DNA of 54,756 bases, taken from positions 1 through 54,756 of the IMG/VR virus record IMGVR_UViG_3300020173_000001. One strand, given 5' to 3'. Below are positions 1-54,756 of the stretch, one piece after another (position 1 is the first letter of the stretch; the number at the start of each line of letters is the position of its first letter). The DNA is from a virus (Duplodnaviria; Caudoviricetes). Under the pieces are notes generated by a model. It ran no database searches. It was not told the origin of the DNA and was given only the letters and a program-made list of their open reading frames with translations. The position numbers and the translations under genes are program-made.

Positions 1-127
1 ATACGGAGACCCCCCGGATGGCCCATGCCCCCGGCCTCTAAGGAGGCTATGCGTGTCTGAATCCGTAGGATTATGAGCTACTTACAATGCTAAAGCATTG
101 TTATCTATTGTTTTTTAAAACAATAAG
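1..127. repeat. 127-bp exact direct repeat with 54630..54756 (circular assembly overlap; genome probably complete)
   Basis: Bases 1-127 match 54630-54756; 127 is a common assembler k-mer size. Confidence 0.95.
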
Positions 128-341
128 GGATTCTTGTCCTCTAAAATACAAGTATTTTAAGGGGAATTTTTGGGAGTAACCCCAAGGGGTTAGGTTATGG
201 TCAACCCTAAAGGGTCAAGGCGCAGAGGCATACCCCTAGCTTTTCCTTGCGCATAATGCTCACCAAAAGATCAGAAAGTTTCCCCTAAAGGGGAAGTCAA
301 TCACGGAAATTCCGAGAATAGCCAACCCCCTAAAGGGGTTG
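34..341. repeat. Cluster of seven short hairpins with TAAA/TAAG/AA loops in the non-coding region between the divergent arms
   Basis: gcctc-taag-gaggc 34-47; acaatgc-taaa-gcattgt 84-101; taaaatac-aa-gtatttta 142-159; taacccc-aa-ggggtta 177-192; accc-taaa-gggt 204-215; ttcccc-taaa-ggggaa 280-295; caacccc-ctaaa-ggggttg 323-341. Confidence 0.8.
299..319 (+). repeat. Early-region dyad repeat copy R1
   Basis: aatcacggaaattccgagaat. Confidence 0.9.
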
Positions 342-368
342 ACAATGGGATCGAATTAGGGTTACTTT
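339..368 (+). promoter_or_regulatory. Sigma70-type early promoter
   Basis: TTGACA (339-344), 18 bp, TACTTT (363-368), upstream of the first ORF. Confidence 0.55.
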
Positions 369-428
369 GTAAGGGCTTCATCGGCAAATCGATGAGGCAG
401 CAACCTTAACTTAATTCGGAGAATTAAC

Positions 429-1043
429 ATGACAAAATCAGCTACTTTACCTACGGTAACCTTGGACAGCAAATTCACTGTAGGTCGTAAGACCTATACT
501 TTGACTGATGGAATCAGTCATGCCGTAGCTTGTTATGACAAGCTTTACCTGATCCAAGAGGATCAGTTAGCTCTCTACAGAGAGCTTGGAAACATCTTGC
601 TTCAGATTGAAAATCTGTTCGGTGGTGACAAGAAAGCCTACGGCTCCTTTATCAGTAAAACTGATATGTCGAATGAGAACATCAGCTCTGCTGATAAGTA
701 TGATGCCAAATGGATTGCCACTCACTGGACTAAAGTCCAGAAGTTAAACAAAGCTGGTAAGCTTTCAGCACTTGGCGTATCTTCGATACGGAAGATTGTT
801 CTGGAAGCTCATCCTGAGCTTCGTAAGAAGCCTAAAGCTTCTTCGGCTGGTAACACCTCGAAGGGCAAGCCGAAGGCTTCTGAACAGCCTAGTAAGGCTG
901 AGGAGATCATCAAGAACACTGTCTTTGAGACAGTGGTAGCCAAGAACGAAAAGGAACTTGCAGAGCAAGTTTATGAAGCTCTTGAAGCCGGAGGCTTTAA
1001 CAGATCCACATTTGCAAAAGAGCTTGCAAAGCTCTTCAAGTAA
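429..1043 (+). CDS. First early protein, Lys-rich, unknown function (possible DNA-binding protein)
   Basis: 204-aa ORF, GGAG RBS at 418-421, followed by a UUCG hairpin. Confidence 0.8.
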   Translation: MTKSATLPTVTLDSKFTVGRKTYTLTDGISHAVACYDKLYLIQEDQLALYRELGNILLQIENLFGGDKKAYGSFISKTDMSNENISSADKYDAKWIATHWTKVQKLNKAGKLSALGVSSIRKIVLEAHPELRKKPKASSAGNTSKGKPKASEQPSKAEEIIKNTVFETVVAKNEKELAEQVYEALEAGGFNRSTFAKELAKLFK

Positions 1044-1049
1044 ATCATT

Positions 1050-1069
1050 TAGCCCCCTTCGGGGGGCTA
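1050..1069 (+). terminator. GC hairpin with UUCG loop (weak terminator or stabilising hairpin)
   Basis: tagccccc-ttcg-gggggcta directly after the stop; only a short T tail. Confidence 0.55.
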
Positions 1070-1072
1070 TTC

Positions 1073-1093
1073 AATCTCGGAAATTCCGAGAAT
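1073..1093 (+). repeat. Early-region dyad repeat copy R2 (perfect dyad)
   Basis: aa-tctcggaa-a-ttccgaga-at. Confidence 0.9.
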
Positions 1094-1115
1094 AACTTTA
1101 AATCGGAGATTTAAA

Positions 1116-1301
1116 ATGGAATATTGTGGGGTTCAAATCTTGGAGTATTCAGATACTGAATACTGTTTTTGCTATCAAGGTCGTTTAATAAACGACAGAC
1201 ATAGTTTACCAGTTCTCCTTAAAAAGGAGAGTGACCATTGGGTTAACAAACATAAAGCCGAAGGCTTTATAGATTGTTTGATTGCTCTTGGTGAAATATA
1301 A
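1116..1301 (+). CDS. Hypothetical early protein
   Basis: 61-aa ORF with GGAG RBS, followed by a terminator. Confidence 0.7.
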   Translation: MEYCGVQILEYSDTEYCFCYQGRLINDRHSLPVLLKKESDHWVNKHKAEGFIDCLIALGEI

Positions 1302-1304
1302 AAG

Positions 1305-1330
1305 AAGCTCCCTTCGGGGAGCTTTTTTTT
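1305..1330 (+). terminator. Rho-independent terminator
   Basis: aagctccc-ttcg-gggagctt followed by a T run. Confidence 0.85.
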
Positions 1331-1356
1331 GTTTATACTTCTTTGAAGTATAGTCG

Positions 1357-1375
1357 ATCACGGAAATTCCGTGAT
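1357..1375 (+). repeat. Early-region dyad repeat copy R3 (perfect dyad)
   Basis: atcacggaa-a-ttccgtgat. Confidence 0.9.
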
Positions 1376-1449
1376 TGATTTTTTTTCTTTTGTATGTGTG
1401 TAGCTAATTACATGCCGACAAAAGTCTATCAAGAATAGGAGTACATGCC

Positions 1450-1605
1450 GTGAACTTTATATTATTTTTTGCTTGGTTATTAATACTTGTATCTACTTCA
1501 AGTATATTATTAATAGTAGCTTATACTACTATTAATCCTATAATATTATTATCATTACTACCTGTAGTAATGTTACTTTCTGTTTTAGCTTTTGATCGGG
1601 GGTGA
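1450..1605 (+). CDS. Small two-TM membrane protein (51 aa, not in ORF track)
   Basis: GTG start, GGAG RBS at 1438-1441; MNFILFFAWLLILVSTSSILLIVAYTTINPIILLSLLPVVMLLSVLAFDRG. Confidence 0.6.
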   Translation: MNFILFFAWLLILVSTSSILLIVAYTTINPIILLSLLPVVMLLSVLAFDRG

Positions 1606-1607
1606 TC

Positions 1608-1757
1608 ATGCGTGTATGTTTCTATGATGATGAGGGGTTTATGTTTTCTTATCTTACCTGTCGTGACATGCGTCAAGTATCTAAGATACTTAAACGTTTC
1701 CCTAGTAATGCAAAACTAATCACGGAAAATCCGAGAATGAAAAGGAGAATAAAATGA
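1608..1757 (+). CDS. Hypothetical 49-aa protein (not in ORF track; reads through repeat R4)
   Basis: GGGGGTG RBS, MRVCFYDDEGFMFSYL..., ATGA overlap with the next ORF. Confidence 0.5.
   Translation: MRVCFYDDEGFMFSYLTCRDMRQVSKILKRFPSNAKLITENPRMKRRIK
1717..1738 (+). repeat. Early-region dyad repeat copy R4
   Basis: taatcacggaaaatccgagaat followed by an aaggag RBS. Confidence 0.88.
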
Positions 1758-1918
1758 ATTATGCTATACTTGTTTTGAATAAAGATGGTGAAGTTATCTT
1801 TGATAGTGGGCCATATGATGGCGACTGTGAGGTAGCTGGGCGAGCTATGAAACGTGCCGCCAATAGGTGGGAAAAGCGTGGCTACGAAGTAGAATTTCGT
1901 GAAAGAAAAGGAGAATAA
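1754..1918 (+). CDS. Hypothetical 54-aa protein (not in ORF track)
   Basis: AAGGAG RBS; MNYAILVLNKDGEVIFDSGPY...ERKGE. Confidence 0.7.
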   Translation: MNYAILVLNKDGEVIFDSGPYDGDCEVAGRAMKRAANRWEKRGYEVEFRERKGE

Positions 1919-1919
1919 C

Positions 1920-2156
1920 ATGAGTAACGTACCTTTAGATTTAGGTAATGGATATACCTTATCCATTGTTGCCGATACTGGCGGCTTAGTAGAGGTAGCA
2001 CTAATACATGATGATCATGGATTTATTAATACAAGTTTGTGGTTTTATGATTTGACTAAGGCATCAGATTTTTATGATGATGTAGTGAGACACATGAATG
2101 CCGATCAATTAATAATTGCTTTGGTAAAAGCAAAAGCATATGCAAAAGGAGAATGA
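1920..2156 (+). CDS. Hypothetical early protein
   Basis: AAGGAG RBS supports ATG 1920 (MSNVPLDLG...). Confidence 0.7.
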   Translation: MSNVPLDLGNGYTLSIVADTGGLVEVALIHDDHGFINTSLWFYDLTKASDFYDDVVRHMNADQLIIALVKAKAYAKGE

Positions 2157-2157
2157 C

Positions 2158-2391
2158 ATGCATATAGAACACATTGCAGAGAACAAGGTTGTTGTTCACA
2201 AGAAGTCTATGGTATCAGGTAGGCTAAACTCTATGCTTTTACCTACGACTCAAGGTAAGATAGAGTACTGGATTGAATCAGGTAAACTGATTCAGGATGT
2301 CATGCCTGATTTAAATGATAATCAACGTGAGTTCTTGATGTCAGGTATTACACCTCGTGAATGGAATGATATGTTTGGTGAGGAGGATTAA
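2158..2391 (+). CDS. Conserved marine phage hypothetical protein
   Basis: AAGGAG RBS; motif LIQDVMPDL..QREFLMSGITPREW recalled from phage early proteins. Confidence 0.7.
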   Translation: MHIEHIAENKVVVHKKSMVSGRLNSMLLPTTQGKIEYWIESGKLIQDVMPDLNDNQREFLMSGITPREWNDMFGEED

Positions 2392-2394
2392 ACT

Positions 2395-2526
2395 ATGCCT
2401 AAGTGTGAAAACTGTGGTGACGAAGAAGAAGTTCTGTATTATACAGAATGGGGGTATGAGTGCGGTGATCTATGTGAAGTGTGCTCAGAAATGTTTCTAA
2501 ATATGGAGGATGAAGATGCAGATTAA
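2395..2526 (+). CDS. Very acidic 43-aa CxxC...CxxC zinc-ribbon protein (not in ORF track)
   Basis: GGAGG RBS; MPKCENCGDEEEVLYYTEWGYECGDLCEVCSEMFLNMEDEDAD. Confidence 0.7.
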   Translation: MPKCENCGDEEEVLYYTEWGYECGDLCEVCSEMFLNMEDEDAD

Positions 2527-2722
2527 CAAACGTGACAGGTCTGCCCTACGTGCCGACAAATATTGGCGGTCTATATGGCATCGACAGATGCTGTTTAAAA
2601 CAAAACCCTTGACATCTGTTTCATCCTGTGACAGAACTAAGGAAATTAATGGCAACAAGGAGTTAAGCCAATGTCCAGATCCTACCTCGTCTATCAGTTC
2701 AGACCAGAAGTCTATGACATAA
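2516..2722 (+). CDS. Hypothetical basic protein
   Basis: GGAGG RBS; the C-terminal part overlaps the next gene and a TTGACA element. Confidence 0.4.
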   Translation: MQINKRDRSALRADKYWRSIWHRQMLFKTKPLTSVSSCDRTKEINGNKELSQCPDPTSSISSDQKSMT

Positions 2723-3069
2723 TTAATGAGAACCCTCAATCAGAGATAGCAAGGATTGCTTTTGATCTAAGACTTCTTAATGAGAAGTCTGCAGAGCAGA
2801 GTGTCAATGATGCCTTGTTTCATAACATGTATTACCCAACCAAGTTCCTGCATCTAGGTGTGCTATCTGAATCTGTTGACCCACTAGAGGCTGTCTTTGA
2901 TGCAGGGAATGGCTATGGTAAAGCTAAGGTTACCACCCTTGCTAAGGGTGACACTAGCCTATCTGTAGGTAATATAATTGTACACTTGCAGCAGAACAAG
3001 GTATATCTATGTATGCCTACTGGATGGCATGAGCTTTCACGAGAGCTAGACTTTTGCCTTAAATTGTAA
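2671..3069 (+). CDS. Phage protein with YodL-like C-terminal motif
   Basis: AAGGAG RBS; LEAVFDAGN...SLSVGNII...VYLCMPTGW resembles YodL-like SLSVGDVV...YYC..FGF. Confidence 0.55.
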   Translation: MSRSYLVYQFRPEVYDIINENPQSEIARIAFDLRLLNEKSAEQSVNDALFHNMYYPTKFLHLGVLSESVDPLEAVFDAGNGYGKAKVTTLAKGDTSLSVGNIIVHLQQNKVYLCMPTGWHELSRELDFCLKL

Positions 3070-3088
3070 TCACGGAAATTCCGAGAAT
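3067..3088 (+). repeat. Early-region dyad repeat copy R5 (begins with the stop codon of the upstream gene)
   Basis: taatcacggaaattccgagaat. Confidence 0.9.
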
Positions 3089-3098
3089 GGAGAATCAA

Positions 3099-3491
3099 AT
3101 GAAAACCGAAATATATTATAACCTACATAAGCATGTCTTTTCTGTAAGGAAAAGAAACGGTAAGGTTCAATGGCATACTAATAGTATCATAGCACATAAG
3201 CCTGTTTTTGCAGTGCAACCTGCAGGGTGGGCAAAGACTCAGGATGAGCAGGTCAAGAATGTACATGCGTTTGTTAGACCTCAAAGCATTGAGGTGGATG
3301 CTGATCTATGGTTTCAAGACCCGGACTATGCCCATGATCCTGACATAGACAGGCTTGAGCGTGTCAGGTATAACCCATATCATGCGAACACATTTGTAGA
3401 TGAGCACGATGAGCCGATCTACCATGCTGAGGTTGCTTATTTGTATATTGACAAACAAAATAAACCTGTCATAAAGGTGTTCAGAACTTAA
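3099..3491 (+). CDS. Conserved phage hypothetical protein
   Basis: GGAG RBS; motifs YYNLHK..FSV, KNVHAFV, RYNPY..TFV recalled from a widespread phage family. Confidence 0.75.
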   Translation: MKTEIYYNLHKHVFSVRKRNGKVQWHTNSIIAHKPVFAVQPAGWAKTQDEQVKNVHAFVRPQSIEVDADLWFQDPDYAHDPDIDRLERVRYNPYHANTFVDEHDEPIYHAEVAYLYIDKQNKPVIKVFRT

Positions 3492-3500
3492 ACGAAAATC

Positions 3501-3522
3501 TAATCACGGAGATTCCGAGAAT
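3501..3522 (+). repeat. Early-region dyad repeat copy R6 (GGAG variant; its end forms an ATG)
   Basis: taatcacggagattccgagaat(g). Confidence 0.88.
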
Positions 3523-3667
3523 GCTTTACTACATAGAAAATCAAGAAGGTTTATGGTGGTCTAACACAGATGGTTGGTGTAATAATACACGATCTTTATT
3601 TAACCAAAATGAAAAAGAGATTTTTAATCTACCCATAGGTGGTGAATGGAAGGAGTTAATACAATGA
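3521..3667 (+). CDS. Hypothetical 48-aa Trp-rich protein (not in ORF track)
   Basis: MLYYIENQEGLWWSNTDGW...NLPIGGEWKELIQ; ATGA overlap with the next gene. Confidence 0.65.
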   Translation: MLYYIENQEGLWWSNTDGWCNNTRSLFNQNEKEIFNLPIGGEWKELIQ

Positions 3668-4362
3668 CTTTATCCACACAAGAAATGAATGATCTACTTA
3701 AATATAACTCAGACATAGGCATGGCTGCATCTGCTAGGCCAATTAACGAGACTGAAAATCACGATGGTTCTTGTGACTACAGAACAGATTACTGTGATGA
3801 GACTTGTTATAATGTTAAGTTATATAGGATTTATCCAGACATGGCTAAACGTGATGACAGATGCGAGACTATCTGGCAGAAACTAAACAAGTCTAACTCT
3901 GACTTCACTAAATTCTTTAGTCGTAAACGGTACGATACTAGTCGTGTTCGTCACATGACCAGAGGCGAAGCCTTCAAAGATGTAATTGATGTGTATCGTG
4001 TCAAGACTATGTGCCTACTTAACCCGGATACTACATGGTGGATTCCTACCAGAGCATGGCGTAATCCACGCCTCAAAGCTCTGATTGAGAAAGAGCTTAT
4101 GCCTCTACCTAACTGTGCCATTAATGCATCACTCGACCCATCCAACAGCAAAGCTGAATGGAAAATGTTGATTGATGACGATTGGAATATCATGTTCTAT
4201 GGTGATGATGACTTGACATCTGATCCTGTTTATGGAACAAGAATGTTCCTATGCCCTAAGACCCACAAGGATCTCAAGGGTCACTGCAAGGACTGCAAGG
4301 CAGGTTGCTTTGCACAAAAGACTATTAACCGCACACAGATTGTGCATCTATCAGAACACTAA
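3664..4362 (+). CDS. GP88-like Cys-rich (radical-SAM-like Fe-S) phage protein
   Basis: AAGGAG RBS before ATG 3664; SCDYRTDYCDETCY, R..TRGE, WWIPTRAW, NASLD, CP...CKDCKAGCF. Confidence 0.6.
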   Translation: MTLSTQEMNDLLKYNSDIGMAASARPINETENHDGSCDYRTDYCDETCYNVKLYRIYPDMAKRDDRCETIWQKLNKSNSDFTKFFSRKRYDTSRVRHMTRGEAFKDVIDVYRVKTMCLLNPDTTWWIPTRAWRNPRLKALIEKELMPLPNCAINASLDPSNSKAEWKMLIDDDWNIMFYGDDDLTSDPVYGTRMFLCPKTHKDLKGHCKDCKAGCFAQKTINRTQIVHLSEH

Positions 4363-4381
4363 TCACGGAATTTCCGAGAAT
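4360..4381 (+). repeat. Early-region dyad repeat copy R7 (begins with a stop codon)
   Basis: taatcacggaatttccgagaat then aaggag. Confidence 0.9.
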
Positions 4382-4394
4382 GAAAGGAGTCGAT

Positions 4395-4559
4395 ATGGGT
4401 ATCGAAAATAAACTTGAAGAAGCTATAACTAAATGGACAGACAGTTTAGAGATAGATCAGTTAATTAATTACGTCCAAGAAGATCTCTGGGTGTATTACA
4501 CTGAAAGCGCAGATGAAGAAGAAGCTTTAGAATTTATAACTGAAATGGAAGTAGGATAA
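4395..4559 (+). CDS. Highly acidic 54-aa protein, DNA-mimic candidate (not in ORF track)
   Basis: AAGGAG RBS; 16 D/E versus 2 K. Confidence 0.7.
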   Translation: MGIENKLEEAITKWTDSLEIDQLINYVQEDLWVYYTESADEEEALEFITEMEVG

Positions 4560-4572
4560 AAGGAGAAGACTA

Positions 4573-5412
4573 ATGCCATTTGATACAACAACATCATTCG
4601 TACCAGAGCACTTGGACTTTGAAGTAGAGTTCGAGGAAACTAAATTCAAAGACAAGAAGTATGTAATCAATGCTAATACAGGTGAATACCTTGGTATTGT
4701 GGGCAAGGACTTTACTTGTGCCAATCATGGTGACTTCTTTCGTAATGTCGTAGACACTGCGACTCAGGAGTTACAAGAAGGTGATTTACATAATGCAGAG
4801 TTTAACTTCAGGACTGCTCGTGGTGGTGCTTGGGCTATGCTCGACATCACATTACCTAGCATGAAGACTGTAATAGAAACTGATCGACATGAAACTGAGA
4901 TAGGTAATCGTATTATATCATTACATGGTATTGATGGGTCATGCTCTAATCAGGTATTCTTTGGTGCTATTGATTTCTTTTGCACTAATGGATGTATACG
5001 TGGTGATCACGATAAGATTCGCAGGAAGAACACTTCTAATTTCTCACTTAGTTCATTCATAAATGAGCTATCTAATTTGCGGTCTGACTTTTATGAACAG
5101 TCTATCAAGATGAAAACATGGGCGCAGACTAGTCTCAAAGATGTAGATGTAGAAGCATTGCTAGAAGCAATGATACCATCAGAACGTAAAGCTAAAAAGA
5201 TGTATCAGCTATACCGTTCAGAAGCATTTACTCGTGGAGAAAACAAGTGGGCCTTGTACTCTGCCTTCACTAACTATGCATCTTATGCAGATAATCGTAA
5301 TGGTTTTAATCTGCGTAATACAGGTAATGACACACAAGCTACCTCAATGTGGGGTAGAGAACAGGAGGTATCTAAGTGGGTTAGCGATGATCGCTTTTTA
5401 CTAGCAGCTTAA
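4573..5412 (+). CDS. DUF932/DUF945-family phage/plasmid protein
   Basis: YLGIVGKDF..NH..FF, HGIDGS, FFCTNG, NKWALYSAFTNY pattern. Confidence 0.75.
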   Translation: MPFDTTTSFVPEHLDFEVEFEETKFKDKKYVINANTGEYLGIVGKDFTCANHGDFFRNVVDTATQELQEGDLHNAEFNFRTARGGAWAMLDITLPSMKTVIETDRHETEIGNRIISLHGIDGSCSNQVFFGAIDFFCTNGCIRGDHDKIRRKNTSNFSLSSFINELSNLRSDFYEQSIKMKTWAQTSLKDVDVEALLEAMIPSERKAKKMYQLYRSEAFTRGENKWALYSAFTNYASYADNRNGFNLRNTGNDTQATSMWGREQEVSKWVSDDRFLLAA

Positions 5413-5431
5413 TCACGGAATTTCCGAGAAT
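5410..5431 (+). repeat. Early-region dyad repeat copy R8 (begins with a stop codon)
   Basis: taatcacggaatttccgagaat then aaagga. Confidence 0.9.
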
Positions 5432-5445
5432 AGAAAGGAACTACA

Positions 5446-5718
5446 ATGACTATGACACCAGAAGAAATCGCAAAGAACCATCAAGAGTGGGCAGACAAAC
5501 GAGAAGCACGTAGGATAGAGCTTGAAGAAAAATGCAGTAACTTAACAGAGGAACAAATAACTGCAATTAAATTTGCCTATGAAACAATACAAGAAGCGGA
5601 AGGCAATCTTAGCGAAATGTTTGACATTACGATAGATGATGCTAGAAGTATATCTAAAGCAGAAAGTAAGTTAAGAATGTCTTTTCCTCATTTATGTAAG
5701 CACCCTTATTATTCTTAA
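5446..5718 (+). CDS. Hypothetical helical protein
   Basis: AAGGA RBS, 90-aa ORF. Confidence 0.7.
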   Translation: MTMTPEEIAKNHQEWADKREARRIELEEKCSNLTEEQITAIKFAYETIQEAEGNLSEMFDITIDDARSISKAESKLRMSFPHLCKHPYYS

Positions 5719-5740
5719 TACAAACACAAAGGAGTTAAAC

Positions 5741-5959
5741 ATGTTTGTACTTGTAGCAACTAAACCACTCAATGACGGAACAAAAGGGTTTCGTTTCAAC
5801 CTCTTAGGTAAGAAAGGATTGTACCGTAAACGTAATCGTGACTCTCGTGGTTGGTTTAAATATGAACCACTTAGTACTATGAACGCCTATCACTTTGGCA
5901 AACGTAGTTTGTATATTGAACATGCTTATGGACGTAAGCTGTATCACTTTGCAGGGTAA
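5741..5959 (+). CDS. Hypothetical basic protein
   Basis: AAGGAG RBS, 72 aa. Confidence 0.7.
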   Translation: MFVLVATKPLNDGTKGFRFNLLGKKGLYRKRNRDSRGWFKYEPLSTMNAYHFGKRSLYIEHAYGRKLYHFAG

Positions 5960-5962
5960 CAC

Positions 5963-6223
5963 ATGGATTACTACGTAGTAGAAATGTATGTTGACGAATT
6001 GGAAGAGTGCCTCATTATGAGGTGCTCGACTATCGAAAGTGCTAGTCTTATCTGTGAAAAACTAGAAGAAGCATTTCCTAATGCTGTCTTTGACATCATG
6101 GATACTGAACCTGTAATAAAAATGAGAGACTATAACTTGGAAAGGTATGAAGAATTGCGAAGTGTTTTGACATCTAAACCAAGAAGTCCACAACTAATTG
6201 TGATAGAAGGGGGTAAGCGTTAG
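5963..6223 (+). CDS. Hypothetical protein
   Basis: 86-aa ORF in tight operon packing. Confidence 0.65.
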   Translation: MDYYVVEMYVDELEECLIMRCSTIESASLICEKLEEAFPNAVFDIMDTEPVIKMRDYNLERYEELRSVLTSKPRSPQLIVIEGGKR

Positions 6224-6227
6224 TGTT

Positions 6228-6428
6228 ATGTACTATGTAGAAGTTATCCATAAGGATGAAAAAGTAGCTGGATCTTATCAAGATCTTCTTTCGGATAGTG
6301 TTGATGTAGCAAATAAACTTTCGTTTGCAGATTGCACTGTAACTATATACGAATGTGTTAAGACATTATGTAGCATTGATAAAATCAATAAGGTTTTATC
6401 TTGGAAAGATGACGGTTACAGAACATAA
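6228..6428 (+). CDS. Hypothetical protein
   Basis: 66-aa ORF in tight operon packing. Confidence 0.6.
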   Translation: MYYVEVIHKDEKVAGSYQDLLSDSVDVANKLSFADCTVTIYECVKTLCSIDKINKVLSWKDDGYRT

Positions 6429-6432
6429 ACTT

Positions 6433-6472
6433 TAGTGGGGTATTGCATTGCAGTACCCTACTATGCTACTCT
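6433..6472 (+). promoter_or_regulatory. 31-bp imperfect palindrome overlapping a putative promoter of the recombinase gene
   Basis: tagtggggtattgca-t-tgcagtaccctacta (6433-6463, two G.T mismatches); TTGCAT 6443-6448, 18 bp, (TGc)TACTCT 6467-6472. Confidence 0.6.
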
Positions 6473-6489
6473 TAATTTAAAGTATTACT

Positions 6490-7593
6490 ATGAGGATTAT
6501 AAATACTATGTATAAATATACTAAAAAAGTAACCTTAAAGAGTGGTACTGCATGGAAATTTGTACCACCTCAAGATGCTATTGATTCTGGTGTCGTACAG
6601 AGACAGACCTTTCGTGATGGTAGGGCTGCACGATATGAGATACCTAGACTAGTAGAAAAGGTGGAAGCCTTTAGACGTGGTGATATTGTCGCAGGAAATA
6701 TTGGGCCTAACTCTACGATATTACAGATTTATAAATACTATGTAACAACTACACACTTTAGAGAGTTAGCATATAACTCACAAAGAACTTACGATAGCAC
6801 TATGGATGCAATTGCTAATACAAGTATTAATAATAAAAAATTAGGTGCTATTAAAATAAAAGATCTTACTGCTATGCATTGTACAGAAGCTTATGAAGAG
6901 TGGTGTGAAAGTGTTAGTGTGTCTAAAGGGAATCAGTGTGCAAGAATCTTTTCATTATTAATAAATTTTTGTATATCTATTGATTTAATTATGTATAACC
7001 CTATGTCCAAAGTTCGTAAAAGAAAACATGAAACAAGGAATACAACATGGACACAGGAACAAGTAGAAAAGTTTCTTGATACTGCATTCACTGATTTTGA
7101 TTGGCGTAATGTAGGATTAATTGTTTTGATGTGCTATGAGTGGGCACAAAGACCTACTGATATAAGATTATTAAAGTGGTCTTCAATTAATTTTAAAGAT
7201 AAAAGAGTTAAAATAAAACAAACTAAACGTGGTGCAGAAGTAGAGCTACCAATCTCTGATGAGATTATGGAGATGCTCACTCAGCAGAAAAAAGATTGGG
7301 ACTTCCAAGACTATGTAGTACCACACCAGAGGCCATCAGATGGTGCTTACAGTCCGTTAAACATTGCTCAGGTATCGGTACTCGCTAACCAAGTTAAAGA
7401 AGCTGCAGGACTGCCATCTGATTTGCGTGTTGGAGATTTAAGGAAGAGTGCCATTGTGGAAATGATCGACTCAGAGGTAGATCATCTAGCTATTATGTCA
7501 GTGACAGGACACCAGAATATCTCGTCACTTAATCCATACCATAAGCATACCTATGCTGCAGCTAAGTCTGCATTAGAAAGGAGAAAGAAATGA
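6490..7593 (+). CDS. int: Tyrosine recombinase/integrase (start may be ATG 6508)
   Basis: WAQRPTDI (R), QTKRG (K), GDLRKS (HxxR with H replaced by G), VTGH...LNPY (H, Y); N-terminal core-binding-like region. Confidence 0.9.
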   Translation: MRIINTMYKYTKKVTLKSGTAWKFVPPQDAIDSGVVQRQTFRDGRAARYEIPRLVEKVEAFRRGDIVAGNIGPNSTILQIYKYYVTTTHFRELAYNSQRTYDSTMDAIANTSINNKKLGAIKIKDLTAMHCTEAYEEWCESVSVSKGNQCARIFSLLINFCISIDLIMYNPMSKVRKRKHETRNTTWTQEQVEKFLDTAFTDFDWRNVGLIVLMCYEWAQRPTDIRLLKWSSINFKDKRVKIKQTKRGAEVELPISDEIMEMLTQQKKDWDFQDYVVPHQRPSDGAYSPLNIAQVSVLANQVKEAAGLPSDLRVGDLRKSAIVEMIDSEVDHLAIMSVTGHQNISSLNPYHKHTYAAAKSALERRKK

Positions 7594-7775
7594 AAAGACT
7601 AGTACCACCAGAGGTGTTTGAGCATTGGGCTACATGTTTCCAAGAGGGTAAACTGTCTGATGAATACGGAAAAGAATTAGCTGAGGTATTATTTTTACTT
7701 GCAAATAATGCAAGATTTGAAATAGAATACGCACAAAGATATCATGGTGATCAGTATGACAACACGATACATTAA
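7590..7775 (+). CDS. Hypothetical protein
   Basis: AAGGAG RBS, ATGA overlap with int. Confidence 0.7.
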   Translation: MKRLVPPEVFEHWATCFQEGKLSDEYGKELAEVLFLLANNARFEIEYAQRYHGDQYDNTIH

Positions 7776-7884
7776 AAATCCTATGGCTAAAGATCTTAGA
7801 CAACCTAAGTATAAACAACAGGTAATACCTAATAAGAAAAAACCTGTACCTAAACGAAAAGAAAAACACAAAGGAAAGGATTAA
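7756..7884 (+). CDS. 42-aa basic ArfA-like protein (not in ORF track)
   Basis: GGTGA RBS; KNPMAKDLRQPKYKQQVIPNKKK...RKEKHK resembles ArfA [22 protein letters not shown]...RKGKH. Confidence 0.6.
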   Translation: MTTRYIKNPMAKDLRQPKYKQQVIPNKKKPVPKRKEKHKGKD

Positions 7885-8556
7885 ATGTTACAAACATTTT
7901 ATATAGATCACATGGGTACTGACCTGTCAGTAGTTAATGCTGCAAGGGTCAGCTTTAATAAAAAAAGCACATGGGCTGGTCAAGAAGATGGACTACATGA
8001 TGGCGAAGGTGGTATGGGTGTGCTAAATACTGCTGATTCAAAACTAATACGCTACTTAGCCAAGCATAAACACATGTCACCCTTTGGACATTGCTTTGCA
8101 TCCTTCCATGTTAAAGCCCCTGTCTTTGTGGCACGTCAGCTAGTCAAGCATAAGTTCCTACGGTGGAATGAGATTAGCCGTAGATATGTTGACAGTGAGC
8201 CTGAGTTTTATGTACCTACAGATTGGCGTGGACGTAGTGAAGATAAAAAGCAGGGGTCTGAAGGTACTATAACAATATCAAATGATATTGTAGAGGATGT
8301 ATACGATGAAGTTATTGGACGGTATAGACTTCTGTTAGACATAGGCGTATGCCCTGAGCAAGCACGTATGGTACTGCCACAGTCTATGATCACTGAGTGG
8401 TACTGGTCAGGTAGCTTAGATGCATTTGCTGACATGTGTAACCTACGTTGTAAGCCTGACACACAGTACGAGACACAGGTTGTAGCTGGACACATTGACA
8501 CAGAGATGTCTAAGTTGTTCCCTGTGTCGTGGAAAGCATTAAGGGAGAATGAATGA
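7885..8556 (+). CDS. thyX: FAD-dependent thymidylate synthase
   Basis: HKHMSPFGH, ARQLVKHK..WNEISRRY, EQARMVLP motifs. Confidence 0.95.
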   Translation: MLQTFYIDHMGTDLSVVNAARVSFNKKSTWAGQEDGLHDGEGGMGVLNTADSKLIRYLAKHKHMSPFGHCFASFHVKAPVFVARQLVKHKFLRWNEISRRYVDSEPEFYVPTDWRGRSEDKKQGSEGTITISNDIVEDVYDEVIGRYRLLLDIGVCPEQARMVLPQSMITEWYWSGSLDAFADMCNLRCKPDTQYETQVVAGHIDTEMSKLFPVSWKALRENE

Positions 8557-8708
8557 TGAGAGGTAACATTGACGGTGCAATCAAGGCGTCTGCTATTGTA
8601 GCTTTACTGATAGCTGCGCCACCTGTGTTGATAGCTATGACGTATGACGAATACCCAAAGTACTGTAAGCTGTCGATATTATTGCCATGTATAGGAGTAG
8701 AGAAATGA
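8553..8708 (+). CDS. Small single-TM protein (51 aa, not in ORF track)
   Basis: GGAG RBS; ASAIVALLIAAPPVLIAM hydrophobic stretch; ATGA overlaps at both ends. Confidence 0.65.
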   Translation: MMRGNIDGAIKASAIVALLIAAPPVLIAMTYDEYPKYCKLSILLPCIGVEK

Positions 8709-8914
8709 TGTTAGCAAACATAACACTTAAAAATAACGAAGGTAAACGAGTAGCCTACCTGACCATAGATTCATCTGGGTATTATGATTTTACTTGTGAA
8801 GGTTTTGTAGAAAATGCTTGGTCTATGGCAGATCAAATGGCTGCAAATTTATCAGCGGATCAAGGATATCTAATTGACATGAATATACAGTTAGATTTAA
8901 GAGATTTAGGATGA
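8705..8914 (+). CDS. Hypothetical protein
   Basis: AGGAG RBS supports ATG 8705. Confidence 0.65.
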   Translation: MMLANITLKNNEGKRVAYLTIDSSGYYDFTCEGFVENAWSMADQMAANLSADQGYLIDMNIQLDLRDLG

Positions 8915-9096
8915 ATAAACAGATGAGTGACATAATCAAAGTAACAGATATAGAAGAACACGAGGATGGTAGTGCTACACTTCAAGTAGAGTGTGACCCT
9001 GAGATATTCGCAGCTATCTTTAACGTAGGGTTTATTGAGTTAGTAAAGCGAGGTTTAGAATCAGAAAGGAGTGAAGATGTACGCAGTTCAGATTGA
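8911..9096 (+). CDS. Conserved phage hypothetical protein
   Basis: IEEHEDGSATLQVEC motif; operon packing. Confidence 0.65.
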   Translation: MNKQMSDIIKVTDIEEHEDGSATLQVECDPEIFAAIFNVGFIELVKRGLESERSEDVRSSD

Positions 9097-9310
9097 GATA
9101 GAAAAAGGTGAGTACACTTTAGTACGAAAGGAAAATCCTTGGACTTATGATTCAGAAGTTCTTTTATTTGAAACAAAAGAAGAAGCAGAAGCTGAATCAA
9201 CAAGATGGAATACAGGTATTGTAGTAGACTACAAACGATACATAAGACCTATGACTAAGGAAGAACGTACTAGATCTATTCAAAGGAATAGAACCTTTGT
9301 TAGTAAGTGA
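9071..9310 (+). CDS. Hypothetical protein (likely start ATG 9077)
   Basis: AAGGAG RBS. Confidence 0.65.
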   Translation: MKMYAVQIEIEKGEYTLVRKENPWTYDSEVLLFETKEEAEAESTRWNTGIVVDYKRYIRPMTKEERTRSIQRNRTFVSK

Positions 9311-9437
9311 GTATATACCGTACATAATTTCCTTATCTGTTGTCGTAGGTAGTATTGCATTCATACCTCTTTGGCTGCTATACTTCGGTTTCAGAAATTT
9401 AAAAACCTTTATCAAAGGAAAAACAAATGTCAGATAA
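9297..9437 (+). CDS. Small single-TM protein (46 aa, TTG start, not in ORF track)
   Basis: AAGGA RBS; YIISLSVVVGSIAFIPLWLLYFGF followed by a basic tail; fills the gap before primase. Confidence 0.5.
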   Translation: MLVSEYIPYIISLSVVVGSIAFIPLWLLYFGFRNLKTFIKGKTNVR

Positions 9438-11025
9438 TCCACATTCACCCTGCCCTTATGAAGACTGTAGCTCTTCAGATGCATTCAATTGGAATGATGA
9501 TGGTTACGGTCACTGTCACTCATGCAGTAGGGCATACCCAATGAAAAACATGCCCACTACATTTGATTGGGTTAAGCAGGAGTACCCCTTGAAAGAACGT
9601 ATTCAACCACAAAACATACAAGTCACTGGTGTGAAGTATGATGGCATCAGAGGTATTGATCCTGATGTATGCAAGCTATATGGTATACAAATACAGACTG
9701 GCCCGAACGGTGAGGATGTACGCTATGCATATAAGTACCCACATACAATTAAATATCGTATGTGTAATGACAAATCAAAGTCATGGGTCAAAGATCGTGG
9801 CTTAGGTATGAACCACCTGTTTGGCCCTGAGTTCAATGCTGGTACAGGTAAACGTATCTATCTTACAGAAGGTGAGTTTGATGCAGCTAGTTTGTATCAG
9901 ATCCTTGGCAAAACATTTCCTGTTAAGTCTTTACCTTCTGCATCTATTGGTGAGAAGTTCATCAAGCACAATCTAAAATACCTAACATCATTCAAAGAAA
10001 TTGTGTATGCAGGTGAGCTTGATGATGCAGGACGTAGGGCTGCAGATAAATTGTATCAGGCATTCCCTGAGAAGTTTTATTATGTACCTATGACTGAGTG
10101 CAAGGATGCTAATGAGTTTCTTGAGACAGGTAAGCATGAGAAACTTATGTGGGCTGCACGATCACCACAACGTTATACACCAGAGAATTTCTTTTGTTCT
10201 GATGCTGATGTAGAAGCAGCAATCAAGAATGAAAATCCATATGAGTATGTACCAACAGGTCACACTGGCTTGGATGAAAAGATACGTGGTATGGTTAAGG
10301 GTGGGCTTACGTTTATCAAAGCCCCTCGTGGTACTGGTAAGACTGAGGTGATCAGATACTTTGAGACAGGGTTACTTAACAATGGTGATACATCAGTAGC
10401 AATGCTGCACATGGAAGAAATGAAGTCTACTACCTACCGTGCTATGGCTACATATCATCTAGGTGTAAACGTTAGAACTAAAGAAGATGCTGCCAACAAC
10501 AACGTGTCAGAGCAAAACGTTATTGAAGCGGCTAAGATTGCAACCAAAGGTGAAAGGACAATTATCTTTGAGATGATGTCACACGATGACCCACTCAAGC
10601 TGCTAGATTATGTACGTCTAGCTGTTACAGTCTATGGTGCTGGCTATATATTTATTGACCATGTACAACGTCTAGCCTACCTATCTAACTCAGGTGTAGA
10701 TGGTGCTACTAGTACATTGACTACACTAGGCTCACGTATGGCTCAGTTAGCTAAGGAGCTAAACATTGGTGTAATCTTTATCTCTCAAGTCAATGATGAT
10801 GGACGTACTAAGTATGCTGCATCACTTGAGGAAGAGGCAATCATTTGTATTAAGCTGGAACGTACAGCAGAAAGTGAGGACGAGGTAGAGCAGAATACAA
10901 CAACCTTTATCGTAGATAAGAACAGACCCTTTGCTAAGTTAGGTAGGGCTGGATCAGTATACTATGATCCATCAACAACCATACTAAGAGAGGATTTGTT
11001 TACACAAGAATCACAGGTGGCGTAA
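9427..11025 (+). CDS. T7 gp4-like DNA primase/helicase
   Basis: N-terminal Zn finger CPYEDC...CHSC, TOPRIM TEGEFDA, DnaB-like Walker A APRGTGKT, IFIDH. Confidence 0.93.
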   Translation: MSDNPHSPCPYEDCSSSDAFNWNDDGYGHCHSCSRAYPMKNMPTTFDWVKQEYPLKERIQPQNIQVTGVKYDGIRGIDPDVCKLYGIQIQTGPNGEDVRYAYKYPHTIKYRMCNDKSKSWVKDRGLGMNHLFGPEFNAGTGKRIYLTEGEFDAASLYQILGKTFPVKSLPSASIGEKFIKHNLKYLTSFKEIVYAGELDDAGRRAADKLYQAFPEKFYYVPMTECKDANEFLETGKHEKLMWAARSPQRYTPENFFCSDADVEAAIKNENPYEYVPTGHTGLDEKIRGMVKGGLTFIKAPRGTGKTEVIRYFETGLLNNGDTSVAMLHMEEMKSTTYRAMATYHLGVNVRTKEDAANNNVSEQNVIEAAKIATKGERTIIFEMMSHDDPLKLLDYVRLAVTVYGAGYIFIDHVQRLAYLSNSGVDGATSTLTTLGSRMAQLAKELNIGVIFISQVNDDGRTKYAASLEEEAIICIKLERTAESEDEVEQNTTTFIVDKNRPFAKLGRAGSVYYDPSTTILREDLFTQESQVA

Positions 11026-12854
11026 TGATATTTGATGTAGAAGCTGATGGCCTCTTAGATGATGCCACTAAGATACATTGCATGTCGTTTACTAGGGATG
11101 GCTTTCCTATGTGTTCGACAAGTGATTATGGTGCAATGAGAAACATATTACTTAATCAAAAAGTTTTGATAGGTCATAACATTGTACGTTACGATGTACC
11201 ATTACTAGAAAAAATCTTAGGTATTAAGATCAAAGCTAAGTTGTATGATACATTACCTATGTCATGGGTAATTAATACTGATAGACCTAAGCACAGTCTT
11301 GAGTCTTTTGGTGAAGACTTTGGTGTACCAAAGCCTGAGATAAATGATTGGGTAAACTTATCTCAAGAAGAGTACATACATAGGTGTCAAGAAGATGTTA
11401 AGATAACTAAAAGACTTTGGGAAAATCTTATCCAAAGATTCATGATGGTTTACAAAGATAAATCTAACCTTGATAGATTCTTTCAGTACCTTACATTCAA
11501 AATGAAATGTGCTTATGCTGCAGAAGAAAGTGGCTGGAAGCTTGACGTTGATTTAGCTAAAGATTGTGTAGCTAAACTTAAAGCTGAACAGGACGAAAAG
11601 ATTACTGAGTTAAAAACAGTAATGCCTATGCGTACTTTGTTTAGAAAGAAGTCAAAGCCAAAGGTAATGCATAAGAAAGATGGTTCTCTATCTAAACAGG
11701 GTGCTGAATGGAATGCTTTACTTCTAGAGCATATGCATCCCTCTGACTATATCGGTGAAATAGAAATAGTAAAAGGAGTTGAAGAGCCTAACCCTAAGTC
11801 AAGTGATCAAGTAAAGGCATGGCTGTTTGATCTAGGTTGGAAGCCCTGTACATTTAAGTTTGTTGAGGATCGTAAGATACCACAAGTACGAAAGAATGGT
11901 GAGCTTACTAACTCAGTTAAATTATTAATTGATGCCAACCCTACCGTTGGTGTACTTGATGGCCTTACCGTTATTCAACACAGGCTTGGAATCTTTAAAG
12001 GTATGTTAGAGTGTGAAGTTGATGGTTATGTTAAGGCAGAGATTGAAGGTCTTACTAATACACTAAGATTCAAACACAAAAAGCCTTTAGTAAATCTTCC
12101 GGGTATAGATAAGCCTTGGGGTAAAGAAATACGTGGTTGTCTTGTAGCACCAGAAGGTTATGTATTATGTGGTGCAGATATGACATCACTTGAAGATACA
12201 ACTAAGCGTCACTATATGAAACCATATGACCCTAAGTATGTAGAAGAAATGTCTCAGGATGGATTTGATCCACACTTAGACTTAGCTAAACATGCTGGTG
12301 CGGTGACACAAGAAGATATCGACAAGCATAATGCAGGTCAAATTAATTTAAAGTCACTACGAAAAAACTATAAGGTTGTTAATTACTCAGCTACCTATGG
12401 TGTTGGTGCAGCAAAACTATCCAGAGAAACTGGTATGACAGAACAAGAAGCTAAAAAACTTTTGAATGCATACTGGGAACGTAACTGGTCTGTCGCAGAG
12501 TTTGCTGCAGACAACCTAAAGAAAGTAAAGCTTATCAATGGACAAATGTGGGTACAAAATCCTGTCAGTAAGTTCTGGCATACTCTTCGATATGAGAAGG
12601 ATGTATTCTCTACACTCAATCAATCTACAGGTGCTTACTGTTTTGATAAGTGGGTAGCTTACTATCGTATGGCAAGACCAAATATTGTAGGTCAGTTCCA
12701 CGATGAATCAATTAACCTTGTTAAAAAAGGTGACGAACAACAACACAAACTTAAACTTGTGTCTGCTATTAATAAATTAAATAAGGAGTTAAAACTTAAT
12801 GTTGATCTAGGTATAGATGTACAGTTCGGAAATAAATATTCCGAGATACATTAA
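11025..12854 (+). CDS. polA: Family A DNA polymerase with 3'-5' exonuclease (Tyr762 type)
   Basis: FDVEADG ExoI, GHNIVRYD ExoII, motif A GADMTSLE, motif B RKNYKVVNYSATYG, motif C FHDE. Confidence 0.95.
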   Translation: MIFDVEADGLLDDATKIHCMSFTRDGFPMCSTSDYGAMRNILLNQKVLIGHNIVRYDVPLLEKILGIKIKAKLYDTLPMSWVINTDRPKHSLESFGEDFGVPKPEINDWVNLSQEEYIHRCQEDVKITKRLWENLIQRFMMVYKDKSNLDRFFQYLTFKMKCAYAAEESGWKLDVDLAKDCVAKLKAEQDEKITELKTVMPMRTLFRKKSKPKVMHKKDGSLSKQGAEWNALLLEHMHPSDYIGEIEIVKGVEEPNPKSSDQVKAWLFDLGWKPCTFKFVEDRKIPQVRKNGELTNSVKLLIDANPTVGVLDGLTVIQHRLGIFKGMLECEVDGYVKAEIEGLTNTLRFKHKKPLVNLPGIDKPWGKEIRGCLVAPEGYVLCGADMTSLEDTTKRHYMKPYDPKYVEEMSQDGFDPHLDLAKHAGAVTQEDIDKHNAGQINLKSLRKNYKVVNYSATYGVGAAKLSRETGMTEQEAKKLLNAYWERNWSVAEFAADNLKKVKLINGQMWVQNPVSKFWHTLRYEKDVFSTLNQSTGAYCFDKWVAYYRMARPNIVGQFHDESINLVKKGDEQQHKLKLVSAINKLNKELKLNVDLGIDVQFGNKYSEIH

Positions 12855-12862
12855 AAAAGTTC

Positions 12863-12892
12863 TTGCATGTTCTTTTTAATACATGCTACAAT
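12863..12892 (+). promoter_or_regulatory. Putative promoter upstream of SSB
   Basis: TTGCAT, 18 bp, (TGc)TACAAT; same layout as the int promoter. Confidence 0.55.
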
Positions 12893-12921
12893 TCAATTCT
12901 AGTCTTTAAAGGAGTTAGCAA

Positions 12922-13461
12922 ATGGCTAAAATAACAGTAACAGGTATTGCTCAATGGGCAAAAGTATTTGAACAAAACCGTGATCTTGAGGGTTATCAAG
13001 GGCAGTGGCGTGACACTGATGGACGCTGTACGATTGAGATGATTCTTGACGAGGACAATACAGCACGTATCAAAGCTGCTGGCTGCATGTCATCAGGTAA
13101 GGATGATCCAGAAGGACGAGGACGTGCCTTTAAGTTTACACGTAAGTTTGATACCCCCAATGATTGGGATGGTGGAGCACCTGCAGTGTACAAACCAGAT
13201 GGTACTGTCTGGGATTTTGAAGCTGATGGGCCTATCGGCAATGGTTCTGAAGTTCTGGTAGAACTAGATGTCTACAAGAACAAACAGTACAGCACTGTTA
13301 CTACACGACTTGAACGTGTTAAGGTAATGAAGCATGTATCATACGATGGTTCATCAGGTATGTCTGGCCCAGATCCTTTTACTAAAGATATTACGTCAGG
13401 TAGTGTAGTCGCTGCACAAACTAATAATGTTGAGCTTGCATCAGAAGAAATCCCATTTTAA
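12922..13461 (+). CDS. T7 gp2.5-like single-stranded DNA-binding protein
   Basis: WAKVFE, IGNGSEV, C-terminal EEIPF; position after polymerase. Confidence 0.8.
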   Translation: MAKITVTGIAQWAKVFEQNRDLEGYQGQWRDTDGRCTIEMILDEDNTARIKAAGCMSSGKDDPEGRGRAFKFTRKFDTPNDWDGGAPAVYKPDGTVWDFEADGPIGNGSEVLVELDVYKNKQYSTVTTRLERVKVMKHVSYDGSSGMSGPDPFTKDITSGSVVAAQTNNVELASEEIPF

Positions 13462-13471
13462 GGAGTAGGTT

Positions 13472-14326
13472 ATGCCTAATATAAATACGTTAGTCGAAGA
13501 TATTTATTCTGTAATTGAAGGAAAGGGTGGGTGGGATAGAACAATTACGGAATACTTAGCACGTAATATAGCTGATGTTGCACACGATAGGTTTAAGGAA
13601 CCTCAGAAACCCAGAGGATATTTAAGTTTATCCTCTGTGGGTTCACCCTGTAAAAGAAAGACTTGGTATAGAATAAATAAAACAGAAGAAGCTGCACCAT
13701 TAAAGCCTCAGTTACTCGGTCTTTTCTTTTACGGGGATCTTTTAGAAACTCTACTGCTTGCCTTAGCCAAGGCAGCAGGACATGATGTTCAAGGTGAGCA
13801 GGATCGTTTGTCTGTTCACGGTATCAAAGGTCACAGGGATGCGGTCATTGATGGTGTGACAGTAGATGTTAAGTCTGCGTCACGTTATGGAATGCAGAAA
13901 TTTAAAAATCATGTACTACGTGATGACGATCCCTATGGTTACATCAGTCAGTTAAGTTCATATGTATATGCAGGTAAAGATGATCCACTTGTAACAGATA
14001 AAAAACGTGGTGCTTTCCTTGTCGTACAGAAAGATAACTTTGAACTTTGTTTAGATACATACGACTTTACTGAAGAGTTAAAAAACAAAGAACAAGAAGT
14101 TAAAAAAGTAAAAGAGGTTGTGTCTGGAGATATACCAGAGGAACGAATAGCACCTATACCTCAGTCAGACACATCTGAAAATACTAAATTATCTTTTGCT
14201 TGTTCTGGTTGTGAATACCGTAAGACATGTTGGCCTGAAGCAAGAGTGTTTCAATATGCTGGTGGACGTAAGGAGTACTTGATTGATGTGGTTAAAAAAC
14301 CAAAAGTACCTGAGTTAATAGATTGA
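13472..14326 (+). CDS. Cas4/RecB-like PD-(D/E)XK exonuclease
   Basis: SSVGSPC, GHRDAVIDG..VDVKS, SQLSSY, CSGCEYRKTCW (Fe-S cysteines). Confidence 0.85.
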   Translation: MPNINTLVEDIYSVIEGKGGWDRTITEYLARNIADVAHDRFKEPQKPRGYLSLSSVGSPCKRKTWYRINKTEEAAPLKPQLLGLFFYGDLLETLLLALAKAAGHDVQGEQDRLSVHGIKGHRDAVIDGVTVDVKSASRYGMQKFKNHVLRDDDPYGYISQLSSYVYAGKDDPLVTDKKRGAFLVVQKDNFELCLDTYDFTEELKNKEQEVKKVKEVVSGDIPEERIAPIPQSDTSENTKLSFACSGCEYRKTCWPEARVFQYAGGRKEYLIDVVKKPKVPELID

Positions 14327-14673
14327 GTAAACAAGGTAAGCAGAAAGGCAGGTTAGGCCAGCAAGAAATCAGGGATGCTTTACTAAAAGCATTTCCTGAA
14401 CTTGAGCCTGATGATATAAAGTCAACTGTCATGGGTGATACTGGTGCAGATATACAATTGTCACCAGCAGCACGTAAGTTAATACCTATATCAATAGAAG
14501 TTAAAAGGAGAAAGTCAGCACTTAAAACAGTCTATGCTTGGATGTCACAAGCAGACAATCACACAGATAATCCACCTGTAGTTTTCTATCGTTCAGATAG
14601 ACAGAAATGGTTAGTAGTAACTGAGCTAGATCACTACATAAAATTGCTTAGGAATAAAGATGGTAAACAGTGA
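14323..14673 (+). CDS. Holliday-junction resolvase-like PD-(D/E)XK nuclease
   Basis: KQKGR.GQQ, GADIQLSPAA..ISIEVK. Confidence 0.75.
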   Translation: MSKQGKQKGRLGQQEIRDALLKAFPELEPDDIKSTVMGDTGADIQLSPAARKLIPISIEVKRRKSALKTVYAWMSQADNHTDNPPVVFYRSDRQKWLVVTELDHYIKLLRNKDGKQ

Positions 14674-14893
14674 TCTTAGAGATAAGCCAGTTAAAATTTG
14701 GGATGTCATATCAGGTCCATATCCCTTAGAGCATCCTGATTTAGATGATGTACATTACAACCTATGTAAGGTAGAGGTAGATGGTAAGGTAGAAGATATA
14801 GAATATTTCTTTGATAGCTTTAACGATGCTTATGAAATGGTAAAATATTTTTCAAAAAATATTGAACCTATAGAAATTAAAATGGAAGATTGA
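14660..14893 (+). CDS. Hypothetical protein
   Basis: 77-aa ORF in operon. Confidence 0.65.
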   Translation: MVNSDLRDKPVKIWDVISGPYPLEHPDLDDVHYNLCKVEVDGKVEDIEYFFDSFNDAYEMVKYFSKNIEPIEIKMED

Positions 14894-14922
14894 CATGGGG
14901 TTTTAGATGAGTATAACTAGGG
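14890..14922 (+). promoter_or_regulatory. Promoter TTGACA-16-TATAACTAGGG
   Basis: Same architecture recurs at 39832 and 54186 on the - strand. Confidence 0.6.
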
Positions 14923-15089
14923 GTTTCCGATATGAGGTTACTGTCAATATAAAGGTAGAACCAGATGCAAACTTTTTTGAGTCAGATCCAAGATATAATC
15001 TGAATGTGATTCAAGAACTAATACAGGATGTCCTGTATGACTTAGACGATATAACTGTAACAAACTGTGAGGTAAAAACAGATGACTAA
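14907..15089 (+). CDS. Hypothetical protein
   Basis: 60-aa ORF; start uncertain (overlaps the promoter). Confidence 0.55.
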   Translation: MSITRGFRYEVTVNIKVEPDANFFESDPRYNLNVIQELIQDVLYDLDDITVTNCEVKTDD

Positions 15090-15288
15090 ACTAACATTAG
15101 ACGATAAAGAATATGAAATCGAAGACATGAATGATGAACAGAAAGAGATTTTAAATATTTTAAATCTAGGTTCTAACTCCGCAAATCTTTTGAACCACAT
15201 GATCCAATGTGTAAATGCAATTCAACAGATGAAAACAAATGAATTGAAACAATCATTGGAAGGTGATGAGGATGATAAATCGGAGTGA
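15082..15288 (+). CDS. Small coiled-coil hypothetical protein
   Basis: GAGG RBS; LTLDDKEYEIEDMNDEQK motif. Confidence 0.7.
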   Translation: MTKLTLDDKEYEIEDMNDEQKEILNILNLGSNSANLLNHMIQCVNAIQQMKTNELKQSLEGDEDDKSE

Positions 15289-15658
15289 TCTAGAAGCGTT
15301 TGGATATTTTGACATGTTTCAAAATAGTCCAGACTATGAGAAAGATCCTGTTCGTTTTTATAGCCAGTTTGTAGAGGACAAGATATTAACTAAAGGGCGT
15401 GATCGTCTAATAGAAAATACTCTTGGCCTCGCTGGTGAAGCAGGTGAGGTATCTGAAAAGATAAAGAAACTCTTTCGAGACAAGAATAAATTTAGTGATG
15501 AAGATATATTGAAAGAGTTAGGTGATGTGTTGTTTTACACAGTGGCTTTGGCAAATATCTTCGGTGGTAATCTACGTAAAGTTATGGAGATGAACATGGC
15601 AAAGCTAGATGACAGAGAGCAACGTGGTGTATTAAAGGGAAGCGGAGATAATAGATGA
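15272..15658 (+). CDS. mazG: MazG-like nucleotide pyrophosphohydrolase
   Basis: LGLAGEAGEVSEKIKK, KELGDVLFY, KLDDREQRGVLKGSGDNR. Confidence 0.9.
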   Translation: MINRSDLEAFGYFDMFQNSPDYEKDPVRFYSQFVEDKILTKGRDRLIENTLGLAGEAGEVSEKIKKLFRDKNKFSDEDILKELGDVLFYTVALANIFGGNLRKVMEMNMAKLDDREQRGVLKGSGDNR

Positions 15659-17562
15659 GTAACTACCTACCAACAGACTATCAATCATTTATCCATACAT
15701 CACGATATGCACGATGGCTTGAAGACGAAGGACGAAGGGAGTCTTGGGATGAAACAGTATCTCGTTATGTAGATAATATTGTTGGGCCAGTTATTAATGA
15801 TGACAACCCACATACTGCAGAAGAAATAGAACAAGCTATTCTTGGTCTAGAGGTTATGCCTTCTATGAGAGCTATGATGACCGCTGGTCCTGCTGCTAAT
15901 CGTGATAATACTTGTATGTATAACTGTAGTTACTTACCCGTAGATGACCCTAAGTCCTTCGATGAGGCTATGTTTGTCCTCTTGTGTGGTACTGGTGTCG
16001 GGTTCAGTGTTGAGAGGCAGTTCATCAGTAAGCTTCCAGAAATTCCTGAGTTGTTCGACAGTGAGACTACTGTTGTTGTTGGTGACTCCAAGGAAGCTTG
16101 GGCTAAGGGTCTTCGACAATTAATCGCACTCCTTTATAGTGGTGAGATTCCTAAGTGGGATGTATCTAAAGTTAGACCTGCTGGTGCTAAACTAAAGACG
16201 TTTGGTGGTAGAGCCTCTGGCCCAGCACCTTTAGTGGATCTATTTAACTTTGTAATTAATACTTTTAAATCTGCACAAGGACGTAAGCTATCTAGCATTG
16301 AGTGCCATGACATTATGTGTAAAATCGGTGAGGTAGTTGTAGTAGGTGGTGTACGTAGGTCAGCTATGATCTCTTTAAGTAATCTCAGTGATGATCGTAT
16401 GCGTCATGCTAAGTCAGGTGCATGGTGGGAGAATGATCCACAACGTGCCTTAGCTAATAACTCTGTGAGCTACACAGAGAAGCCAGATGCTGTATCCTTT
16501 ATGCGAGAGTGGATGGCATTAGTAGAATCAGGAAGTGGAGAACGTGGTGTATTCAATCGTCAAGCAAGTAAAGTCCAAGCTGCTAAAAATGGTAGACGTA
16601 ATCCAGACTACGAGTTCGGAACTAATCCTTGCAGTGAAATTATCCTTCGTCCATATCAGTTCTGTAATCTTACAGAGGTTGTTGTCCGTGCCACAGACAG
16701 TGTGGAGGATCTTGAACGAAAGGTCCGTCTGGCAACAATTTTGGGAACTGTCCAATCTACATACACTAAGTTCCCCTACTTGCGAAAGGTGTGGTCTAGA
16801 AATACAGAAGAAGAACGACTGCTTGGTGTGTCACTCACAGGGATAATGGACAACCCTTTGATGACTCTAAGTAACAAAGGATTGGAGAAGACTCTTGAAC
16901 ACCTTCGTGGGATTTGTGTATCTACTAATGCTGAATGGGCTGACCGTCTTGGTATACCTGTTGCTGCTGCAATTACATGCGTCAAGCCTTCGGGCACGGT
17001 CTCACAATTGGTGGATAGTGCCAGTGGCATACATGCTCGTCACAGTCCCTATTATATCCGTACTGTCCGTGGTGATAATAAAGATCCACTAACACAGTTT
17101 ATGATAGATCAAGGCATTCCCAGTGAGCCTTGTGTTATGAAGCCAGATCAAACAACAGTGTTTAGTTTCCCACAAAAATCACCTGTCAGTGCTGTCGTTA
17201 CAGAAGAAGTATCAGCCATTGAGCAGCTTGAAACTTGGTTGGCTTATCAACGTTCATGGTGCGAACATAAACCTAGCGTAACAATAAATGTACGTAAGGA
17301 TGAGTGGTTTGAAGTAGGTGCGTTTGTTTATAAACACTTTGATGAAATGTCGGGTGTGTCATTTCTACCATACAATGAGCATACCTATCAGCAAGCACCT
17401 TATCAAGAGGTTGACAGTAATACTTACAACAATGTACTATTGACTATGCCTAAATCTATTGATTGGTCAAAGCTTTCAGAGTACGAAAAAGAAGATAACA
17501 CGGTATCAATGCAAACAATGGCCTGTACAGGTGATGTTTGTGAAATGGTAGACATAACATAA
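15655..17562 (+). CDS. nrdJ: Class II (B12-dependent, monomeric type) ribonucleotide reductase
   Basis: GTNPCSEI, CNLTEV, TCVKPSGT, C-terminal CTGDVC; no nrdB partner seen. Confidence 0.93.
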   Translation: MSNYLPTDYQSFIHTSRYARWLEDEGRRESWDETVSRYVDNIVGPVINDDNPHTAEEIEQAILGLEVMPSMRAMMTAGPAANRDNTCMYNCSYLPVDDPKSFDEAMFVLLCGTGVGFSVERQFISKLPEIPELFDSETTVVVGDSKEAWAKGLRQLIALLYSGEIPKWDVSKVRPAGAKLKTFGGRASGPAPLVDLFNFVINTFKSAQGRKLSSIECHDIMCKIGEVVVVGGVRRSAMISLSNLSDDRMRHAKSGAWWENDPQRALANNSVSYTEKPDAVSFMREWMALVESGSGERGVFNRQASKVQAAKNGRRNPDYEFGTNPCSEIILRPYQFCNLTEVVVRATDSVEDLERKVRLATILGTVQSTYTKFPYLRKVWSRNTEEERLLGVSLTGIMDNPLMTLSNKGLEKTLEHLRGICVSTNAEWADRLGIPVAAAITCVKPSGTVSQLVDSASGIHARHSPYYIRTVRGDNKDPLTQFMIDQGIPSEPCVMKPDQTTVFSFPQKSPVSAVVTEEVSAIEQLETWLAYQRSWCEHKPSVTINVRKDEWFEVGAFVYKHFDEMSGVSFLPYNEHTYQQAPYQEVDSNTYNNVLLTMPKSIDWSKLSEYEKEDNTVSMQTMACTGDVCEMVDIT

Positions 17563-17572
17563 GGAGAAAAAT

Positions 17573-17665
17573 ATGTTTGAAGTTATAACAGCAATAGCAG
17601 GTGTAGTAGTGTTAGCAGACTTTGTTATCCCACTGGTAGTGGATACAGTCTCAGGTTTGTTCTAG
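17573..17665 (+). CDS. 30-aa hydrophobic peptide (not in ORF track)
   Basis: Strong TAAGGAG RBS; MFEVITAIAGVVVLADFVIPLVVDTVSGLF. Confidence 0.6.
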   Translation: MFEVITAIAGVVVLADFVIPLVVDTVSGLF

Positions 17666-17853
17666 TGTATGTTTTAGTACTCATCATGAGCTTTCAAGGT
17701 AACATGAAAGTTCAAGCTTTTCACTCACTATTTACTGATTACAATACATGTATGAAAGTAGCAATAGCAATGGAAGAAAGATTGGTGAGTACTAAACCAT
17801 CACCAGATGCGACTGCAAATACCTATTGCTTCGAAATACCAAAGAGTATATAA
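17665..17853 (+). CDS. Hypothetical protein
   Basis: 62-aa ORF, hydrophobic N-terminus, two Cys. Confidence 0.6.
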   Translation: MYVLVLIMSFQGNMKVQAFHSLFTDYNTCMKVAIAMEERLVSTKPSPDATANTYCFEIPKSI

Positions 17854-17881
17854 TTTAAATCTCACTACAAAGGAGTACATC

Positions 17882-18337
17882 ATGGATGTATATGTAAGAC
17901 CTTTCAGAAAAAAAGTCTATGACAAAGTTGACACACCATCTAAAGAAGCACTTATCAAGTACTTAGAAGCTGAAGGTCACACTATCCTTAGCTCTACTGA
18001 AGATTACTATGCAGATGTTAAGTCAGAAAAAGATGGGGTTACTTACTACCATGAAGCTGAACGTAAGGCACAATGGAATGGTGATTGGCCTACCCATTGG
18101 GCAGAGGTTAGAATACCCGGACGTAAACGAAGACTAGTAGAAAAGTATAAAGATAATTTAAACAACTTGAATTTCTTTGTATTCAATAGGAGTTATAATA
18201 AAGCATGGAAAATTAATGGTACTCAAATGACAGATGCTTGCATTCAAAAACCAAAAGGTCCAAACTATAGAATGCCAGAGCATGAAACATTCTATCATAT
18301 CCCTTACACAGAAGCAGAGCTAGTGGAAATCAAATGA
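17882..18337 (+). CDS. PD-(D/E)XK restriction-endonuclease-like protein
   Basis: AAGGAG RBS before ATG 17882; YADVKS...YHEAERK. Confidence 0.55.
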   Translation: MDVYVRPFRKKVYDKVDTPSKEALIKYLEAEGHTILSSTEDYYADVKSEKDGVTYYHEAERKAQWNGDWPTHWAEVRIPGRKRRLVEKYKDNLNNLNFFVFNRSYNKAWKINGTQMTDACIQKPKGPNYRMPEHETFYHIPYTEAELVEIK

Positions 18338-18567
18338 GTAATGATCCAGTAAACAATCCAGCGCATTATAAGTTAGGCAATGGAGTGGAGTGTATTGATT
18401 ACATCAAACAGGTTTTAACACCAGAAGAGTTTAAAGGTTACTGTCATGGTAACTTAATTAAATATCAACATCGACATGGATATAAAGGTAATCCTGTTGA
18501 GGATATGGAAAAAGCTGAATGGTACTTACGAAAAATGTTGGAAACTATGAAGGAGATTCATAAATGA
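18334..18567 (+). CDS. DUF3310 (T7 gp1.7-like nucleotide kinase family)
   Basis: DPVNNPAHY..ECIDYI..GNLIKY..KG..EDMEKAEWYL. Confidence 0.88.
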   Translation: MSNDPVNNPAHYKLGNGVECIDYIKQVLTPEEFKGYCHGNLIKYQHRHGYKGNPVEDMEKAEWYLRKMLETMKEIHK

Positions 18568-18740
18568 AACCGTATGATGAAGGTATGAGAGCTTTTAAAA
18601 CTGGTAAGTTGGGTAATCCTTACTCTAAAAATACAAAACAAAACAGGGATTGGGAGATGGGCTTTAATAAAGCCTATTTCTATAACCTTGAAAAGGTAAA
18701 ACTAAATGAGCAGAAAATTAAAACTAGAAGAGGAAGCTAA
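18564..18740 (+). CDS. 58-aa ribosome-modulation-factor (Rmf/CrpP fold)-like protein (not in ORF track)
   Basis: AAGGAG RBS; YDEGMRAFKTG...NPY......RDWEMGFNKA matches the RMF pattern G..A...G..CPY...W..GW. Confidence 0.6.
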   Translation: MKPYDEGMRAFKTGKLGNPYSKNTKQNRDWEMGFNKAYFYNLEKVKLNEQKIKTRRGS

Positions 18741-18924
18741 AAAATACAGACAACAAAATAGAAAACCGCCAACTAAAACCAAGCCACTAACTGCACGTAG
18801 ATTTATGGCTGGTCAAGCAATGGCGGCATTGTTGTCTAGATCTCCGGGTCATGTACATAAAGCTGATATAAAACGTGAAGCATATGATTGGGCAGACTAT
18901 ATGCTAGACGATGATGTAGAATAG
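18706..18924 (+). CDS. Conserved phage hypothetical protein
   Basis: LTARRFMAGQAMAALL...AYDWADYML (LRDYFAAQAM...AY.IADAML-like family). Confidence 0.7.
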   Translation: MSRKLKLEEEAKKYRQQNRKPPTKTKPLTARRFMAGQAMAALLSRSPGHVHKADIKREAYDWADYMLDDDVE

Positions 18925-18925
18925 A

Positions 18926-18950
18926 TAAAGGGGGCTTTTGCCCCCTTATT
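18926..18950. terminator. Bidirectional terminator between the convergent arms
   Basis: aagggggc-tttt-gccccctt with A/T flanks between two stop codons. Confidence 0.85.
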
Positions 18951-21900
18951 TATTCTGTCATCTTTTGGAATCTTGATAGATCTCTTAGTGACTTTTCAGT
19001 ATTTAAATACTGTTGTAAAATAAATAACTCGTTTTGTTCTAAGTCTTCTACTTCACCTAAGCCTAATTCTTTTACTGCCTTTTGAATACCCTTCTTAGGA
19101 TACTTAGATGTTATGTCGTATTGCAGTGAAATCACTTCTTCAGGACCAGAGTACTGCATTCTTAAAAATGTTTTAGCTAAATCTTTTACTCTTGGTACAA
19201 CATCACCATTCCAATGATCTAGTTTTTGTTGTTGAGTTAATTTATTAAACCAATTACTTTCTAATAGTAGGCTAGACTCAGCTTCCATAATATCAAACAC
19301 AATACCATTAAGAGCATTAGCTGCTTTAGGTGCTTGATCTCTTATCTTCTTAGCAGTATTTAAATCAAAATCTCTAAGACCCATTTTATTCATCACACGT
19401 TGTGTGTCAGTAAGTCTAATGATTCTAGCACCTAATACTTTAGTTGATTGTATATCAGCCCTACCACCTGCTGCAGTCTCTCTAGGATCTGCTAGTGGTT
19501 TACCTGTAAACAGAGGAATGATATTATCTACATAACGAAATGCATTATTAATTAATTTATTATTTTGAACCCTGTCAATTGGTGCTGCATTTTCACCTCT
19601 TGCAACACCAGCTAAAATATTCAATGGTTCTAGCGGCCTGATCAAAGGATTAACATATTGAGTTGCTAATGTAGTGCCAACTATTTCCATACCTTTAACT
19701 ACATCTCTTCTTTCAGGATCAGCCATAAATTTAATAGCTTCTAATGTATCACGTTGTGTTTTATCTAAGTTTCTAAGTAACCCTGAAAGTCCAAAATCTT
19801 GAGTAAACTGACCAAAAGCTTTTATTGCTTGCTGGTATTCACCCATTAAACTAAGTGCCATTATTCTTGCTGCACCTTTGTATGCTGAAACAGGGAAGTC
19901 ATATTGTTGACTAAAGACCTCACCTGTTAAAGGATCTTGAGCCGCATACATAGGCAAACCCTGCTTTACATTTTCTATCTCTTGTTGTGCTAGTGTGTAA
20001 ATAATACCAGCACTAACTAATGACCTAGATATAGCTTCTTCGTAAGACATATCTTCATACTTACCTGCAGCTTTTAAAATAACGTTTACACCTGTAGTGT
20101 TTTTACCTAAAAAACCTATAGTGTTATTAAAGAATCTTCCAAAAGGAACTATCATACCAAGACCCGGCATATTTCTAGCGTCCTCTAACATACCAGCAAG
20201 TTTACCTATGCCATCACTAGACTTGTAAGACTTAGAAAATATAGCTTCTATTGTATCATCAACAGCACTAGTTTCTATATCACGATATTCTTTTGAGGCC
20301 ATAAATTTTTGAAGTGTCATGTCTCCAATATTTTGTGACCGATAAAAATCATTCCAACCTTTACCTGTAGCAATCCTAAGTTTTTTATCCATTTGAAATA
20401 AAAACTCTTGCGATTTAGTAAATGCATCTTGTGCTTGTACTAAAGATAGTCTTTGAATTAAGTCAATTTTTTCATCGATAGCTAATCCAACAAGTTTTTG
20501 ATCTGGGGTAAATTTGCCACCAGTTAAAAGTTGATTAGTGTTTTCTACACCACCGGGAAGTACGCTGTTTAATTTTTCCAATGCCTCAGAATTTCTTTGC
20601 AGCGCTGATTCAAAAGCAGTGTAAGTCATGTCAGCATCTAATAAAAATCTTACTCTTTGGGCATTGGATTCAATAAGTGCTTTAGCTATTCTTTGTGTAT
20701 TAGCACCTTCTTCTGTCATTCCTATAAGCTTTTGCAGAGTACCTTTACCTGCATAAATTAATGCTACAGACATATCTGATGCACTTTGTAATGCGGAGTT
20801 CGCACCCCAACCAATTACATTTAAAGCACTGGTAGAAGGGTGTGAAACTAATAATCTTATTAATCTATTTTGAACTTTAGCAGTACCTTCCATAAACTTA
20901 CTAGGTTCTTTAGGTTTCTTTTTAGTGTCCTTTACAAACCCACCATCTAAAGCAGAGTCATACAAATCTTTAAGTTGTTTATCACTAATAGACATACCTA
21001 GTTGTCTAGCTGAGTTACCTGCTGCACCAAGTGCAGTACCTGCTTGAGATATTTTATACGCAAAAATGTCACCTATATCACGACCAGTAACCTTAGATCT
21101 AGGTATTACTTTTCCATCTTCACCTTTAACTTTAATTTTATTACCAGTTGCTTTTTCTATAGAACGTAATAGTCCTTGAGCTTCTTTATCACTTACTTCA
21201 GCAATTAGGTCTGCCATCCAGTTACTAAACTTATCATCTTCAAATCGTTTAGCCCATACGAATCCACGTTCATATGCAACCTGAGTCATACCTTTTAATA
21301 TAACATTGCCTTCTTTATCAGCATGACCAAACAATAAGTTTTGTACAAACTCTACACCAAAATCTTTACTATCTTTAGATAGTACTGCACCACCTTTTAA
21401 TTTTGTTTTCCAATCTCTACCAACATTAACTTTATCTTGATTTACATATGCACCTATAGTTTCAGAAACCTCAGAAACAAAACCCTCAGTTTTTGGTTCA
21501 GGCATTACTATACTAGGCAGTGCTGTATCTGACACACCCCTTCTAGCAACTAATCCTGCTTGCAATCCACCAAGAAGAATACCACCAAGTGCAGCAACAC
21601 CTACTGATAAATAACTAATATCTTCTTGTGCTTCTACATCTACCATACCCTCTTGATACAGGTACTCCATACCTGAGCCAACCATAGCATCAACACTAGT
21701 TACAACACCTATCTCTGTAATAGCTGCCTTAGTAGCTAGTCTTTGTGCTGCAGTTTTACCTAATACATTCTGTGAGTATGCAGCTATCTTAGTTTTAGAT
21801 CCAGTACGAGCAGCTTTTACTCCATCAGTAAATACTTTAGTACCTACTTTTTTAGCAGCTTCTTCTGTACCTTCTTTTTTCATTGCCTCAAGAGCAACCC

Positions 21901-22465
21901 TTTGTGCTCCTTTAGTTCCTACACGAAGAGATCCACCAGCAACAGCTTTACCAATTAAACCACCAACAAGGTTTACTGGATCAAGTACTACACTTCTACT
22001 AAAGTCCATTAGTCCTTCAGCTTTTTCAGCAATAGATGTTTCTTTACTAAAAATACCAGCCATATTCTCATACAACTGGTACGCTTTGGCAGCCCTAGCC
22101 TTTTTATCTGCATCATCTTTTATGTCGTTAATGTAGTCCATCTCAGCTAAACCCCTTACGGAGTTTCCTGATACTACACCTCTACGATTATTTAAAAAAC
22201 TATCAACAACAGATTCTTTGGTTTCATCTTTTATAGATTCATCACCATATCTGTCACGCATATACCCCTCTACAATAGAGTAGGCATAGTCATTTTCTAC
22301 TATATCATCTTGAGTATATGTGCCAGCTTCTGGTAGTGCAGGAGAAGAATCTACTTTAATATCTTCTGTTATATATTTATCAAAGTAGTTTTCACGATCT
22401 TTTTTTTCTTCTTCTTCAGTATCTACAGGCTCTGTTTCAAGATACTTATCAAAGTAATTTGTCAT
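18950..22465 (-). CDS. Large internal virion/ejection protein
   Basis: 1171 aa, helical and Ala/Gly-rich, last gene of the structural arm. Confidence 0.7.
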   Translation of the reverse strand: MTNYFDKYLETEPVDTEEEEKKDRENYFDKYITEDIKVDSSPALPEAGTYTQDDIVENDYAYSIVEGYMRDRYGDESIKDETKESVVDSFLNNRRGVVSGNSVRGLAEMDYINDIKDDADKKARAAKAYQLYENMAGIFSKETSIAEKAEGLMDFSRSVVLDPVNLVGGLIGKAVAGGSLRVGTKGAQRVALEAMKKEGTEEAAKKVGTKVFTDGVKAARTGSKTKIAAYSQNVLGKTAAQRLATKAAITEIGVVTSVDAMVGSGMEYLYQEGMVDVEAQEDISYLSVGVAALGGILLGGLQAGLVARRGVSDTALPSIVMPEPKTEGFVSEVSETIGAYVNQDKVNVGRDWKTKLKGGAVLSKDSKDFGVEFVQNLLFGHADKEGNVILKGMTQVAYERGFVWAKRFEDDKFSNWMADLIAEVSDKEAQGLLRSIEKATGNKIKVKGEDGKVIPRSKVTGRDIGDIFAYKISQAGTALGAAGNSARQLGMSISDKQLKDLYDSALDGGFVKDTKKKPKEPSKFMEGTAKVQNRLIRLLVSHPSTSALNVIGWGANSALQSASDMSVALIYAGKGTLQKLIGMTEEGANTQRIAKALIESNAQRVRFLLDADMTYTAFESALQRNSEALEKLNSVLPGGVENTNQLLTGGKFTPDQKLVGLAIDEKIDLIQRLSLVQAQDAFTKSQEFLFQMDKKLRIATGKGWNDFYRSQNIGDMTLQKFMASKEYRDIETSAVDDTIEAIFSKSYKSSDGIGKLAGMLEDARNMPGLGMIVPFGRFFNNTIGFLGKNTTGVNVILKAAGKYEDMSYEEAISRSLVSAGIIYTLAQQEIENVKQGLPMYAAQDPLTGEVFSQQYDFPVSAYKGAARIMALSLMGEYQQAIKAFGQFTQDFGLSGLLRNLDKTQRDTLEAIKFMADPERRDVVKGMEIVGTTLATQYVNPLIRPLEPLNILAGVARGENAAPIDRVQNNKLINNAFRYVDNIIPLFTGKPLADPRETAAGGRADIQSTKVLGARIIRLTDTQRVMNKMGLRDFDLNTAKKIRDQAPKAANALNGIVFDIMEAESSLLLESNWFNKLTQQQKLDHWNGDVVPRVKDLAKTFLRMQYSGPEEVISLQYDITSKYPKKGIQKAVKELGLGEVEDLEQNELFILQQYLNTEKSLRDLSRFQKMTE

Positions 22466-23478
22466 TATCGCTCTCGTGTTCTTTGTCTTATATATTCTTC
22501 TGCTGAAGTCCCTAAGTGACCGAAGACATCATTAAAGTCTTTTATAAATTGTGGGTTAGTTCTATTTTGAATTAAATCATTTATAGCTTCTTCAGGCACT
22601 GAGGTTGCTTTTGGTTTTGGTGCAGGTGTTTCAGTAGGTTCTGATCCAGCTTTCAACGAAGGTGGTAAGTAATAGTTTTTCTCCCAACCTTTAAACGCTT
22701 CAGGGTGATTCTCTAAAAAGTCTTCTTTAAAGTTTTCAGGAGTTAAGTATACTTCCATTAGTATATCTCTACCAACCTGAATAGAATCTTTATTACCAGT
22801 ATTGATTAAATTAATAGCTCTTTGTGTATCAACAACCTGTTGGTTGGTAGTATCGTAGTTCTTATCTTTAACAAACTGTTTAGCATTTCTTAATAGATTA
22901 CCAGAAACAATACCTAACTGTCTTTCAAAAAGTTCTTCTTGAGTTTTTGGTATAACCCTAGCTTCAGGTTTAACATCAGTAAGAATTGTACGACCCGGAG
23001 TAGTAGTAATATTAGTTAGCTGTGTAGCTAGTTCATAGTATTTACTTTTATCAGAAAGATCAGCACCAGTAATTAAACTCATGTAATCTATCTTTTCTTC
23101 TTCAGGGATATTAGATTGAACAATATTCATCATTGATCTGACATCTGATAGTGGAATAGGTGTTCCTGTAACATCAACATTAGTATCTAAGAAGTTAAGA
23201 ACCTCTTCTGCAGCAAATGGATCATCAATAATATTATTAAAGAAAGCTACATCTTCTTCACTAAGATCTGCACCACTAACTCTTTTTTGCAGTTTCATTG
23301 CAGACTGTGCAGCAGTAGTGTACTTGTCACTAGTTCTAGCTGTTGTTTGTTTTTCTAATTTAGTAAGATATAAACCTAGTAGACTTTTTTCACGTTCATC
23401 CTCTAGTTCTTTTTCTTTTAGTCTTTTAGCTTGTATTTTATCCATGCCACTTAAAGCACCTGCCCAACTCCATCCCAT
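22465..23478 (-). CDS. Internal virion protein
   Basis: 337 aa, MGWSWAGALSG N-terminus, position. Confidence 0.65.
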   Translation of the reverse strand: MGWSWAGALSGMDKIQAKRLKEKELEDEREKSLLGLYLTKLEKQTTARTSDKYTTAAQSAMKLQKRVSGADLSEEDVAFFNNIIDDPFAAEEVLNFLDTNVDVTGTPIPLSDVRSMMNIVQSNIPEEEKIDYMSLITGADLSDKSKYYELATQLTNITTTPGRTILTDVKPEARVIPKTQEELFERQLGIVSGNLLRNAKQFVKDKNYDTTNQQVVDTQRAINLINTGNKDSIQVGRDILMEVYLTPENFKEDFLENHPEAFKGWEKNYYLPPSLKAGSEPTETPAPKPKATSVPEEAINDLIQNRTNPQFIKDFNDVFGHLGTSAEEYIRQRTRER

Positions 23479-24024
23479 CTATTGTCTCCTTGCCATCAAG
23501 CCTTGAGGGGCTGGTTGCTCAACCTCTGCTTTTGGTTCTTCCATCATAGGTTCTTCTTCAGTTTTTTCTGGAGCAACATCACTTGAAATTTTTTCAGGAA
23601 ACTCTCCAGTTTCTTCACGAAGTTTATTTAACATATCTCTAGCACGAGAACGGTCTCTTTCGTAGGTAAGAGCTTTCTTAGTTTCTTCGTTATCAAACCC
23701 TTCGTCAAACTCTACATCAGCTTCAAGAGCTAAACCTTTAATATACTCATGTAGTACTGGTGCAATAATAAGACTTACATCTATACTGTGTAAGCCCTCC
23801 ATAACAGCACTCCTAAGAACACCTTCAACTAAAGCAGTAAGTGTTAAACCTTGTTCAAGAAAATAAAAAGCATCTTCTAATGCTTCTGTTCTAGTTATAT
23901 TTTCAATATGCAGATCTAAAGCCTCAATAGGATCAACTATTTTAGGTGGTCTTTCAAAAGGTAAACCTTTAGGTTCTGTAGTAAGTGATTGACCGGGAAT
24001 AGGTGCTGCGAATATAATACTCAT
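23479..24024 (-). CDS. Conserved virion-module protein
   Basis: FAAPIPGQSLT..P...PFERPP start, GLMARR end. Confidence 0.65.
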   Translation of the reverse strand: MSIIFAAPIPGQSLTTEPKGLPFERPPKIVDPIEALDLHIENITRTEALEDAFYFLEQGLTLTALVEGVLRSAVMEGLHSIDVSLIIAPVLHEYIKGLALEADVEFDEGFDNEETKKALTYERDRSRARDMLNKLREETGEFPEKISSDVAPEKTEEEPMMEEPKAEVEQPAPQGLMARRQ

Positions 24025-24788
24025 TAGTTACCCTCATTAAATAGTTCGTATTCTTTTTGTCTTCTTTTAACTAAACCGGGAAGTTTCTTTTTACCAGCGT
24101 ATACGTACTCAAGAAGCATGTCACCTATTTCATCAATACCTCTAGTTCCATTGTCCGATAATTTATTTAAGTTCCCTTTACCTGCATTGTATCTAAAAGA
24201 CATCAGTGCTTTAAATTGAGAGTCAGTAAACTTTTCATCATAACCTTTTTCTAATTCTCTTACATCTTTTTCAACAATTTTTAATTCGTCATTAAGACGT
24301 TCAAGAGCTTCTTCTTCTGTTATAGTTTCATTCTCACTCTTAGCTTTAGTTCCATAGCCAATAGTATATTGCTTAACATCCCAATAAGCTTTTTCTTTAA
24401 AACCTTCTATGTCTTTAATAAAGTCAACAATATTTGTACCTTTACTTGGTCTAGACATTAAACTATCAGATGAAGATACAACATCTTTTGTTTGAGAAGT
24501 ATCTTTAGTTAAGTCTTTTTGTTTATTTATTTTAGCTATCATTGCCTCCCTAGCTGTAGAGGCATTGTCGCTATACTTTTTATATTGTTTAAATCTAGCT
24601 GCCAACTCTGGTGCAGGGTTTAAACCTAAAGAAGGATCATCTATATCTAAAGAACTAGCTTCAGTAACCATATTTTTTCTTGCGGCTAAACCAGACTTCT
24701 GTATTCTATCACTAGATAGAGAAGGTAAAAGCTCTGGATTGTCCATAAGTTTAGACATATCAGCATAAGATTTAGAATACATACTCAT
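24024..24788 (-). CDS. Virion-associated GH24 (T4-type) lysozyme
   Basis: IKDIEGFKEKAYWD..YTIGYG, ALMSFRYNAG, LPGLVKRRQKE. Confidence 0.88.
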   Translation of the reverse strand: MSMYSKSYADMSKLMDNPELLPSLSSDRIQKSGLAARKNMVTEASSLDIDDPSLGLNPAPELAARFKQYKKYSDNASTAREAMIAKINKQKDLTKDTSQTKDVVSSSDSLMSRPSKGTNIVDFIKDIEGFKEKAYWDVKQYTIGYGTKAKSENETITEEEALERLNDELKIVEKDVRELEKGYDEKFTDSQFKALMSFRYNAGKGNLNKLSDNGTRGIDEIGDMLLEYVYAGKKKLPGLVKRRQKEYELFNEGN

Positions 24789-24800
24789 TTATTTTTCCTA

Positions 24801-27776
24801 TTATCCGAATATCCCACCGAAGTCACCAAACAAAAACCTAGTAATAAACTCTGTTTTTGCAGAATCTTCTGCGTAGCCTATTTTTTCTTTTAATGCTTCT
24901 AATGTTTGCTCACCTAAAAGAATTTGCATAGCTCTGTCTTTAGCTGATTCAGCTGAAGTAAAGTTATAACTCATTAGATCACGTTCACGTTGCCAAACTG
25001 CGTCAATATTTTTAGAAGTCATAGCATTAATAGTAGCAGCAAACTCTCTATTACTTTCATTTTGAGCAGCAGTATTTAAAGTTGCAATATTCTGTCTCCA
25101 CTGAGCATTAGCTTGAGCTACTACTAAACTATTTGTAGCATTAAATGTATCACGTTGTTGTTGCAAGTTAGAGTTAAACTCACGAATAGCATTAATAGAG
25201 TTTACATTAAATTGATTAATTGCATTAGTTTGTGAGGCATTGAACTGTGAAGTTTGTGCAGACAAAGATGAAAAGAATTGTCTGGTTTGATTTTCATTAG
25301 CAGCATTAAATTGTGCTGCAGCATTTTCAGCAGCTTGATCTGTAAACAAAGCTTGAATGTTTTGTTGCGTTCTAAATATTGCAGATTGTTGTTTTCTATC
25401 AAGATTAGCCATATCCATAGCTAAGAAGTTCTGAGCATTCTGTACTGCAGCTTGTTGTCTATTACTTAAATTAGCCATATCAAGTTGCGACAATGCAGCG
25501 GCTTCTGCCATTACCATAGCTTGACGATTATTTAAGTTTGACAAGCGCATAGTATTTACTGCACGAGAATTTTCAAGAGCTATGTTTTGCTCTGCAGTAA
25601 AGTTCATATTAGCAATATCACCAATACGTGCTGAGTTCTGAACACGAGCTTGGAATGCTTGGTCAAACTCTTGACCCATAAACTGAGCACGTTGTTGTGC
25701 CGCAAGCATAGCACGTTGTTGACGGTTTGACAAGTTCTGAGCTTCAAAAGATGCAACTGTTTGTGCATCAGCTTGAGCAATAGGTAAAGCAGATTCCATT
25801 GCAGCTTGCACAACAGCTTGACCAGCAAGACTACTAGCACCTAATCCACGAGCAGCCATAGCACCCATAGCATTACGCATTGCACCAGCAGCCCATGCAG
25901 GTGTATCACCACCTTCAAACTGTTGCATAAGACCCTCTAATTGGCCTTGTACAGTGGCTTGTTTGCTTGGGGTAGCTTGAGCAGCCTCAATCTGTTCAGT
26001 AAACTTAGCGGCTTTAGCAGCGTCTGCCACACCACTAATTAATTCACCATCTTGCAACTCCCGTTGTGTAGGATTCTGCATAGTAAAAGCTGCACCTTGA
26101 GCAGCTTCAAGATCTGATACTGCAGATTTGTTTTGTTGGGCTGCATCTATTTGTGCTCCGGGGCGAATTGTTCCATAGACATTAGGCATAGCTGCAGTTT
26201 GTGCTTGAACATAAGGACTAACTGTACCCGCTTGATAAGTAGAAGCTGGAACATATGTAGGTGCTTGAGCTTGAGATACTTGTCCTACCGTTGCAGCTGT
26301 AGTAGTTGGTGCTTGACCATACACTTGACCTGCATAAGGAGATATAAATTGACCATCTGTTGGTCTAATATAAGATACAGGAGCTTGCATAGGTTGAAAT
26401 GTTTGTCTTAAAGCTGAAGAAAACATTGGAATCACACCACTTGTGTAACTAATATTATCACCACCCTCTTGCAAACCACGAACCATACCACCTTTTGCCA
26501 TAGCTTGTTCATACATACCCATACGAGCAGCTACTGCGGGATTAGATTTAGCAAAGTCATTAAGTCCAGCTTCAGTTTTTGGGCCTTTGTAACCTAAAAA
26601 CTTAGTTGCTAGTTTATACTTAGCATCTAAATTAGTGTCTCCACCTTCAGCATAACCAACTGATCCACCCTGTGCCATACTCATTTTAGAGTATCCCGGT
26701 GGTACGTATGTTACAGCTTTACCATCAATTTCTGTAACAGGTATTTGTTGTCCTAATTCGTTTGAATACATAACTGTTTGACTCATTCCTGTTGTTGTAT
26801 CTGAAGGAAGTGATACCGTTTGTGGTACAGCGCCTTGAATATATTGAGGAGAAAATACTTGTGAAGGTATATCTGCAGTGCTTGAAGAAGCACTTGTAGG
26901 TCCAGATAAAGGGGCAGCTTCACCAACTTCATATCCGGGAGGGTCATAAGTAGAAGCAGCTTCACCTGAGTAAGGAGTATACGTTTCTGGTCTACGACCT
27001 TCTATTCTATCTTGAGCAACTTTTTGTGCTTCTGCAGTACGTCTAGTTTTTTCTGCAGCTATTCTAGCATCTTCAGCTTCTTTAGCTCTACGAGCTTCTT
27101 CAGCTTTACGTGTTTCTTCTTCAAGTCTAAGACGTTCAGTCTCTGCTTTAGCTTCTTCTTCTGCTTTTAGTTTAGCCTCTTCTTCAAGTCTAAGACGTTC
27201 AGCCTCTGCTTGGGCTGCTTCTTCGGCTTCTAAACGAAGTCTTTCAGCCTCAGCTTCTGCTTCAATTCTAGCCTTTTCCTCTGCTTCAATTCTAGCTTTT
27301 TCTTCCGCTTCTAATCTAGCTTCTTCTTCAGCTTTAGCTTTTTCAGCTGCTGTTTCTAAACCTTTAATATAAGCAGCTAATTCTGTTTGATAAGTGGCTT
27401 CATCTTCATTGTATTTTTCTATATCTTTTTCATATTGCTCAGAGGCTGAAACATAGTTATTATAAGCATCGTACTTATTCGATAAAGATTTCCAAGCTTT
27501 GTAAGGTTCATTAAGCTTTGCACCAAATTCATTGCCTTCTTTATGAAGTAAGTTTTTTTGGATCTGACCTTTGTCATTACGAATATCACGAAAAGGAGTC
27601 TTTTTAAATTCTCCTGTAACCATATTTTTCCAAACAGCGGCTTGCATATGTGGACGATCATTATAATATTCATTCCACACCCAACTCCAATTACCGGGAT
27701 TATTTCCTAACTCTTGTTCAGGTTTAGCTACCGCAGCAGGTTCAGTTGGTTTTATAGGTTTTATTGGTTTAGCCAT
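24801..27776 (-). CDS. Internal virion protein with E/A/K/R coiled-coil repeats and Q/N/A-rich C-terminus
   Basis: EAERLRLEEE-type repeats, NLSNRQQ repeats, four xxGG motifs. Confidence 0.7.
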   Translation of the reverse strand: MAKPIKPIKPTEPAAVAKPEQELGNNPGNWSWVWNEYYNDRPHMQAAVWKNMVTGEFKKTPFRDIRNDKGQIQKNLLHKEGNEFGAKLNEPYKAWKSLSNKYDAYNNYVSASEQYEKDIEKYNEDEATYQTELAAYIKGLETAAEKAKAEEEARLEAEEKARIEAEEKARIEAEAEAERLRLEAEEAAQAEAERLRLEEEAKLKAEEEAKAETERLRLEEETRKAEEARRAKEAEDARIAAEKTRRTAEAQKVAQDRIEGRRPETYTPYSGEAASTYDPPGYEVGEAAPLSGPTSASSSTADIPSQVFSPQYIQGAVPQTVSLPSDTTTGMSQTVMYSNELGQQIPVTEIDGKAVTYVPPGYSKMSMAQGGSVGYAEGGDTNLDAKYKLATKFLGYKGPKTEAGLNDFAKSNPAVAARMGMYEQAMAKGGMVRGLQEGGDNISYTSGVIPMFSSALRQTFQPMQAPVSYIRPTDGQFISPYAGQVYGQAPTTTAATVGQVSQAQAPTYVPASTYQAGTVSPYVQAQTAAMPNVYGTIRPGAQIDAAQQNKSAVSDLEAAQGAAFTMQNPTQRELQDGELISGVADAAKAAKFTEQIEAAQATPSKQATVQGQLEGLMQQFEGGDTPAWAAGAMRNAMGAMAARGLGASSLAGQAVVQAAMESALPIAQADAQTVASFEAQNLSNRQQRAMLAAQQRAQFMGQEFDQAFQARVQNSARIGDIANMNFTAEQNIALENSRAVNTMRLSNLNNRQAMVMAEAAALSQLDMANLSNRQQAAVQNAQNFLAMDMANLDRKQQSAIFRTQQNIQALFTDQAAENAAAQFNAANENQTRQFFSSLSAQTSQFNASQTNAINQFNVNSINAIREFNSNLQQQRDTFNATNSLVVAQANAQWRQNIATLNTAAQNESNREFAATINAMTSKNIDAVWQRERDLMSYNFTSAESAKDRAMQILLGEQTLEALKEKIGYAEDSAKTEFITRFLFGDFGGIFG

Positions 27777-27781
27777 ATTTA

Positions 27782-28249
27782 TTATCCGTTTACTACTTCG
27801 TTAAGACCCCAGATCATTGCACCTGTACCACCTAAAAATAATATTACACCTATTGTTAAAGATATACCCCAGAACAATCTGTCTCTTGCTTTAGCTTGTG
27901 CCTCTAGTGCTTCTTTTTGTCTAACCCTAGCAGCAGCTTGTTCTTTCACAACAAGATCCCACATTCCCGGTGGTCCATATAGTCTACACACTTCACGTAA
28001 TTCGTTCTGTGCTTCTTTATGTTTCATCTTGGCTTGTGCAATTGCAAAGCCTTCTTCTTCAGACGAACTTAACCTACCTAGTGGGCCTTTATGTCTACCC
28101 TGTTCAGCTAAACTAATGTCAGCTTCAAGTTTTGCAAGCTTACCAAAGTGGGGTAGTAAGTCTGCTATATCACTACCAGCTTTAACTGCAGAGCTAACTG
28201 CACCAGCTATTTTAGTAACTGCACCTGCTAAAGCTAATACTTCTATCAT
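27782..28249 (-). CDS. Hypothetical membrane protein
   Basis: C-terminal TM LFWGISLTIGVILFLGGTGAMIWGL. Confidence 0.7.
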   Translation of the reverse strand: MIEVLALAGAVTKIAGAVSSAVKAGSDIADLLPHFGKLAKLEADISLAEQGRHKGPLGRLSSSEEEGFAIAQAKMKHKEAQNELREVCRLYGPPGMWDLVVKEQAAARVRQKEALEAQAKARDRLFWGISLTIGVILFLGGTGAMIWGLNEVVNG

Positions 28250-28266
28250 TGTGGCAAATCCTATTA

Positions 28267-28527
28267 TTATTCATTTGCCATCTTTTCTACTGATGATCTT
28301 ATTGCTTTTATGTTTTCGTCAATACGTGCTAGTGATATTGCTTGTTCATGTACCGAAGTTTCTATACGGGCCATGCGTTGTTGTAAGGACATGATGTCAT
28401 CTCTGTTAGTTTCTATGTCAGACATCATCATACTAACTGTCCATACGATAGCTGCCCCTTGAACAAGTAAGCCAAAGATCAGTGTAATCGGTACAGACTT
28501 GCTAAGGTGCCAGCTATCCTCAGACAT
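28267..28527 (-). CDS. TM plus coiled-coil small protein
   Basis: VPITLIFGLLVQGAAIVW then heptads. Confidence 0.7.
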   Translation of the reverse strand: MSEDSWHLSKSVPITLIFGLLVQGAAIVWTVSMMMSDIETNRDDIMSLQQRMARIETSVHEQAISLARIDENIKAIRSSVEKMANE

Positions 28528-28748
28528 TATGTGTTGCTTGCAATAGCTGCATTAGCAGCAGTCATATCTTCTGTTGTCCAGAAGTCTTTAGCCACCATTA
28601 GCTGTAGATGCTCTACGTTGCGAGACACAGTGTCAGCCCAATCGGCATCTTCCATGTCCTCTGGTTGTCCAGCGTTTAGCAAGTCAACAGAGTGACCCAT
28701 TGCTGTGTAGTGTTGTGCGATTTCTTCCGCAGTTGGTGTATCAGTCAT
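28527..28748 (-). CDS. Tail-fibre-associated small protein
   Basis: AAGGAG RBS; downstream of the fibre. Confidence 0.65.
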   Translation of the reverse strand: MTDTPTAEEIAQHYTAMGHSVDLLNAGQPEDMEDADWADTVSRNVEHLQLMVAKDFWTTEDMTAANAAIASNT

Positions 28749-28777
28749 GTCTTTCTCCTTTTCTAACTGGTTACGGG

Positions 28778-29050
28778 TTATGCGTTTTCAGCGTCACGCT
28801 CAGTGCGTGTTACATAGTCTTCCCGTGCAGTAACCAGTGCCACAAAGTCTGCTTGGTTAGACGGGATTGGATCAGTGAAGCTGTCATCATTCATCAGCTT
28901 GGTAGTCCACTCTTGCTGCATACGCTTCCAGCAGTTGTTCTTCTTGCCATTCATTGCAGCCTGTAGCCAATCGTCTATGCTCAACAGATCGTTAAGCAAG
29001 ATGGCTTGCTCCGTGTCTGTGATTTCGACTGTTAATGTTATTGTTGCCAT
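28778..29050 (-). CDS. Tail-fibre-associated small protein (possible chaperone)
   Basis: AAGGAGG RBS; immediately downstream of the fibre. Confidence 0.65.
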   Translation of the reverse strand: MATITLTVEITDTEQAILLNDLLSIDDWLQAAMNGKKNNCWKRMQQEWTTKLMNDDSFTDPIPSNQADFVALVTAREDYVTRTERDAENA

Positions 29051-29090
29051 TGTTTTGCCTCCTTTAAGACAGGGTTATTTCGCCCGATTG

Positions 29091-32000
29091 TTATGCTACT
29101 AGGTAGCCGCTGAATCTAGCTTGAGTAGTTATATCTGTTTGCACACTACCAGCACCTTGTAGCAGGAATATATACGCAGTATCATTTGCATCCATATCTG
29201 CTAAAATAGAAAGTGTTTCAGTCCAATACACTGGATCACTGGCAAGAACTCCGGGGTCTATGACGTTTTGGTATGTTCTATTAGAAGTTTTAAGACCTAG
29301 GGTGTAATAGTCTGCGGCTGTGTCCAAATTATTAACATATAAAGACACATTAAGTTGGTACTTTCCTGTTACTGGTGCGGTAAATTGAGAGCCTCCAAAG
29401 TCTGCACCTTGGTCAAATACCTCTGTTCCAAAAGCAACCAAAACTTCAGAATTAATAGCAATGTTAAGCTGGGAAACGCTAGGTACAGCTTGAAACGCTG
29501 GCTGTGCTGGCTTGGTGACTGCACCATTGCTGTCCACAATAACCCTAGGATTTCCATCCCCATCAGACAACACGATGTTGTTGCTTGAGGTGCGGATGTC
29601 CAAGCCGCCTTGGTTGCCGTTGTATGAGCCAAGAATGGTGTTTTTACTTCCACTAGTCATACCTATACCCGCAGCATGACCTATGAATGTGTTTTGATTA
29701 CCAGATGAACTTTCGCCAGACTTATATCCGAAAAAAGAATTATAGTATCCGTTTGTTGATACCCCAGCTCTGTGTCCTACGGCAGTATTTGATCCAGTTG
29801 ATGCTGTGGTTTGTGAGTAAAGAGCCTGATAGCCAATAGCTACGTTTTCAGTAGAAGTAGTGTTAGAGTAAAGAGCCTGATACCCAACCGCTGTGTTGTT
29901 GCTGGCGGTAGTGTTAGAGTAGAGAGAACCTTGTCCCAACGCAGTGTTGTTGCTGCCAGTTGTGTTGCTATACATCGTTATACCACCAAAGGCAGCATTG
30001 TTTGTGCCTGTGGAGTTTGAATACATAGTAACATGACCAAAGGCACTGTTGTAGTTTGCTGTTGTATTTGCTCTCAATGCTTGAGTACCAAAGGCATTGT
30101 TGCCAGTACCAGTAGTATTACTATACCCAGCCTGATACCCAACGGCATTATTGTCATTGGCGGTGGTGTTGGATTGGAGTGCAGAACGTCCAATAGCAGT
30201 ATTATACTGACCTGTAGTCGTGCTGTAGGCCGCACTCATACCCACAGCCGTGTTCTCATTAGCCGTTGTCATAGAGTACAAGGCTCTTGCGCCAATCGCT
30301 ACAGCATTCCCACCTGTTGTATTAGAATAAAGAGCAGTGTCGCCAAATGCTGCGTTGTTGCCAGCAGTTGTGGTGTTGTATGCAGCCTGATAACCGACTG
30401 CCGTGTTGTTGTCTGCGGTGGTGTTGTTTGCTAAAGCATCACGACCAATCGCTACGTTAAGACTGCCCGTGGTATTATCAAGCAATGTGTTTGCGCCAAC
30501 GGAAACGTTACTTGAACCTGTTGTTGCTGAACGCTGTGCCAGTCTACCAATAGCCGTGTTTGCATAAGCTGTAGTAGCCGCATCAAGGGATTGATATCCA
30601 ACAGCAGTATTCTCATAACCTGTAGTATTAGCATAAAGCGACTGATACCCCACAGCCGTGTTTTGGCTGGCGGTGGTGTTGGAGTTAAGGCTCTCATAGC
30701 CAACAGATACGTTGTAATTACCTGTGGTATTGGTAAGCATAGCCTGATAGCCAATGCCTGTATTATGATTACCTGTAGTGTTGTTTGTTAAAGCCTCTCT
30801 GCCAACTGCTGTAATTCTTATACCAGTGGAGTTGTCTTTAAGTGCAGCCGCACCAACAGCTACGTTAGCAGTACCAGTAGTATTACTATACGCTGCCTGA
30901 TAACCAACAGCGGTGTTGTTGCTGGCGGTGGTGTTGGATCTTAATGCTTCGTGTCCGACTGATACGTTACTGCCGCCAGTAGTATTTGAGTATAAAGCGC
31001 CATAGCCACTCGCAAAGTTATTACTTGCGGTAGTGTTAGAATAAAGAGCCTGTCTTCCAAAAGCGTTGTTAAACTGGCCTGTTGTGTTGCTATATAAAGC
31101 CTCATAACCCGTGGCAGTATTAGCAGCACCAGCACCTGTGTTGCTATACAAGGCTCTGTAACCGATAGCCGTTATTTGTAAGCCCGTAGTATTACTATAA
31201 GCCGACTGATACCCAACCGCAGTGTTGTTGCTGGCGGTGGTGTTTTCGTACATAGCCTCATACCCAAAGGCTGAGTTGCTTCCACCAGTAGTATTTTTAT
31301 GCAAGGAGCGATAACCACTAGCTACATTATTAGCGCCAGTTGTGCTGAACTTTATACTTTCAAACCCAACCGCAGTGTTGTAGCTTGCGGTGGTGTTTTG
31401 CTGTAGTGCGTCTTGTCCTACAGCAACGTTGTTTGTGCCTGTTGTATTTAGCGTTAACGCATTATAACCAATAGCCGTATGTCCTGACCCAGTATTTGAA
31501 TATAAAGCTTTACGACCAACTGCAACAAGGGCAGACCCAGTACTGTTTGTGTATGCAGCCTGATACCCCACAGCAGTGTTGTTGTCTGCGGTGGTGTTGG
31601 ATACCAAACTATCACGACCAACAGCCACGTTGTAGCTACCTGTAGTGTTTGAAGCCAATGCACCAGAACCTACAGCAACACCTTCTCCACCTGTGGTGTT
31701 TGTGGTATATGCGTTTCTTCCAAGTGCAGTGTTGTGTGAAGCAGTCGTGTTGTTTGCCAAGGCAAGCCGACCCACGGCAGTATTTTCTGCACCAGACGTA
31801 TTATCATAAAGGGACTGATAGCCAACCGCAGTGTTGTTGTTGGCGGTTGTGTTGGAGAATAGTGCTTCTGCGCCCACCGCCACATTATTGTCGCCTGTTG
31901 TATTAGCTTTCATAGTGTCTGAGCCAAAAGCTGCGTTTAACGTGCCACCATCAGTAGCCGTCATGCTCTGTTTCCCAACCGCAGTGTTATTATTATCAGA

Positions 32001-33137
32001 CGTAGATGCCGCTAACGCTTCTTCGCCAACAGCTGTATTGTTTCTCCCATCCGTTGTTGCAGTAAGAGCAGATGCCCCAATCGCAACGTTTTGATCCCCA
32101 GTTGTCACACTATCAAAAGCCGCATTACCCAACGCCACGTTGTTTGTACCAGTAGGATAATTCCCATCCAGCTTGATCGTGCCGCCATCGACTGACAGGT
32201 TGCCAGCGACTGTAACACCGTCCGTGACTGCCGTACCCGTGATGTCTACGCCTGTGCTGGTGGTGGCGAGTTTTTGTGAGTTGTCGTAGTAAAGATTGAC
32301 TGCGCCATTAACCACGAATTGAGCATATGTTTCGGTGGCATCTGCCTTTAACATAGTAATACTATTACCAGTTAAGCGTAAATCGCCTGTGCCATTCTCA
32401 CCAACATAACTATTAGACCCATCATGGTAAATCTGTAGGTCAGACCCTGCGCCAAAGATGGCTTTGCGATTATCTAAGAAATGTAAATCACCTGCACTTG
32501 TTAGACGCATACGTTCTGTAGCTGCACCAGTAGTATTAGTTTTAAATACAAGGGCAGTAGAGTTAGTAGAACTATCAAATGTAGCTTCTGCTAATGCCTC
32601 AATAGATGCACCAACAAGTATAGCATCTGTACCACTAGCTTCATCAGGAGCACTAAACTCAATCTTACCTAATACATTAGTTGCTTCAATGGTAGTGTCT
32701 GATGTTTGCAACGAAAGCACATAACCAGAGCCTGTCTTACCAATGGTGTTTTGTGAGAAGGAAACAACACCACCAGAAGAAATAGCAATAGCATCACCAT
32801 CTGATGCAGAACCAATTGTACCTGCATTATCAATCTTAATACTACCAAGTGTAGCTACACCATCTAAATACATATCCTTAAACAAAAGACTATTTGTACC
32901 AATATCAAGTGTATTGGTAGTCTTAGGTTTAATTTCAGTGGCACTTGCTACAAAGTCTTGGACAGGGCCAAGCACAGTAATAGGACCACCTTCTGCAGAT
33001 GTTCCATCATGTGTATGTCCACTTGTACCAAAGGCACTTTCAATTGCGTCAAATTCACCATCTAAGTCTGCAGCATTGATAATGTTACCATCAGCAATGT
33101 TATTAGATGTATCATTTCTAGTGTAACCTGTTCCCAT
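29091..33137 (-). CDS. Tail fibre/spike with long 14-aa beta-solenoid repeats and C-terminal C1q-like domain
   Basis: N-terminal anchor IINAADLDGEFDAI..GHTHDG; dozens of NTAVGYQALYSNTT repeats; PAFQA..FTAPVTGKY..FSGYLV. Confidence 0.88.
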   Translation of the reverse strand: MGTGYTRNDTSNNIADGNIINAADLDGEFDAIESAFGTSGHTHDGTSAEGGPITVLGPVQDFVASATEIKPKTTNTLDIGTNSLLFKDMYLDGVATLGSIKIDNAGTIGSASDGDAIAISSGGVVSFSQNTIGKTGSGYVLSLQTSDTTIEATNVLGKIEFSAPDEASGTDAILVGASIEALAEATFDSSTNSTALVFKTNTTGAATERMRLTSAGDLHFLDNRKAIFGAGSDLQIYHDGSNSYVGENGTGDLRLTGNSITMLKADATETYAQFVVNGAVNLYYDNSQKLATTSTGVDITGTAVTDGVTVAGNLSVDGGTIKLDGNYPTGTNNVALGNAAFDSVTTGDQNVAIGASALTATTDGRNNTAVGEEALAASTSDNNNTAVGKQSMTATDGGTLNAAFGSDTMKANTTGDNNVAVGAEALFSNTTANNNTAVGYQSLYDNTSGAENTAVGRLALANNTTASHNTALGRNAYTTNTTGGEGVAVGSGALASNTTGSYNVAVGRDSLVSNTTADNNTAVGYQAAYTNSTGSALVAVGRKALYSNTGSGHTAIGYNALTLNTTGTNNVAVGQDALQQNTTASYNTAVGFESIKFSTTGANNVASGYRSLHKNTTGGSNSAFGYEAMYENTTASNNTAVGYQSAYSNTTGLQITAIGYRALYSNTGAGAANTATGYEALYSNTTGQFNNAFGRQALYSNTTASNNFASGYGALYSNTTGGSNVSVGHEALRSNTTASNNTAVGYQAAYSNTTGTANVAVGAAALKDNSTGIRITAVGREALTNNTTGNHNTGIGYQAMLTNTTGNYNVSVGYESLNSNTTASQNTAVGYQSLYANTTGYENTAVGYQSLDAATTAYANTAIGRLAQRSATTGSSNVSVGANTLLDNTTGSLNVAIGRDALANNTTADNNTAVGYQAAYNTTTAGNNAAFGDTALYSNTTGGNAVAIGARALYSMTTANENTAVGMSAAYSTTTGQYNTAIGRSALQSNTTANDNNAVGYQAGYSNTTGTGNNAFGTQALRANTTANYNSAFGHVTMYSNSTGTNNAAFGGITMYSNTTGSNNTALGQGSLYSNTTASNNTAVGYQALYSNTTSTENVAIGYQALYSQTTASTGSNTAVGHRAGVSTNGYYNSFFGYKSGESSSGNQNTFIGHAAGIGMTSGSKNTILGSYNGNQGGLDIRTSSNNIVLSDGDGNPRVIVDSNGAVTKPAQPAFQAVPSVSQLNIAINSEVLVAFGTEVFDQGADFGGSQFTAPVTGKYQLNVSLYVNNLDTAADYYTLGLKTSNRTYQNVIDPGVLASDPVYWTETLSILADMDANDTAYIFLLQGAGSVQTDITTQARFSGYLVA

Positions 33138-33143
33138 TTTGGT

Positions 33144-35126
33144 TTACCTTCTCGTGTTTGTACCAAATTCTATTGTAATTGCATCAAGAGAAAATGGCGG
33201 GTCTGTGCTATCTGATTCAAATTGTATAGATGCTGTAAAGCCTGATCCTATTAGTTGTGTTTCAAAAAGAGTTACTAGCTTATTACTATATACTGCAGAA
33301 GACCCAAATACTGCAGAGCCATAAAAAGCAACCTCACCTGTGTCGTTATCAAAATTTACCTGTGTAGGCTGTATACTATTACGTTGATCAAAGTCTAGTT
33401 TAAGACTCATATCAAATGAAACACTACCTTGTGGATCTGTATAAAGAAATGCTTTATAAAAAGTCTTACGTACTCTTGGATCATTAATAGGCATAAACGG
33501 TGTAGCAAATGTAGTTTGTATATTTAAACTATCAAAACTATTACCATCTTCCATTTGATACAAATAACCATCATCATTAGCAAAGACAATTGTTTCTGTA
33601 TTTTGATAGAACCTACTGTCAGCTACGTAAGCTCTAATGCCACGTAGCTCACCCCAAGCCATTCCTTCACCACCTTGACCAGAAAACTGTGTACCAAGAA
33701 TACCTTGAGCATTTTCTTGTGTAATGTTTGTATTATACCCTAGTATTCTATACTGAGATTTATTACGAATAACTACACTGGCAAAAGAAGTATTGGAAGT
33801 AATAAAGCTTGTTACTTCTTTTTGTATTGCTTTAGATACGACACCAAGACCAAAGTCACCGATACGATCTGTACCGCTTAATAATCTAAGCCCATCTGGA
33901 CCTAAAAACATTATATCACCACCCACTTCTTGGATAGTGTCTGTATCTACACAACCAATATCTATAGTAACTGGTTGTAACTGAAAGTCTGCTATTGTAT
34001 TACCGACTAGTTGGAATATGGAAGACTCAGTAAAAATAATTAATTGCTGTCTAAAAACAATCAGTCCTGTAATCACGGCTCCTAAAGAGATTGTACCAGA
34101 ACCTGCAGCTGCTGTAAAGTTATTATCTGTATATGGAGCAGTAAAAGTTAATAAGTTACTTTTACCAAAGAATAGTTGGTTTTTAAAGTTTACTACAAAA
34201 CTTGCACCATTAACATCTGTAGGAGCATCATTAAGTGCAGTAAAAGTGTTGTTGTCATATAGTGCAGGAACATTAGTACCATCTACTATGGCTATTTTTT
34301 CTGTTCCTGTATAGTTATATCGTGCAAATCTAGTTTTACCAGCACTTTCTCTTGACACACTTAAAAAAGTTATTGCAGCATTATCCGCTGGAGAACTATC
34401 TAATGCTGGGTTAATTGCTAATGTAGCACCACCAGAACTTACGCTTGCATCTGCAGTTATAGTATAAACAAGATCTATACCAGCAATCTTAAATACATCA
34501 CCCGCTTGAGGGGCTGCAGTTAAACCATCAACAATAAGACTTGTACCAGTTTGTGATCCACCATTAACAAGTACAGTACCATAGTTAGGTACGTTAATAT
34601 GTTCTATTGTACTGGAAGATATTTTAAAAAGATCATCATTTTTCGCAACAATAACCCTATCTAAAAATACACCACAACCAAGTGCAAGATAGTTACTTGT
34701 CGTTGTAGTAAATGTAACTGCGGCTGCATTTGCAGGAGAGCTATCAAGAGCGCCAGTAAGTGTTAGTGTAGCTCTATTATTTGTAGCGTCATATGATACA
34801 CCTCCAGATGCAATGGTATATGTACCTGTAACCCCCTCTATTGTAAGTGTGTCACCTGCCTCTGGTGTCTGATGTATATTACCAATAATAAGACTAGTAC
34901 CAGACTGACTAGCACCATGTACAACAGGAGCACCATAAGGTGGAATAATATTATTATTATATTTGGTATAACCTAAGATACGTCTGTAGCCACCTTCAAT
35001 AGATGGCTCAAAGTTTCTAAGAGTTCTTGCAGATCCCGGTGCATTAATACCTTGTTGCAAAGGACTCATATTAGTAACAAGCCCACCCTTAAATTCTATA
35101 GGGTATGTTTGACGGGTTGATGGCAT
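33144..35126 (-). CDS. Tail nozzle/stabilisation protein (P22 gp10 / T7 gp12-like)
   Basis: GGLVTN..NFEPSIEGGYRRI, beta-propeller-like pattern, follows the adaptor gene. Confidence 0.75.
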   Translation of the reverse strand: MPSTRQTYPIEFKGGLVTNMSPLQQGINAPGSARTLRNFEPSIEGGYRRILGYTKYNNNIIPPYGAPVVHGASQSGTSLIIGNIHQTPEAGDTLTIEGVTGTYTIASGGVSYDATNNRATLTLTGALDSSPANAAAVTFTTTTSNYLALGCGVFLDRVIVAKNDDLFKISSSTIEHINVPNYGTVLVNGGSQTGTSLIVDGLTAAPQAGDVFKIAGIDLVYTITADASVSSGGATLAINPALDSSPADNAAITFLSVSRESAGKTRFARYNYTGTEKIAIVDGTNVPALYDNNTFTALNDAPTDVNGASFVVNFKNQLFFGKSNLLTFTAPYTDNNFTAAAGSGTISLGAVITGLIVFRQQLIIFTESSIFQLVGNTIADFQLQPVTIDIGCVDTDTIQEVGGDIMFLGPDGLRLLSGTDRIGDFGLGVVSKAIQKEVTSFITSNTSFASVVIRNKSQYRILGYNTNITQENAQGILGTQFSGQGGEGMAWGELRGIRAYVADSRFYQNTETIVFANDDGYLYQMEDGNSFDSLNIQTTFATPFMPINDPRVRKTFYKAFLYTDPQGSVSFDMSLKLDFDQRNSIQPTQVNFDNDTGEVAFYGSAVFGSSAVYSNKLVTLFETQLIGSGFTASIQFESDSTDPPFSLDAITIEFGTNTRR

Positions 35127-35129
35127 GTA

Positions 35130-35852
35130 TTAAGAAACCCTAATAGTGTTATAAGAAGAGTTTGTTTGATTTATTACAGTCGATCTTAAATAGTCATAAC
35201 GATTAATATAAAGACTGCGAAGTTGTTTGATTTCAGAATCAAAACGTTGTTGAATCATTGCAGCTTCTTGACCTTCACCTCTAAACATATAAGCAAAGTG
35301 CATTGCACCATTAGTAATCATGTATCTAAATTGTTCTGGTATTGATGGTACGTCTGTAGCATTAATAAGATCTACAGGTAATCTATAGTACTCATAAACT
35401 AATTCGTAGGCATTGTCTGGGGGAGATACCACACCAAACTCTTGGTCAGGTGTTCTAAAAACATATTCAGGAAGTCTTCTAATGCTTGTGTCAGTATCAT
35501 ACTCATAGTCAATATACTTATCTAAATACTCTTCATAAGAAATTAAACGCAATCTTTTAGTTGAATTGTTAAAACTAGTATTACGTTTAATACGAAAGCT
35601 ATCCATATCAAGTGTTTTAGCATCTGAAGGATAAGCATAACGTATTGTACCAGCAGTTAATGTTTCTTCTGCTTCTACATGATTAAAAGGCCATTCGTAT
35701 TCATGTTGATTAATATAACGAATAGCAGAGTTTACTGCATCTTTAATCATACTGTATTCACCAGTAGCATTAGCAAAGTTACTTGAGGTAAGCTCAACTT
35801 CATTAAGCCTTCGGTTTACGTCATTTACTAGACCAAGATAATCATAAGCCAT
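35130..35852 (-). CDS. Tail adaptor / tubular protein A
   Basis: YLGLVNDVNRRLNE, WPF, DVPSIPEQF motifs; position. Confidence 0.75.
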   Translation of the reverse strand: MAYDYLGLVNDVNRRLNEVELTSSNFANATGEYSMIKDAVNSAIRYINQHEYEWPFNHVEAEETLTAGTIRYAYPSDAKTLDMDSFRIKRNTSFNNSTKRLRLISYEEYLDKYIDYEYDTDTSIRRLPEYVFRTPDQEFGVVSPPDNAYELVYEYYRLPVDLINATDVPSIPEQFRYMITNGAMHFAYMFRGEGQEAAMIQQRFDSEIKQLRSLYINRYDYLRSTVINQTNSSYNTIRVS

Positions 35853-36200
35853 TTAACGTTCCTTTACCCGTAACTTAATACTGCGTTCTGCTTGACTACC
35901 TGTGCTATCAATCATATTACAGAAAAAAGTATATTCAATGTTATTTGTACCACCACCAATATTAATAGTAGCTACAGTATTAGTATTTGTTTGTGACACG
36001 TTTTGTATATCATCAGTAGTTGCAGAACTAGAAGCAACAGTAAGTGTTTGTCCTGCACCTAGTGTAGTCTTAGTATTATAAGCAGTACTTTTTACAGACC
36101 ATGTAACAGTACTAATAGTAGCACTACCAAGAAAACGTGACCAATCTACACTGTAATCTAGTTGTTCATCAGGGTCTTTATTAGGCCAACGAAAACTCAT
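35853..36200 (-). CDS. Structural protein (fibre-tail adaptor-like, Ig-like)
   Basis: WPNKDPDEQLDYSVDW motif. Confidence 0.65.
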   Translation of the reverse strand: MSFRWPNKDPDEQLDYSVDWSRFLGSATISTVTWSVKSTAYNTKTTLGAGQTLTVASSSATTDDIQNVSQTNTNTVATINIGGGTNNIEYTFFCNMIDSTGSQAERSIKLRVKER

Positions 36201-36202
36201 GT

Positions 36203-36373
36203 TTAATCCTCAGTTGCATATACAGTTCGTTCTGCAGATGTTGCTTGCCGTTCTACAAAAACTATTCTATTTTCTTGTGGTATTCTTACTGTCCTATTTG
36301 TGTCAAAAGCAGGAATAAACACCAATCTATTCTCATCGGGTATACGTACAGTTCTGGATGCTGAAGTAGACAT
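36203..36373 (-). CDS. 56-aa tandem-repeat protein (not in ORF track)
   Basis: GAGG RBS, TAATG overlap; RTVRIPDENRLVF / RTVRIPQENRIVF. Confidence 0.7.
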   Translation of the reverse strand: MSTSASRTVRIPDENRLVFIPAFDTNRTVRIPQENRIVFVERQATSAERTVYATED

Positions 36374-37206
36374 TACGCTGCCTCTGCTATATATACTGTA
36401 CGTCTACGGCTATACTGTTCTCTTACAGCTTGGAAGTCAAATACTACTGCAGTTGTAGTTATTGTACCTAATGAACTTGTAGCTGGTACTGCAGTTAAAG
36501 GCTGTAGTACATGTACAGTTATACCAGTCACTGCACCTGTAGCACTTACACCAGTAATGTCTTCTGTTGTTTGTGCTTCTATCTCGCCAAGTGTTGTAGT
36601 ACCTTGAACACCAACTAAACTTACAGAAAAACTAATAATTGGCTGTATTGTACCAATAGATACTGTAGCACTTACACCAGTAATATCTTCTTGGATATTT
36701 ACAGATACAGAACCTATTGCACCCGTTGCTGATACACTAGTTAATGCTTCATCTACTTTTTCTTCTAGTGTATTTACTGTACCTGTAGCAGATACCCCAG
36801 ATATTTTTACAGTAATCTTAGGTTCAACAGTACCTACAAAACTTGTAGCACTTACACTATTAAGAACTTCTGTAGGTTTTTCTTCTACAGTATTTACTGC
36901 ACCTGTAGCTTCAACACCTGTTAGTGTTACAGTGTTACTAATAGCTACAGTATTAATTGTACCTGTAGCTGACACACTGTTTAGTAACTCTAGTATATTA
37001 ACCGTAACAGTGTTTATTGTGCCTGTAGCAGATACACTATTAAGTCTTTCGGATACATCAATTTCAAAACCACCAGCACTTACAGACTCAATAGTACCAG
37101 TGGCAGAAACTCCTACTAATGCGACATTAGGTTGTACAATCCCATATCTAGCAGAACCGTATGTACCACTGCCAAAGATTGCATCAGAGGAGTCATAAAA
37201 AGACAT
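36373..37206 (-). CDS. Repeat-rich fibre-like structural protein
   Basis: Multiple L(T/N)(S/G)VSATG..(N/G)TV repeats of ~21-24 aa. Confidence 0.7.
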   Translation of the reverse strand: MSFYDSSDAIFGSGTYGSARYGIVQPNVALVGVSATGTIESVSAGGFEIDVSERLNSVSATGTINTVTVNILELLNSVSATGTINTVAISNTVTLTGVEATGAVNTVEEKPTEVLNSVSATSFVGTVEPKITVKISGVSATGTVNTLEEKVDEALTSVSATGAIGSVSVNIQEDITGVSATVSIGTIQPIISFSVSLVGVQGTTTLGEIEAQTTEDITGVSATGAVTGITVHVLQPLTAVPATSSLGTITTTAVVFDFQAVREQYSRRRTVYIAEAA

Positions 37207-37208
37207 AC

Positions 37209-37646
37209 CTATGCGATACGAATAACCGCATTAGAAGCATCTGCAGCAGGAAACTCAATAGTAAGATCACCTGCAGTAGCACTTACTGTGCCACCAAAAT
37301 CAATTACAGCAATAGCTTTATTTGACTGACCTGCATTATAGATAATACAACCGTCTGCTGAGGTTGTAACATTTGCAAATACTTCATCCGCAAAATCTAC
37401 AATAGCTGTAGATCCAGATAAACTAATTGTTGCAGAGTCTAATACTTGACCACCTGCGCTGTAGTTTGTTCCTGATGCTTCGTCAGAGTTACCTGTAACA
37501 TCTGAATAGTTAGTTGTAGAAGCATTATATGTTCCCGAAGGAGATGCTTTAATTAGTGCAAGTTTAATACTATCGGTATCTAAGTCATGGATACCACCAA
37601 GTAACTCTTGTTTAAAACTGTTGCACATTGCAGTTGTAATAGCCAT
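37209..37646 (-). CDS. Conserved structural protein
   Basis: MAITTAMCNSFKQELL...VIDFGG...AVIRIA. Confidence 0.7.
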   Translation of the reverse strand: MAITTAMCNSFKQELLGGIHDLDTDSIKLALIKASPSGTYNASTTNYSDVTGNSDEASGTNYSAGGQVLDSATISLSGSTAIVDFADEVFANVTTSADGCIIYNAGQSNKAIAVIDFGGTVSATAGDLTIEFPAADASNAVIRIA

Positions 37647-37659
37647 GATTTGGTTCCTC

Positions 37660-38052
37660 TTAAAAGTCTACACAGTATTCCATTTGTGTTATACTCAATA
37701 CTGTGTCTTTGTCTTGCCATTTAGAAACATATACACATTCTATAGCAGTGTAATTATTTTCTTTAGCATAGTTAAATCTGTTATTCCCTATAGCACAACG
37801 ATATTTTAAATCTGTTTTTACTGCTTTATTAGGGTCTTGTCTTTGTGGTTGTTCTTCATAGTAAGTTAAAAATGTATCTTGACTCCACACTATTGGGGGC
37901 CAAAGCATCCCATTATCATCTATAGATTTTTTAATGGCAGCTAAAAATTTTCTATCTAATAGTGCAGCTTCATCTATTTCTGAATACACTTCATTTAAAT
38001 TAAATAGTTTAGTGGCCCAACCATTAATTTTATTTTTAGCTTTGAGTATCAT
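37660..38052 (-). CDS. ParB/sulfiredoxin-like N-terminal domain protein
   Basis: IKKSIDDNGMLWPPIVW...YRCAIGNNRF..AKE...IECVY; likely ATG 38052. Confidence 0.55.
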   Translation of the reverse strand: MILKAKNKINGWATKLFNLNEVYSEIDEAALLDRKFLAAIKKSIDDNGMLWPPIVWSQDTFLTYYEEQPQRQDPNKAVKTDLKYRCAIGNNRFNYAKENNYTAIECVYVSKWQDKDTVLSITQMEYCVDF

Positions 38053-38062
38053 TAGATAGCCT

Positions 38063-38090
38063 AAAGGGGCCACTTGAAAGCAGCCCCTAA
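38063..38090 (-). terminator. Terminator after the capsid/decoration genes
   Basis: Minus strand ggggctgct-ttca-agtggcccc followed by ttt. Confidence 0.65.
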
Positions 38091-38096
38091 AGTTAT

Positions 38097-38510
38097 TTAT
38101 GCAAGCAGATCACGATCTACTTCTGCAGCAGCACCTGTAGCGCCCATTGGGGCATATACTACAAAGAACTGGAAAGAACCTGCTGATGGAGCATTTGAAC
38201 CTGCAAGCAATGCAGTAATAGTCGTGTCAGCAGTTGTGACATTTGTAATGCCGTTTACTGTGGTAGTAGTGGCACCTAATGTTTTAGCACCATTAATATC
38301 AGCAGTACCAAGCATATCAACGTCACCGCCTGTTACACCAAAACTTACTGCATTAGCACCACCAATAGTGGCTGCAGCAGTACACTCAGCGCCAGCAGCA
38401 AGAACCACACAATTGTTTGGAACTGTACCGATATCGTGAGTTGAGCTAGTGGTAAGATCACCGTGAGCAATCACGGCAGTCTCAATACGAACTGGAGATT
38501 GTAAAGCCAT
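38097..38510 (-). CDS. Capsid decoration/cement-like protein
   Basis: 137-aa beta-rich ORF right after the capsid gene and before its terminator. Confidence 0.65.
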   Translation of the reverse strand: MALQSPVRIETAVIAHGDLTTSSTHDIGTVPNNCVVLAAGAECTAAATIGGANAVSFGVTGGDVDMLGTADINGAKTLGATTTTVNGITNVTTADTTITALLAGSNAPSAGSFQFFVVYAPMGATGAAAEVDRDLLA

Positions 38511-38524
38511 TGTTTAGTCCTCCC

Positions 38525-39598
38525 TTATGCCAAGTTATATTTGGCGTTGACAAGAGCTTCTGGACGAAGAATCTTGCGACCGTATAGATGCATACCACGA
38601 ACAATGTCAGCGAAGCTGTCAGGGTCACGATAAGTTTCAGTCTTATTGATTTGCTCCGCAGTTGCGACAGCAGAATCATGACCAGCTACGATAACACCGT
38701 AGTTAGTGTTTTGGTTTGCAGTACCTGTAGTACCTGAACCAGTACCAACTGAAGGCAGGTTGCTTGAAGTATATACACGGAAACCGTGGAAGTTATTCAA
38801 GACCAGACCATTGCGTAGTCCACCTGATTCACCGAAGTCTGCGTTAAAGAGGCGTGAATCCTCGTCACGAAGTACTTCCATAAATACTGGATCAACTACC
38901 AGCCAGCGTCCTTGAGTATCAACTTGCTGTTGATCCAAGAGGCGAGCCATACGAGCAACAACCATTGCTGGTGAAGCTGTAGCAGTTGGAAGGGCAGTGG
39001 CACCGGGCAAACGAGCAGCTACTGGAATTGAGTGATCACCAGCTGAAGTCGTTGTAATGTTGCCAAAGTCACCTTTTTTCAGTTTCATGCTTGAAAGCAA
39101 TTCATCTGAACCAGCAGTGGCTACTGCTTTAGTACCGTTTACTTGATCATTAACAGTATCGGCATCTGTGTGCAAAGCTGACTGCTTGTAACCAGCAAGG
39201 TAGCCAAGAACTTCTTGGTCATGCTGATCAGCCAAACGATAAGCTGCACGGTTAGTTGCAAGATCCATAAAGTTCACATGTGAGTGAGCTTCTTCGATAT
39301 CATCAATTTTAAAGGCAAAGTAATTAGCTTTGTCTACAACCAATGAAAAATCTTCATCGTCAAGATCTTGTGCTGAGATATTAGTACCACGAGCATAGCT
39401 GCTCACAGAAATCTCAGGCTCTTTGATAATTTTAACTGTATCACCTTGGGCAGCAATCTCCCCAAAATAATCAGAGTTGGTGATATCACCACATACAGTT
39501 GCTTTACGAAAAGCAAGCTGTACTTTTTTGGAGTAGATTACGGAACTAAAGTTACCGTTAGGTAAGTTACCGTATCCCCCTGCAGTTGTAAAAGCCAT
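38525..39598 (-). CDS. Major capsid protein (HK97 fold, P22-coat-like family)
   Basis: NFSSVIYSKK, TNSDYFGEI..GDTVKI, FADIVRGMHLYGRKILRPE; AGGAGG RBS. Confidence 0.9.
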   Translation of the reverse strand: MAFTTAGGYGNLPNGNFSSVIYSKKVQLAFRKATVCGDITNSDYFGEIAAQGDTVKIIKEPEISVSSYARGTNISAQDLDDEDFSLVVDKANYFAFKIDDIEEAHSHVNFMDLATNRAAYRLADQHDQEVLGYLAGYKQSALHTDADTVNDQVNGTKAVATAGSDELLSSMKLKKGDFGNITTTSAGDHSIPVAARLPGATALPTATASPAMVVARMARLLDQQQVDTQGRWLVVDPVFMEVLRDEDSRLFNADFGESGGLRNGLVLNNFHGFRVYTSSNLPSVGTGSGTTGTANQNTNYGVIVAGHDSAVATAEQINKTETYRDPDSFADIVRGMHLYGRKILRPEALVNAKYNLA

Positions 39599-39802
39599 GA
39601 TAAATCCTCCTGATAGTTGGCTTACTTAAAAGCTAATACCAATAAGAGGCTGATCGTTTTCTAGGGTGCGTAATACTAACAGTCGGCCAACCGTTAGATA
39701 TACGGGCCTATACTTGAACAGGTAGTTCTTTATAGTTTAGACTTTATTGGAAATTGAGTTAAAACAAAAGGTAGTCATAAGAGGCTTTTGTTTCATACTC
39801 CC
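39599..39802 (-). promoter_or_regulatory. Structured ~200-nt 5' leader of the capsid gene
   Basis: Stems aaacaaaag/cttttgttt, ctgt/atag, ctaacggtt/gactgttag; 10-mer direct repeat ataagaggct at 39642 and 39777. Confidence 0.55.
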
Positions 39803-39832
39803 TAGTTATACTATTGATTTTTTATTTGTCAA
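39800..39832 (-). promoter_or_regulatory. Capsid promoter TTGACA-16-TATAACTAGGG
   Basis: Minus strand TTGACA 39832-39827, TATAAC 39810-39805. Confidence 0.7.
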
Positions 39833-39836
39833 TAGT

Positions 39837-40733
39837 TTATCTGGCATTACCAGATACGTCATAGACGAATTTACCATTGCGCATTGCTTTGTTAATTTCG
39901 TCTGCACGTTCTTCAAACTCTTTATCAGACATTCTAGCAACATCTGACTCACGAATCATTTCATTAGCATCAGCTACATCTACTTGTGTTTTACTACGTT
40001 TAGTAACAGTTGATGCTGCTGCTTTTTTGTTTGCTTTTTTAGCTTCTTTAGTAAGACCTTTATCTGATTTATAAAGATCAATAACACGTACTACTGAAGC
40101 TGGATCATCTGCATTTTCATATAGCGCATCTTTAACCCATTTAGGTTGTGCGTCAGCCCAATCATGAAAATCATCTGACTCACGTAACTCATCAAAATCT
40201 GAATGTGATTTACGGATTTCATTTTCAGATTTAATTCGATGAGCTTCTGCATGAGCTTCATCAAGTTGTTTAAGTCGAGTATCAGCTTTATCAAACATTT
40301 CCTGTGCTTTTTTAGTAGCAATAGTTTCTACTATACCAGCTACATCAGGATATTGTTTAGCCCACTCTTCAATATCTTCATCAGACTTAGGTGGTGTAAG
40401 ACTTCCTTTAGCAGATTGTAAACTTTCTAGTTTTTCATCCCACTCTTTTTCTTTTTGTTGCATATGGCGTCTTAGATCACCATAGCGTTTTTTAAAAGAT
40501 TTTTCTTCTGCAGATAACGTTTCTTCTTTAACTTCTGTATCGGCCTCTGCTTCTTGAGTAGTTTCTTCAACTTCTTCGTTTTCATCTACTGGGGTTTCTC
40601 CCCTTGCTTCAGCTTCAAGTTTTTCTATCTCCTTAGCTTCTTCTTCCATTCGTTGCTTACGTTTAGCGTGATTGTATCCACGATCAACGAATCCTGCAGT
40701 TTTTGGTGTTTCCATTTCTGCTAGTTCAGGCAT
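39837..40733 (-). CDS. Capsid scaffolding protein
   Basis: Acidic coiled coil, FKKRYGDLRRH, directly upstream of MCP. Confidence 0.85.
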   Translation of the reverse strand: MPELAEMETPKTAGFVDRGYNHAKRKQRMEEEAKEIEKLEAEARGETPVDENEEVEETTQEAEADTEVKEETLSAEEKSFKKRYGDLRRHMQQKEKEWDEKLESLQSAKGSLTPPKSDEDIEEWAKQYPDVAGIVETIATKKAQEMFDKADTRLKQLDEAHAEAHRIKSENEIRKSHSDFDELRESDDFHDWADAQPKWVKDALYENADDPASVVRVIDLYKSDKGLTKEAKKANKKAAASTVTKRSKTQVDVADANEMIRESDVARMSDKEFEERADEINKAMRNGKFVYDVSGNAR

Positions 40734-40778
40734 GTTATTTCTCCTTATGTTGGGGTCAGCCGTAGCTGAGTAGCCTTA

Positions 40779-43700
40779 TTATTTATTTTTTGGTCTTGAT
40801 ACTAGTCCACCCGTAGCTCTACCACCTGTAGCTTTACCGTATTTTTTTTCAGCTTTTTTAGATCTTTCTCTAGCAGCACTAGTATCTCTAGCAATTCTTT
40901 CAGCTGCACTTTCTCTACGATCTCTTTCTTTTCTAGATGGCTTTAAAATTTCTTCTGTAGATTTAGATCCTTCTAAAGCTTTTTTAACTCTTTCACTAGC
41001 TTCTTTTTGTTTTTCTGTTGGACCTTCTTTTTTAGTTTTTTCTATAATTTTTTTAGCTTCCTCTAAACCACCACCAGTAACATCTCTACCAGTAGAACGT
41101 TTAATTTGTTCAGCGGTTGGAGTTCTATAAGAAGCACCCACATTAAATAGGCTAGTAGGATCTGCTTTTAAAATACCTTTAGCTCCAGCTGCAAGTTGAT
41201 CCCCATCAATCATAAAACTAGGTATCCATTCAAGATTATTTTGTGTTATATACCCATTTAATTGCTCTTGAAGATTTGAAGCAAGTTCAGTAGAACCTTG
41301 AGATTCAAGTATTTTTATATTAGCCGCAATCTGAGCTGCAGTTCCAGCTTTACCTAAAGTTCCAAGAACTGTTCCACCAAAAACTTTATTTACTAAAGCC
41401 TCAATGCTGCCAATTTTTGGACTTTCTAGTGCAGATATAGAACTAGCATATAAGCTTTGATCACTACTATAATTGTAATCTTTTATCCAAGCATTAGGAT
41501 CTGCAGGTTTATCTTGTTCATCACTAATGCTAGGTCCAGTGTCATCTCTTGTAGGTGAAACAGTTGGTAAAGGTACTTCACACATTTTAGTATCGGGATT
41601 ATAAACTAAACCTCTAGCTTTACAAGTCTCTTCACTTTCTACTGGAACTTCAGATTCCGTAGTGCCAATAGCAGTACCACCTGCAGGAGTTTCCCAACTA
41701 AAGTTTGGACTGTAAACATTAGGAGTACTTATAGCTTCTTTAGCTGACATTCCGGGTGGGTTGTAAAAACTAAAATTACTATTGTAAGGAGACATATCTG
41801 TTCCATTAGCTGCACCTGCTGCCATAGGTTGTTGATATTGTGTTTGTTGTTGTTGATATGGATCTGTTGGAACCATACCACCCTGTGCCATCATAATAGA
41901 ATTAATCTCTTGCATTTCTTCTGGAGAAAGATCACCACCCATAGCCATCTGTTGGGGTTGAGGAGGTGTAGGTGCTGGACTGTATGGTGTAGGAGCTTGA
42001 GGCATAGGGGGTTGCATCTGTTGTTGCATCATAGGGGCAGCTTTAGGTCCACCAACAGGAACAGGCTCACCACCGATTCTACCATTAGCCTCCATACTTT
42101 GCAAGCCTTCTTTTGCTTTATTACGTAAATCTTCAAAATGTTTTACACCAAGGTATCTTACGACATCAGCAGGTACAACATATTCACCCTCGGATAGTTG
42201 AGCAGGAATATCATCTCGCACCTCTTTAGCCATAGAGCCATTAGGAATAGGATTACCTGATACTGGGTCTTGTTTCATCCCATCGTCTTTTAGTCCACCT
42301 TGCTGCATAAATGCCATTTCCATTTGTCCATCCATAGTCATTCCACCTTTGTTATAGCTACCCTGTAAATTTAAAGCATAATCTTCATGTTCTTCTGGCA
42401 AAAAAGTTTTAAATATAGGATCAGAGTCTTTATGACTTTGTGCTATTTTATATGCATCACCATCATAAGTAATTCTTCTAATTCCTGCAACATTACTTAT
42501 ATTATAGAGGTGTGGCCTTTCCTCACCTCTAACTATAGTAACACCAACACCGCCTCTTTCAAGATCCCTTTGATTACCACCTACAACATTTATGTAACCT
42601 TCTGCAGCAGTATCTTCTATTCTACCACCAGCATAAAAAGCTACATGGTCAATAGTACCATGACCCTTTTCCCCCGGTTTTTGAAAGTCAAAAAGTACTA
42701 TATCACCTTCTTGTGCACTTTCTAAATCTACAGGTTTACCATAGTTTTTATATTCATTAGCTCTAATTTTATTATATTTAGTTTTTTGTCCTAAAGTATC
42801 TGCGCCCATTTCTGTAAGAATATGATTTACAAAAGCAGCACACCAACTTACTTCTTCACTTGATACATCAAGGCCGTGATTCTCTCCTAAAGCAGTATCT
42901 AAAAAACCTTGTATAGCTTTTAAATCTGTTTGTTGATTTAGTCCAGATATAATTTTAGTTGGCTCTCTAGCACCGCCTTGCTTGCCTCTAATAAGATAAC
43001 CTAACTCTAATATTTTATCTATTGGAGTTCTAGTTTCATAAACATTAGGTAAGCCTTCAGGTCTTAATTTAGGTCTAAGAATTTCTTCAGCTTCTTCTTG
43101 AATATTTTCTGGAAGTTTTAATGTATTAAATTCTTCTTTAGCTTCTGCTTGACGAGTTATTTCTTCTTGCTGTCGCATAGATGCTGCAGGACTATAAGGT
43201 TGTCCTGTTGTTGGATCTATAATAGCAGGATCACCTGCGGTAGGCATACCCATCATTTGTTCTGTTTGAGTTGCAGCTAATCCACCTCTGTTAAATCTAA
43301 ACTGTGGATTATCTGGTAAATCAAAATCTGTAATATCTATTTCTATTCCTACTGAATCTTTATCTTCATAATAAGATATACCCTCTGGATTTTTATTTTT
43401 AAATTTTATTTTACCATTCGTTTCATTATTAAGTGTCCTTAAAACTTTTCTAACCCCATCACTATAAGTATTCTTAGCAGCCTCTAAACTTAAATCATGA
43501 GCTTTAGATATAACTTTAGGAGTAGGAATATATATTTTATTTACCCCGTTATTTTTAGATTCTTTAATTACAGCAAGTAAAGACATCCTAATTGTATCAG
43601 ATAATTTAGCTGGAACTAAATCTTTTTCTATACCAGTATTAATATTTATACCTTTAAAGATGTTTATTAAATCTTCTTTAAATTCATTATCATTTTCTTT

Positions 43701-45356
43701 ATTAAATTTTCTTACAGCAGTTTTTCCAAAAACATAATCACCTAAAACATTTGCAAAGATATTGTCAACTTCATCTAATTCTTGTATGCTTCTTCTTGTA
43801 ATTGATCTTTCTTTTAAACCGTATTTCTGACTTAATTGAGATACAATTGCATCTTTACTAGTATTACCATCTAAAAAACGACTTTTTAACTTTGCCATAT
43901 CATCTATAATATTAGATAAACCCAACTGTGTTGCTTGCTCTGCAGTGTCTTGATCTCCTATAGATCTAAAATTGTAATTATAACTATCTATATCTTTTAC
44001 AAATTTATCTGTAAACTCAAGACCTCCCATATGATAAGGAAAAATCATATCATTAAATTCTGTTTGATAGTGAAGACCTATATCACCTAAAGTTGGTTTA
44101 GATGTTTCTTGTTCTTTAATTTTTTTAGCAATTGCTTTATCTGCTACCGTATGTTGTTGTACAGCATCACTTTGTAATTCTTCGACAAGAAAAAACTTTT
44201 CTTTTACTGGAAGATCTGGATGATTATTATCTACGATAGCTCCTCTTACGTGAGCTAAAATATTAGTATCTGGTTCAAATACACCAGCAAAATGACTTGC
44301 ACCATATTCAGTTCCTTTAGTGTTTTGATTTGTAATAAGTATTTCTTTGTAATTATCTAAAGGTTCTACCATAAACCCATTAATATTAAGAGCTACTCTT
44401 TGTACATCAGAGTATCTTGTTTGTAGTCCATCAAGAACTTCTATGTGTGTATATGGTACATTTCTATCTGCAAGATTTTTTAATTCTTGTTTAGAATATT
44501 TTTTATTATCATCTAAGTTCTCTAAAAGACCTGACCAATATAATTCTGTTTTATTTATTTTTGGTGCTCTTTTTTCTAAAAACTTTTTAATTTGAAAACC
44601 AGACATACCATCTTTACCAATGGCAAGATTGTCTAAAGAACCTAAAACAGAACTACGAAAATCTGCTAAATCTGCTTGAACCTCTACATTACTAGCGTTT
44701 ACACTTCTAACTAAAGGATTTGTTTGTTTTTTAGATTTAGTAGGTGTTACTTCTGAATCCATATAATCAGTAATATCATCAAGACTTACATCATCTTGAC
44801 CAACTACTTCTGCACCAACACCTACAGTACCAGAACGTTCTGTTGGTGTACCTTTTAAAAACTCCATGTCACCACCAAAGACTGCTTTGGTTTGACCTAC
44901 TATATCAGCTTTAACTCCACTAGGTATAGCAGAACTTGCTGCTTTTGCAGTAACTGTTGCTGCTTTAGCTGCAGGAATTAACTCCAGTGCAGTCATAGCA
45001 TCACCAATAACAGCTTCTCTTGCAGCAGTTACTTGTTGATCTGTAGCTTGATCGTATGATACACCGTACATACTTTGTAATCTTGTATCTAAATCTTCAC
45101 TACCAAGTCTTTGTACACTGTCTTTAATATCTGTAATAACTTCTTTAGTTGTTTCTATTGGACTAGTAACAAACTCTTTAGCCCCCTCATAGATACCAAC
45201 AGCAGCATCTTTGAGGAATCCTATTTCATCCTCATTAATTGCTTTACCTAGTTTTTCACCAAATGATTCGTATTCGTTATCTAAACCAAGTATATTATCT
45301 ACAATTAGCTCACCATAACCCATACCTTTTTTCATCTGTTCATTAAGACTAGTCAT
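40779..45356 (-). CDS. 1525-aa modular virion protein with a central NlpC/P60-CHAP (TIGR02594-like) peptidoglycan hydrolase domain
   Basis: SWCAAFV..GDIVLF..DHVAFY..VVGGNQ; DDIPAQLSEGEYVVPADVV domain; lies between portal and scaffold. Confidence 0.75.
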   Translation of the reverse strand: MTSLNEQMKKGMGYGELIVDNILGLDNEYESFGEKLGKAINEDEIGFLKDAAVGIYEGAKEFVTSPIETTKEVITDIKDSVQRLGSEDLDTRLQSMYGVSYDQATDQQVTAAREAVIGDAMTALELIPAAKAATVTAKAASSAIPSGVKADIVGQTKAVFGGDMEFLKGTPTERSGTVGVGAEVVGQDDVSLDDITDYMDSEVTPTKSKKQTNPLVRSVNASNVEVQADLADFRSSVLGSLDNLAIGKDGMSGFQIKKFLEKRAPKINKTELYWSGLLENLDDNKKYSKQELKNLADRNVPYTHIEVLDGLQTRYSDVQRVALNINGFMVEPLDNYKEILITNQNTKGTEYGASHFAGVFEPDTNILAHVRGAIVDNNHPDLPVKEKFFLVEELQSDAVQQHTVADKAIAKKIKEQETSKPTLGDIGLHYQTEFNDMIFPYHMGGLEFTDKFVKDIDSYNYNFRSIGDQDTAEQATQLGLSNIIDDMAKLKSRFLDGNTSKDAIVSQLSQKYGLKERSITRRSIQELDEVDNIFANVLGDYVFGKTAVRKFNKENDNEFKEDLINIFKGININTGIEKDLVPAKLSDTIRMSLLAVIKESKNNGVNKIYIPTPKVISKAHDLSLEAAKNTYSDGVRKVLRTLNNETNGKIKFKNKNPEGISYYEDKDSVGIEIDITDFDLPDNPQFRFNRGGLAATQTEQMMGMPTAGDPAIIDPTTGQPYSPAASMRQQEEITRQAEAKEEFNTLKLPENIQEEAEEILRPKLRPEGLPNVYETRTPIDKILELGYLIRGKQGGAREPTKIISGLNQQTDLKAIQGFLDTALGENHGLDVSSEEVSWCAAFVNHILTEMGADTLGQKTKYNKIRANEYKNYGKPVDLESAQEGDIVLFDFQKPGEKGHGTIDHVAFYAGGRIEDTAAEGYINVVGGNQRDLERGGVGVTIVRGEERPHLYNISNVAGIRRITYDGDAYKIAQSHKDSDPIFKTFLPEEHEDYALNLQGSYNKGGMTMDGQMEMAFMQQGGLKDDGMKQDPVSGNPIPNGSMAKEVRDDIPAQLSEGEYVVPADVVRYLGVKHFEDLRNKAKEGLQSMEANGRIGGEPVPVGGPKAAPMMQQQMQPPMPQAPTPYSPAPTPPQPQQMAMGGDLSPEEMQEINSIMMAQGGMVPTDPYQQQQTQYQQPMAAGAANGTDMSPYNSNFSFYNPPGMSAKEAISTPNVYSPNFSWETPAGGTAIGTTESEVPVESEETCKARGLVYNPDTKMCEVPLPTVSPTRDDTGPSISDEQDKPADPNAWIKDYNYSSDQSLYASSISALESPKIGSIEALVNKVFGGTVLGTLGKAGTAAQIAANIKILESQGSTELASNLQEQLNGYITQNNLEWIPSFMIDGDQLAAGAKGILKADPTSLFNVGASYRTPTAEQIKRSTGRDVTGGGLEEAKKIIEKTKKEGPTEKQKEASERVKKALEGSKSTEEILKPSRKERDRRESAAERIARDTSAARERSKKAEKKYGKATGGRATGGLVSRPKNK

Positions 45357-45543
45357 TATTTACTTTATCCCTAAGTTTAGTTAAAGATCTTAATGCACGT
45401 ATTTCACCCTGCAGTCTGTAAATTTCTGCAGGATCATCATACTGTTCCATTTGTTTATGTGCGAATGAAATACGAAAGTAAATTTCTTCCAGCATTGCAT
45501 CCCACTGAGGTTTGTTATTTACGACTAGTTTTAACTGGCTCAC
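45349..45543 (-). CDS. Conserved small protein downstream of portal
   Basis: IYRLQGEIRALRSL motif. Confidence 0.7.
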   Translation of the reverse strand: MSQLKLVVNNKPQWDAMLEEIYFRISFAHKQMEQYDDPAEIYRLQGEIRALRSLTKLRDKVNND

Positions 45544-47645
45544 TGTACAGGTGCTCCACCAGTATTACCTGAGAAGCCCTGTTCTCCCGGCTGAGGGGCT
45601 GTACCAGTTCCTATATTGCCACCCCCACTACCTTGGGTATCCTGAACCTGAACACCCGCAGGTGCTCCCTGTGGGCCACTTTGTGGTGGTACACCCGGTT
45701 GTGGTTCAGGTGCTGGTGGTGGGTTTGCTTCTTGAAACTTTTTAAGGACTTCAGCTTGCACCGCTGCCTGTTGCATATTGTTGCCTACCTTATCAGGATC
45801 AAGATCCATAGACTTAGCAATCTCACGTACAATATAATCCATACGTGCAAATGGTGCTAGTGCAGGATTTTGTACAACTTGTAAGAACTGCAGTAAACGT
45901 TGACTACGTACTTCATTAGCCATCAAACTTTCAGTACCACGAGCTTTTACTTCAAGATCACCTTTAATATCTGACTCAAAGTTAAACTGCATATTAAAAT
46001 TAAAGAAAGCTTTACCTAATGGTGCTAGCAAATAATCATCAATATTTTTAACTACATTGCGAATAGAACCGTTGGCAGCAGACATAAGCATAGAGATACC
46101 AGAAGCAGTACGACCAACACCCGTAACCCCTGTTTGACCATGTGCGAAAGATGGAAATCCAGTTGATTCATCAGATAGTACCCTTGCTTTATCAAACATC
46201 TGCATGTTTTCATTAGATACGTTGGGAAATTTAGTACCAAAAATGGCTTGTCCGGGTGCTCCACCTTGTCTGCGGAACACTTTTCCGGGGTACACAGACA
46301 AGTCCTGCCCCGGTACTAGATTAGTTTCATCAATCTCAATAAGTAAATTACCTGATAATGCAGCATTATCTACTGCCATACGCATAAACCCATTCATTAA
46401 GGTTTGTGTATCGTCCATGTTTTCAGCAATACCTACACCAAAAATACTGTAAGGATTCATTTCATATGGTGCTGCAAAATATGGAATGTACGCAGGAGTA
46501 AATGGATTCATTACTAAACGTAACACCTGTCCATTACAGATCCAAGCATTTACGCTTAATTGCTCTGCATCTTTTAGGTCATCAGGGATATCAATATCCT
46601 GTTCAATTAGTAACTCAGTATCTACAAAACCCCAGAACTCTAAAACTTCAAAGCGTTGTGCTTGATCTTGCTCTGAATTATCTTCCATTACATGTTCCCA
46701 CCACTCTTTGTTGTAGGACTCACCTAAACGTAATGCATTATTAATTGCATTCTCACGAAAGTATGGACGATTTTTTAAACCACGTAATTGTGAACGAGAC
46801 ATTTTGTGACGCTCTACAATATACTCTGCTTCTTCCATAGTAGCAGCATCTGGGTCTGGATAAAAATTCCATATAGATACAGAGCTAGTTTGTGGGATAG
46901 TTTTAAACATAGGAGAGTAATTACCCTCTTCATCCCAATTAGCATATTCTTTATCTACAGCAAATGGACCTTTCATAATACCAGTACCAAACAATGCTGC
47001 TTCAAAAGCTGCAGCACGAAGATGTTTCTTTGCGTGAGACTCTTCTAGTTGATCATGGATTTTCTTTTCCATTTTCTTTGCTGCAACTTCAGCAGGATGA
47101 AACTGTGGTGATGTGGGAGTTTTAGCAGGTCCGGGTTCTAAGTAATCCATAACTGGATCTAAGCTTGCTTTCATACCAGAAAGACGCTCTCTAAAATCTT
47201 CATATGTTTCACCGGGAAGTAAATCTGGTAAGTCTTCATTAGCTTTACGTTGATCTGCATTAGTTTCAAAACTTACTGTTTCTTCTACACCATCAGGAAG
47301 AACAGTGGGATCAATAGTAATGGGAAATTTATTACCACCAAATAATACTTCTGCAATCTGACCATATGCAGCTAGTACTTTTGTTTTAGTTACTTTAACA
47401 AATACTTGTGATTTTTCTGTAGAACTAAATTGTACATCAGGACCATAAATACCACGATAGTTACGATAAGCTTGAATCCAACGTTGCTCATCAAGTTCTC
47501 GTGCAGTTTCTGCTTTAGAATATTTATCTTTAACAAATTGAACAATTTGTCCTGTTGCTGGATCAGAATAATCTTCTTCCTTAACATCTTCTACGGATGA
47601 AGTTTCCTCCATGTCCATCATCATATCTTCAAATTCTTCTTCCAT
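45540..47645 (-). CDS. Portal protein
   Basis: 701 aa after terminase; ALFGTGIMKGP, FYPDP, FGVGIAENM, GRTASGISML. Confidence 0.9.
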   Translation of the reverse strand: MEEEFEDMMMDMEETSSVEDVKEEDYSDPATGQIVQFVKDKYSKAETARELDEQRWIQAYRNYRGIYGPDVQFSSTEKSQVFVKVTKTKVLAAYGQIAEVLFGGNKFPITIDPTVLPDGVEETVSFETNADQRKANEDLPDLLPGETYEDFRERLSGMKASLDPVMDYLEPGPAKTPTSPQFHPAEVAAKKMEKKIHDQLEESHAKKHLRAAAFEAALFGTGIMKGPFAVDKEYANWDEEGNYSPMFKTIPQTSSVSIWNFYPDPDAATMEEAEYIVERHKMSRSQLRGLKNRPYFRENAINNALRLGESYNKEWWEHVMEDNSEQDQAQRFEVLEFWGFVDTELLIEQDIDIPDDLKDAEQLSVNAWICNGQVLRLVMNPFTPAYIPYFAAPYEMNPYSIFGVGIAENMDDTQTLMNGFMRMAVDNAALSGNLLIEIDETNLVPGQDLSVYPGKVFRRQGGAPGQAIFGTKFPNVSNENMQMFDKARVLSDESTGFPSFAHGQTGVTGVGRTASGISMLMSAANGSIRNVVKNIDDYLLAPLGKAFFNFNMQFNFESDIKGDLEVKARGTESLMANEVRSQRLLQFLQVVQNPALAPFARMDYIVREIAKSMDLDPDKVGNNMQQAAVQAEVLKKFQEANPPPAPEPQPGVPPQSGPQGAPAGVQVQDTQGSGGGNIGTGTAPQPGEQGFSGNTGGAPVQ

Positions 47646-47654
47646 ATTCTATCC

Positions 47655-49202
47655 TTAATATCCAAATTTTGCGTCTGAAACTTGAAACCCTGTACGATGA
47701 TTATTTGCATCAAAGTCAAATAGGTTGCTACGTGGTCTGGTCATTACACCATATCTTAAGGCATCGTATAAGTGATCTTCCGCATTTGTATCTACATCTT
47801 CTGGATTATTTTTATCCAAAGGTAAGGCAGGTAGCTGAGAAATGGTATTAGTACAATTGTTAAAAAATACCAATCTAGGTTCTTCTGTAAATTCGTCAAC
47901 TTGTAATCTTCTATGTAATTCATTTTTACCTGCTACACGAGAGCCTCTAGATCTATCGGAAGGACGCCACCGACAACCTTTCATAATCATCTGTTCAGCC
48001 AATGATGGCCCAGTATCACCACGATTATGCCATAAACTAGAATCCAAAACACCATAGCGTATTTTTTCACCATCTTCTGCTTCTAGTATCATATCCGCTA
48101 AATCTGTAGCAGTAACCTTAGATACATACATTTCCCTATATACAACTAATTGTTCTGCTGGAGTTACTGCAATCCAAACAACACCTGTGTGGGAACCATA
48201 CCCATAGTCACATGCTCTAAACTTAGCCCAACTATTAGGTATATCGTAAGGTTCTATTACATGTTGTCTACGATTAAACTCTGGAAAGGCTGCACCTTCG
48301 TTAATATCCCAGTCACCTTCTAGTAGCTGTCTTCGCTGATGCTCAGGTAACGACAAAAGATTAGCTTCATACATACCATCTTCTGCTAAATAAGGATTAT
48401 CGAATAAGGTAGCAGGGATAAACCTACGTCTAAATAAGGGCTGACCTTCTTTACTGTGTCCTTTAGGCCAACAAATAATTTCACCACTATCTGCATCCGT
48501 AGCCCAAAAAGCTTTATTAGGAGTATTAGGGTCAATAAAAGTTTTCTTTACCCATTGATGGCCCGGACCTCCGGGGTTGCTTGTTGCCCTCATATATAAG
48601 GGTAGTCCACTGGCTTTGGTTGTCCGAAGTCGTGACCTCATATAGTTCCAAGGATAGGGTGTAGGCCATTGCGTTAATTCGTCAAAACCGATCCAGTTGA
48701 ACGCCTGACCTTGATACCTCATAACATCATCATCACGATCAAGGTAAGACATCCAGAGTGTTGCTCCACTCGGAGCTACCCAAGTCTTATCTCTTTCCAT
48801 AAACTTAATACCGGGAATTGCTTTGGGGTATAGTTGTTTAGATACAGAGATAAGTTCTCTTAGTTCTTCAGTACTTCTACGTACTAAAAGCATTCTAGCG
48901 TTAGGGTTATTTAAATAACGTACAGGATCAGCAACTAAACTATAAGATTTACCACCACCTGCTGATCCACCGTATAGTACTTCTTGTTCAGTAGAAGCTA
49001 AAAACTCTGTCTGTGGACCGGGGTTAGGTTCAAATATAACTTCTCTGGTATTAAATTCTTCTACTTGCTCAACTTGAAGAGACTCTGGTTTCTTTTCCAC
49101 CGAGTCTTTCTTCTTCGAGCTTCTTCGCCTTTTCGAGGGCTTTTTTGTATTTTTCAGCAAGCTGGCGTTGGTTTGCAGCTTCTCTCTGACGCTTTCGTTC
49201 AA
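47655..49202 (-). CDS. terL: Terminase large subunit (true start probably nearer GTG 49100)
   Basis: Walker A YGGSAGGGKS, FDELTQ, ATSNPGG, DYG, DHLYDALRY. Confidence 0.93.
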   Translation of the reverse strand: MNESVREKLQTNASLLKNTKKPSKRRRSSKKKDSVEKKPESLQVEQVEEFNTREVIFEPNPGPQTEFLASTEQEVLYGGSAGGGKSYSLVADPVRYLNNPNARMLLVRRSTEELRELISVSKQLYPKAIPGIKFMERDKTWVAPSGATLWMSYLDRDDDVMRYQGQAFNWIGFDELTQWPTPYPWNYMRSRLRTTKASGLPLYMRATSNPGGPGHQWVKKTFIDPNTPNKAFWATDADSGEIICWPKGHSKEGQPLFRRRFIPATLFDNPYLAEDGMYEANLLSLPEHQRRQLLEGDWDINEGAAFPEFNRRQHVIEPYDIPNSWAKFRACDYGYGSHTGVVWIAVTPAEQLVVYREMYVSKVTATDLADMILEAEDGEKIRYGVLDSSLWHNRGDTGPSLAEQMIMKGCRWRPSDRSRGSRVAGKNELHRRLQVDEFTEEPRLVFFNNCTNTISQLPALPLDKNNPEDVDTNAEDHLYDALRYGVMTRPRSNLFDFDANNHRTGFQVSDAKFGY

Positions 49203-49479
49203 TTTGAACTCTCTTCATTAAACCTACGTGAGATATATACCTACCTGATTCTTCACTTAACCAAGCAGCTACATCTCTGTAGCTATATTGTTTTAGGTAT
49301 TTCTTACCTTCCTCTAAAAGATCTAACTCTTCTGGAATAGGTAATAGTATATCACAATCGTCAGGATCTTGTCTATAGCCAAATGGAACTAGCCTACCTA
49401 CTCTTACAACTTTTCTCCACTCAAACTTTTCGTTTGGCTTTGGAGCAGGTAGTGTCCAAACTTTATTAATCTTCTTCAT
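49069..49479 (-). CDS. HTH/recombinase-like DNA-binding protein next to terminase
   Basis: RLVPFGY..., SYRDVAAWLS..GRYISHVGL. Confidence 0.6.
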   Translation of the reverse strand: MKKINKVWTLPAPKPNEKFEWRKVVRVGRLVPFGYRQDPDDCDILLPIPEELDLLEEGKKYLKQYSYRDVAAWLSEESGRYISHVGLMKRVQIERKRQREAANQRQLAEKYKKALEKAKKLEEERLGGKETRVSSS

Positions 49480-49831
49480 TTTTAGGTGGTAAAATAAACA
49501 AAGGGCTTGCTGCAGTTACTTCTACTTTATCTGATGCTTTAAATCCGCTACGATCTAATACATCTTTAGCTGCTGCCATTTTCTCTTTATTACCTAAATC
49601 AGTTGGACTATCCATAATTTGTTTCATAGAATAAGCAGCTTTAGTTGCACTAGCAGCAATAAAACGTTTAGTACGATCTGCAATTTCATCTTGCAAAGAA
49701 TTTACAATAGCTGAGGTTGCGACAGTCTCAGCATACCCAGCTAATTTTCTTGCTTGAGATAAATTACCTTGAGCTTCTTCAAAAAGAACATCAAGAAACT
49801 TTTGTTGTTTTTCTGTTAAATTACGGCTCAT
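49466..49831 (-). CDS. terS: Terminase small subunit-like HTH protein
   Basis: LTEKQQKFL...GNLSQARKLAGY; AAKDVLDRSG. Confidence 0.65.
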   Translation of the reverse strand: MSRNLTEKQQKFLDVLFEEAQGNLSQARKLAGYAETVATSAIVNSLQDEIADRTKRFIAASATKAAYSMKQIMDSPTDLGNKEKMAAAKDVLDRSGFKASDKVEVTAASPLFILPPKNEED

Positions 49832-50088
49832 GTGATTTTCCTGTGCGGTTTTACTTTGGCTCTAACTTTTTTAGGTTGAGCCACAAACTGCTTACCCGCC
49901 TTAGTGCCTTTTCGTTTTGCTCGTGTTGTAGCGGCATACTCAGAAGTACTAAGAGACTTAATAGCCTTTTCAGGTAGATACCTTTCGCCTGTAGCCTTTG
50001 GACCTTGCGTTGATGGTTTACCACTTTTGGTTCTCCATTTTTGTTTGGTCCAAGACTTCAGGCTTTTTTGTGATTTAGAGAGGGCCAT
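49828..50088 (-). CDS. Basic protein, DUF5872-like C-terminal half
   Basis: LKSWTKQKWRTKSGK..ERYLPEKAIKSL. Confidence 0.6.
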   Translation of the reverse strand: MALSKSQKSLKSWTKQKWRTKSGKPSTQGPKATGERYLPEKAIKSLSTSEYAATTRAKRKGTKAGKQFVAQPKKVRAKVKPHRKIT

Positions 50089-50273
50089 TACTTATAGCCC
50101 CCGCCCTTTGCTTTGTATTGTTTTGCAACCATTTGTGCCTTCCTAGCTGACCACTGTCCGGGCTTTCCACCCTTGCTGCCAGCTTTAACGGATGCAACAA
50201 GACGCTTACGCATAGTAGGCTTAGTATAGTTACCCGCTGCATTTACCGTAGACTTTTTGGTAGACTTCACCAC
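50088..50273 (-). CDS. Basic protein, DUF5872-like N-terminal half
   Basis: NYTKP..GGKPGQWSARKAQ..YKAKGGGY. Confidence 0.65.
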   Translation of the reverse strand: MVKSTKKSTVNAAGNYTKPTMRKRLVASVKAGSKGGKPGQWSARKAQMVAKQYKAKGGGYK

Positions 50274-50382
50274 GACTTATCCCCATATCATGCAGTTCTT
50301 TATTACTCATGTTCATGAGTACCCAATAATCTGCTCTTCGTTGTTGGTTCTCTTGGAACCGTTTTAATAAACGTTTAAACAT
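50230..50382 (-). CDS. DUF1127 (YjiS/CcaF1-like) small protein, 50 aa (not in ORF track)
   Basis: AAGGAG RBS; RRA...LMNMSNKELHDMGISRGEV matches the L..Lsd..L.DiG.sR.ei pattern. Confidence 0.8.
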   Translation of the reverse strand: MFKRLLKRFQENQQRRADYWVLMNMSNKELHDMGISRGEVYQKVYGKCSG

Positions 50383-50427
50383 TGCACCACTCCTTTTATC
50401 TTGTGCAGGAGTAGTTTTACATATTTA

Positions 50428-50456
50428 GTTATATCATACTACAGACAAAATTGCAA
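50428..50456 (-). promoter_or_regulatory. Promoter of the DUF1127 gene
   Basis: Minus strand TTGCAA, 17 bp, TATAAC(TAA). Confidence 0.55.
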
Positions 50457-50468
50457 CCCCGTTATGCA

Positions 50469-50828
50469 TTACCTGTTAGGGTTGTAGAATTGTCGTACAG
50501 AAATAAACATCTCTAAAGCACCACCACCATTAAATGCACTGATCTTGTCACCAGCATGGAGATGCATCCTATCAGAAGTAATTACATTATACACATCTTT
50601 ACCAGCAATAGATTTATCATTTACGATGTGATGGTACGTATTTGTGTCTGCGTGATACCATTGAATAGTTACGTTTTGTGTGGATGTTGAGCCGTTACTT
50701 ACGTGAAGAAAGTCTACTGTTGCATCGTGATTAGGTGGACACGTATAAATAGTATCAGCACTAGCACCGCCTGATGTAGCGGTGATAGTTATTGCTTCTG
50801 TATCTGTAGTGTAGTTACGATCTACCAC
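50469..50828 (-). CDS. Conserved hypothetical beta-rich protein
   Basis: TIYTCP..LHVSN..LHAGDKI. Confidence 0.7.
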   Translation of the reverse strand: MVDRNYTTDTEAITITATSGGASADTIYTCPPNHDATVDFLHVSNGSTSTQNVTIQWYHADTNTYHHIVNDKSIAGKDVYNVITSDRMHLHAGDKISAFNGGGALEMFISVRQFYNPNR

Positions 50829-51296
50829 TTACTTTTTCTTTTGTTTATTAAAGGCTTTCATAGCCTCACGCATATTGTAGCCTTTAGTGTCTTCATTTTT
50901 AAACTTAGTTTTGTTCTTGTTAAAGAAAGCATTAAATTCTGCAGATTGACCTTTTAATCCGCTAGGAGATTTGGGATCTAACTTACGTTTAACTGATTCA
51001 CGTAAACCATCCCCACGTCCACCTTTAGTGTCACTAATTGTGCTAGTAATAATATTATTTTTCTTTGCTGCACCTAATGGTTTTTTCTTAGGTTTAATAG
51101 CAGCAAGAGGTTTTTTTAGATCTTCTGCATATACAGCAGCCATTACCTTACCACTTTTATCTGTATAATAAAGTGATCCAGCTTTCTTAGCGGCAGCAAT
51201 GCTTTTGTATTTACCTGCATTCTTTTTAGCTTGGGCAGCGGTCATACCCTTTGCCTTAAGTTGATTGTTTAAATATGTTCGTAATGTTACAGCCAT
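50829..51296 (-). CDS. Lys-rich hypothetical protein
   Basis: GGAG RBS, 155 aa. Confidence 0.65.
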   Translation of the reverse strand: MAVTLRTYLNNQLKAKGMTAAQAKKNAGKYKSIAAAKKAGSLYYTDKSGKVMAAVYAEDLKKPLAAIKPKKKPLGAAKKNNIITSTISDTKGGRGDGLRESVKRKLDPKSPSGLKGQSAEFNAFFNKNKTKFKNEDTKGYNMREAMKAFNKQKKK

Positions 51297-51306
51297 AATA
51301 TTTCTC

Positions 51307-51579
51307 CTACTTGTAAGTATTTTTAGGGTTGGCGATACCAGTATTCATAGTACCAGTAGATCTAACCATACCACCTTGATTATACATGGCTACTTTACCA
51401 CCCTTAGCGTATGCTTTCTTTTTCATCATAGCACCACCTTTAGCATAACCTTTCTTTTTAGCCATACCACCTTTATTCATAAAGCCCATTTTATTACGTA
51501 CATCTTTAGGTAAAGATGCTGCACCTTTATTTGGCGCTGGTTTTAAACCACCTTGGGCATATCCTTTTTTCTTCATCAT
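51307..51579 (-). CDS. Lys-rich protein made of repeated [Y/M]xxGG motifs
   Basis: YAQGG, MNKGG, YAKGG x2, YNQGG. Confidence 0.75.
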   Translation of the reverse strand: MMKKKGYAQGGLKPAPNKGAASLPKDVRNKMGFMNKGGMAKKKGYAKGGAMMKKKAYAKGGKVAMYNQGGMVRSTGTMNTGIANPKNTYK

Positions 51580-51582
51580 AAT

Positions 51583-52257
51583 TTATTCCTCACTGTATAG
51601 ATTATTAAACACTCGTTGCGTATCCCATACGTAGTCTACGTTTTCTTTCGAGTTGTATGTATGTTGATTAGGTTTAAAGTCTGGAGCACCTTCTCCTACC
51701 TCAAACCATGCTGGATGAGTTACTCTCACTCTGTTATTGGGCAACGCAACAATGTTACCAGTATATTTACCTGCATCTAACAACTCCAATATATGAGACT
51801 GTTTATGTTGTGCAGGATCATCTGCTACTTCACTATCTGTATAGTCAACAGTAAAATAATACTTAGCTGGATAAAACTCCCCATCTATCTTTGCTATCCA
51901 AGGCGCTGGGCTTGCACGTTCTAGCTTATACACACTATGTGTATGCGACATACAATCCCAAGGTTGAGCTAAGTACGGAGGTAATTCTTCAGGCCATTCA
52001 GCCAAAGGGGTATCCGCAACCAACGCAGTAAGTGGCATCCTAGCCCACATCGCTCCACCATGAACGTTTTCTGATTCATCGAAGTCTGACTCACAACCTG
52101 TAAAGATAACTTGAAAGCTGAGTGTTCTGTTGGGGAGCGTAGTAACACCGATGACCATACAGTGAAGAAACTCTCCATGATATTCCTCTAGGTTCTTTGT
52201 GTACTCTCTACGTACCCATGCTTTAAAGTAAGGTATACTGCTAGTTAAATAAGACAT
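51583..52257 (-). CDS. Conserved marine phage hypothetical protein
   Basis: 224 aa, WVRREY, GAMWARMP, YYFTVDY, HKQSH, PNNR. Confidence 0.75.
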   Translation of the reverse strand: MSYLTSSIPYFKAWVRREYTKNLEEYHGEFLHCMVIGVTTLPNRTLSFQVIFTGCESDFDESENVHGGAMWARMPLTALVADTPLAEWPEELPPYLAQPWDCMSHTHSVYKLERASPAPWIAKIDGEFYPAKYYFTVDYTDSEVADDPAQHKQSHILELLDAGKYTGNIVALPNNRVRVTHPAWFEVGEGAPDFKPNQHTYNSKENVDYVWDTQRVFNNLYSEE

Positions 52258-52260
52258 ACC

Positions 52261-52518
52261 TTATGCTATAATAAAATCTACTATTTGTCCAGTGGGTGTA
52301 CGTAATTTATTTGGATTAGGGTTGTAAGCATACATTTGATTAACTAGTTTAAGATCTTCTACTGGTGTATCAGGTGTAATCTTATTAGGTTGTTCTGGTT
52401 TATACTCTTCGTTATTCCTACTTGATCTATCCTTATCTACCTTTTCAAATATAATATTCTCATGTGTCTGAAAGGGCATACTAGGTAAAGGAAAGTGAGA
52501 AATAAGAGTCATTACCAC
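52261..52518 (-). CDS. Hypothetical protein
   Basis: 85-aa ORF ending GQIVDFIIA. Confidence 0.6.
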   Translation of the reverse strand: MVMTLISHFPLPSMPFQTHENIIFEKVDKDRSSRNNEEYKPEQPNKITPDTPVEDLKLVNQMYAYNPNPNKLRTPTGQIVDFIIA

Positions 52519-52805
52519 TTCACCTTATGTGACCAATATCTAGCTGATAACTTGCTGGGCTTAGAATCTTGAGCATCATGTCTAGCATAATAACTCTTCT
52601 TACGTGCTTTATCTTTTGCAGACTTAGGATTCTTACCAGCACCTTTTACACCCTGCTGACCGAAACGAATAAATTTATATGTGTCACCTTCTTTAGCCAT
52701 AACACAATGTGACTTCTTAGGATGATTAGGAGTTCTCTTAGGTTTGTTTACACCTTTAAGACCTTCTTCTTTCATTTTAGTTTTAACTCGTTCAGGTATA
52801 CTCAT
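52512..52805 (-). CDS. Basic viral protein (IRFGQ..RKKSY.ARH..SARYWS family)
   Basis: Motif recalled from phage and giant-virus DUF families. Confidence 0.65.
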   Translation of the reverse strand: MSIPERVKTKMKEEGLKGVNKPKRTPNHPKKSHCVMAKEGDTYKFIRFGQQGVKGAGKNPKSAKDKARKKSYYARHDAQDSKPSKLSARYWSHKVKW

Positions 52806-53314
52806 CAGATCATACTCAATGCTTGGTCTAGTGTTTCTTTATTACGTCTGCTCCAGCCACGACCAAAAGTTTCAAATGTTTTTAAAGACTCATAAAAACT
52901 TTGACGTTGCTTATACACACTTTCAATAATCATTTTAGGTTCATGATTCATAACAGCTTGAATTGTCATAGGTCCAATAGCACCATCAACAGTTGCTCCT
53001 GCTGCACGTTGAATCGCTTTAGCTGGGCGACCAGAACCAGAGTTAACTGCCCAATCAAAAGCACACCAGTCTACGCCACTAGGAAGATCATCTCCCCGAA
53101 CTTTATCCCAATAATTTTTCTTATAGATAGGAGCTACATTAATAAATGTTAAGTCACGCATTTCTTGTTCAGTAGATTCACGACCAATCCACTTATCATA
53201 TACTGCTTTAGTAACACCGAGATTAGTCATGCCACCCGGATCTTTAGGATGATTTACAAATCCACCTTCGTGGTGTAATAACATTGATAAACATTTATCA
53301 AAATTCTTTTTCAT
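52805..53314 (-). CDS. GH108 endolysin with peptidoglycan-binding C-terminus
   Basis: HEGGFVNHPKDPGGMTNLGVT, FDWAVNSG, DGAIGPMT, FGRGWSRR. Confidence 0.92.
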   Translation of the reverse strand: MKKNFDKCLSMLLHHEGGFVNHPKDPGGMTNLGVTKAVYDKWIGRESTEQEMRDLTFINVAPIYKKNYWDKVRGDDLPSGVDWCAFDWAVNSGSGRPAKAIQRAAGATVDGAIGPMTIQAVMNHEPKMIIESVYKQRQSFYESLKTFETFGRGWSRRNKETLDQALSMI

Positions 53315-53700
53315 TACTTTCTCCCAAAAATCCTAGTAGCAGAACGTACACCAAAGCTTGCTGCTACAATTACACCAAGAGTATACTGATACCAATCAGG
53401 CATAGACTCCAGTGCTACAAAACCATTAGATACTACATTTCTACCCCAATCACCAGTAAACACTAAAATTAAAGGGATAGAAAAAAGAATAGTTAGCCAT
53501 TCGTCTTTCCACGAAGACTGACTACCTTGAGCCATAATCTTTTCCCAATCTGCCTCACTGGTTGCACGAGACAACATAATCTGCGCTTCAGCTTCAGCTT
53601 TGGCAACCTTAGCTTTAGTTTCTGCAGCTTTAGTTTCAACTTTTCCATTTAACCATGTTCCTGCTAAACTTGTTATCGGGCCTATTAACGCCTGTATCAT
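53314..53700 (-). CDS. Holin-like membrane protein
   Basis: SWKDEW then TM segments, SFGVR; adjacent to the endolysin. Confidence 0.7.
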   Translation of the reverse strand: MIQALIGPITSLAGTWLNGKVETKAAETKAKVAKAEAEAQIMLSRATSEADWEKIMAQGSQSSWKDEWLTILFSIPLILVFTGDWGRNVVSNGFVALESMPDWYQYTLGVIVAASFGVRSATRIFGRK

Positions 53701-53909
53701 TTCTCATGTCCTAACCAAACAGCAAAAGCACCTGTCATAGCACCAGTTACTGTAGCAGTAAGTGCTGTAGCCTGAGAAGTCATAGCCTCTGGGGGTAACG
53801 ACATAAACCAAAATAAAACTTCAATGTACATCCATGTCATTACTAGCATCATTAGTCTTGGCATTATCTTCCAAGCTAAAATACGTTCCATTGCTACAGT
53901 CATTCCCAT
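53697..53909 (-). CDS. Two-TM protein (holin-associated)
   Basis: WKIMPRLMM..WFM..GAMTGAFAVW. Confidence 0.65.
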   Translation of the reverse strand: MGMTVAMERILAWKIMPRLMMLVMTWMYIEVLFWFMSLPPEAMTSQATALTATVTGAMTGAFAVWLGHEK

Positions 53910-54145
53910 TCCCTTTTTCTTCTAGGTTCAAAAACATCACTGGCACTAAGAAATCCTTCTAGGTACATAGCTCTTTCAACTCTGTCTAGAGAATACTTAG
54001 TGCCAGTGTCTTGAAATATTTTTTCTCTTACATAAAAAACATCTGAACGTGGGATATGTACTCTACGGAGTCTACCCTCGTCTTCATCAGCTAGAGCTTT
54101 ATAAAATTCCTCTAGTACATTATCGGAAGAATACATTTTTGGCAA
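53900..54145 (-). CDS. Hypothetical protein, first gene of the late arm
   Basis: TTG start, AAGGA RBS; HIPRSDVFYVR. Confidence 0.65.
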   Translation of the reverse strand: MPKMYSSDNVLEEFYKALADEDEGRLRRVHIPRSDVFYVREKIFQDTGTKYSLDRVERAMYLEGFLSASDVFEPRRKREWE

Positions 54146-54153
54146 TTAATTGT

Positions 54154-54186
54154 CCTTAGTTATACTAGTTTAAAATGGGAAGTCAA
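54154..54186 (-). promoter_or_regulatory. Late-arm promoter TTGACT-16-TATAACTAAGG
   Basis: Minus strand TTGACT 54186-54181, TATAAC 54164-54159. Confidence 0.6.
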
Positions 54187-54315
54187 CACCTTTTACCTAC
54201 GACAAAAGAAAAAATCGACACTATCCTTAAAGGATTACTATAAATACTAATTACTAATTATAATTATTAATAGTATTTAGTATTTAAAGAGTACTCTAAG
54301 TATTACTTTAAGTAT

Positions 54316-54343
54316 ATTATACCGCACTTTGAATATTTGTCAA
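54316..54343 (-). promoter_or_regulatory. Late-arm promoter TTGACA-16-TATAAT
   Basis: Perfect consensus hexamers on the minus strand. Confidence 0.6.
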
Positions 54344-54629
54344 TACTAAAAGTAAGAAATAATATTTAAATTAATTTAATTTTTCTTTACCACCTTTAAA
54401 TTTCTATAATAGGTCCAGATCCTATAAAGTATAAGTCCAGTTGATCACAAATTGTTACAGTCTTGAAATATACTACACATAATCCCCCATGTACCCTACA
54501 AAGACTTACACCTTTCGTACCAATTATAGGGTTAACCCCCTGTTTTTTATAGAAAATACTATATATGGGCTGGTATTTATTGTGGTTAACAGTTAAAAAA
54601 TACCCCCCGCTGTCATTGAGTGTATACGC

Positions 54630-54756
54630 ATACGGAGACCCCCCGGATGGCCCATGCCCCCGGCCTCTAAGGAGGCTATGCGTGTCTGAATCCGTAGGAT
54701 TATGAGCTACTTACAATGCTAAAGCATTGTTATCTATTGTTTTTTAAAACAATAAG
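54630..54756. repeat. Second copy of the 127-bp end overlap
   Basis: Matches 1..127. Confidence 0.95.

Follow-up and report, generated by a model that had tools for sequence, protein, structure and literature searches.

Candidate operators for a dimeric regulator: a 21-bp dyad repeated in the early region of an HMO-2011-related phage genome

The short repeated sites of Cluster A mycobacteriophages (L5, Bxb1 and TipsytheTRex) are operators and stoperators (PMC9283540, PMC6550527), Cluster O mycobacteriophages carry a 17-bp dyad repeat, TGTTCGG-N3-CCGAACA, to which no reader protein or function is assigned (PMC4351075), the start-associated sequences (SAS) of Cluster K mycobacteriophages and their extended form (ESAS) likewise have no assigned function (PMC3203893), and the promoter-early stem-loops (PeSLs) of T4-type phages are strong sigma-70 promoters with terminator stem-loops, recombination between which drives shuffling and mini-circle formation (PMC2839356). 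The window analysed here (54,756 nucleotides) is a complete genome of 54.6 kb from an uncultured phage related to HMO-2011, a marine phage, and a dyad with the consensus (A/G)ATCWCGGA-NNN-TCCGWGAWT occurs in it eight times (R1 to R8) between 299 and 5431 and nowhere else, with none expected.

The dyad array and its genomic setting

The scan proposed in the original prediction, with AATCWCGG-N5-CCGWGA, gave eight exact matches against 0.00 expected in 100 shuffles, starting at 299, 1073, 1356 (1358 on the minus strand), 1718, 3068, 3502, 4361 and 5411, in agreement with the claim that all eight copies fall within the first 5.5 kb. The core CGGANNNTCCG was matched eight times (0.07 expected), every time at a dyad site, and the 17-mer with two mismatches had a single extra match, at 53555, no more than chance would give (1.51 expected). 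In each dyad a 3-bp centre separates two AWTCWCGGA half-sites, and the unit under conservation is 21 bp long, correcting the earlier description. The central five bases were read correctly at the outset (AAATT in R1, R2, R3 and R5, AAAAT in R4, AGATT in R6, AATTT in R7 and R8), as was the division into two perfect dyads, R2 and R3, and six TCACGG...CCGAGA hybrids. All six asymmetric copies do lie in plus orientation, but this is weak evidence because in relatives the orthologous sites show flips at these same W positions.

The dyads themselves are assigned no strand; the gpA gene and its putative promoter, the terminator-like hairpin, the ribosome-binding repeats, the two indels after R6 and at R7 and the integrase gene are assigned to the plus strand. 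R1 (AATCACGGAAATTCCGAGAAT, 299..319) ends some 20 bp ahead of the -35 box of a putative sigma-70-type promoter of gpA (TTGACA-N18-TACTTT, 339..368), read from sequence, and a hairpin, CCCCCTAAAGGGG, adjoins this -35 box. The first early gene, gpA (429..1043, 204 aa), encodes the candidate dimeric regulator and stands between R1 and R2 (1073..1093), which follows it directly. A hairpin that sequesters a Shine-Dalgarno sequence (SD) and a 61-aa ORF (1116-1301) lie 3' of R2, and an intrinsic-terminator-like hairpin with a T8 run (1300..1329) closes the gpA-orf61 unit. Another hairpin, TATACTTCTTTGAAGTATA (1334-1352), precedes R3 (1356..1376), of which the stem is extended to 13 bp and followed by a T-run.

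The remaining five dyads are each preceded by T, and at R4, R5, R7 and R8 the resulting TAA is the codon that terminates the ORF before the dyad, with an SD and an ATG within 10-22 nt on the 3' side of the same four. Thus the T and the first AA of R4 (1718..1738) end one ORF before the SD and ATG (1754) of the next, R5 (3068..3088) separates the stop of ORF 2671-3069 from the SD and ATG (3099) of an L5-gp82-like gene, and R8 (5411..5431) separates the stop of a DUF932 gene from an SD and ATG at 5446. R6 (3502..3522) is overlapped at its end by an ATG (3521), and its centre AGATT provides a GGAG 9 nt before this codon. R7 (4361..4381) is missing in six relatives and in two is present without the following ORF. 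The absence of adjacent promoters, as first supposed, is true in part, since promoter-like sites were found near R1, R4 (GTGACA-16-GATACT, 1663-1690, before the dyad) and R6 (TTGACA, 64 bp before its centre). The tyrosine recombinase noted after R8 was confirmed as an integrase of ordinary phage type (6490..7593; PF00589, E 2.5e-22; phrog_1).

Conservation of the dyads and the candidate regulator

Dyads occupy orthologous positions in 14 related IMG/VR contigs. Across 58 orthologous sites, identity to the dyads of the window is 96% (1170/1218), against 79% (2291/2900) in the 25-bp flanks, and still 94% (706/754) once the eight positions fixed by the search pattern are left out. The symmetric positions 5/17 and 2/20 hold only A or T and vary independently, all of A.A, T.T, A-T and T-A being seen; the first pair is complementary at 23 of 85 sites and the second at 13 of 85 (14/34 and 10/34 among distinct 23-mers). 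An S position in another lineage varies independently too. Predicted RNA folds of R4 to R8 reach -4.0 to -4.4 kcal/mol (z -0.7 to +1.3 against shuffles), and the independent flips, together with folding no better than that of shuffles, fit a double-stranded DNA target with two half-sites and not a selected hairpin. For R2 and R3 the folds are -12.9 kcal/mol (z -2.2) and -17.1 kcal/mol (z -5.5), respectively.

Each gpA-carrying lineage fetched has its own dyad array, with three to seven copies per genome, and the core CGGA-N3-TCCG is found in 17 of 18 representative gpA-bearing loci; this co-occurrence is partly circular, as the loci were collected by gpA itself. The flanks of the dyads are the same within a genome and different between lineages (AWTCW, CGTTGT, CTASTGW, CTACCCT, CTATCTT and CTACTGA), and in one lineage the core is changed to TGGA...TCCA. 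In HMO-2011 and CRP-1/CRP-345, other first genes and other dyads are found in the same arrangement. The contigs L113, L114, L132 and L115 share the dyad of the window, yet the N-terminal two thirds of their gpA are only 43-44% identical to its gpA. The first dyad is upstream of TTGAC[AT] in 10 of 11 lineage representatives, 30-52 bp apart, and TTGAC[AT] lies 25-90 bp upstream of 18 of 63 sites, against 0.095 per search interval in the background. Some dyads of related lineages overlap the -10 region and others lie within coding regions, and such mixed positions relative to promoters may be read as in repressor networks. Taken together, these are real, orthologous and constrained sites whose degeneracy is that of double-stranded DNA targets, with a variant for each lineage and with gpA co-occurring.

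gpA has 144 homologues and belongs to no Pfam family. Its AlphaFold2 (AF2) model has a pLDDT of 75, and the homodimer prediction scored 0.79 (runs of 0.79, 0.81 and 0.78), compared to 0.01 for the best of three controls, with at least 79% of contacts agreeing between runs and a partner pLDDT of at least 74. Of 30 proteins solved as pairs of one chain, 20 reached the pass mark for such predictions, and of 23 solved as single chains only 1 did, counts that are only approximate because our own alignment was used. No DNA-binding family was detected in gpA by Pfam or NCBIfam, Foldseek gave no match in the PDB at E<=0.001, PDB sequences searched with a profile yielded no match, and structure alignment with VIA-align gave a best Z of 5.8. 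Resemblances to Spo0J (Z 4.6) and to the DNA-binding domain of KorB (Z 4.5) were rejected, both lying inside the noise of helical proteins. As originally remarked, a CI-like repressor was not recognised: PHROGs (27 ORFs) and Pfam (25 and 27 ORFs) scans, which covered part of the small ORFs, gave no CI-like or helix-turn-helix (HTH) family. A candidate recognition helix of gpA (residues 113-127) varies with the inner flank of the site, with SSIRKI or SSIQKK accompanying TCWCGGA, SAIRKR accompanying TGTCGGA, SAVRKR accompanying YTCGGA, SAIVKR accompanying TGACGGA and SRIRQL accompanying TCATGGA, a covariation that is confounded by shared ancestry.

Operators and competing explanations

On balance, we lean towards the reading that the dyads are double-stranded DNA operators of a phage-encoded dimeric regulator, most likely gpA, which silence the early genes in the manner of operators and stoperators. 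The second proposal of the original prediction, operators for a dimeric phage protein with gpA as candidate, thus emerged as the best supported, given the behaviour of the half-sites, the lineage variants that are always accompanied by gpA homologues and the predicted homodimer, but a DNA-binding fold was not found in gpA; binding by gpA, or by another phage protein, and the resulting repression are what we infer. R1, beside the putative gpA promoter, would allow autoregulation of gpA. R3 stands where the early operon begins, downstream of two terminator-like hairpins, and R4 to R8 occupy the very short gaps that separate the stop codon of a gene from the ribosome-binding site of its successor. 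A bound dyad overlapping or adjoining a promoter would block initiation, while one bound elsewhere would act as a roadblock to read-through transcription, and the early block of about 5 kb may be silenced as a whole. Such silencing could serve a prophage state, as the phage has an integrase, or the change from early to middle gene expression. Among 185,579 species genomes a prophage copy was not detected, the sole match being one 4-kb contig of a metagenome-assembled genome (MAG).

The placement of the dyads right before ribosome-binding sites suits a role in RNA equally well. They could function within the mRNA, as small hairpins in 5'-UTRs or between cistrons that, by themselves or via an RNA-binding protein, control how the early polycistronic transcript is translated or processed or how stable it is, which we regard as unlikely. 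R2 and R4 to R8 are on the sense strand with an ATG 10-22 nt further on (-2 nt for R6) and an SD between, the AGATT centre of R6 is kept in all relatives, R2 and R3 fold well, and the start-codon-linked SAS/ESAS repeats offer a precedent (PMC3203893). RNA-library contigs identical to the window also cover R4, R5 and R6, a weak hint as such libraries may contain DNA. Against this, the stems do not covary, shuffles fold as well as R4 to R8, related lineages have dyads ahead of the gpA promoter and within coding regions where no start codon follows, and Rfam gave no family match at any dyad.

Somewhat less likely again, the dyads could be targets of a host DNA-binding protein exploited by the phage. 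The core stays constant although gpA drops to about 30% identity, and none of the phage ORFs scanned gave a protein with a recognisable DNA-binding domain; flanks that are uniform per genome and lineage-specific, the altered core of a close lineage, and the identical layout of unrelated dyads in HMO-2011 and CRP-1 speak against a host reader.

The early promoters of N4-like phages are hairpins, and the dyads could similarly serve an unrecognised RNA polymerase or sigma-like factor as promoters or as parts of them. All of them are clustered at the genome's leading end, with an SD and ATG shortly 3' of each, and the scans assigned no function to three large proteins of the virion region (1171, 991 and 1525 aa). 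We consider this very improbable, as no RNA polymerase family was detected in any ORF scanned, the hairpins of R4 to R8 are unstable, some dyads of related lineages are inside genes, and many sites there are preceded by sigma-70-type TTGACA boxes, which puts the dyad downstream of ordinary promoters.

The first proposal of the original prediction, that the dyads are site-specific recombination sites for gain, loss or shuffling of cassettes in an integron-like or PeSL-like array, could draw on the PeSL precedent (PMC2839356) and on the integrase 1 kb downstream. Seven gene-content differences between the window and the 14 relatives were traced. In three of them one of the two boundaries comes as close as about 20 bp or less to a dyad (on the 3' side of R4, at the 3' edge of R6, and at R7 itself), as expected anyway of dyads that sit at gene starts. 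None runs from dyad to dyad or leaves a hybrid dyad; the breakpoints are instead the three copies of a ribosome-binding repeat, (G/C)AAAAGGAGAATnAnATG (1739-1756, 1905-1922 and 2143-2160, within 1739..2160), where gene deletions in relatives break, or a duplicated TAA or AATG. An insertion of about 143 bp right after R6 (3524..3666), holding a 48-aa ORF, is specific to the window, being absent in 12 of 12 relatives covering the place, and has AATG duplicated at its flanks, while a 197-bp indel (4363..4559) with TAA at both ends comprises most of R7 and a 59-aa ORF. Relatives lacking R7 retain no dyad there, R7 occurs with, without and independently of this ORF, and the indels at 2391-2504 and 7599-7777 are distant from every dyad. 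Tyrosine recombinases require an identical overlap of 6-8 bp, so that dyad centres of 3-5 bp that differ between copies are a poor fit. With an integrase that scores only 16.3 bits against the integron-integrase model (cut-off 265), this proposal is not supported and is hardly credible.

Comparison with described systems

KorB of plasmid RK2, a ParB family member, is a dimeric global repressor with about a dozen identical 13-bp palindromic operators spread over a mobile genome. The phage resembles it in combining a (predicted) dimeric regulator with repeated palindromic candidate operators on a mobile genome; unlike RK2, it has no ParA/ParB-like genes that we could see, and the match of gpA to the KorB domain (PDB 1r71) is within noise. 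PeSL cassettes (PMC2839356) likewise place repeated regulatory elements between small accessory early genes of a variable region, but R4 to R8 are not terminators, mostly have no adjacent TTGACA box and do not define dyad-to-dyad breakpoints.

The SAS/ESAS repeats (PMC3203893) also sit directly ahead of the start codons in a subset of genes, and ESAS are inverted repeats. SAS are 13 bp long, asymmetric and include the ribosome-binding site, and ESAS arms are 17 bp with a spacer of 4-13 bp, whereas the dyad here stands apart from the SD, and related lineages also have copies at a distance from start codons. The Cluster O repeat (PMC4351075) shares dyad symmetry, invariant arms, a variable 3-bp centre and many copies that are intergenic or near 5' gene ends, some in genes. 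It differs in spacing and sequence (CGG-N3-CCG against CGG-N5-CCG here), in its more than 30 copies genome-wide, not closely tied to start codons, and in phages without an integrase.

Cluster A stoperators (PMC9283540, PMC6550527) are 13-bp asymmetric sites bound by a monomer (HTH plus stoperator domain) that must point with transcription and number 20-30 genome-wide, unlike the eight 21-bp dyads in the first 5.5 kb here, and gpA is a predicted homodimer without detectable similarity to the Cluster A repressor. Both systems have a short site repeated often, most copies being in small gaps between the genes of transcribed regions and a few at promoters, both belong to (potentially) temperate phages that lack a phage RNA polymerase, and in both, the sites of related phages are similar variants that differ from each other and are paired to the phage's own regulator.

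Eight dyads in the early region of a complete phage genome

The first 127 bases of the window are repeated exactly at its end (1-127 = 54630-54756) as a direct terminal repeat, and the window is therefore a complete phage genome with 54,629 unique bases. Among isolates, only Puniceispirillum phage HMO-2011 and the Roseobacter phages CRP-345 and CRP-1 proved similar, with 65-71% identity confined to parts of the early region, and the genome is thus that of an uncultured HMO-2011-type podophage. Rightward genes (0.4-18.3 kb) comprise small ORFs without assigned function and those for an integrase, thymidylate synthase, primase-helicase, DNA polymerase A, Cas4-like exonuclease, MazG and ribonucleotide reductase, while the lysis, terminase, portal, capsid and tail genes run leftward (54.1 to 18.9 kb). 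Three large leftward ORFs with no family or only a lysozyme-like segment (18950-22465, 24801-27776 and 40779-45356; 1171, 991 and 1525 aa) presumably encode virion or ejection proteins. Three early genes within 3087-5412 match Phage_L5_gp82 (E 1.8e-20), GP88 (E 1.6e-05) and DUF932 (E 4.5e-10), families of mycobacteriophages and mobile elements, none of which has a known function. Positions 1-4200 are covered by contigs without differences from the window in salt-marsh RNA-Seq libraries of 2018 (public runs X2, X4 and X7), whether from RNA or from carried-over DNA, so this very phage was present there. RNA-library contigs also cross the start of the window.

The original prediction of an eight-copy 21-bp dyad confined to the early end was borne out. 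The pattern matches exactly at 299, 1073, 1356, 1718, 3068, 3502, 4361 and 5411 (R1-R8) against zero expected, and allowing two mismatches adds a single chance-level match at 53555. The core CGGANNNTCCG occurs eight times (0.07 expected), always at R1-R8, and the full repeat unit is 21 bp. Its centre spans 3 bp (5 bp between CGG and CCG), with the variants AAATT, AAAAT, AGATT and AATTT. R4-R8 sit between a stop codon and a Shine-Dalgarno (SD) sequence and are preceded by T, so that TAA forms the stop of the upstream ORF at R4, R5, R7 and R8; no longer conserved flank is common to R4-R8. An SD and an ATG follow 10-22 nt 3' of the dyad, except that the ATG overlaps the end of R6, whose specific centre AGATT gives GGAG 9 nt before it. 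R1 lies 20 bp upstream of a promoter-like TTGACA-N18-TACTTT in front of gpA, the first early gene (429-1043, 204 aa), which is followed by R2, a 61-aa ORF, a strong terminator-like hairpin (1300-1329) and R3. With its stem extended to 13 bp and then a T-run, R3 is the sole terminator-like copy. An exact TTGAC[AT] is found 25-90 bp upstream of one of the eight sites. Likeness of the dyad to sigma-54, CRP-type, CcrM (GANTC) and lambda-operator sites, judged by eye against consensus sequences, was rejected for mismatches at key positions.

Several other elements accompany the first dyads. Short GC hairpins of the CCCC(T)AAAGGGG type lie around R1 (180-189, 203-215, 282-293 and 326-338, the last adjoining the TTGACA box), and related lineages carry ACCCTAAAGGGT in the corresponding place (window 180-340). 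The element TTGCGCATAATGCTCACCAAAAG (246-272) is kept near the first dyad in distant gpA-bearing lineages, standing before R1 in the window and after the first dyad elsewhere; it could serve as a second promoter (CATAAT) or as a different kind of signal. The loop of a hairpin at 1097-1115 (TTAAATC-GGA-GATTTAA) contains the SD for the 61-aa ORF, and in one related locus, L110, both arms are changed and still paired (TTAATAC...GTATTAA), a compensatory change.

Conservation and half-site structure of the dyads

Scanning IMG/VR with the 21-mer pattern returned 99 stretches and 14 contigs with arrays; single-copy contigs were taken as chance and left out of the comparison. Every site in the 14 contigs shares its flanks with one of R1-R8. 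Identity to the window across 58 orthologous sites is 96% for the dyad, against 79% for the adjacent 25-bp flanks (an ungapped and possibly slightly low figure), and 94% identity persists once the eight pattern-fixed positions are removed. R7 is absent from six contigs, and R5 and R8 from the most divergent one. The dyads are real, conserved and functionally constrained. An extra near-copy, AATCACGGAAATTCCGAGTTT, was seen at position 4502 of the merged contig c25759_322 (IMGVR_UViG_3300025759_000322) inside a GP88-like gene; the matching place in the window lacks it.

Two symmetric variable positions of the dyad hold only A or T, independently of each other. Complementary bases stand at positions 5/17 in 23 of 85 sites (14 of 34 distinct 23-mers) and at positions 2/20 in 13 of 85 (10 of 34 distinct); A.A, T.T, A-T and T-A all occur, even when a single orthologous site is compared between contigs. 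A flank position with G or C in another lineage is likewise independent, with G.G and C.C. Judged from these sequences, the dyads look like two independent half-sites read on duplex DNA, unlike a selected stem. An RNA-level element acting at ribosome-binding sites is an alternative that we consider improbable. R2 and R3 are stable as RNA, and R2 folds jointly with the hairpin at 1097-1115 at -12.9 kcal/mol (z -2.2); R4-R8 reach only about -4 kcal/mol, no more stable than shuffled sequence, and have no T-run. No dyad matches Rfam, the sole match within 1-8000 at E<=1 being an off-dyad rsmX (1245-1327) with 26.7 bits, where the gathering score is 56.

gpA and the dyad arrays of its lineages

gpA has 144 metagenome homologues and belongs to no named family. 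The DNA around 52 of these homologues was fetched from IMG/VR, the loci thus being found through gpA, and each gpA lineage among them has its own dyad array. A strict search with exact 6-base arms found a dyad with at least three copies in 27 of the 52 loci, one of them (L142) unrelated; the imperfect arms of the window's own dyad type let it escape this search. Sites with the core CGGA-N3-TCCG occur in 17 of 18 representative loci (90 sites in total), and related lineages have 3-7 copies per genome. The flanks of the dyad are the same throughout one genome and differ between lineages, and in a close lineage (gpA 62% identical) TGGA...TCCA replaces CGGA...TCCG.

The layout is constant. In 10 of 11 representatives one site lies ~150 bp before gpA with a TTGAC[AT] box downstream of it; another stands directly 3' of gpA or within the DNA for its disordered linker, and the remaining ones 20-45 nt before the ATG of early genes. 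At L129:7455, L152:7425 and L153:7455 the dyad is in frame within the linker DNA (840-890 in the window). An exact TTGAC[AT] stands 25-90 bp upstream of 18 of 63 sites, against a background of 0.095 per such interval, and at its commonest distance the dyad would fall roughly between +18 and +42 of the transcript. Overlap with the -10 region is seen at a few sites, and a few others lie within coding regions. Homologues of an 86-aa ORF (window 5963-6223) carry their lineage's own dyad within the coding sequence (L136:10098, L137:9651, L144:10819, L146:12434, L147:11884, L133:10038 and L153:12059); the window copy has none. HMO-2011 and CRP-1/CRP-345 show an equal layout with unrelated dyads (AGTCCG-N4-CGGACT and GTCCAAYGTTGGAC) and with first genes unrelated to gpA; hhalign of gpA with HMO-2011 gp01 and CRP-1 gp01/gp03 gave probabilities below 1%. 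An integrase homologue was found in 24 of the 52 loci, some of the others perhaps being too short to reach it, and 12 other early proteins of related lineages yielded no Pfam family.

On these sequence comparisons we favour, as yet unproven, the reading of the dyads as operators for a phage-encoded dimeric regulator, and give it somewhat better than even chances. Dyads at or near promoters would block initiation and internal dyads would block read-through, and the early block would be switched off as a unit, either in a prophage or at the early-to-middle transition. That gpA is this regulator is a proposal with somewhat less than even chances. Its AlphaFold2 model (pLDDT 75) has a helical N-domain (residues 14-130) and a two-helix C-domain, joined by a disordered, lysine-rich linker with an invariant SAGN(T/V)SKGK motif. 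Predicted self-pairing scored 0.79 against 0.01 for the best control, the runs sharing at least 79% of contacts with a partner pLDDT of at least 74; 20 of 30 proteins solved as one-chain pairs, and 1 of 23 solved as single chains, attained the pass mark, counts that are only rough because our own alignment was used. The prediction supports, and does not show, a gpA homodimer. Between lineages, changes in helix 113-127 (LGVSSIRKIV) parallel those in the inner flank of the dyad, a correlation that is confounded by common descent. Counting against gpA are four contigs that combine a swapped gpA N-domain with an unchanged dyad, the recovery of the loci through gpA itself, and the failure of all comparisons to recognise a DNA-binding fold in it.

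Comparison of gpA with known proteins gave no assignment. No match was obtained with Foldseek against PDB at E<=0.001, by profile search of PDB sequences, in NCBIfam or by tblastn against isolated phages, and with VIA-align all Z scores were below 6 (best 5.8, an unrelated helical protein). The ParB-fold HTH domain of ParB/KorB-type regulators, which act at palindromic sites, was represented in that comparison by Spo0J (4.6) and the KorB DNA-binding domain (4.5). Pfam at E<=10 gave only scattered chance-level matches for all 29 aligned members, including Repressor_Mnt in four (E>=0.13). A protein-atlas pointer to DUF3102 (score 0.92) was dismissed, as the Pfam scan did not confirm it and its 148-151 shared features are below the usual count for true family members; literature mentioning DUF3102 names no function for it in title or abstract. 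No Rep-type repressor (HTH plus stoperator domain) was found among the scanned ORFs.

Binding of the dyads by a host factor instead appears slightly less likely again than the RNA-level element. A prophage and host search of 185,579 species genomes returned one match, L155 (JBMYTV010000019.1, 4151 bp; gpA homologue 82% identical), in a Patescibacteria MAG, which is probably a binning artefact and not a host signal. N4-type early promoters are DNA hairpins read by a virion or phage RNA polymerase, and the dyads could likewise be promoters of some polymerase that has escaped recognition, a reading we regard as very unlikely. No RNA polymerase family was detected in any scanned ORF; three large proteins have no assignment.

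Returning to the operator reading, it is possible, if doubtful, that gpA defines a family of dimeric phage regulators not recognised before, with palindromic operators across the early genes of a large HMO-2011-type branch, CGGA-N3-TCCG plus lineage flanks forming an immunity-like specificity code. If so, the core and flanks would decide which related phages silence each other's early genes, as a symmetric counterpart of mycobacteriophage stoperators, and gpA operators would be spread in a branch among the sea's most abundant viruses. PMC9038755 describes HMO-2011-type phages as a marine viral group that is dominant and widely distributed. No published account of gene control in them is known: the main text of that paper does not contain the words repressor, promoter, palindrom or RNA polymerase, and, judged by title, none of the library papers retrieved on HMO-2011 and promoters concerns gene control in such phages. 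A conserved operator array with lineage-specific variants would offer a concrete way of testing how early genes, and possibly lysogeny and superinfection immunity, are controlled in phages with hosts that resist cultivation, together with a candidate regulator of unknown fold and a sequence by which the early region is easily recognised in metagenomic contigs.

Gene-content differences and comparison with known systems

The dyads had also been proposed as recombination sites of an integron-like cassette array. Alignment with the 14 relatives revealed seven gene-content differences, none of which runs from dyad to dyad. The first two are losses of one or of two small genes 3' of R4, by exchange among three near-identical 18-bp ribosome-binding repeats, AAAAGGAGAATnAnATG, each with an ATG at its end (1739-1756, 1905-1922 and 2143-2160), so short translational signals appear as the recombination hot spots here. 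The third is presence or absence of a 43-aa ORF (2395-2526) in dyad-free surroundings, and the fourth a window-specific insertion of ~143 bp after R6, between duplicated AATG. The fifth, a 197-bp indel with TAA at both edges, comprises R7 and a 59-aa ORF; relatives without it retain no dyad there, and two divergent contigs have R7 and lack the ORF. A 61-aa ORF 3' of the integrase is present or absent in the sixth, and the N-terminal two thirds of gpA are replaced in the seventh. As dyads stand at gene starts, some indel boundaries necessarily lie nearby. Contigs of runs X2, X4, X7 and X8 (of 19 listed) show no joints within 1-7800, but these are low-depth fragments lacking start and end information and are uninformative on circles or dyad-to-dyad junctions.

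The tyrosine recombinase predicted downstream of the dyads is indeed there (Int, 6490-7593), with generic matches to PF00589 and phrog_1. Its score with the integron integrase model TIGR02249 (integrase_gron), 16.3 bits, is far below the cut-off of 265, and the enzyme is of the ordinary phage type. An integron attC site is an imperfect palindrome, about 57-141 bp long, that contains paired core sites, and a tyrosine-recombinase core site has two inverted arms around an identical overlap region of 6-8 bp; the repeat here is a 21-bp dyad whose centre of 3-5 bp is too short and varies between copies. Recombination at the dyads is thus the least credible reading, with hardly any probability left to it, and the integron idea, the more exciting claim, is rejected and withdrawn.

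Among known systems, the defining features of integrons are absent from the array. PeSL cassettes of T4-type phages, as described in PMC2839356, fuse a strong sigma-70 promoter to a terminator stem-loop, and recombination between the repeats reshuffles genes or forms mini-circles; the dyads differ in fold (about -4 kcal/mol for R4-R8, with no T-run) and in having TTGAC[AT] at one of eight sites, and the breakpoints lie in ribosome-binding repeats and TAA/AATG. The unexplained 17-bp dyads of Cluster O phages (excerpts of PMC4351075) resemble those of the window, and the SAS/ESAS repeats of Cluster K phages (excerpts of PMC3203893) share their closeness to start codons. Closest in working is the operator/stoperator network of Cluster A mycobacteriophages, for which excerpts of PMC9283540 and PMC6550527 describe many copies of a short site, mostly in short intergenic gaps and a few at promoters, as with the dyads, and a bound repressor that stops transcription elongation. 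According to the same excerpts, the stoperator is an asymmetric 13-bp site oriented with transcription and its repressor a monomeric Rep-type protein (HTH plus stoperator domain), whereas the dyads are symmetric, with degenerate positions that flip in relatives, and gpA is a predicted homodimer without Pfam, NCBIfam or PDB-sequence match. The symmetry of the site and the unrelatedness of the protein place the dyad array outside the Cluster A stoperator system.
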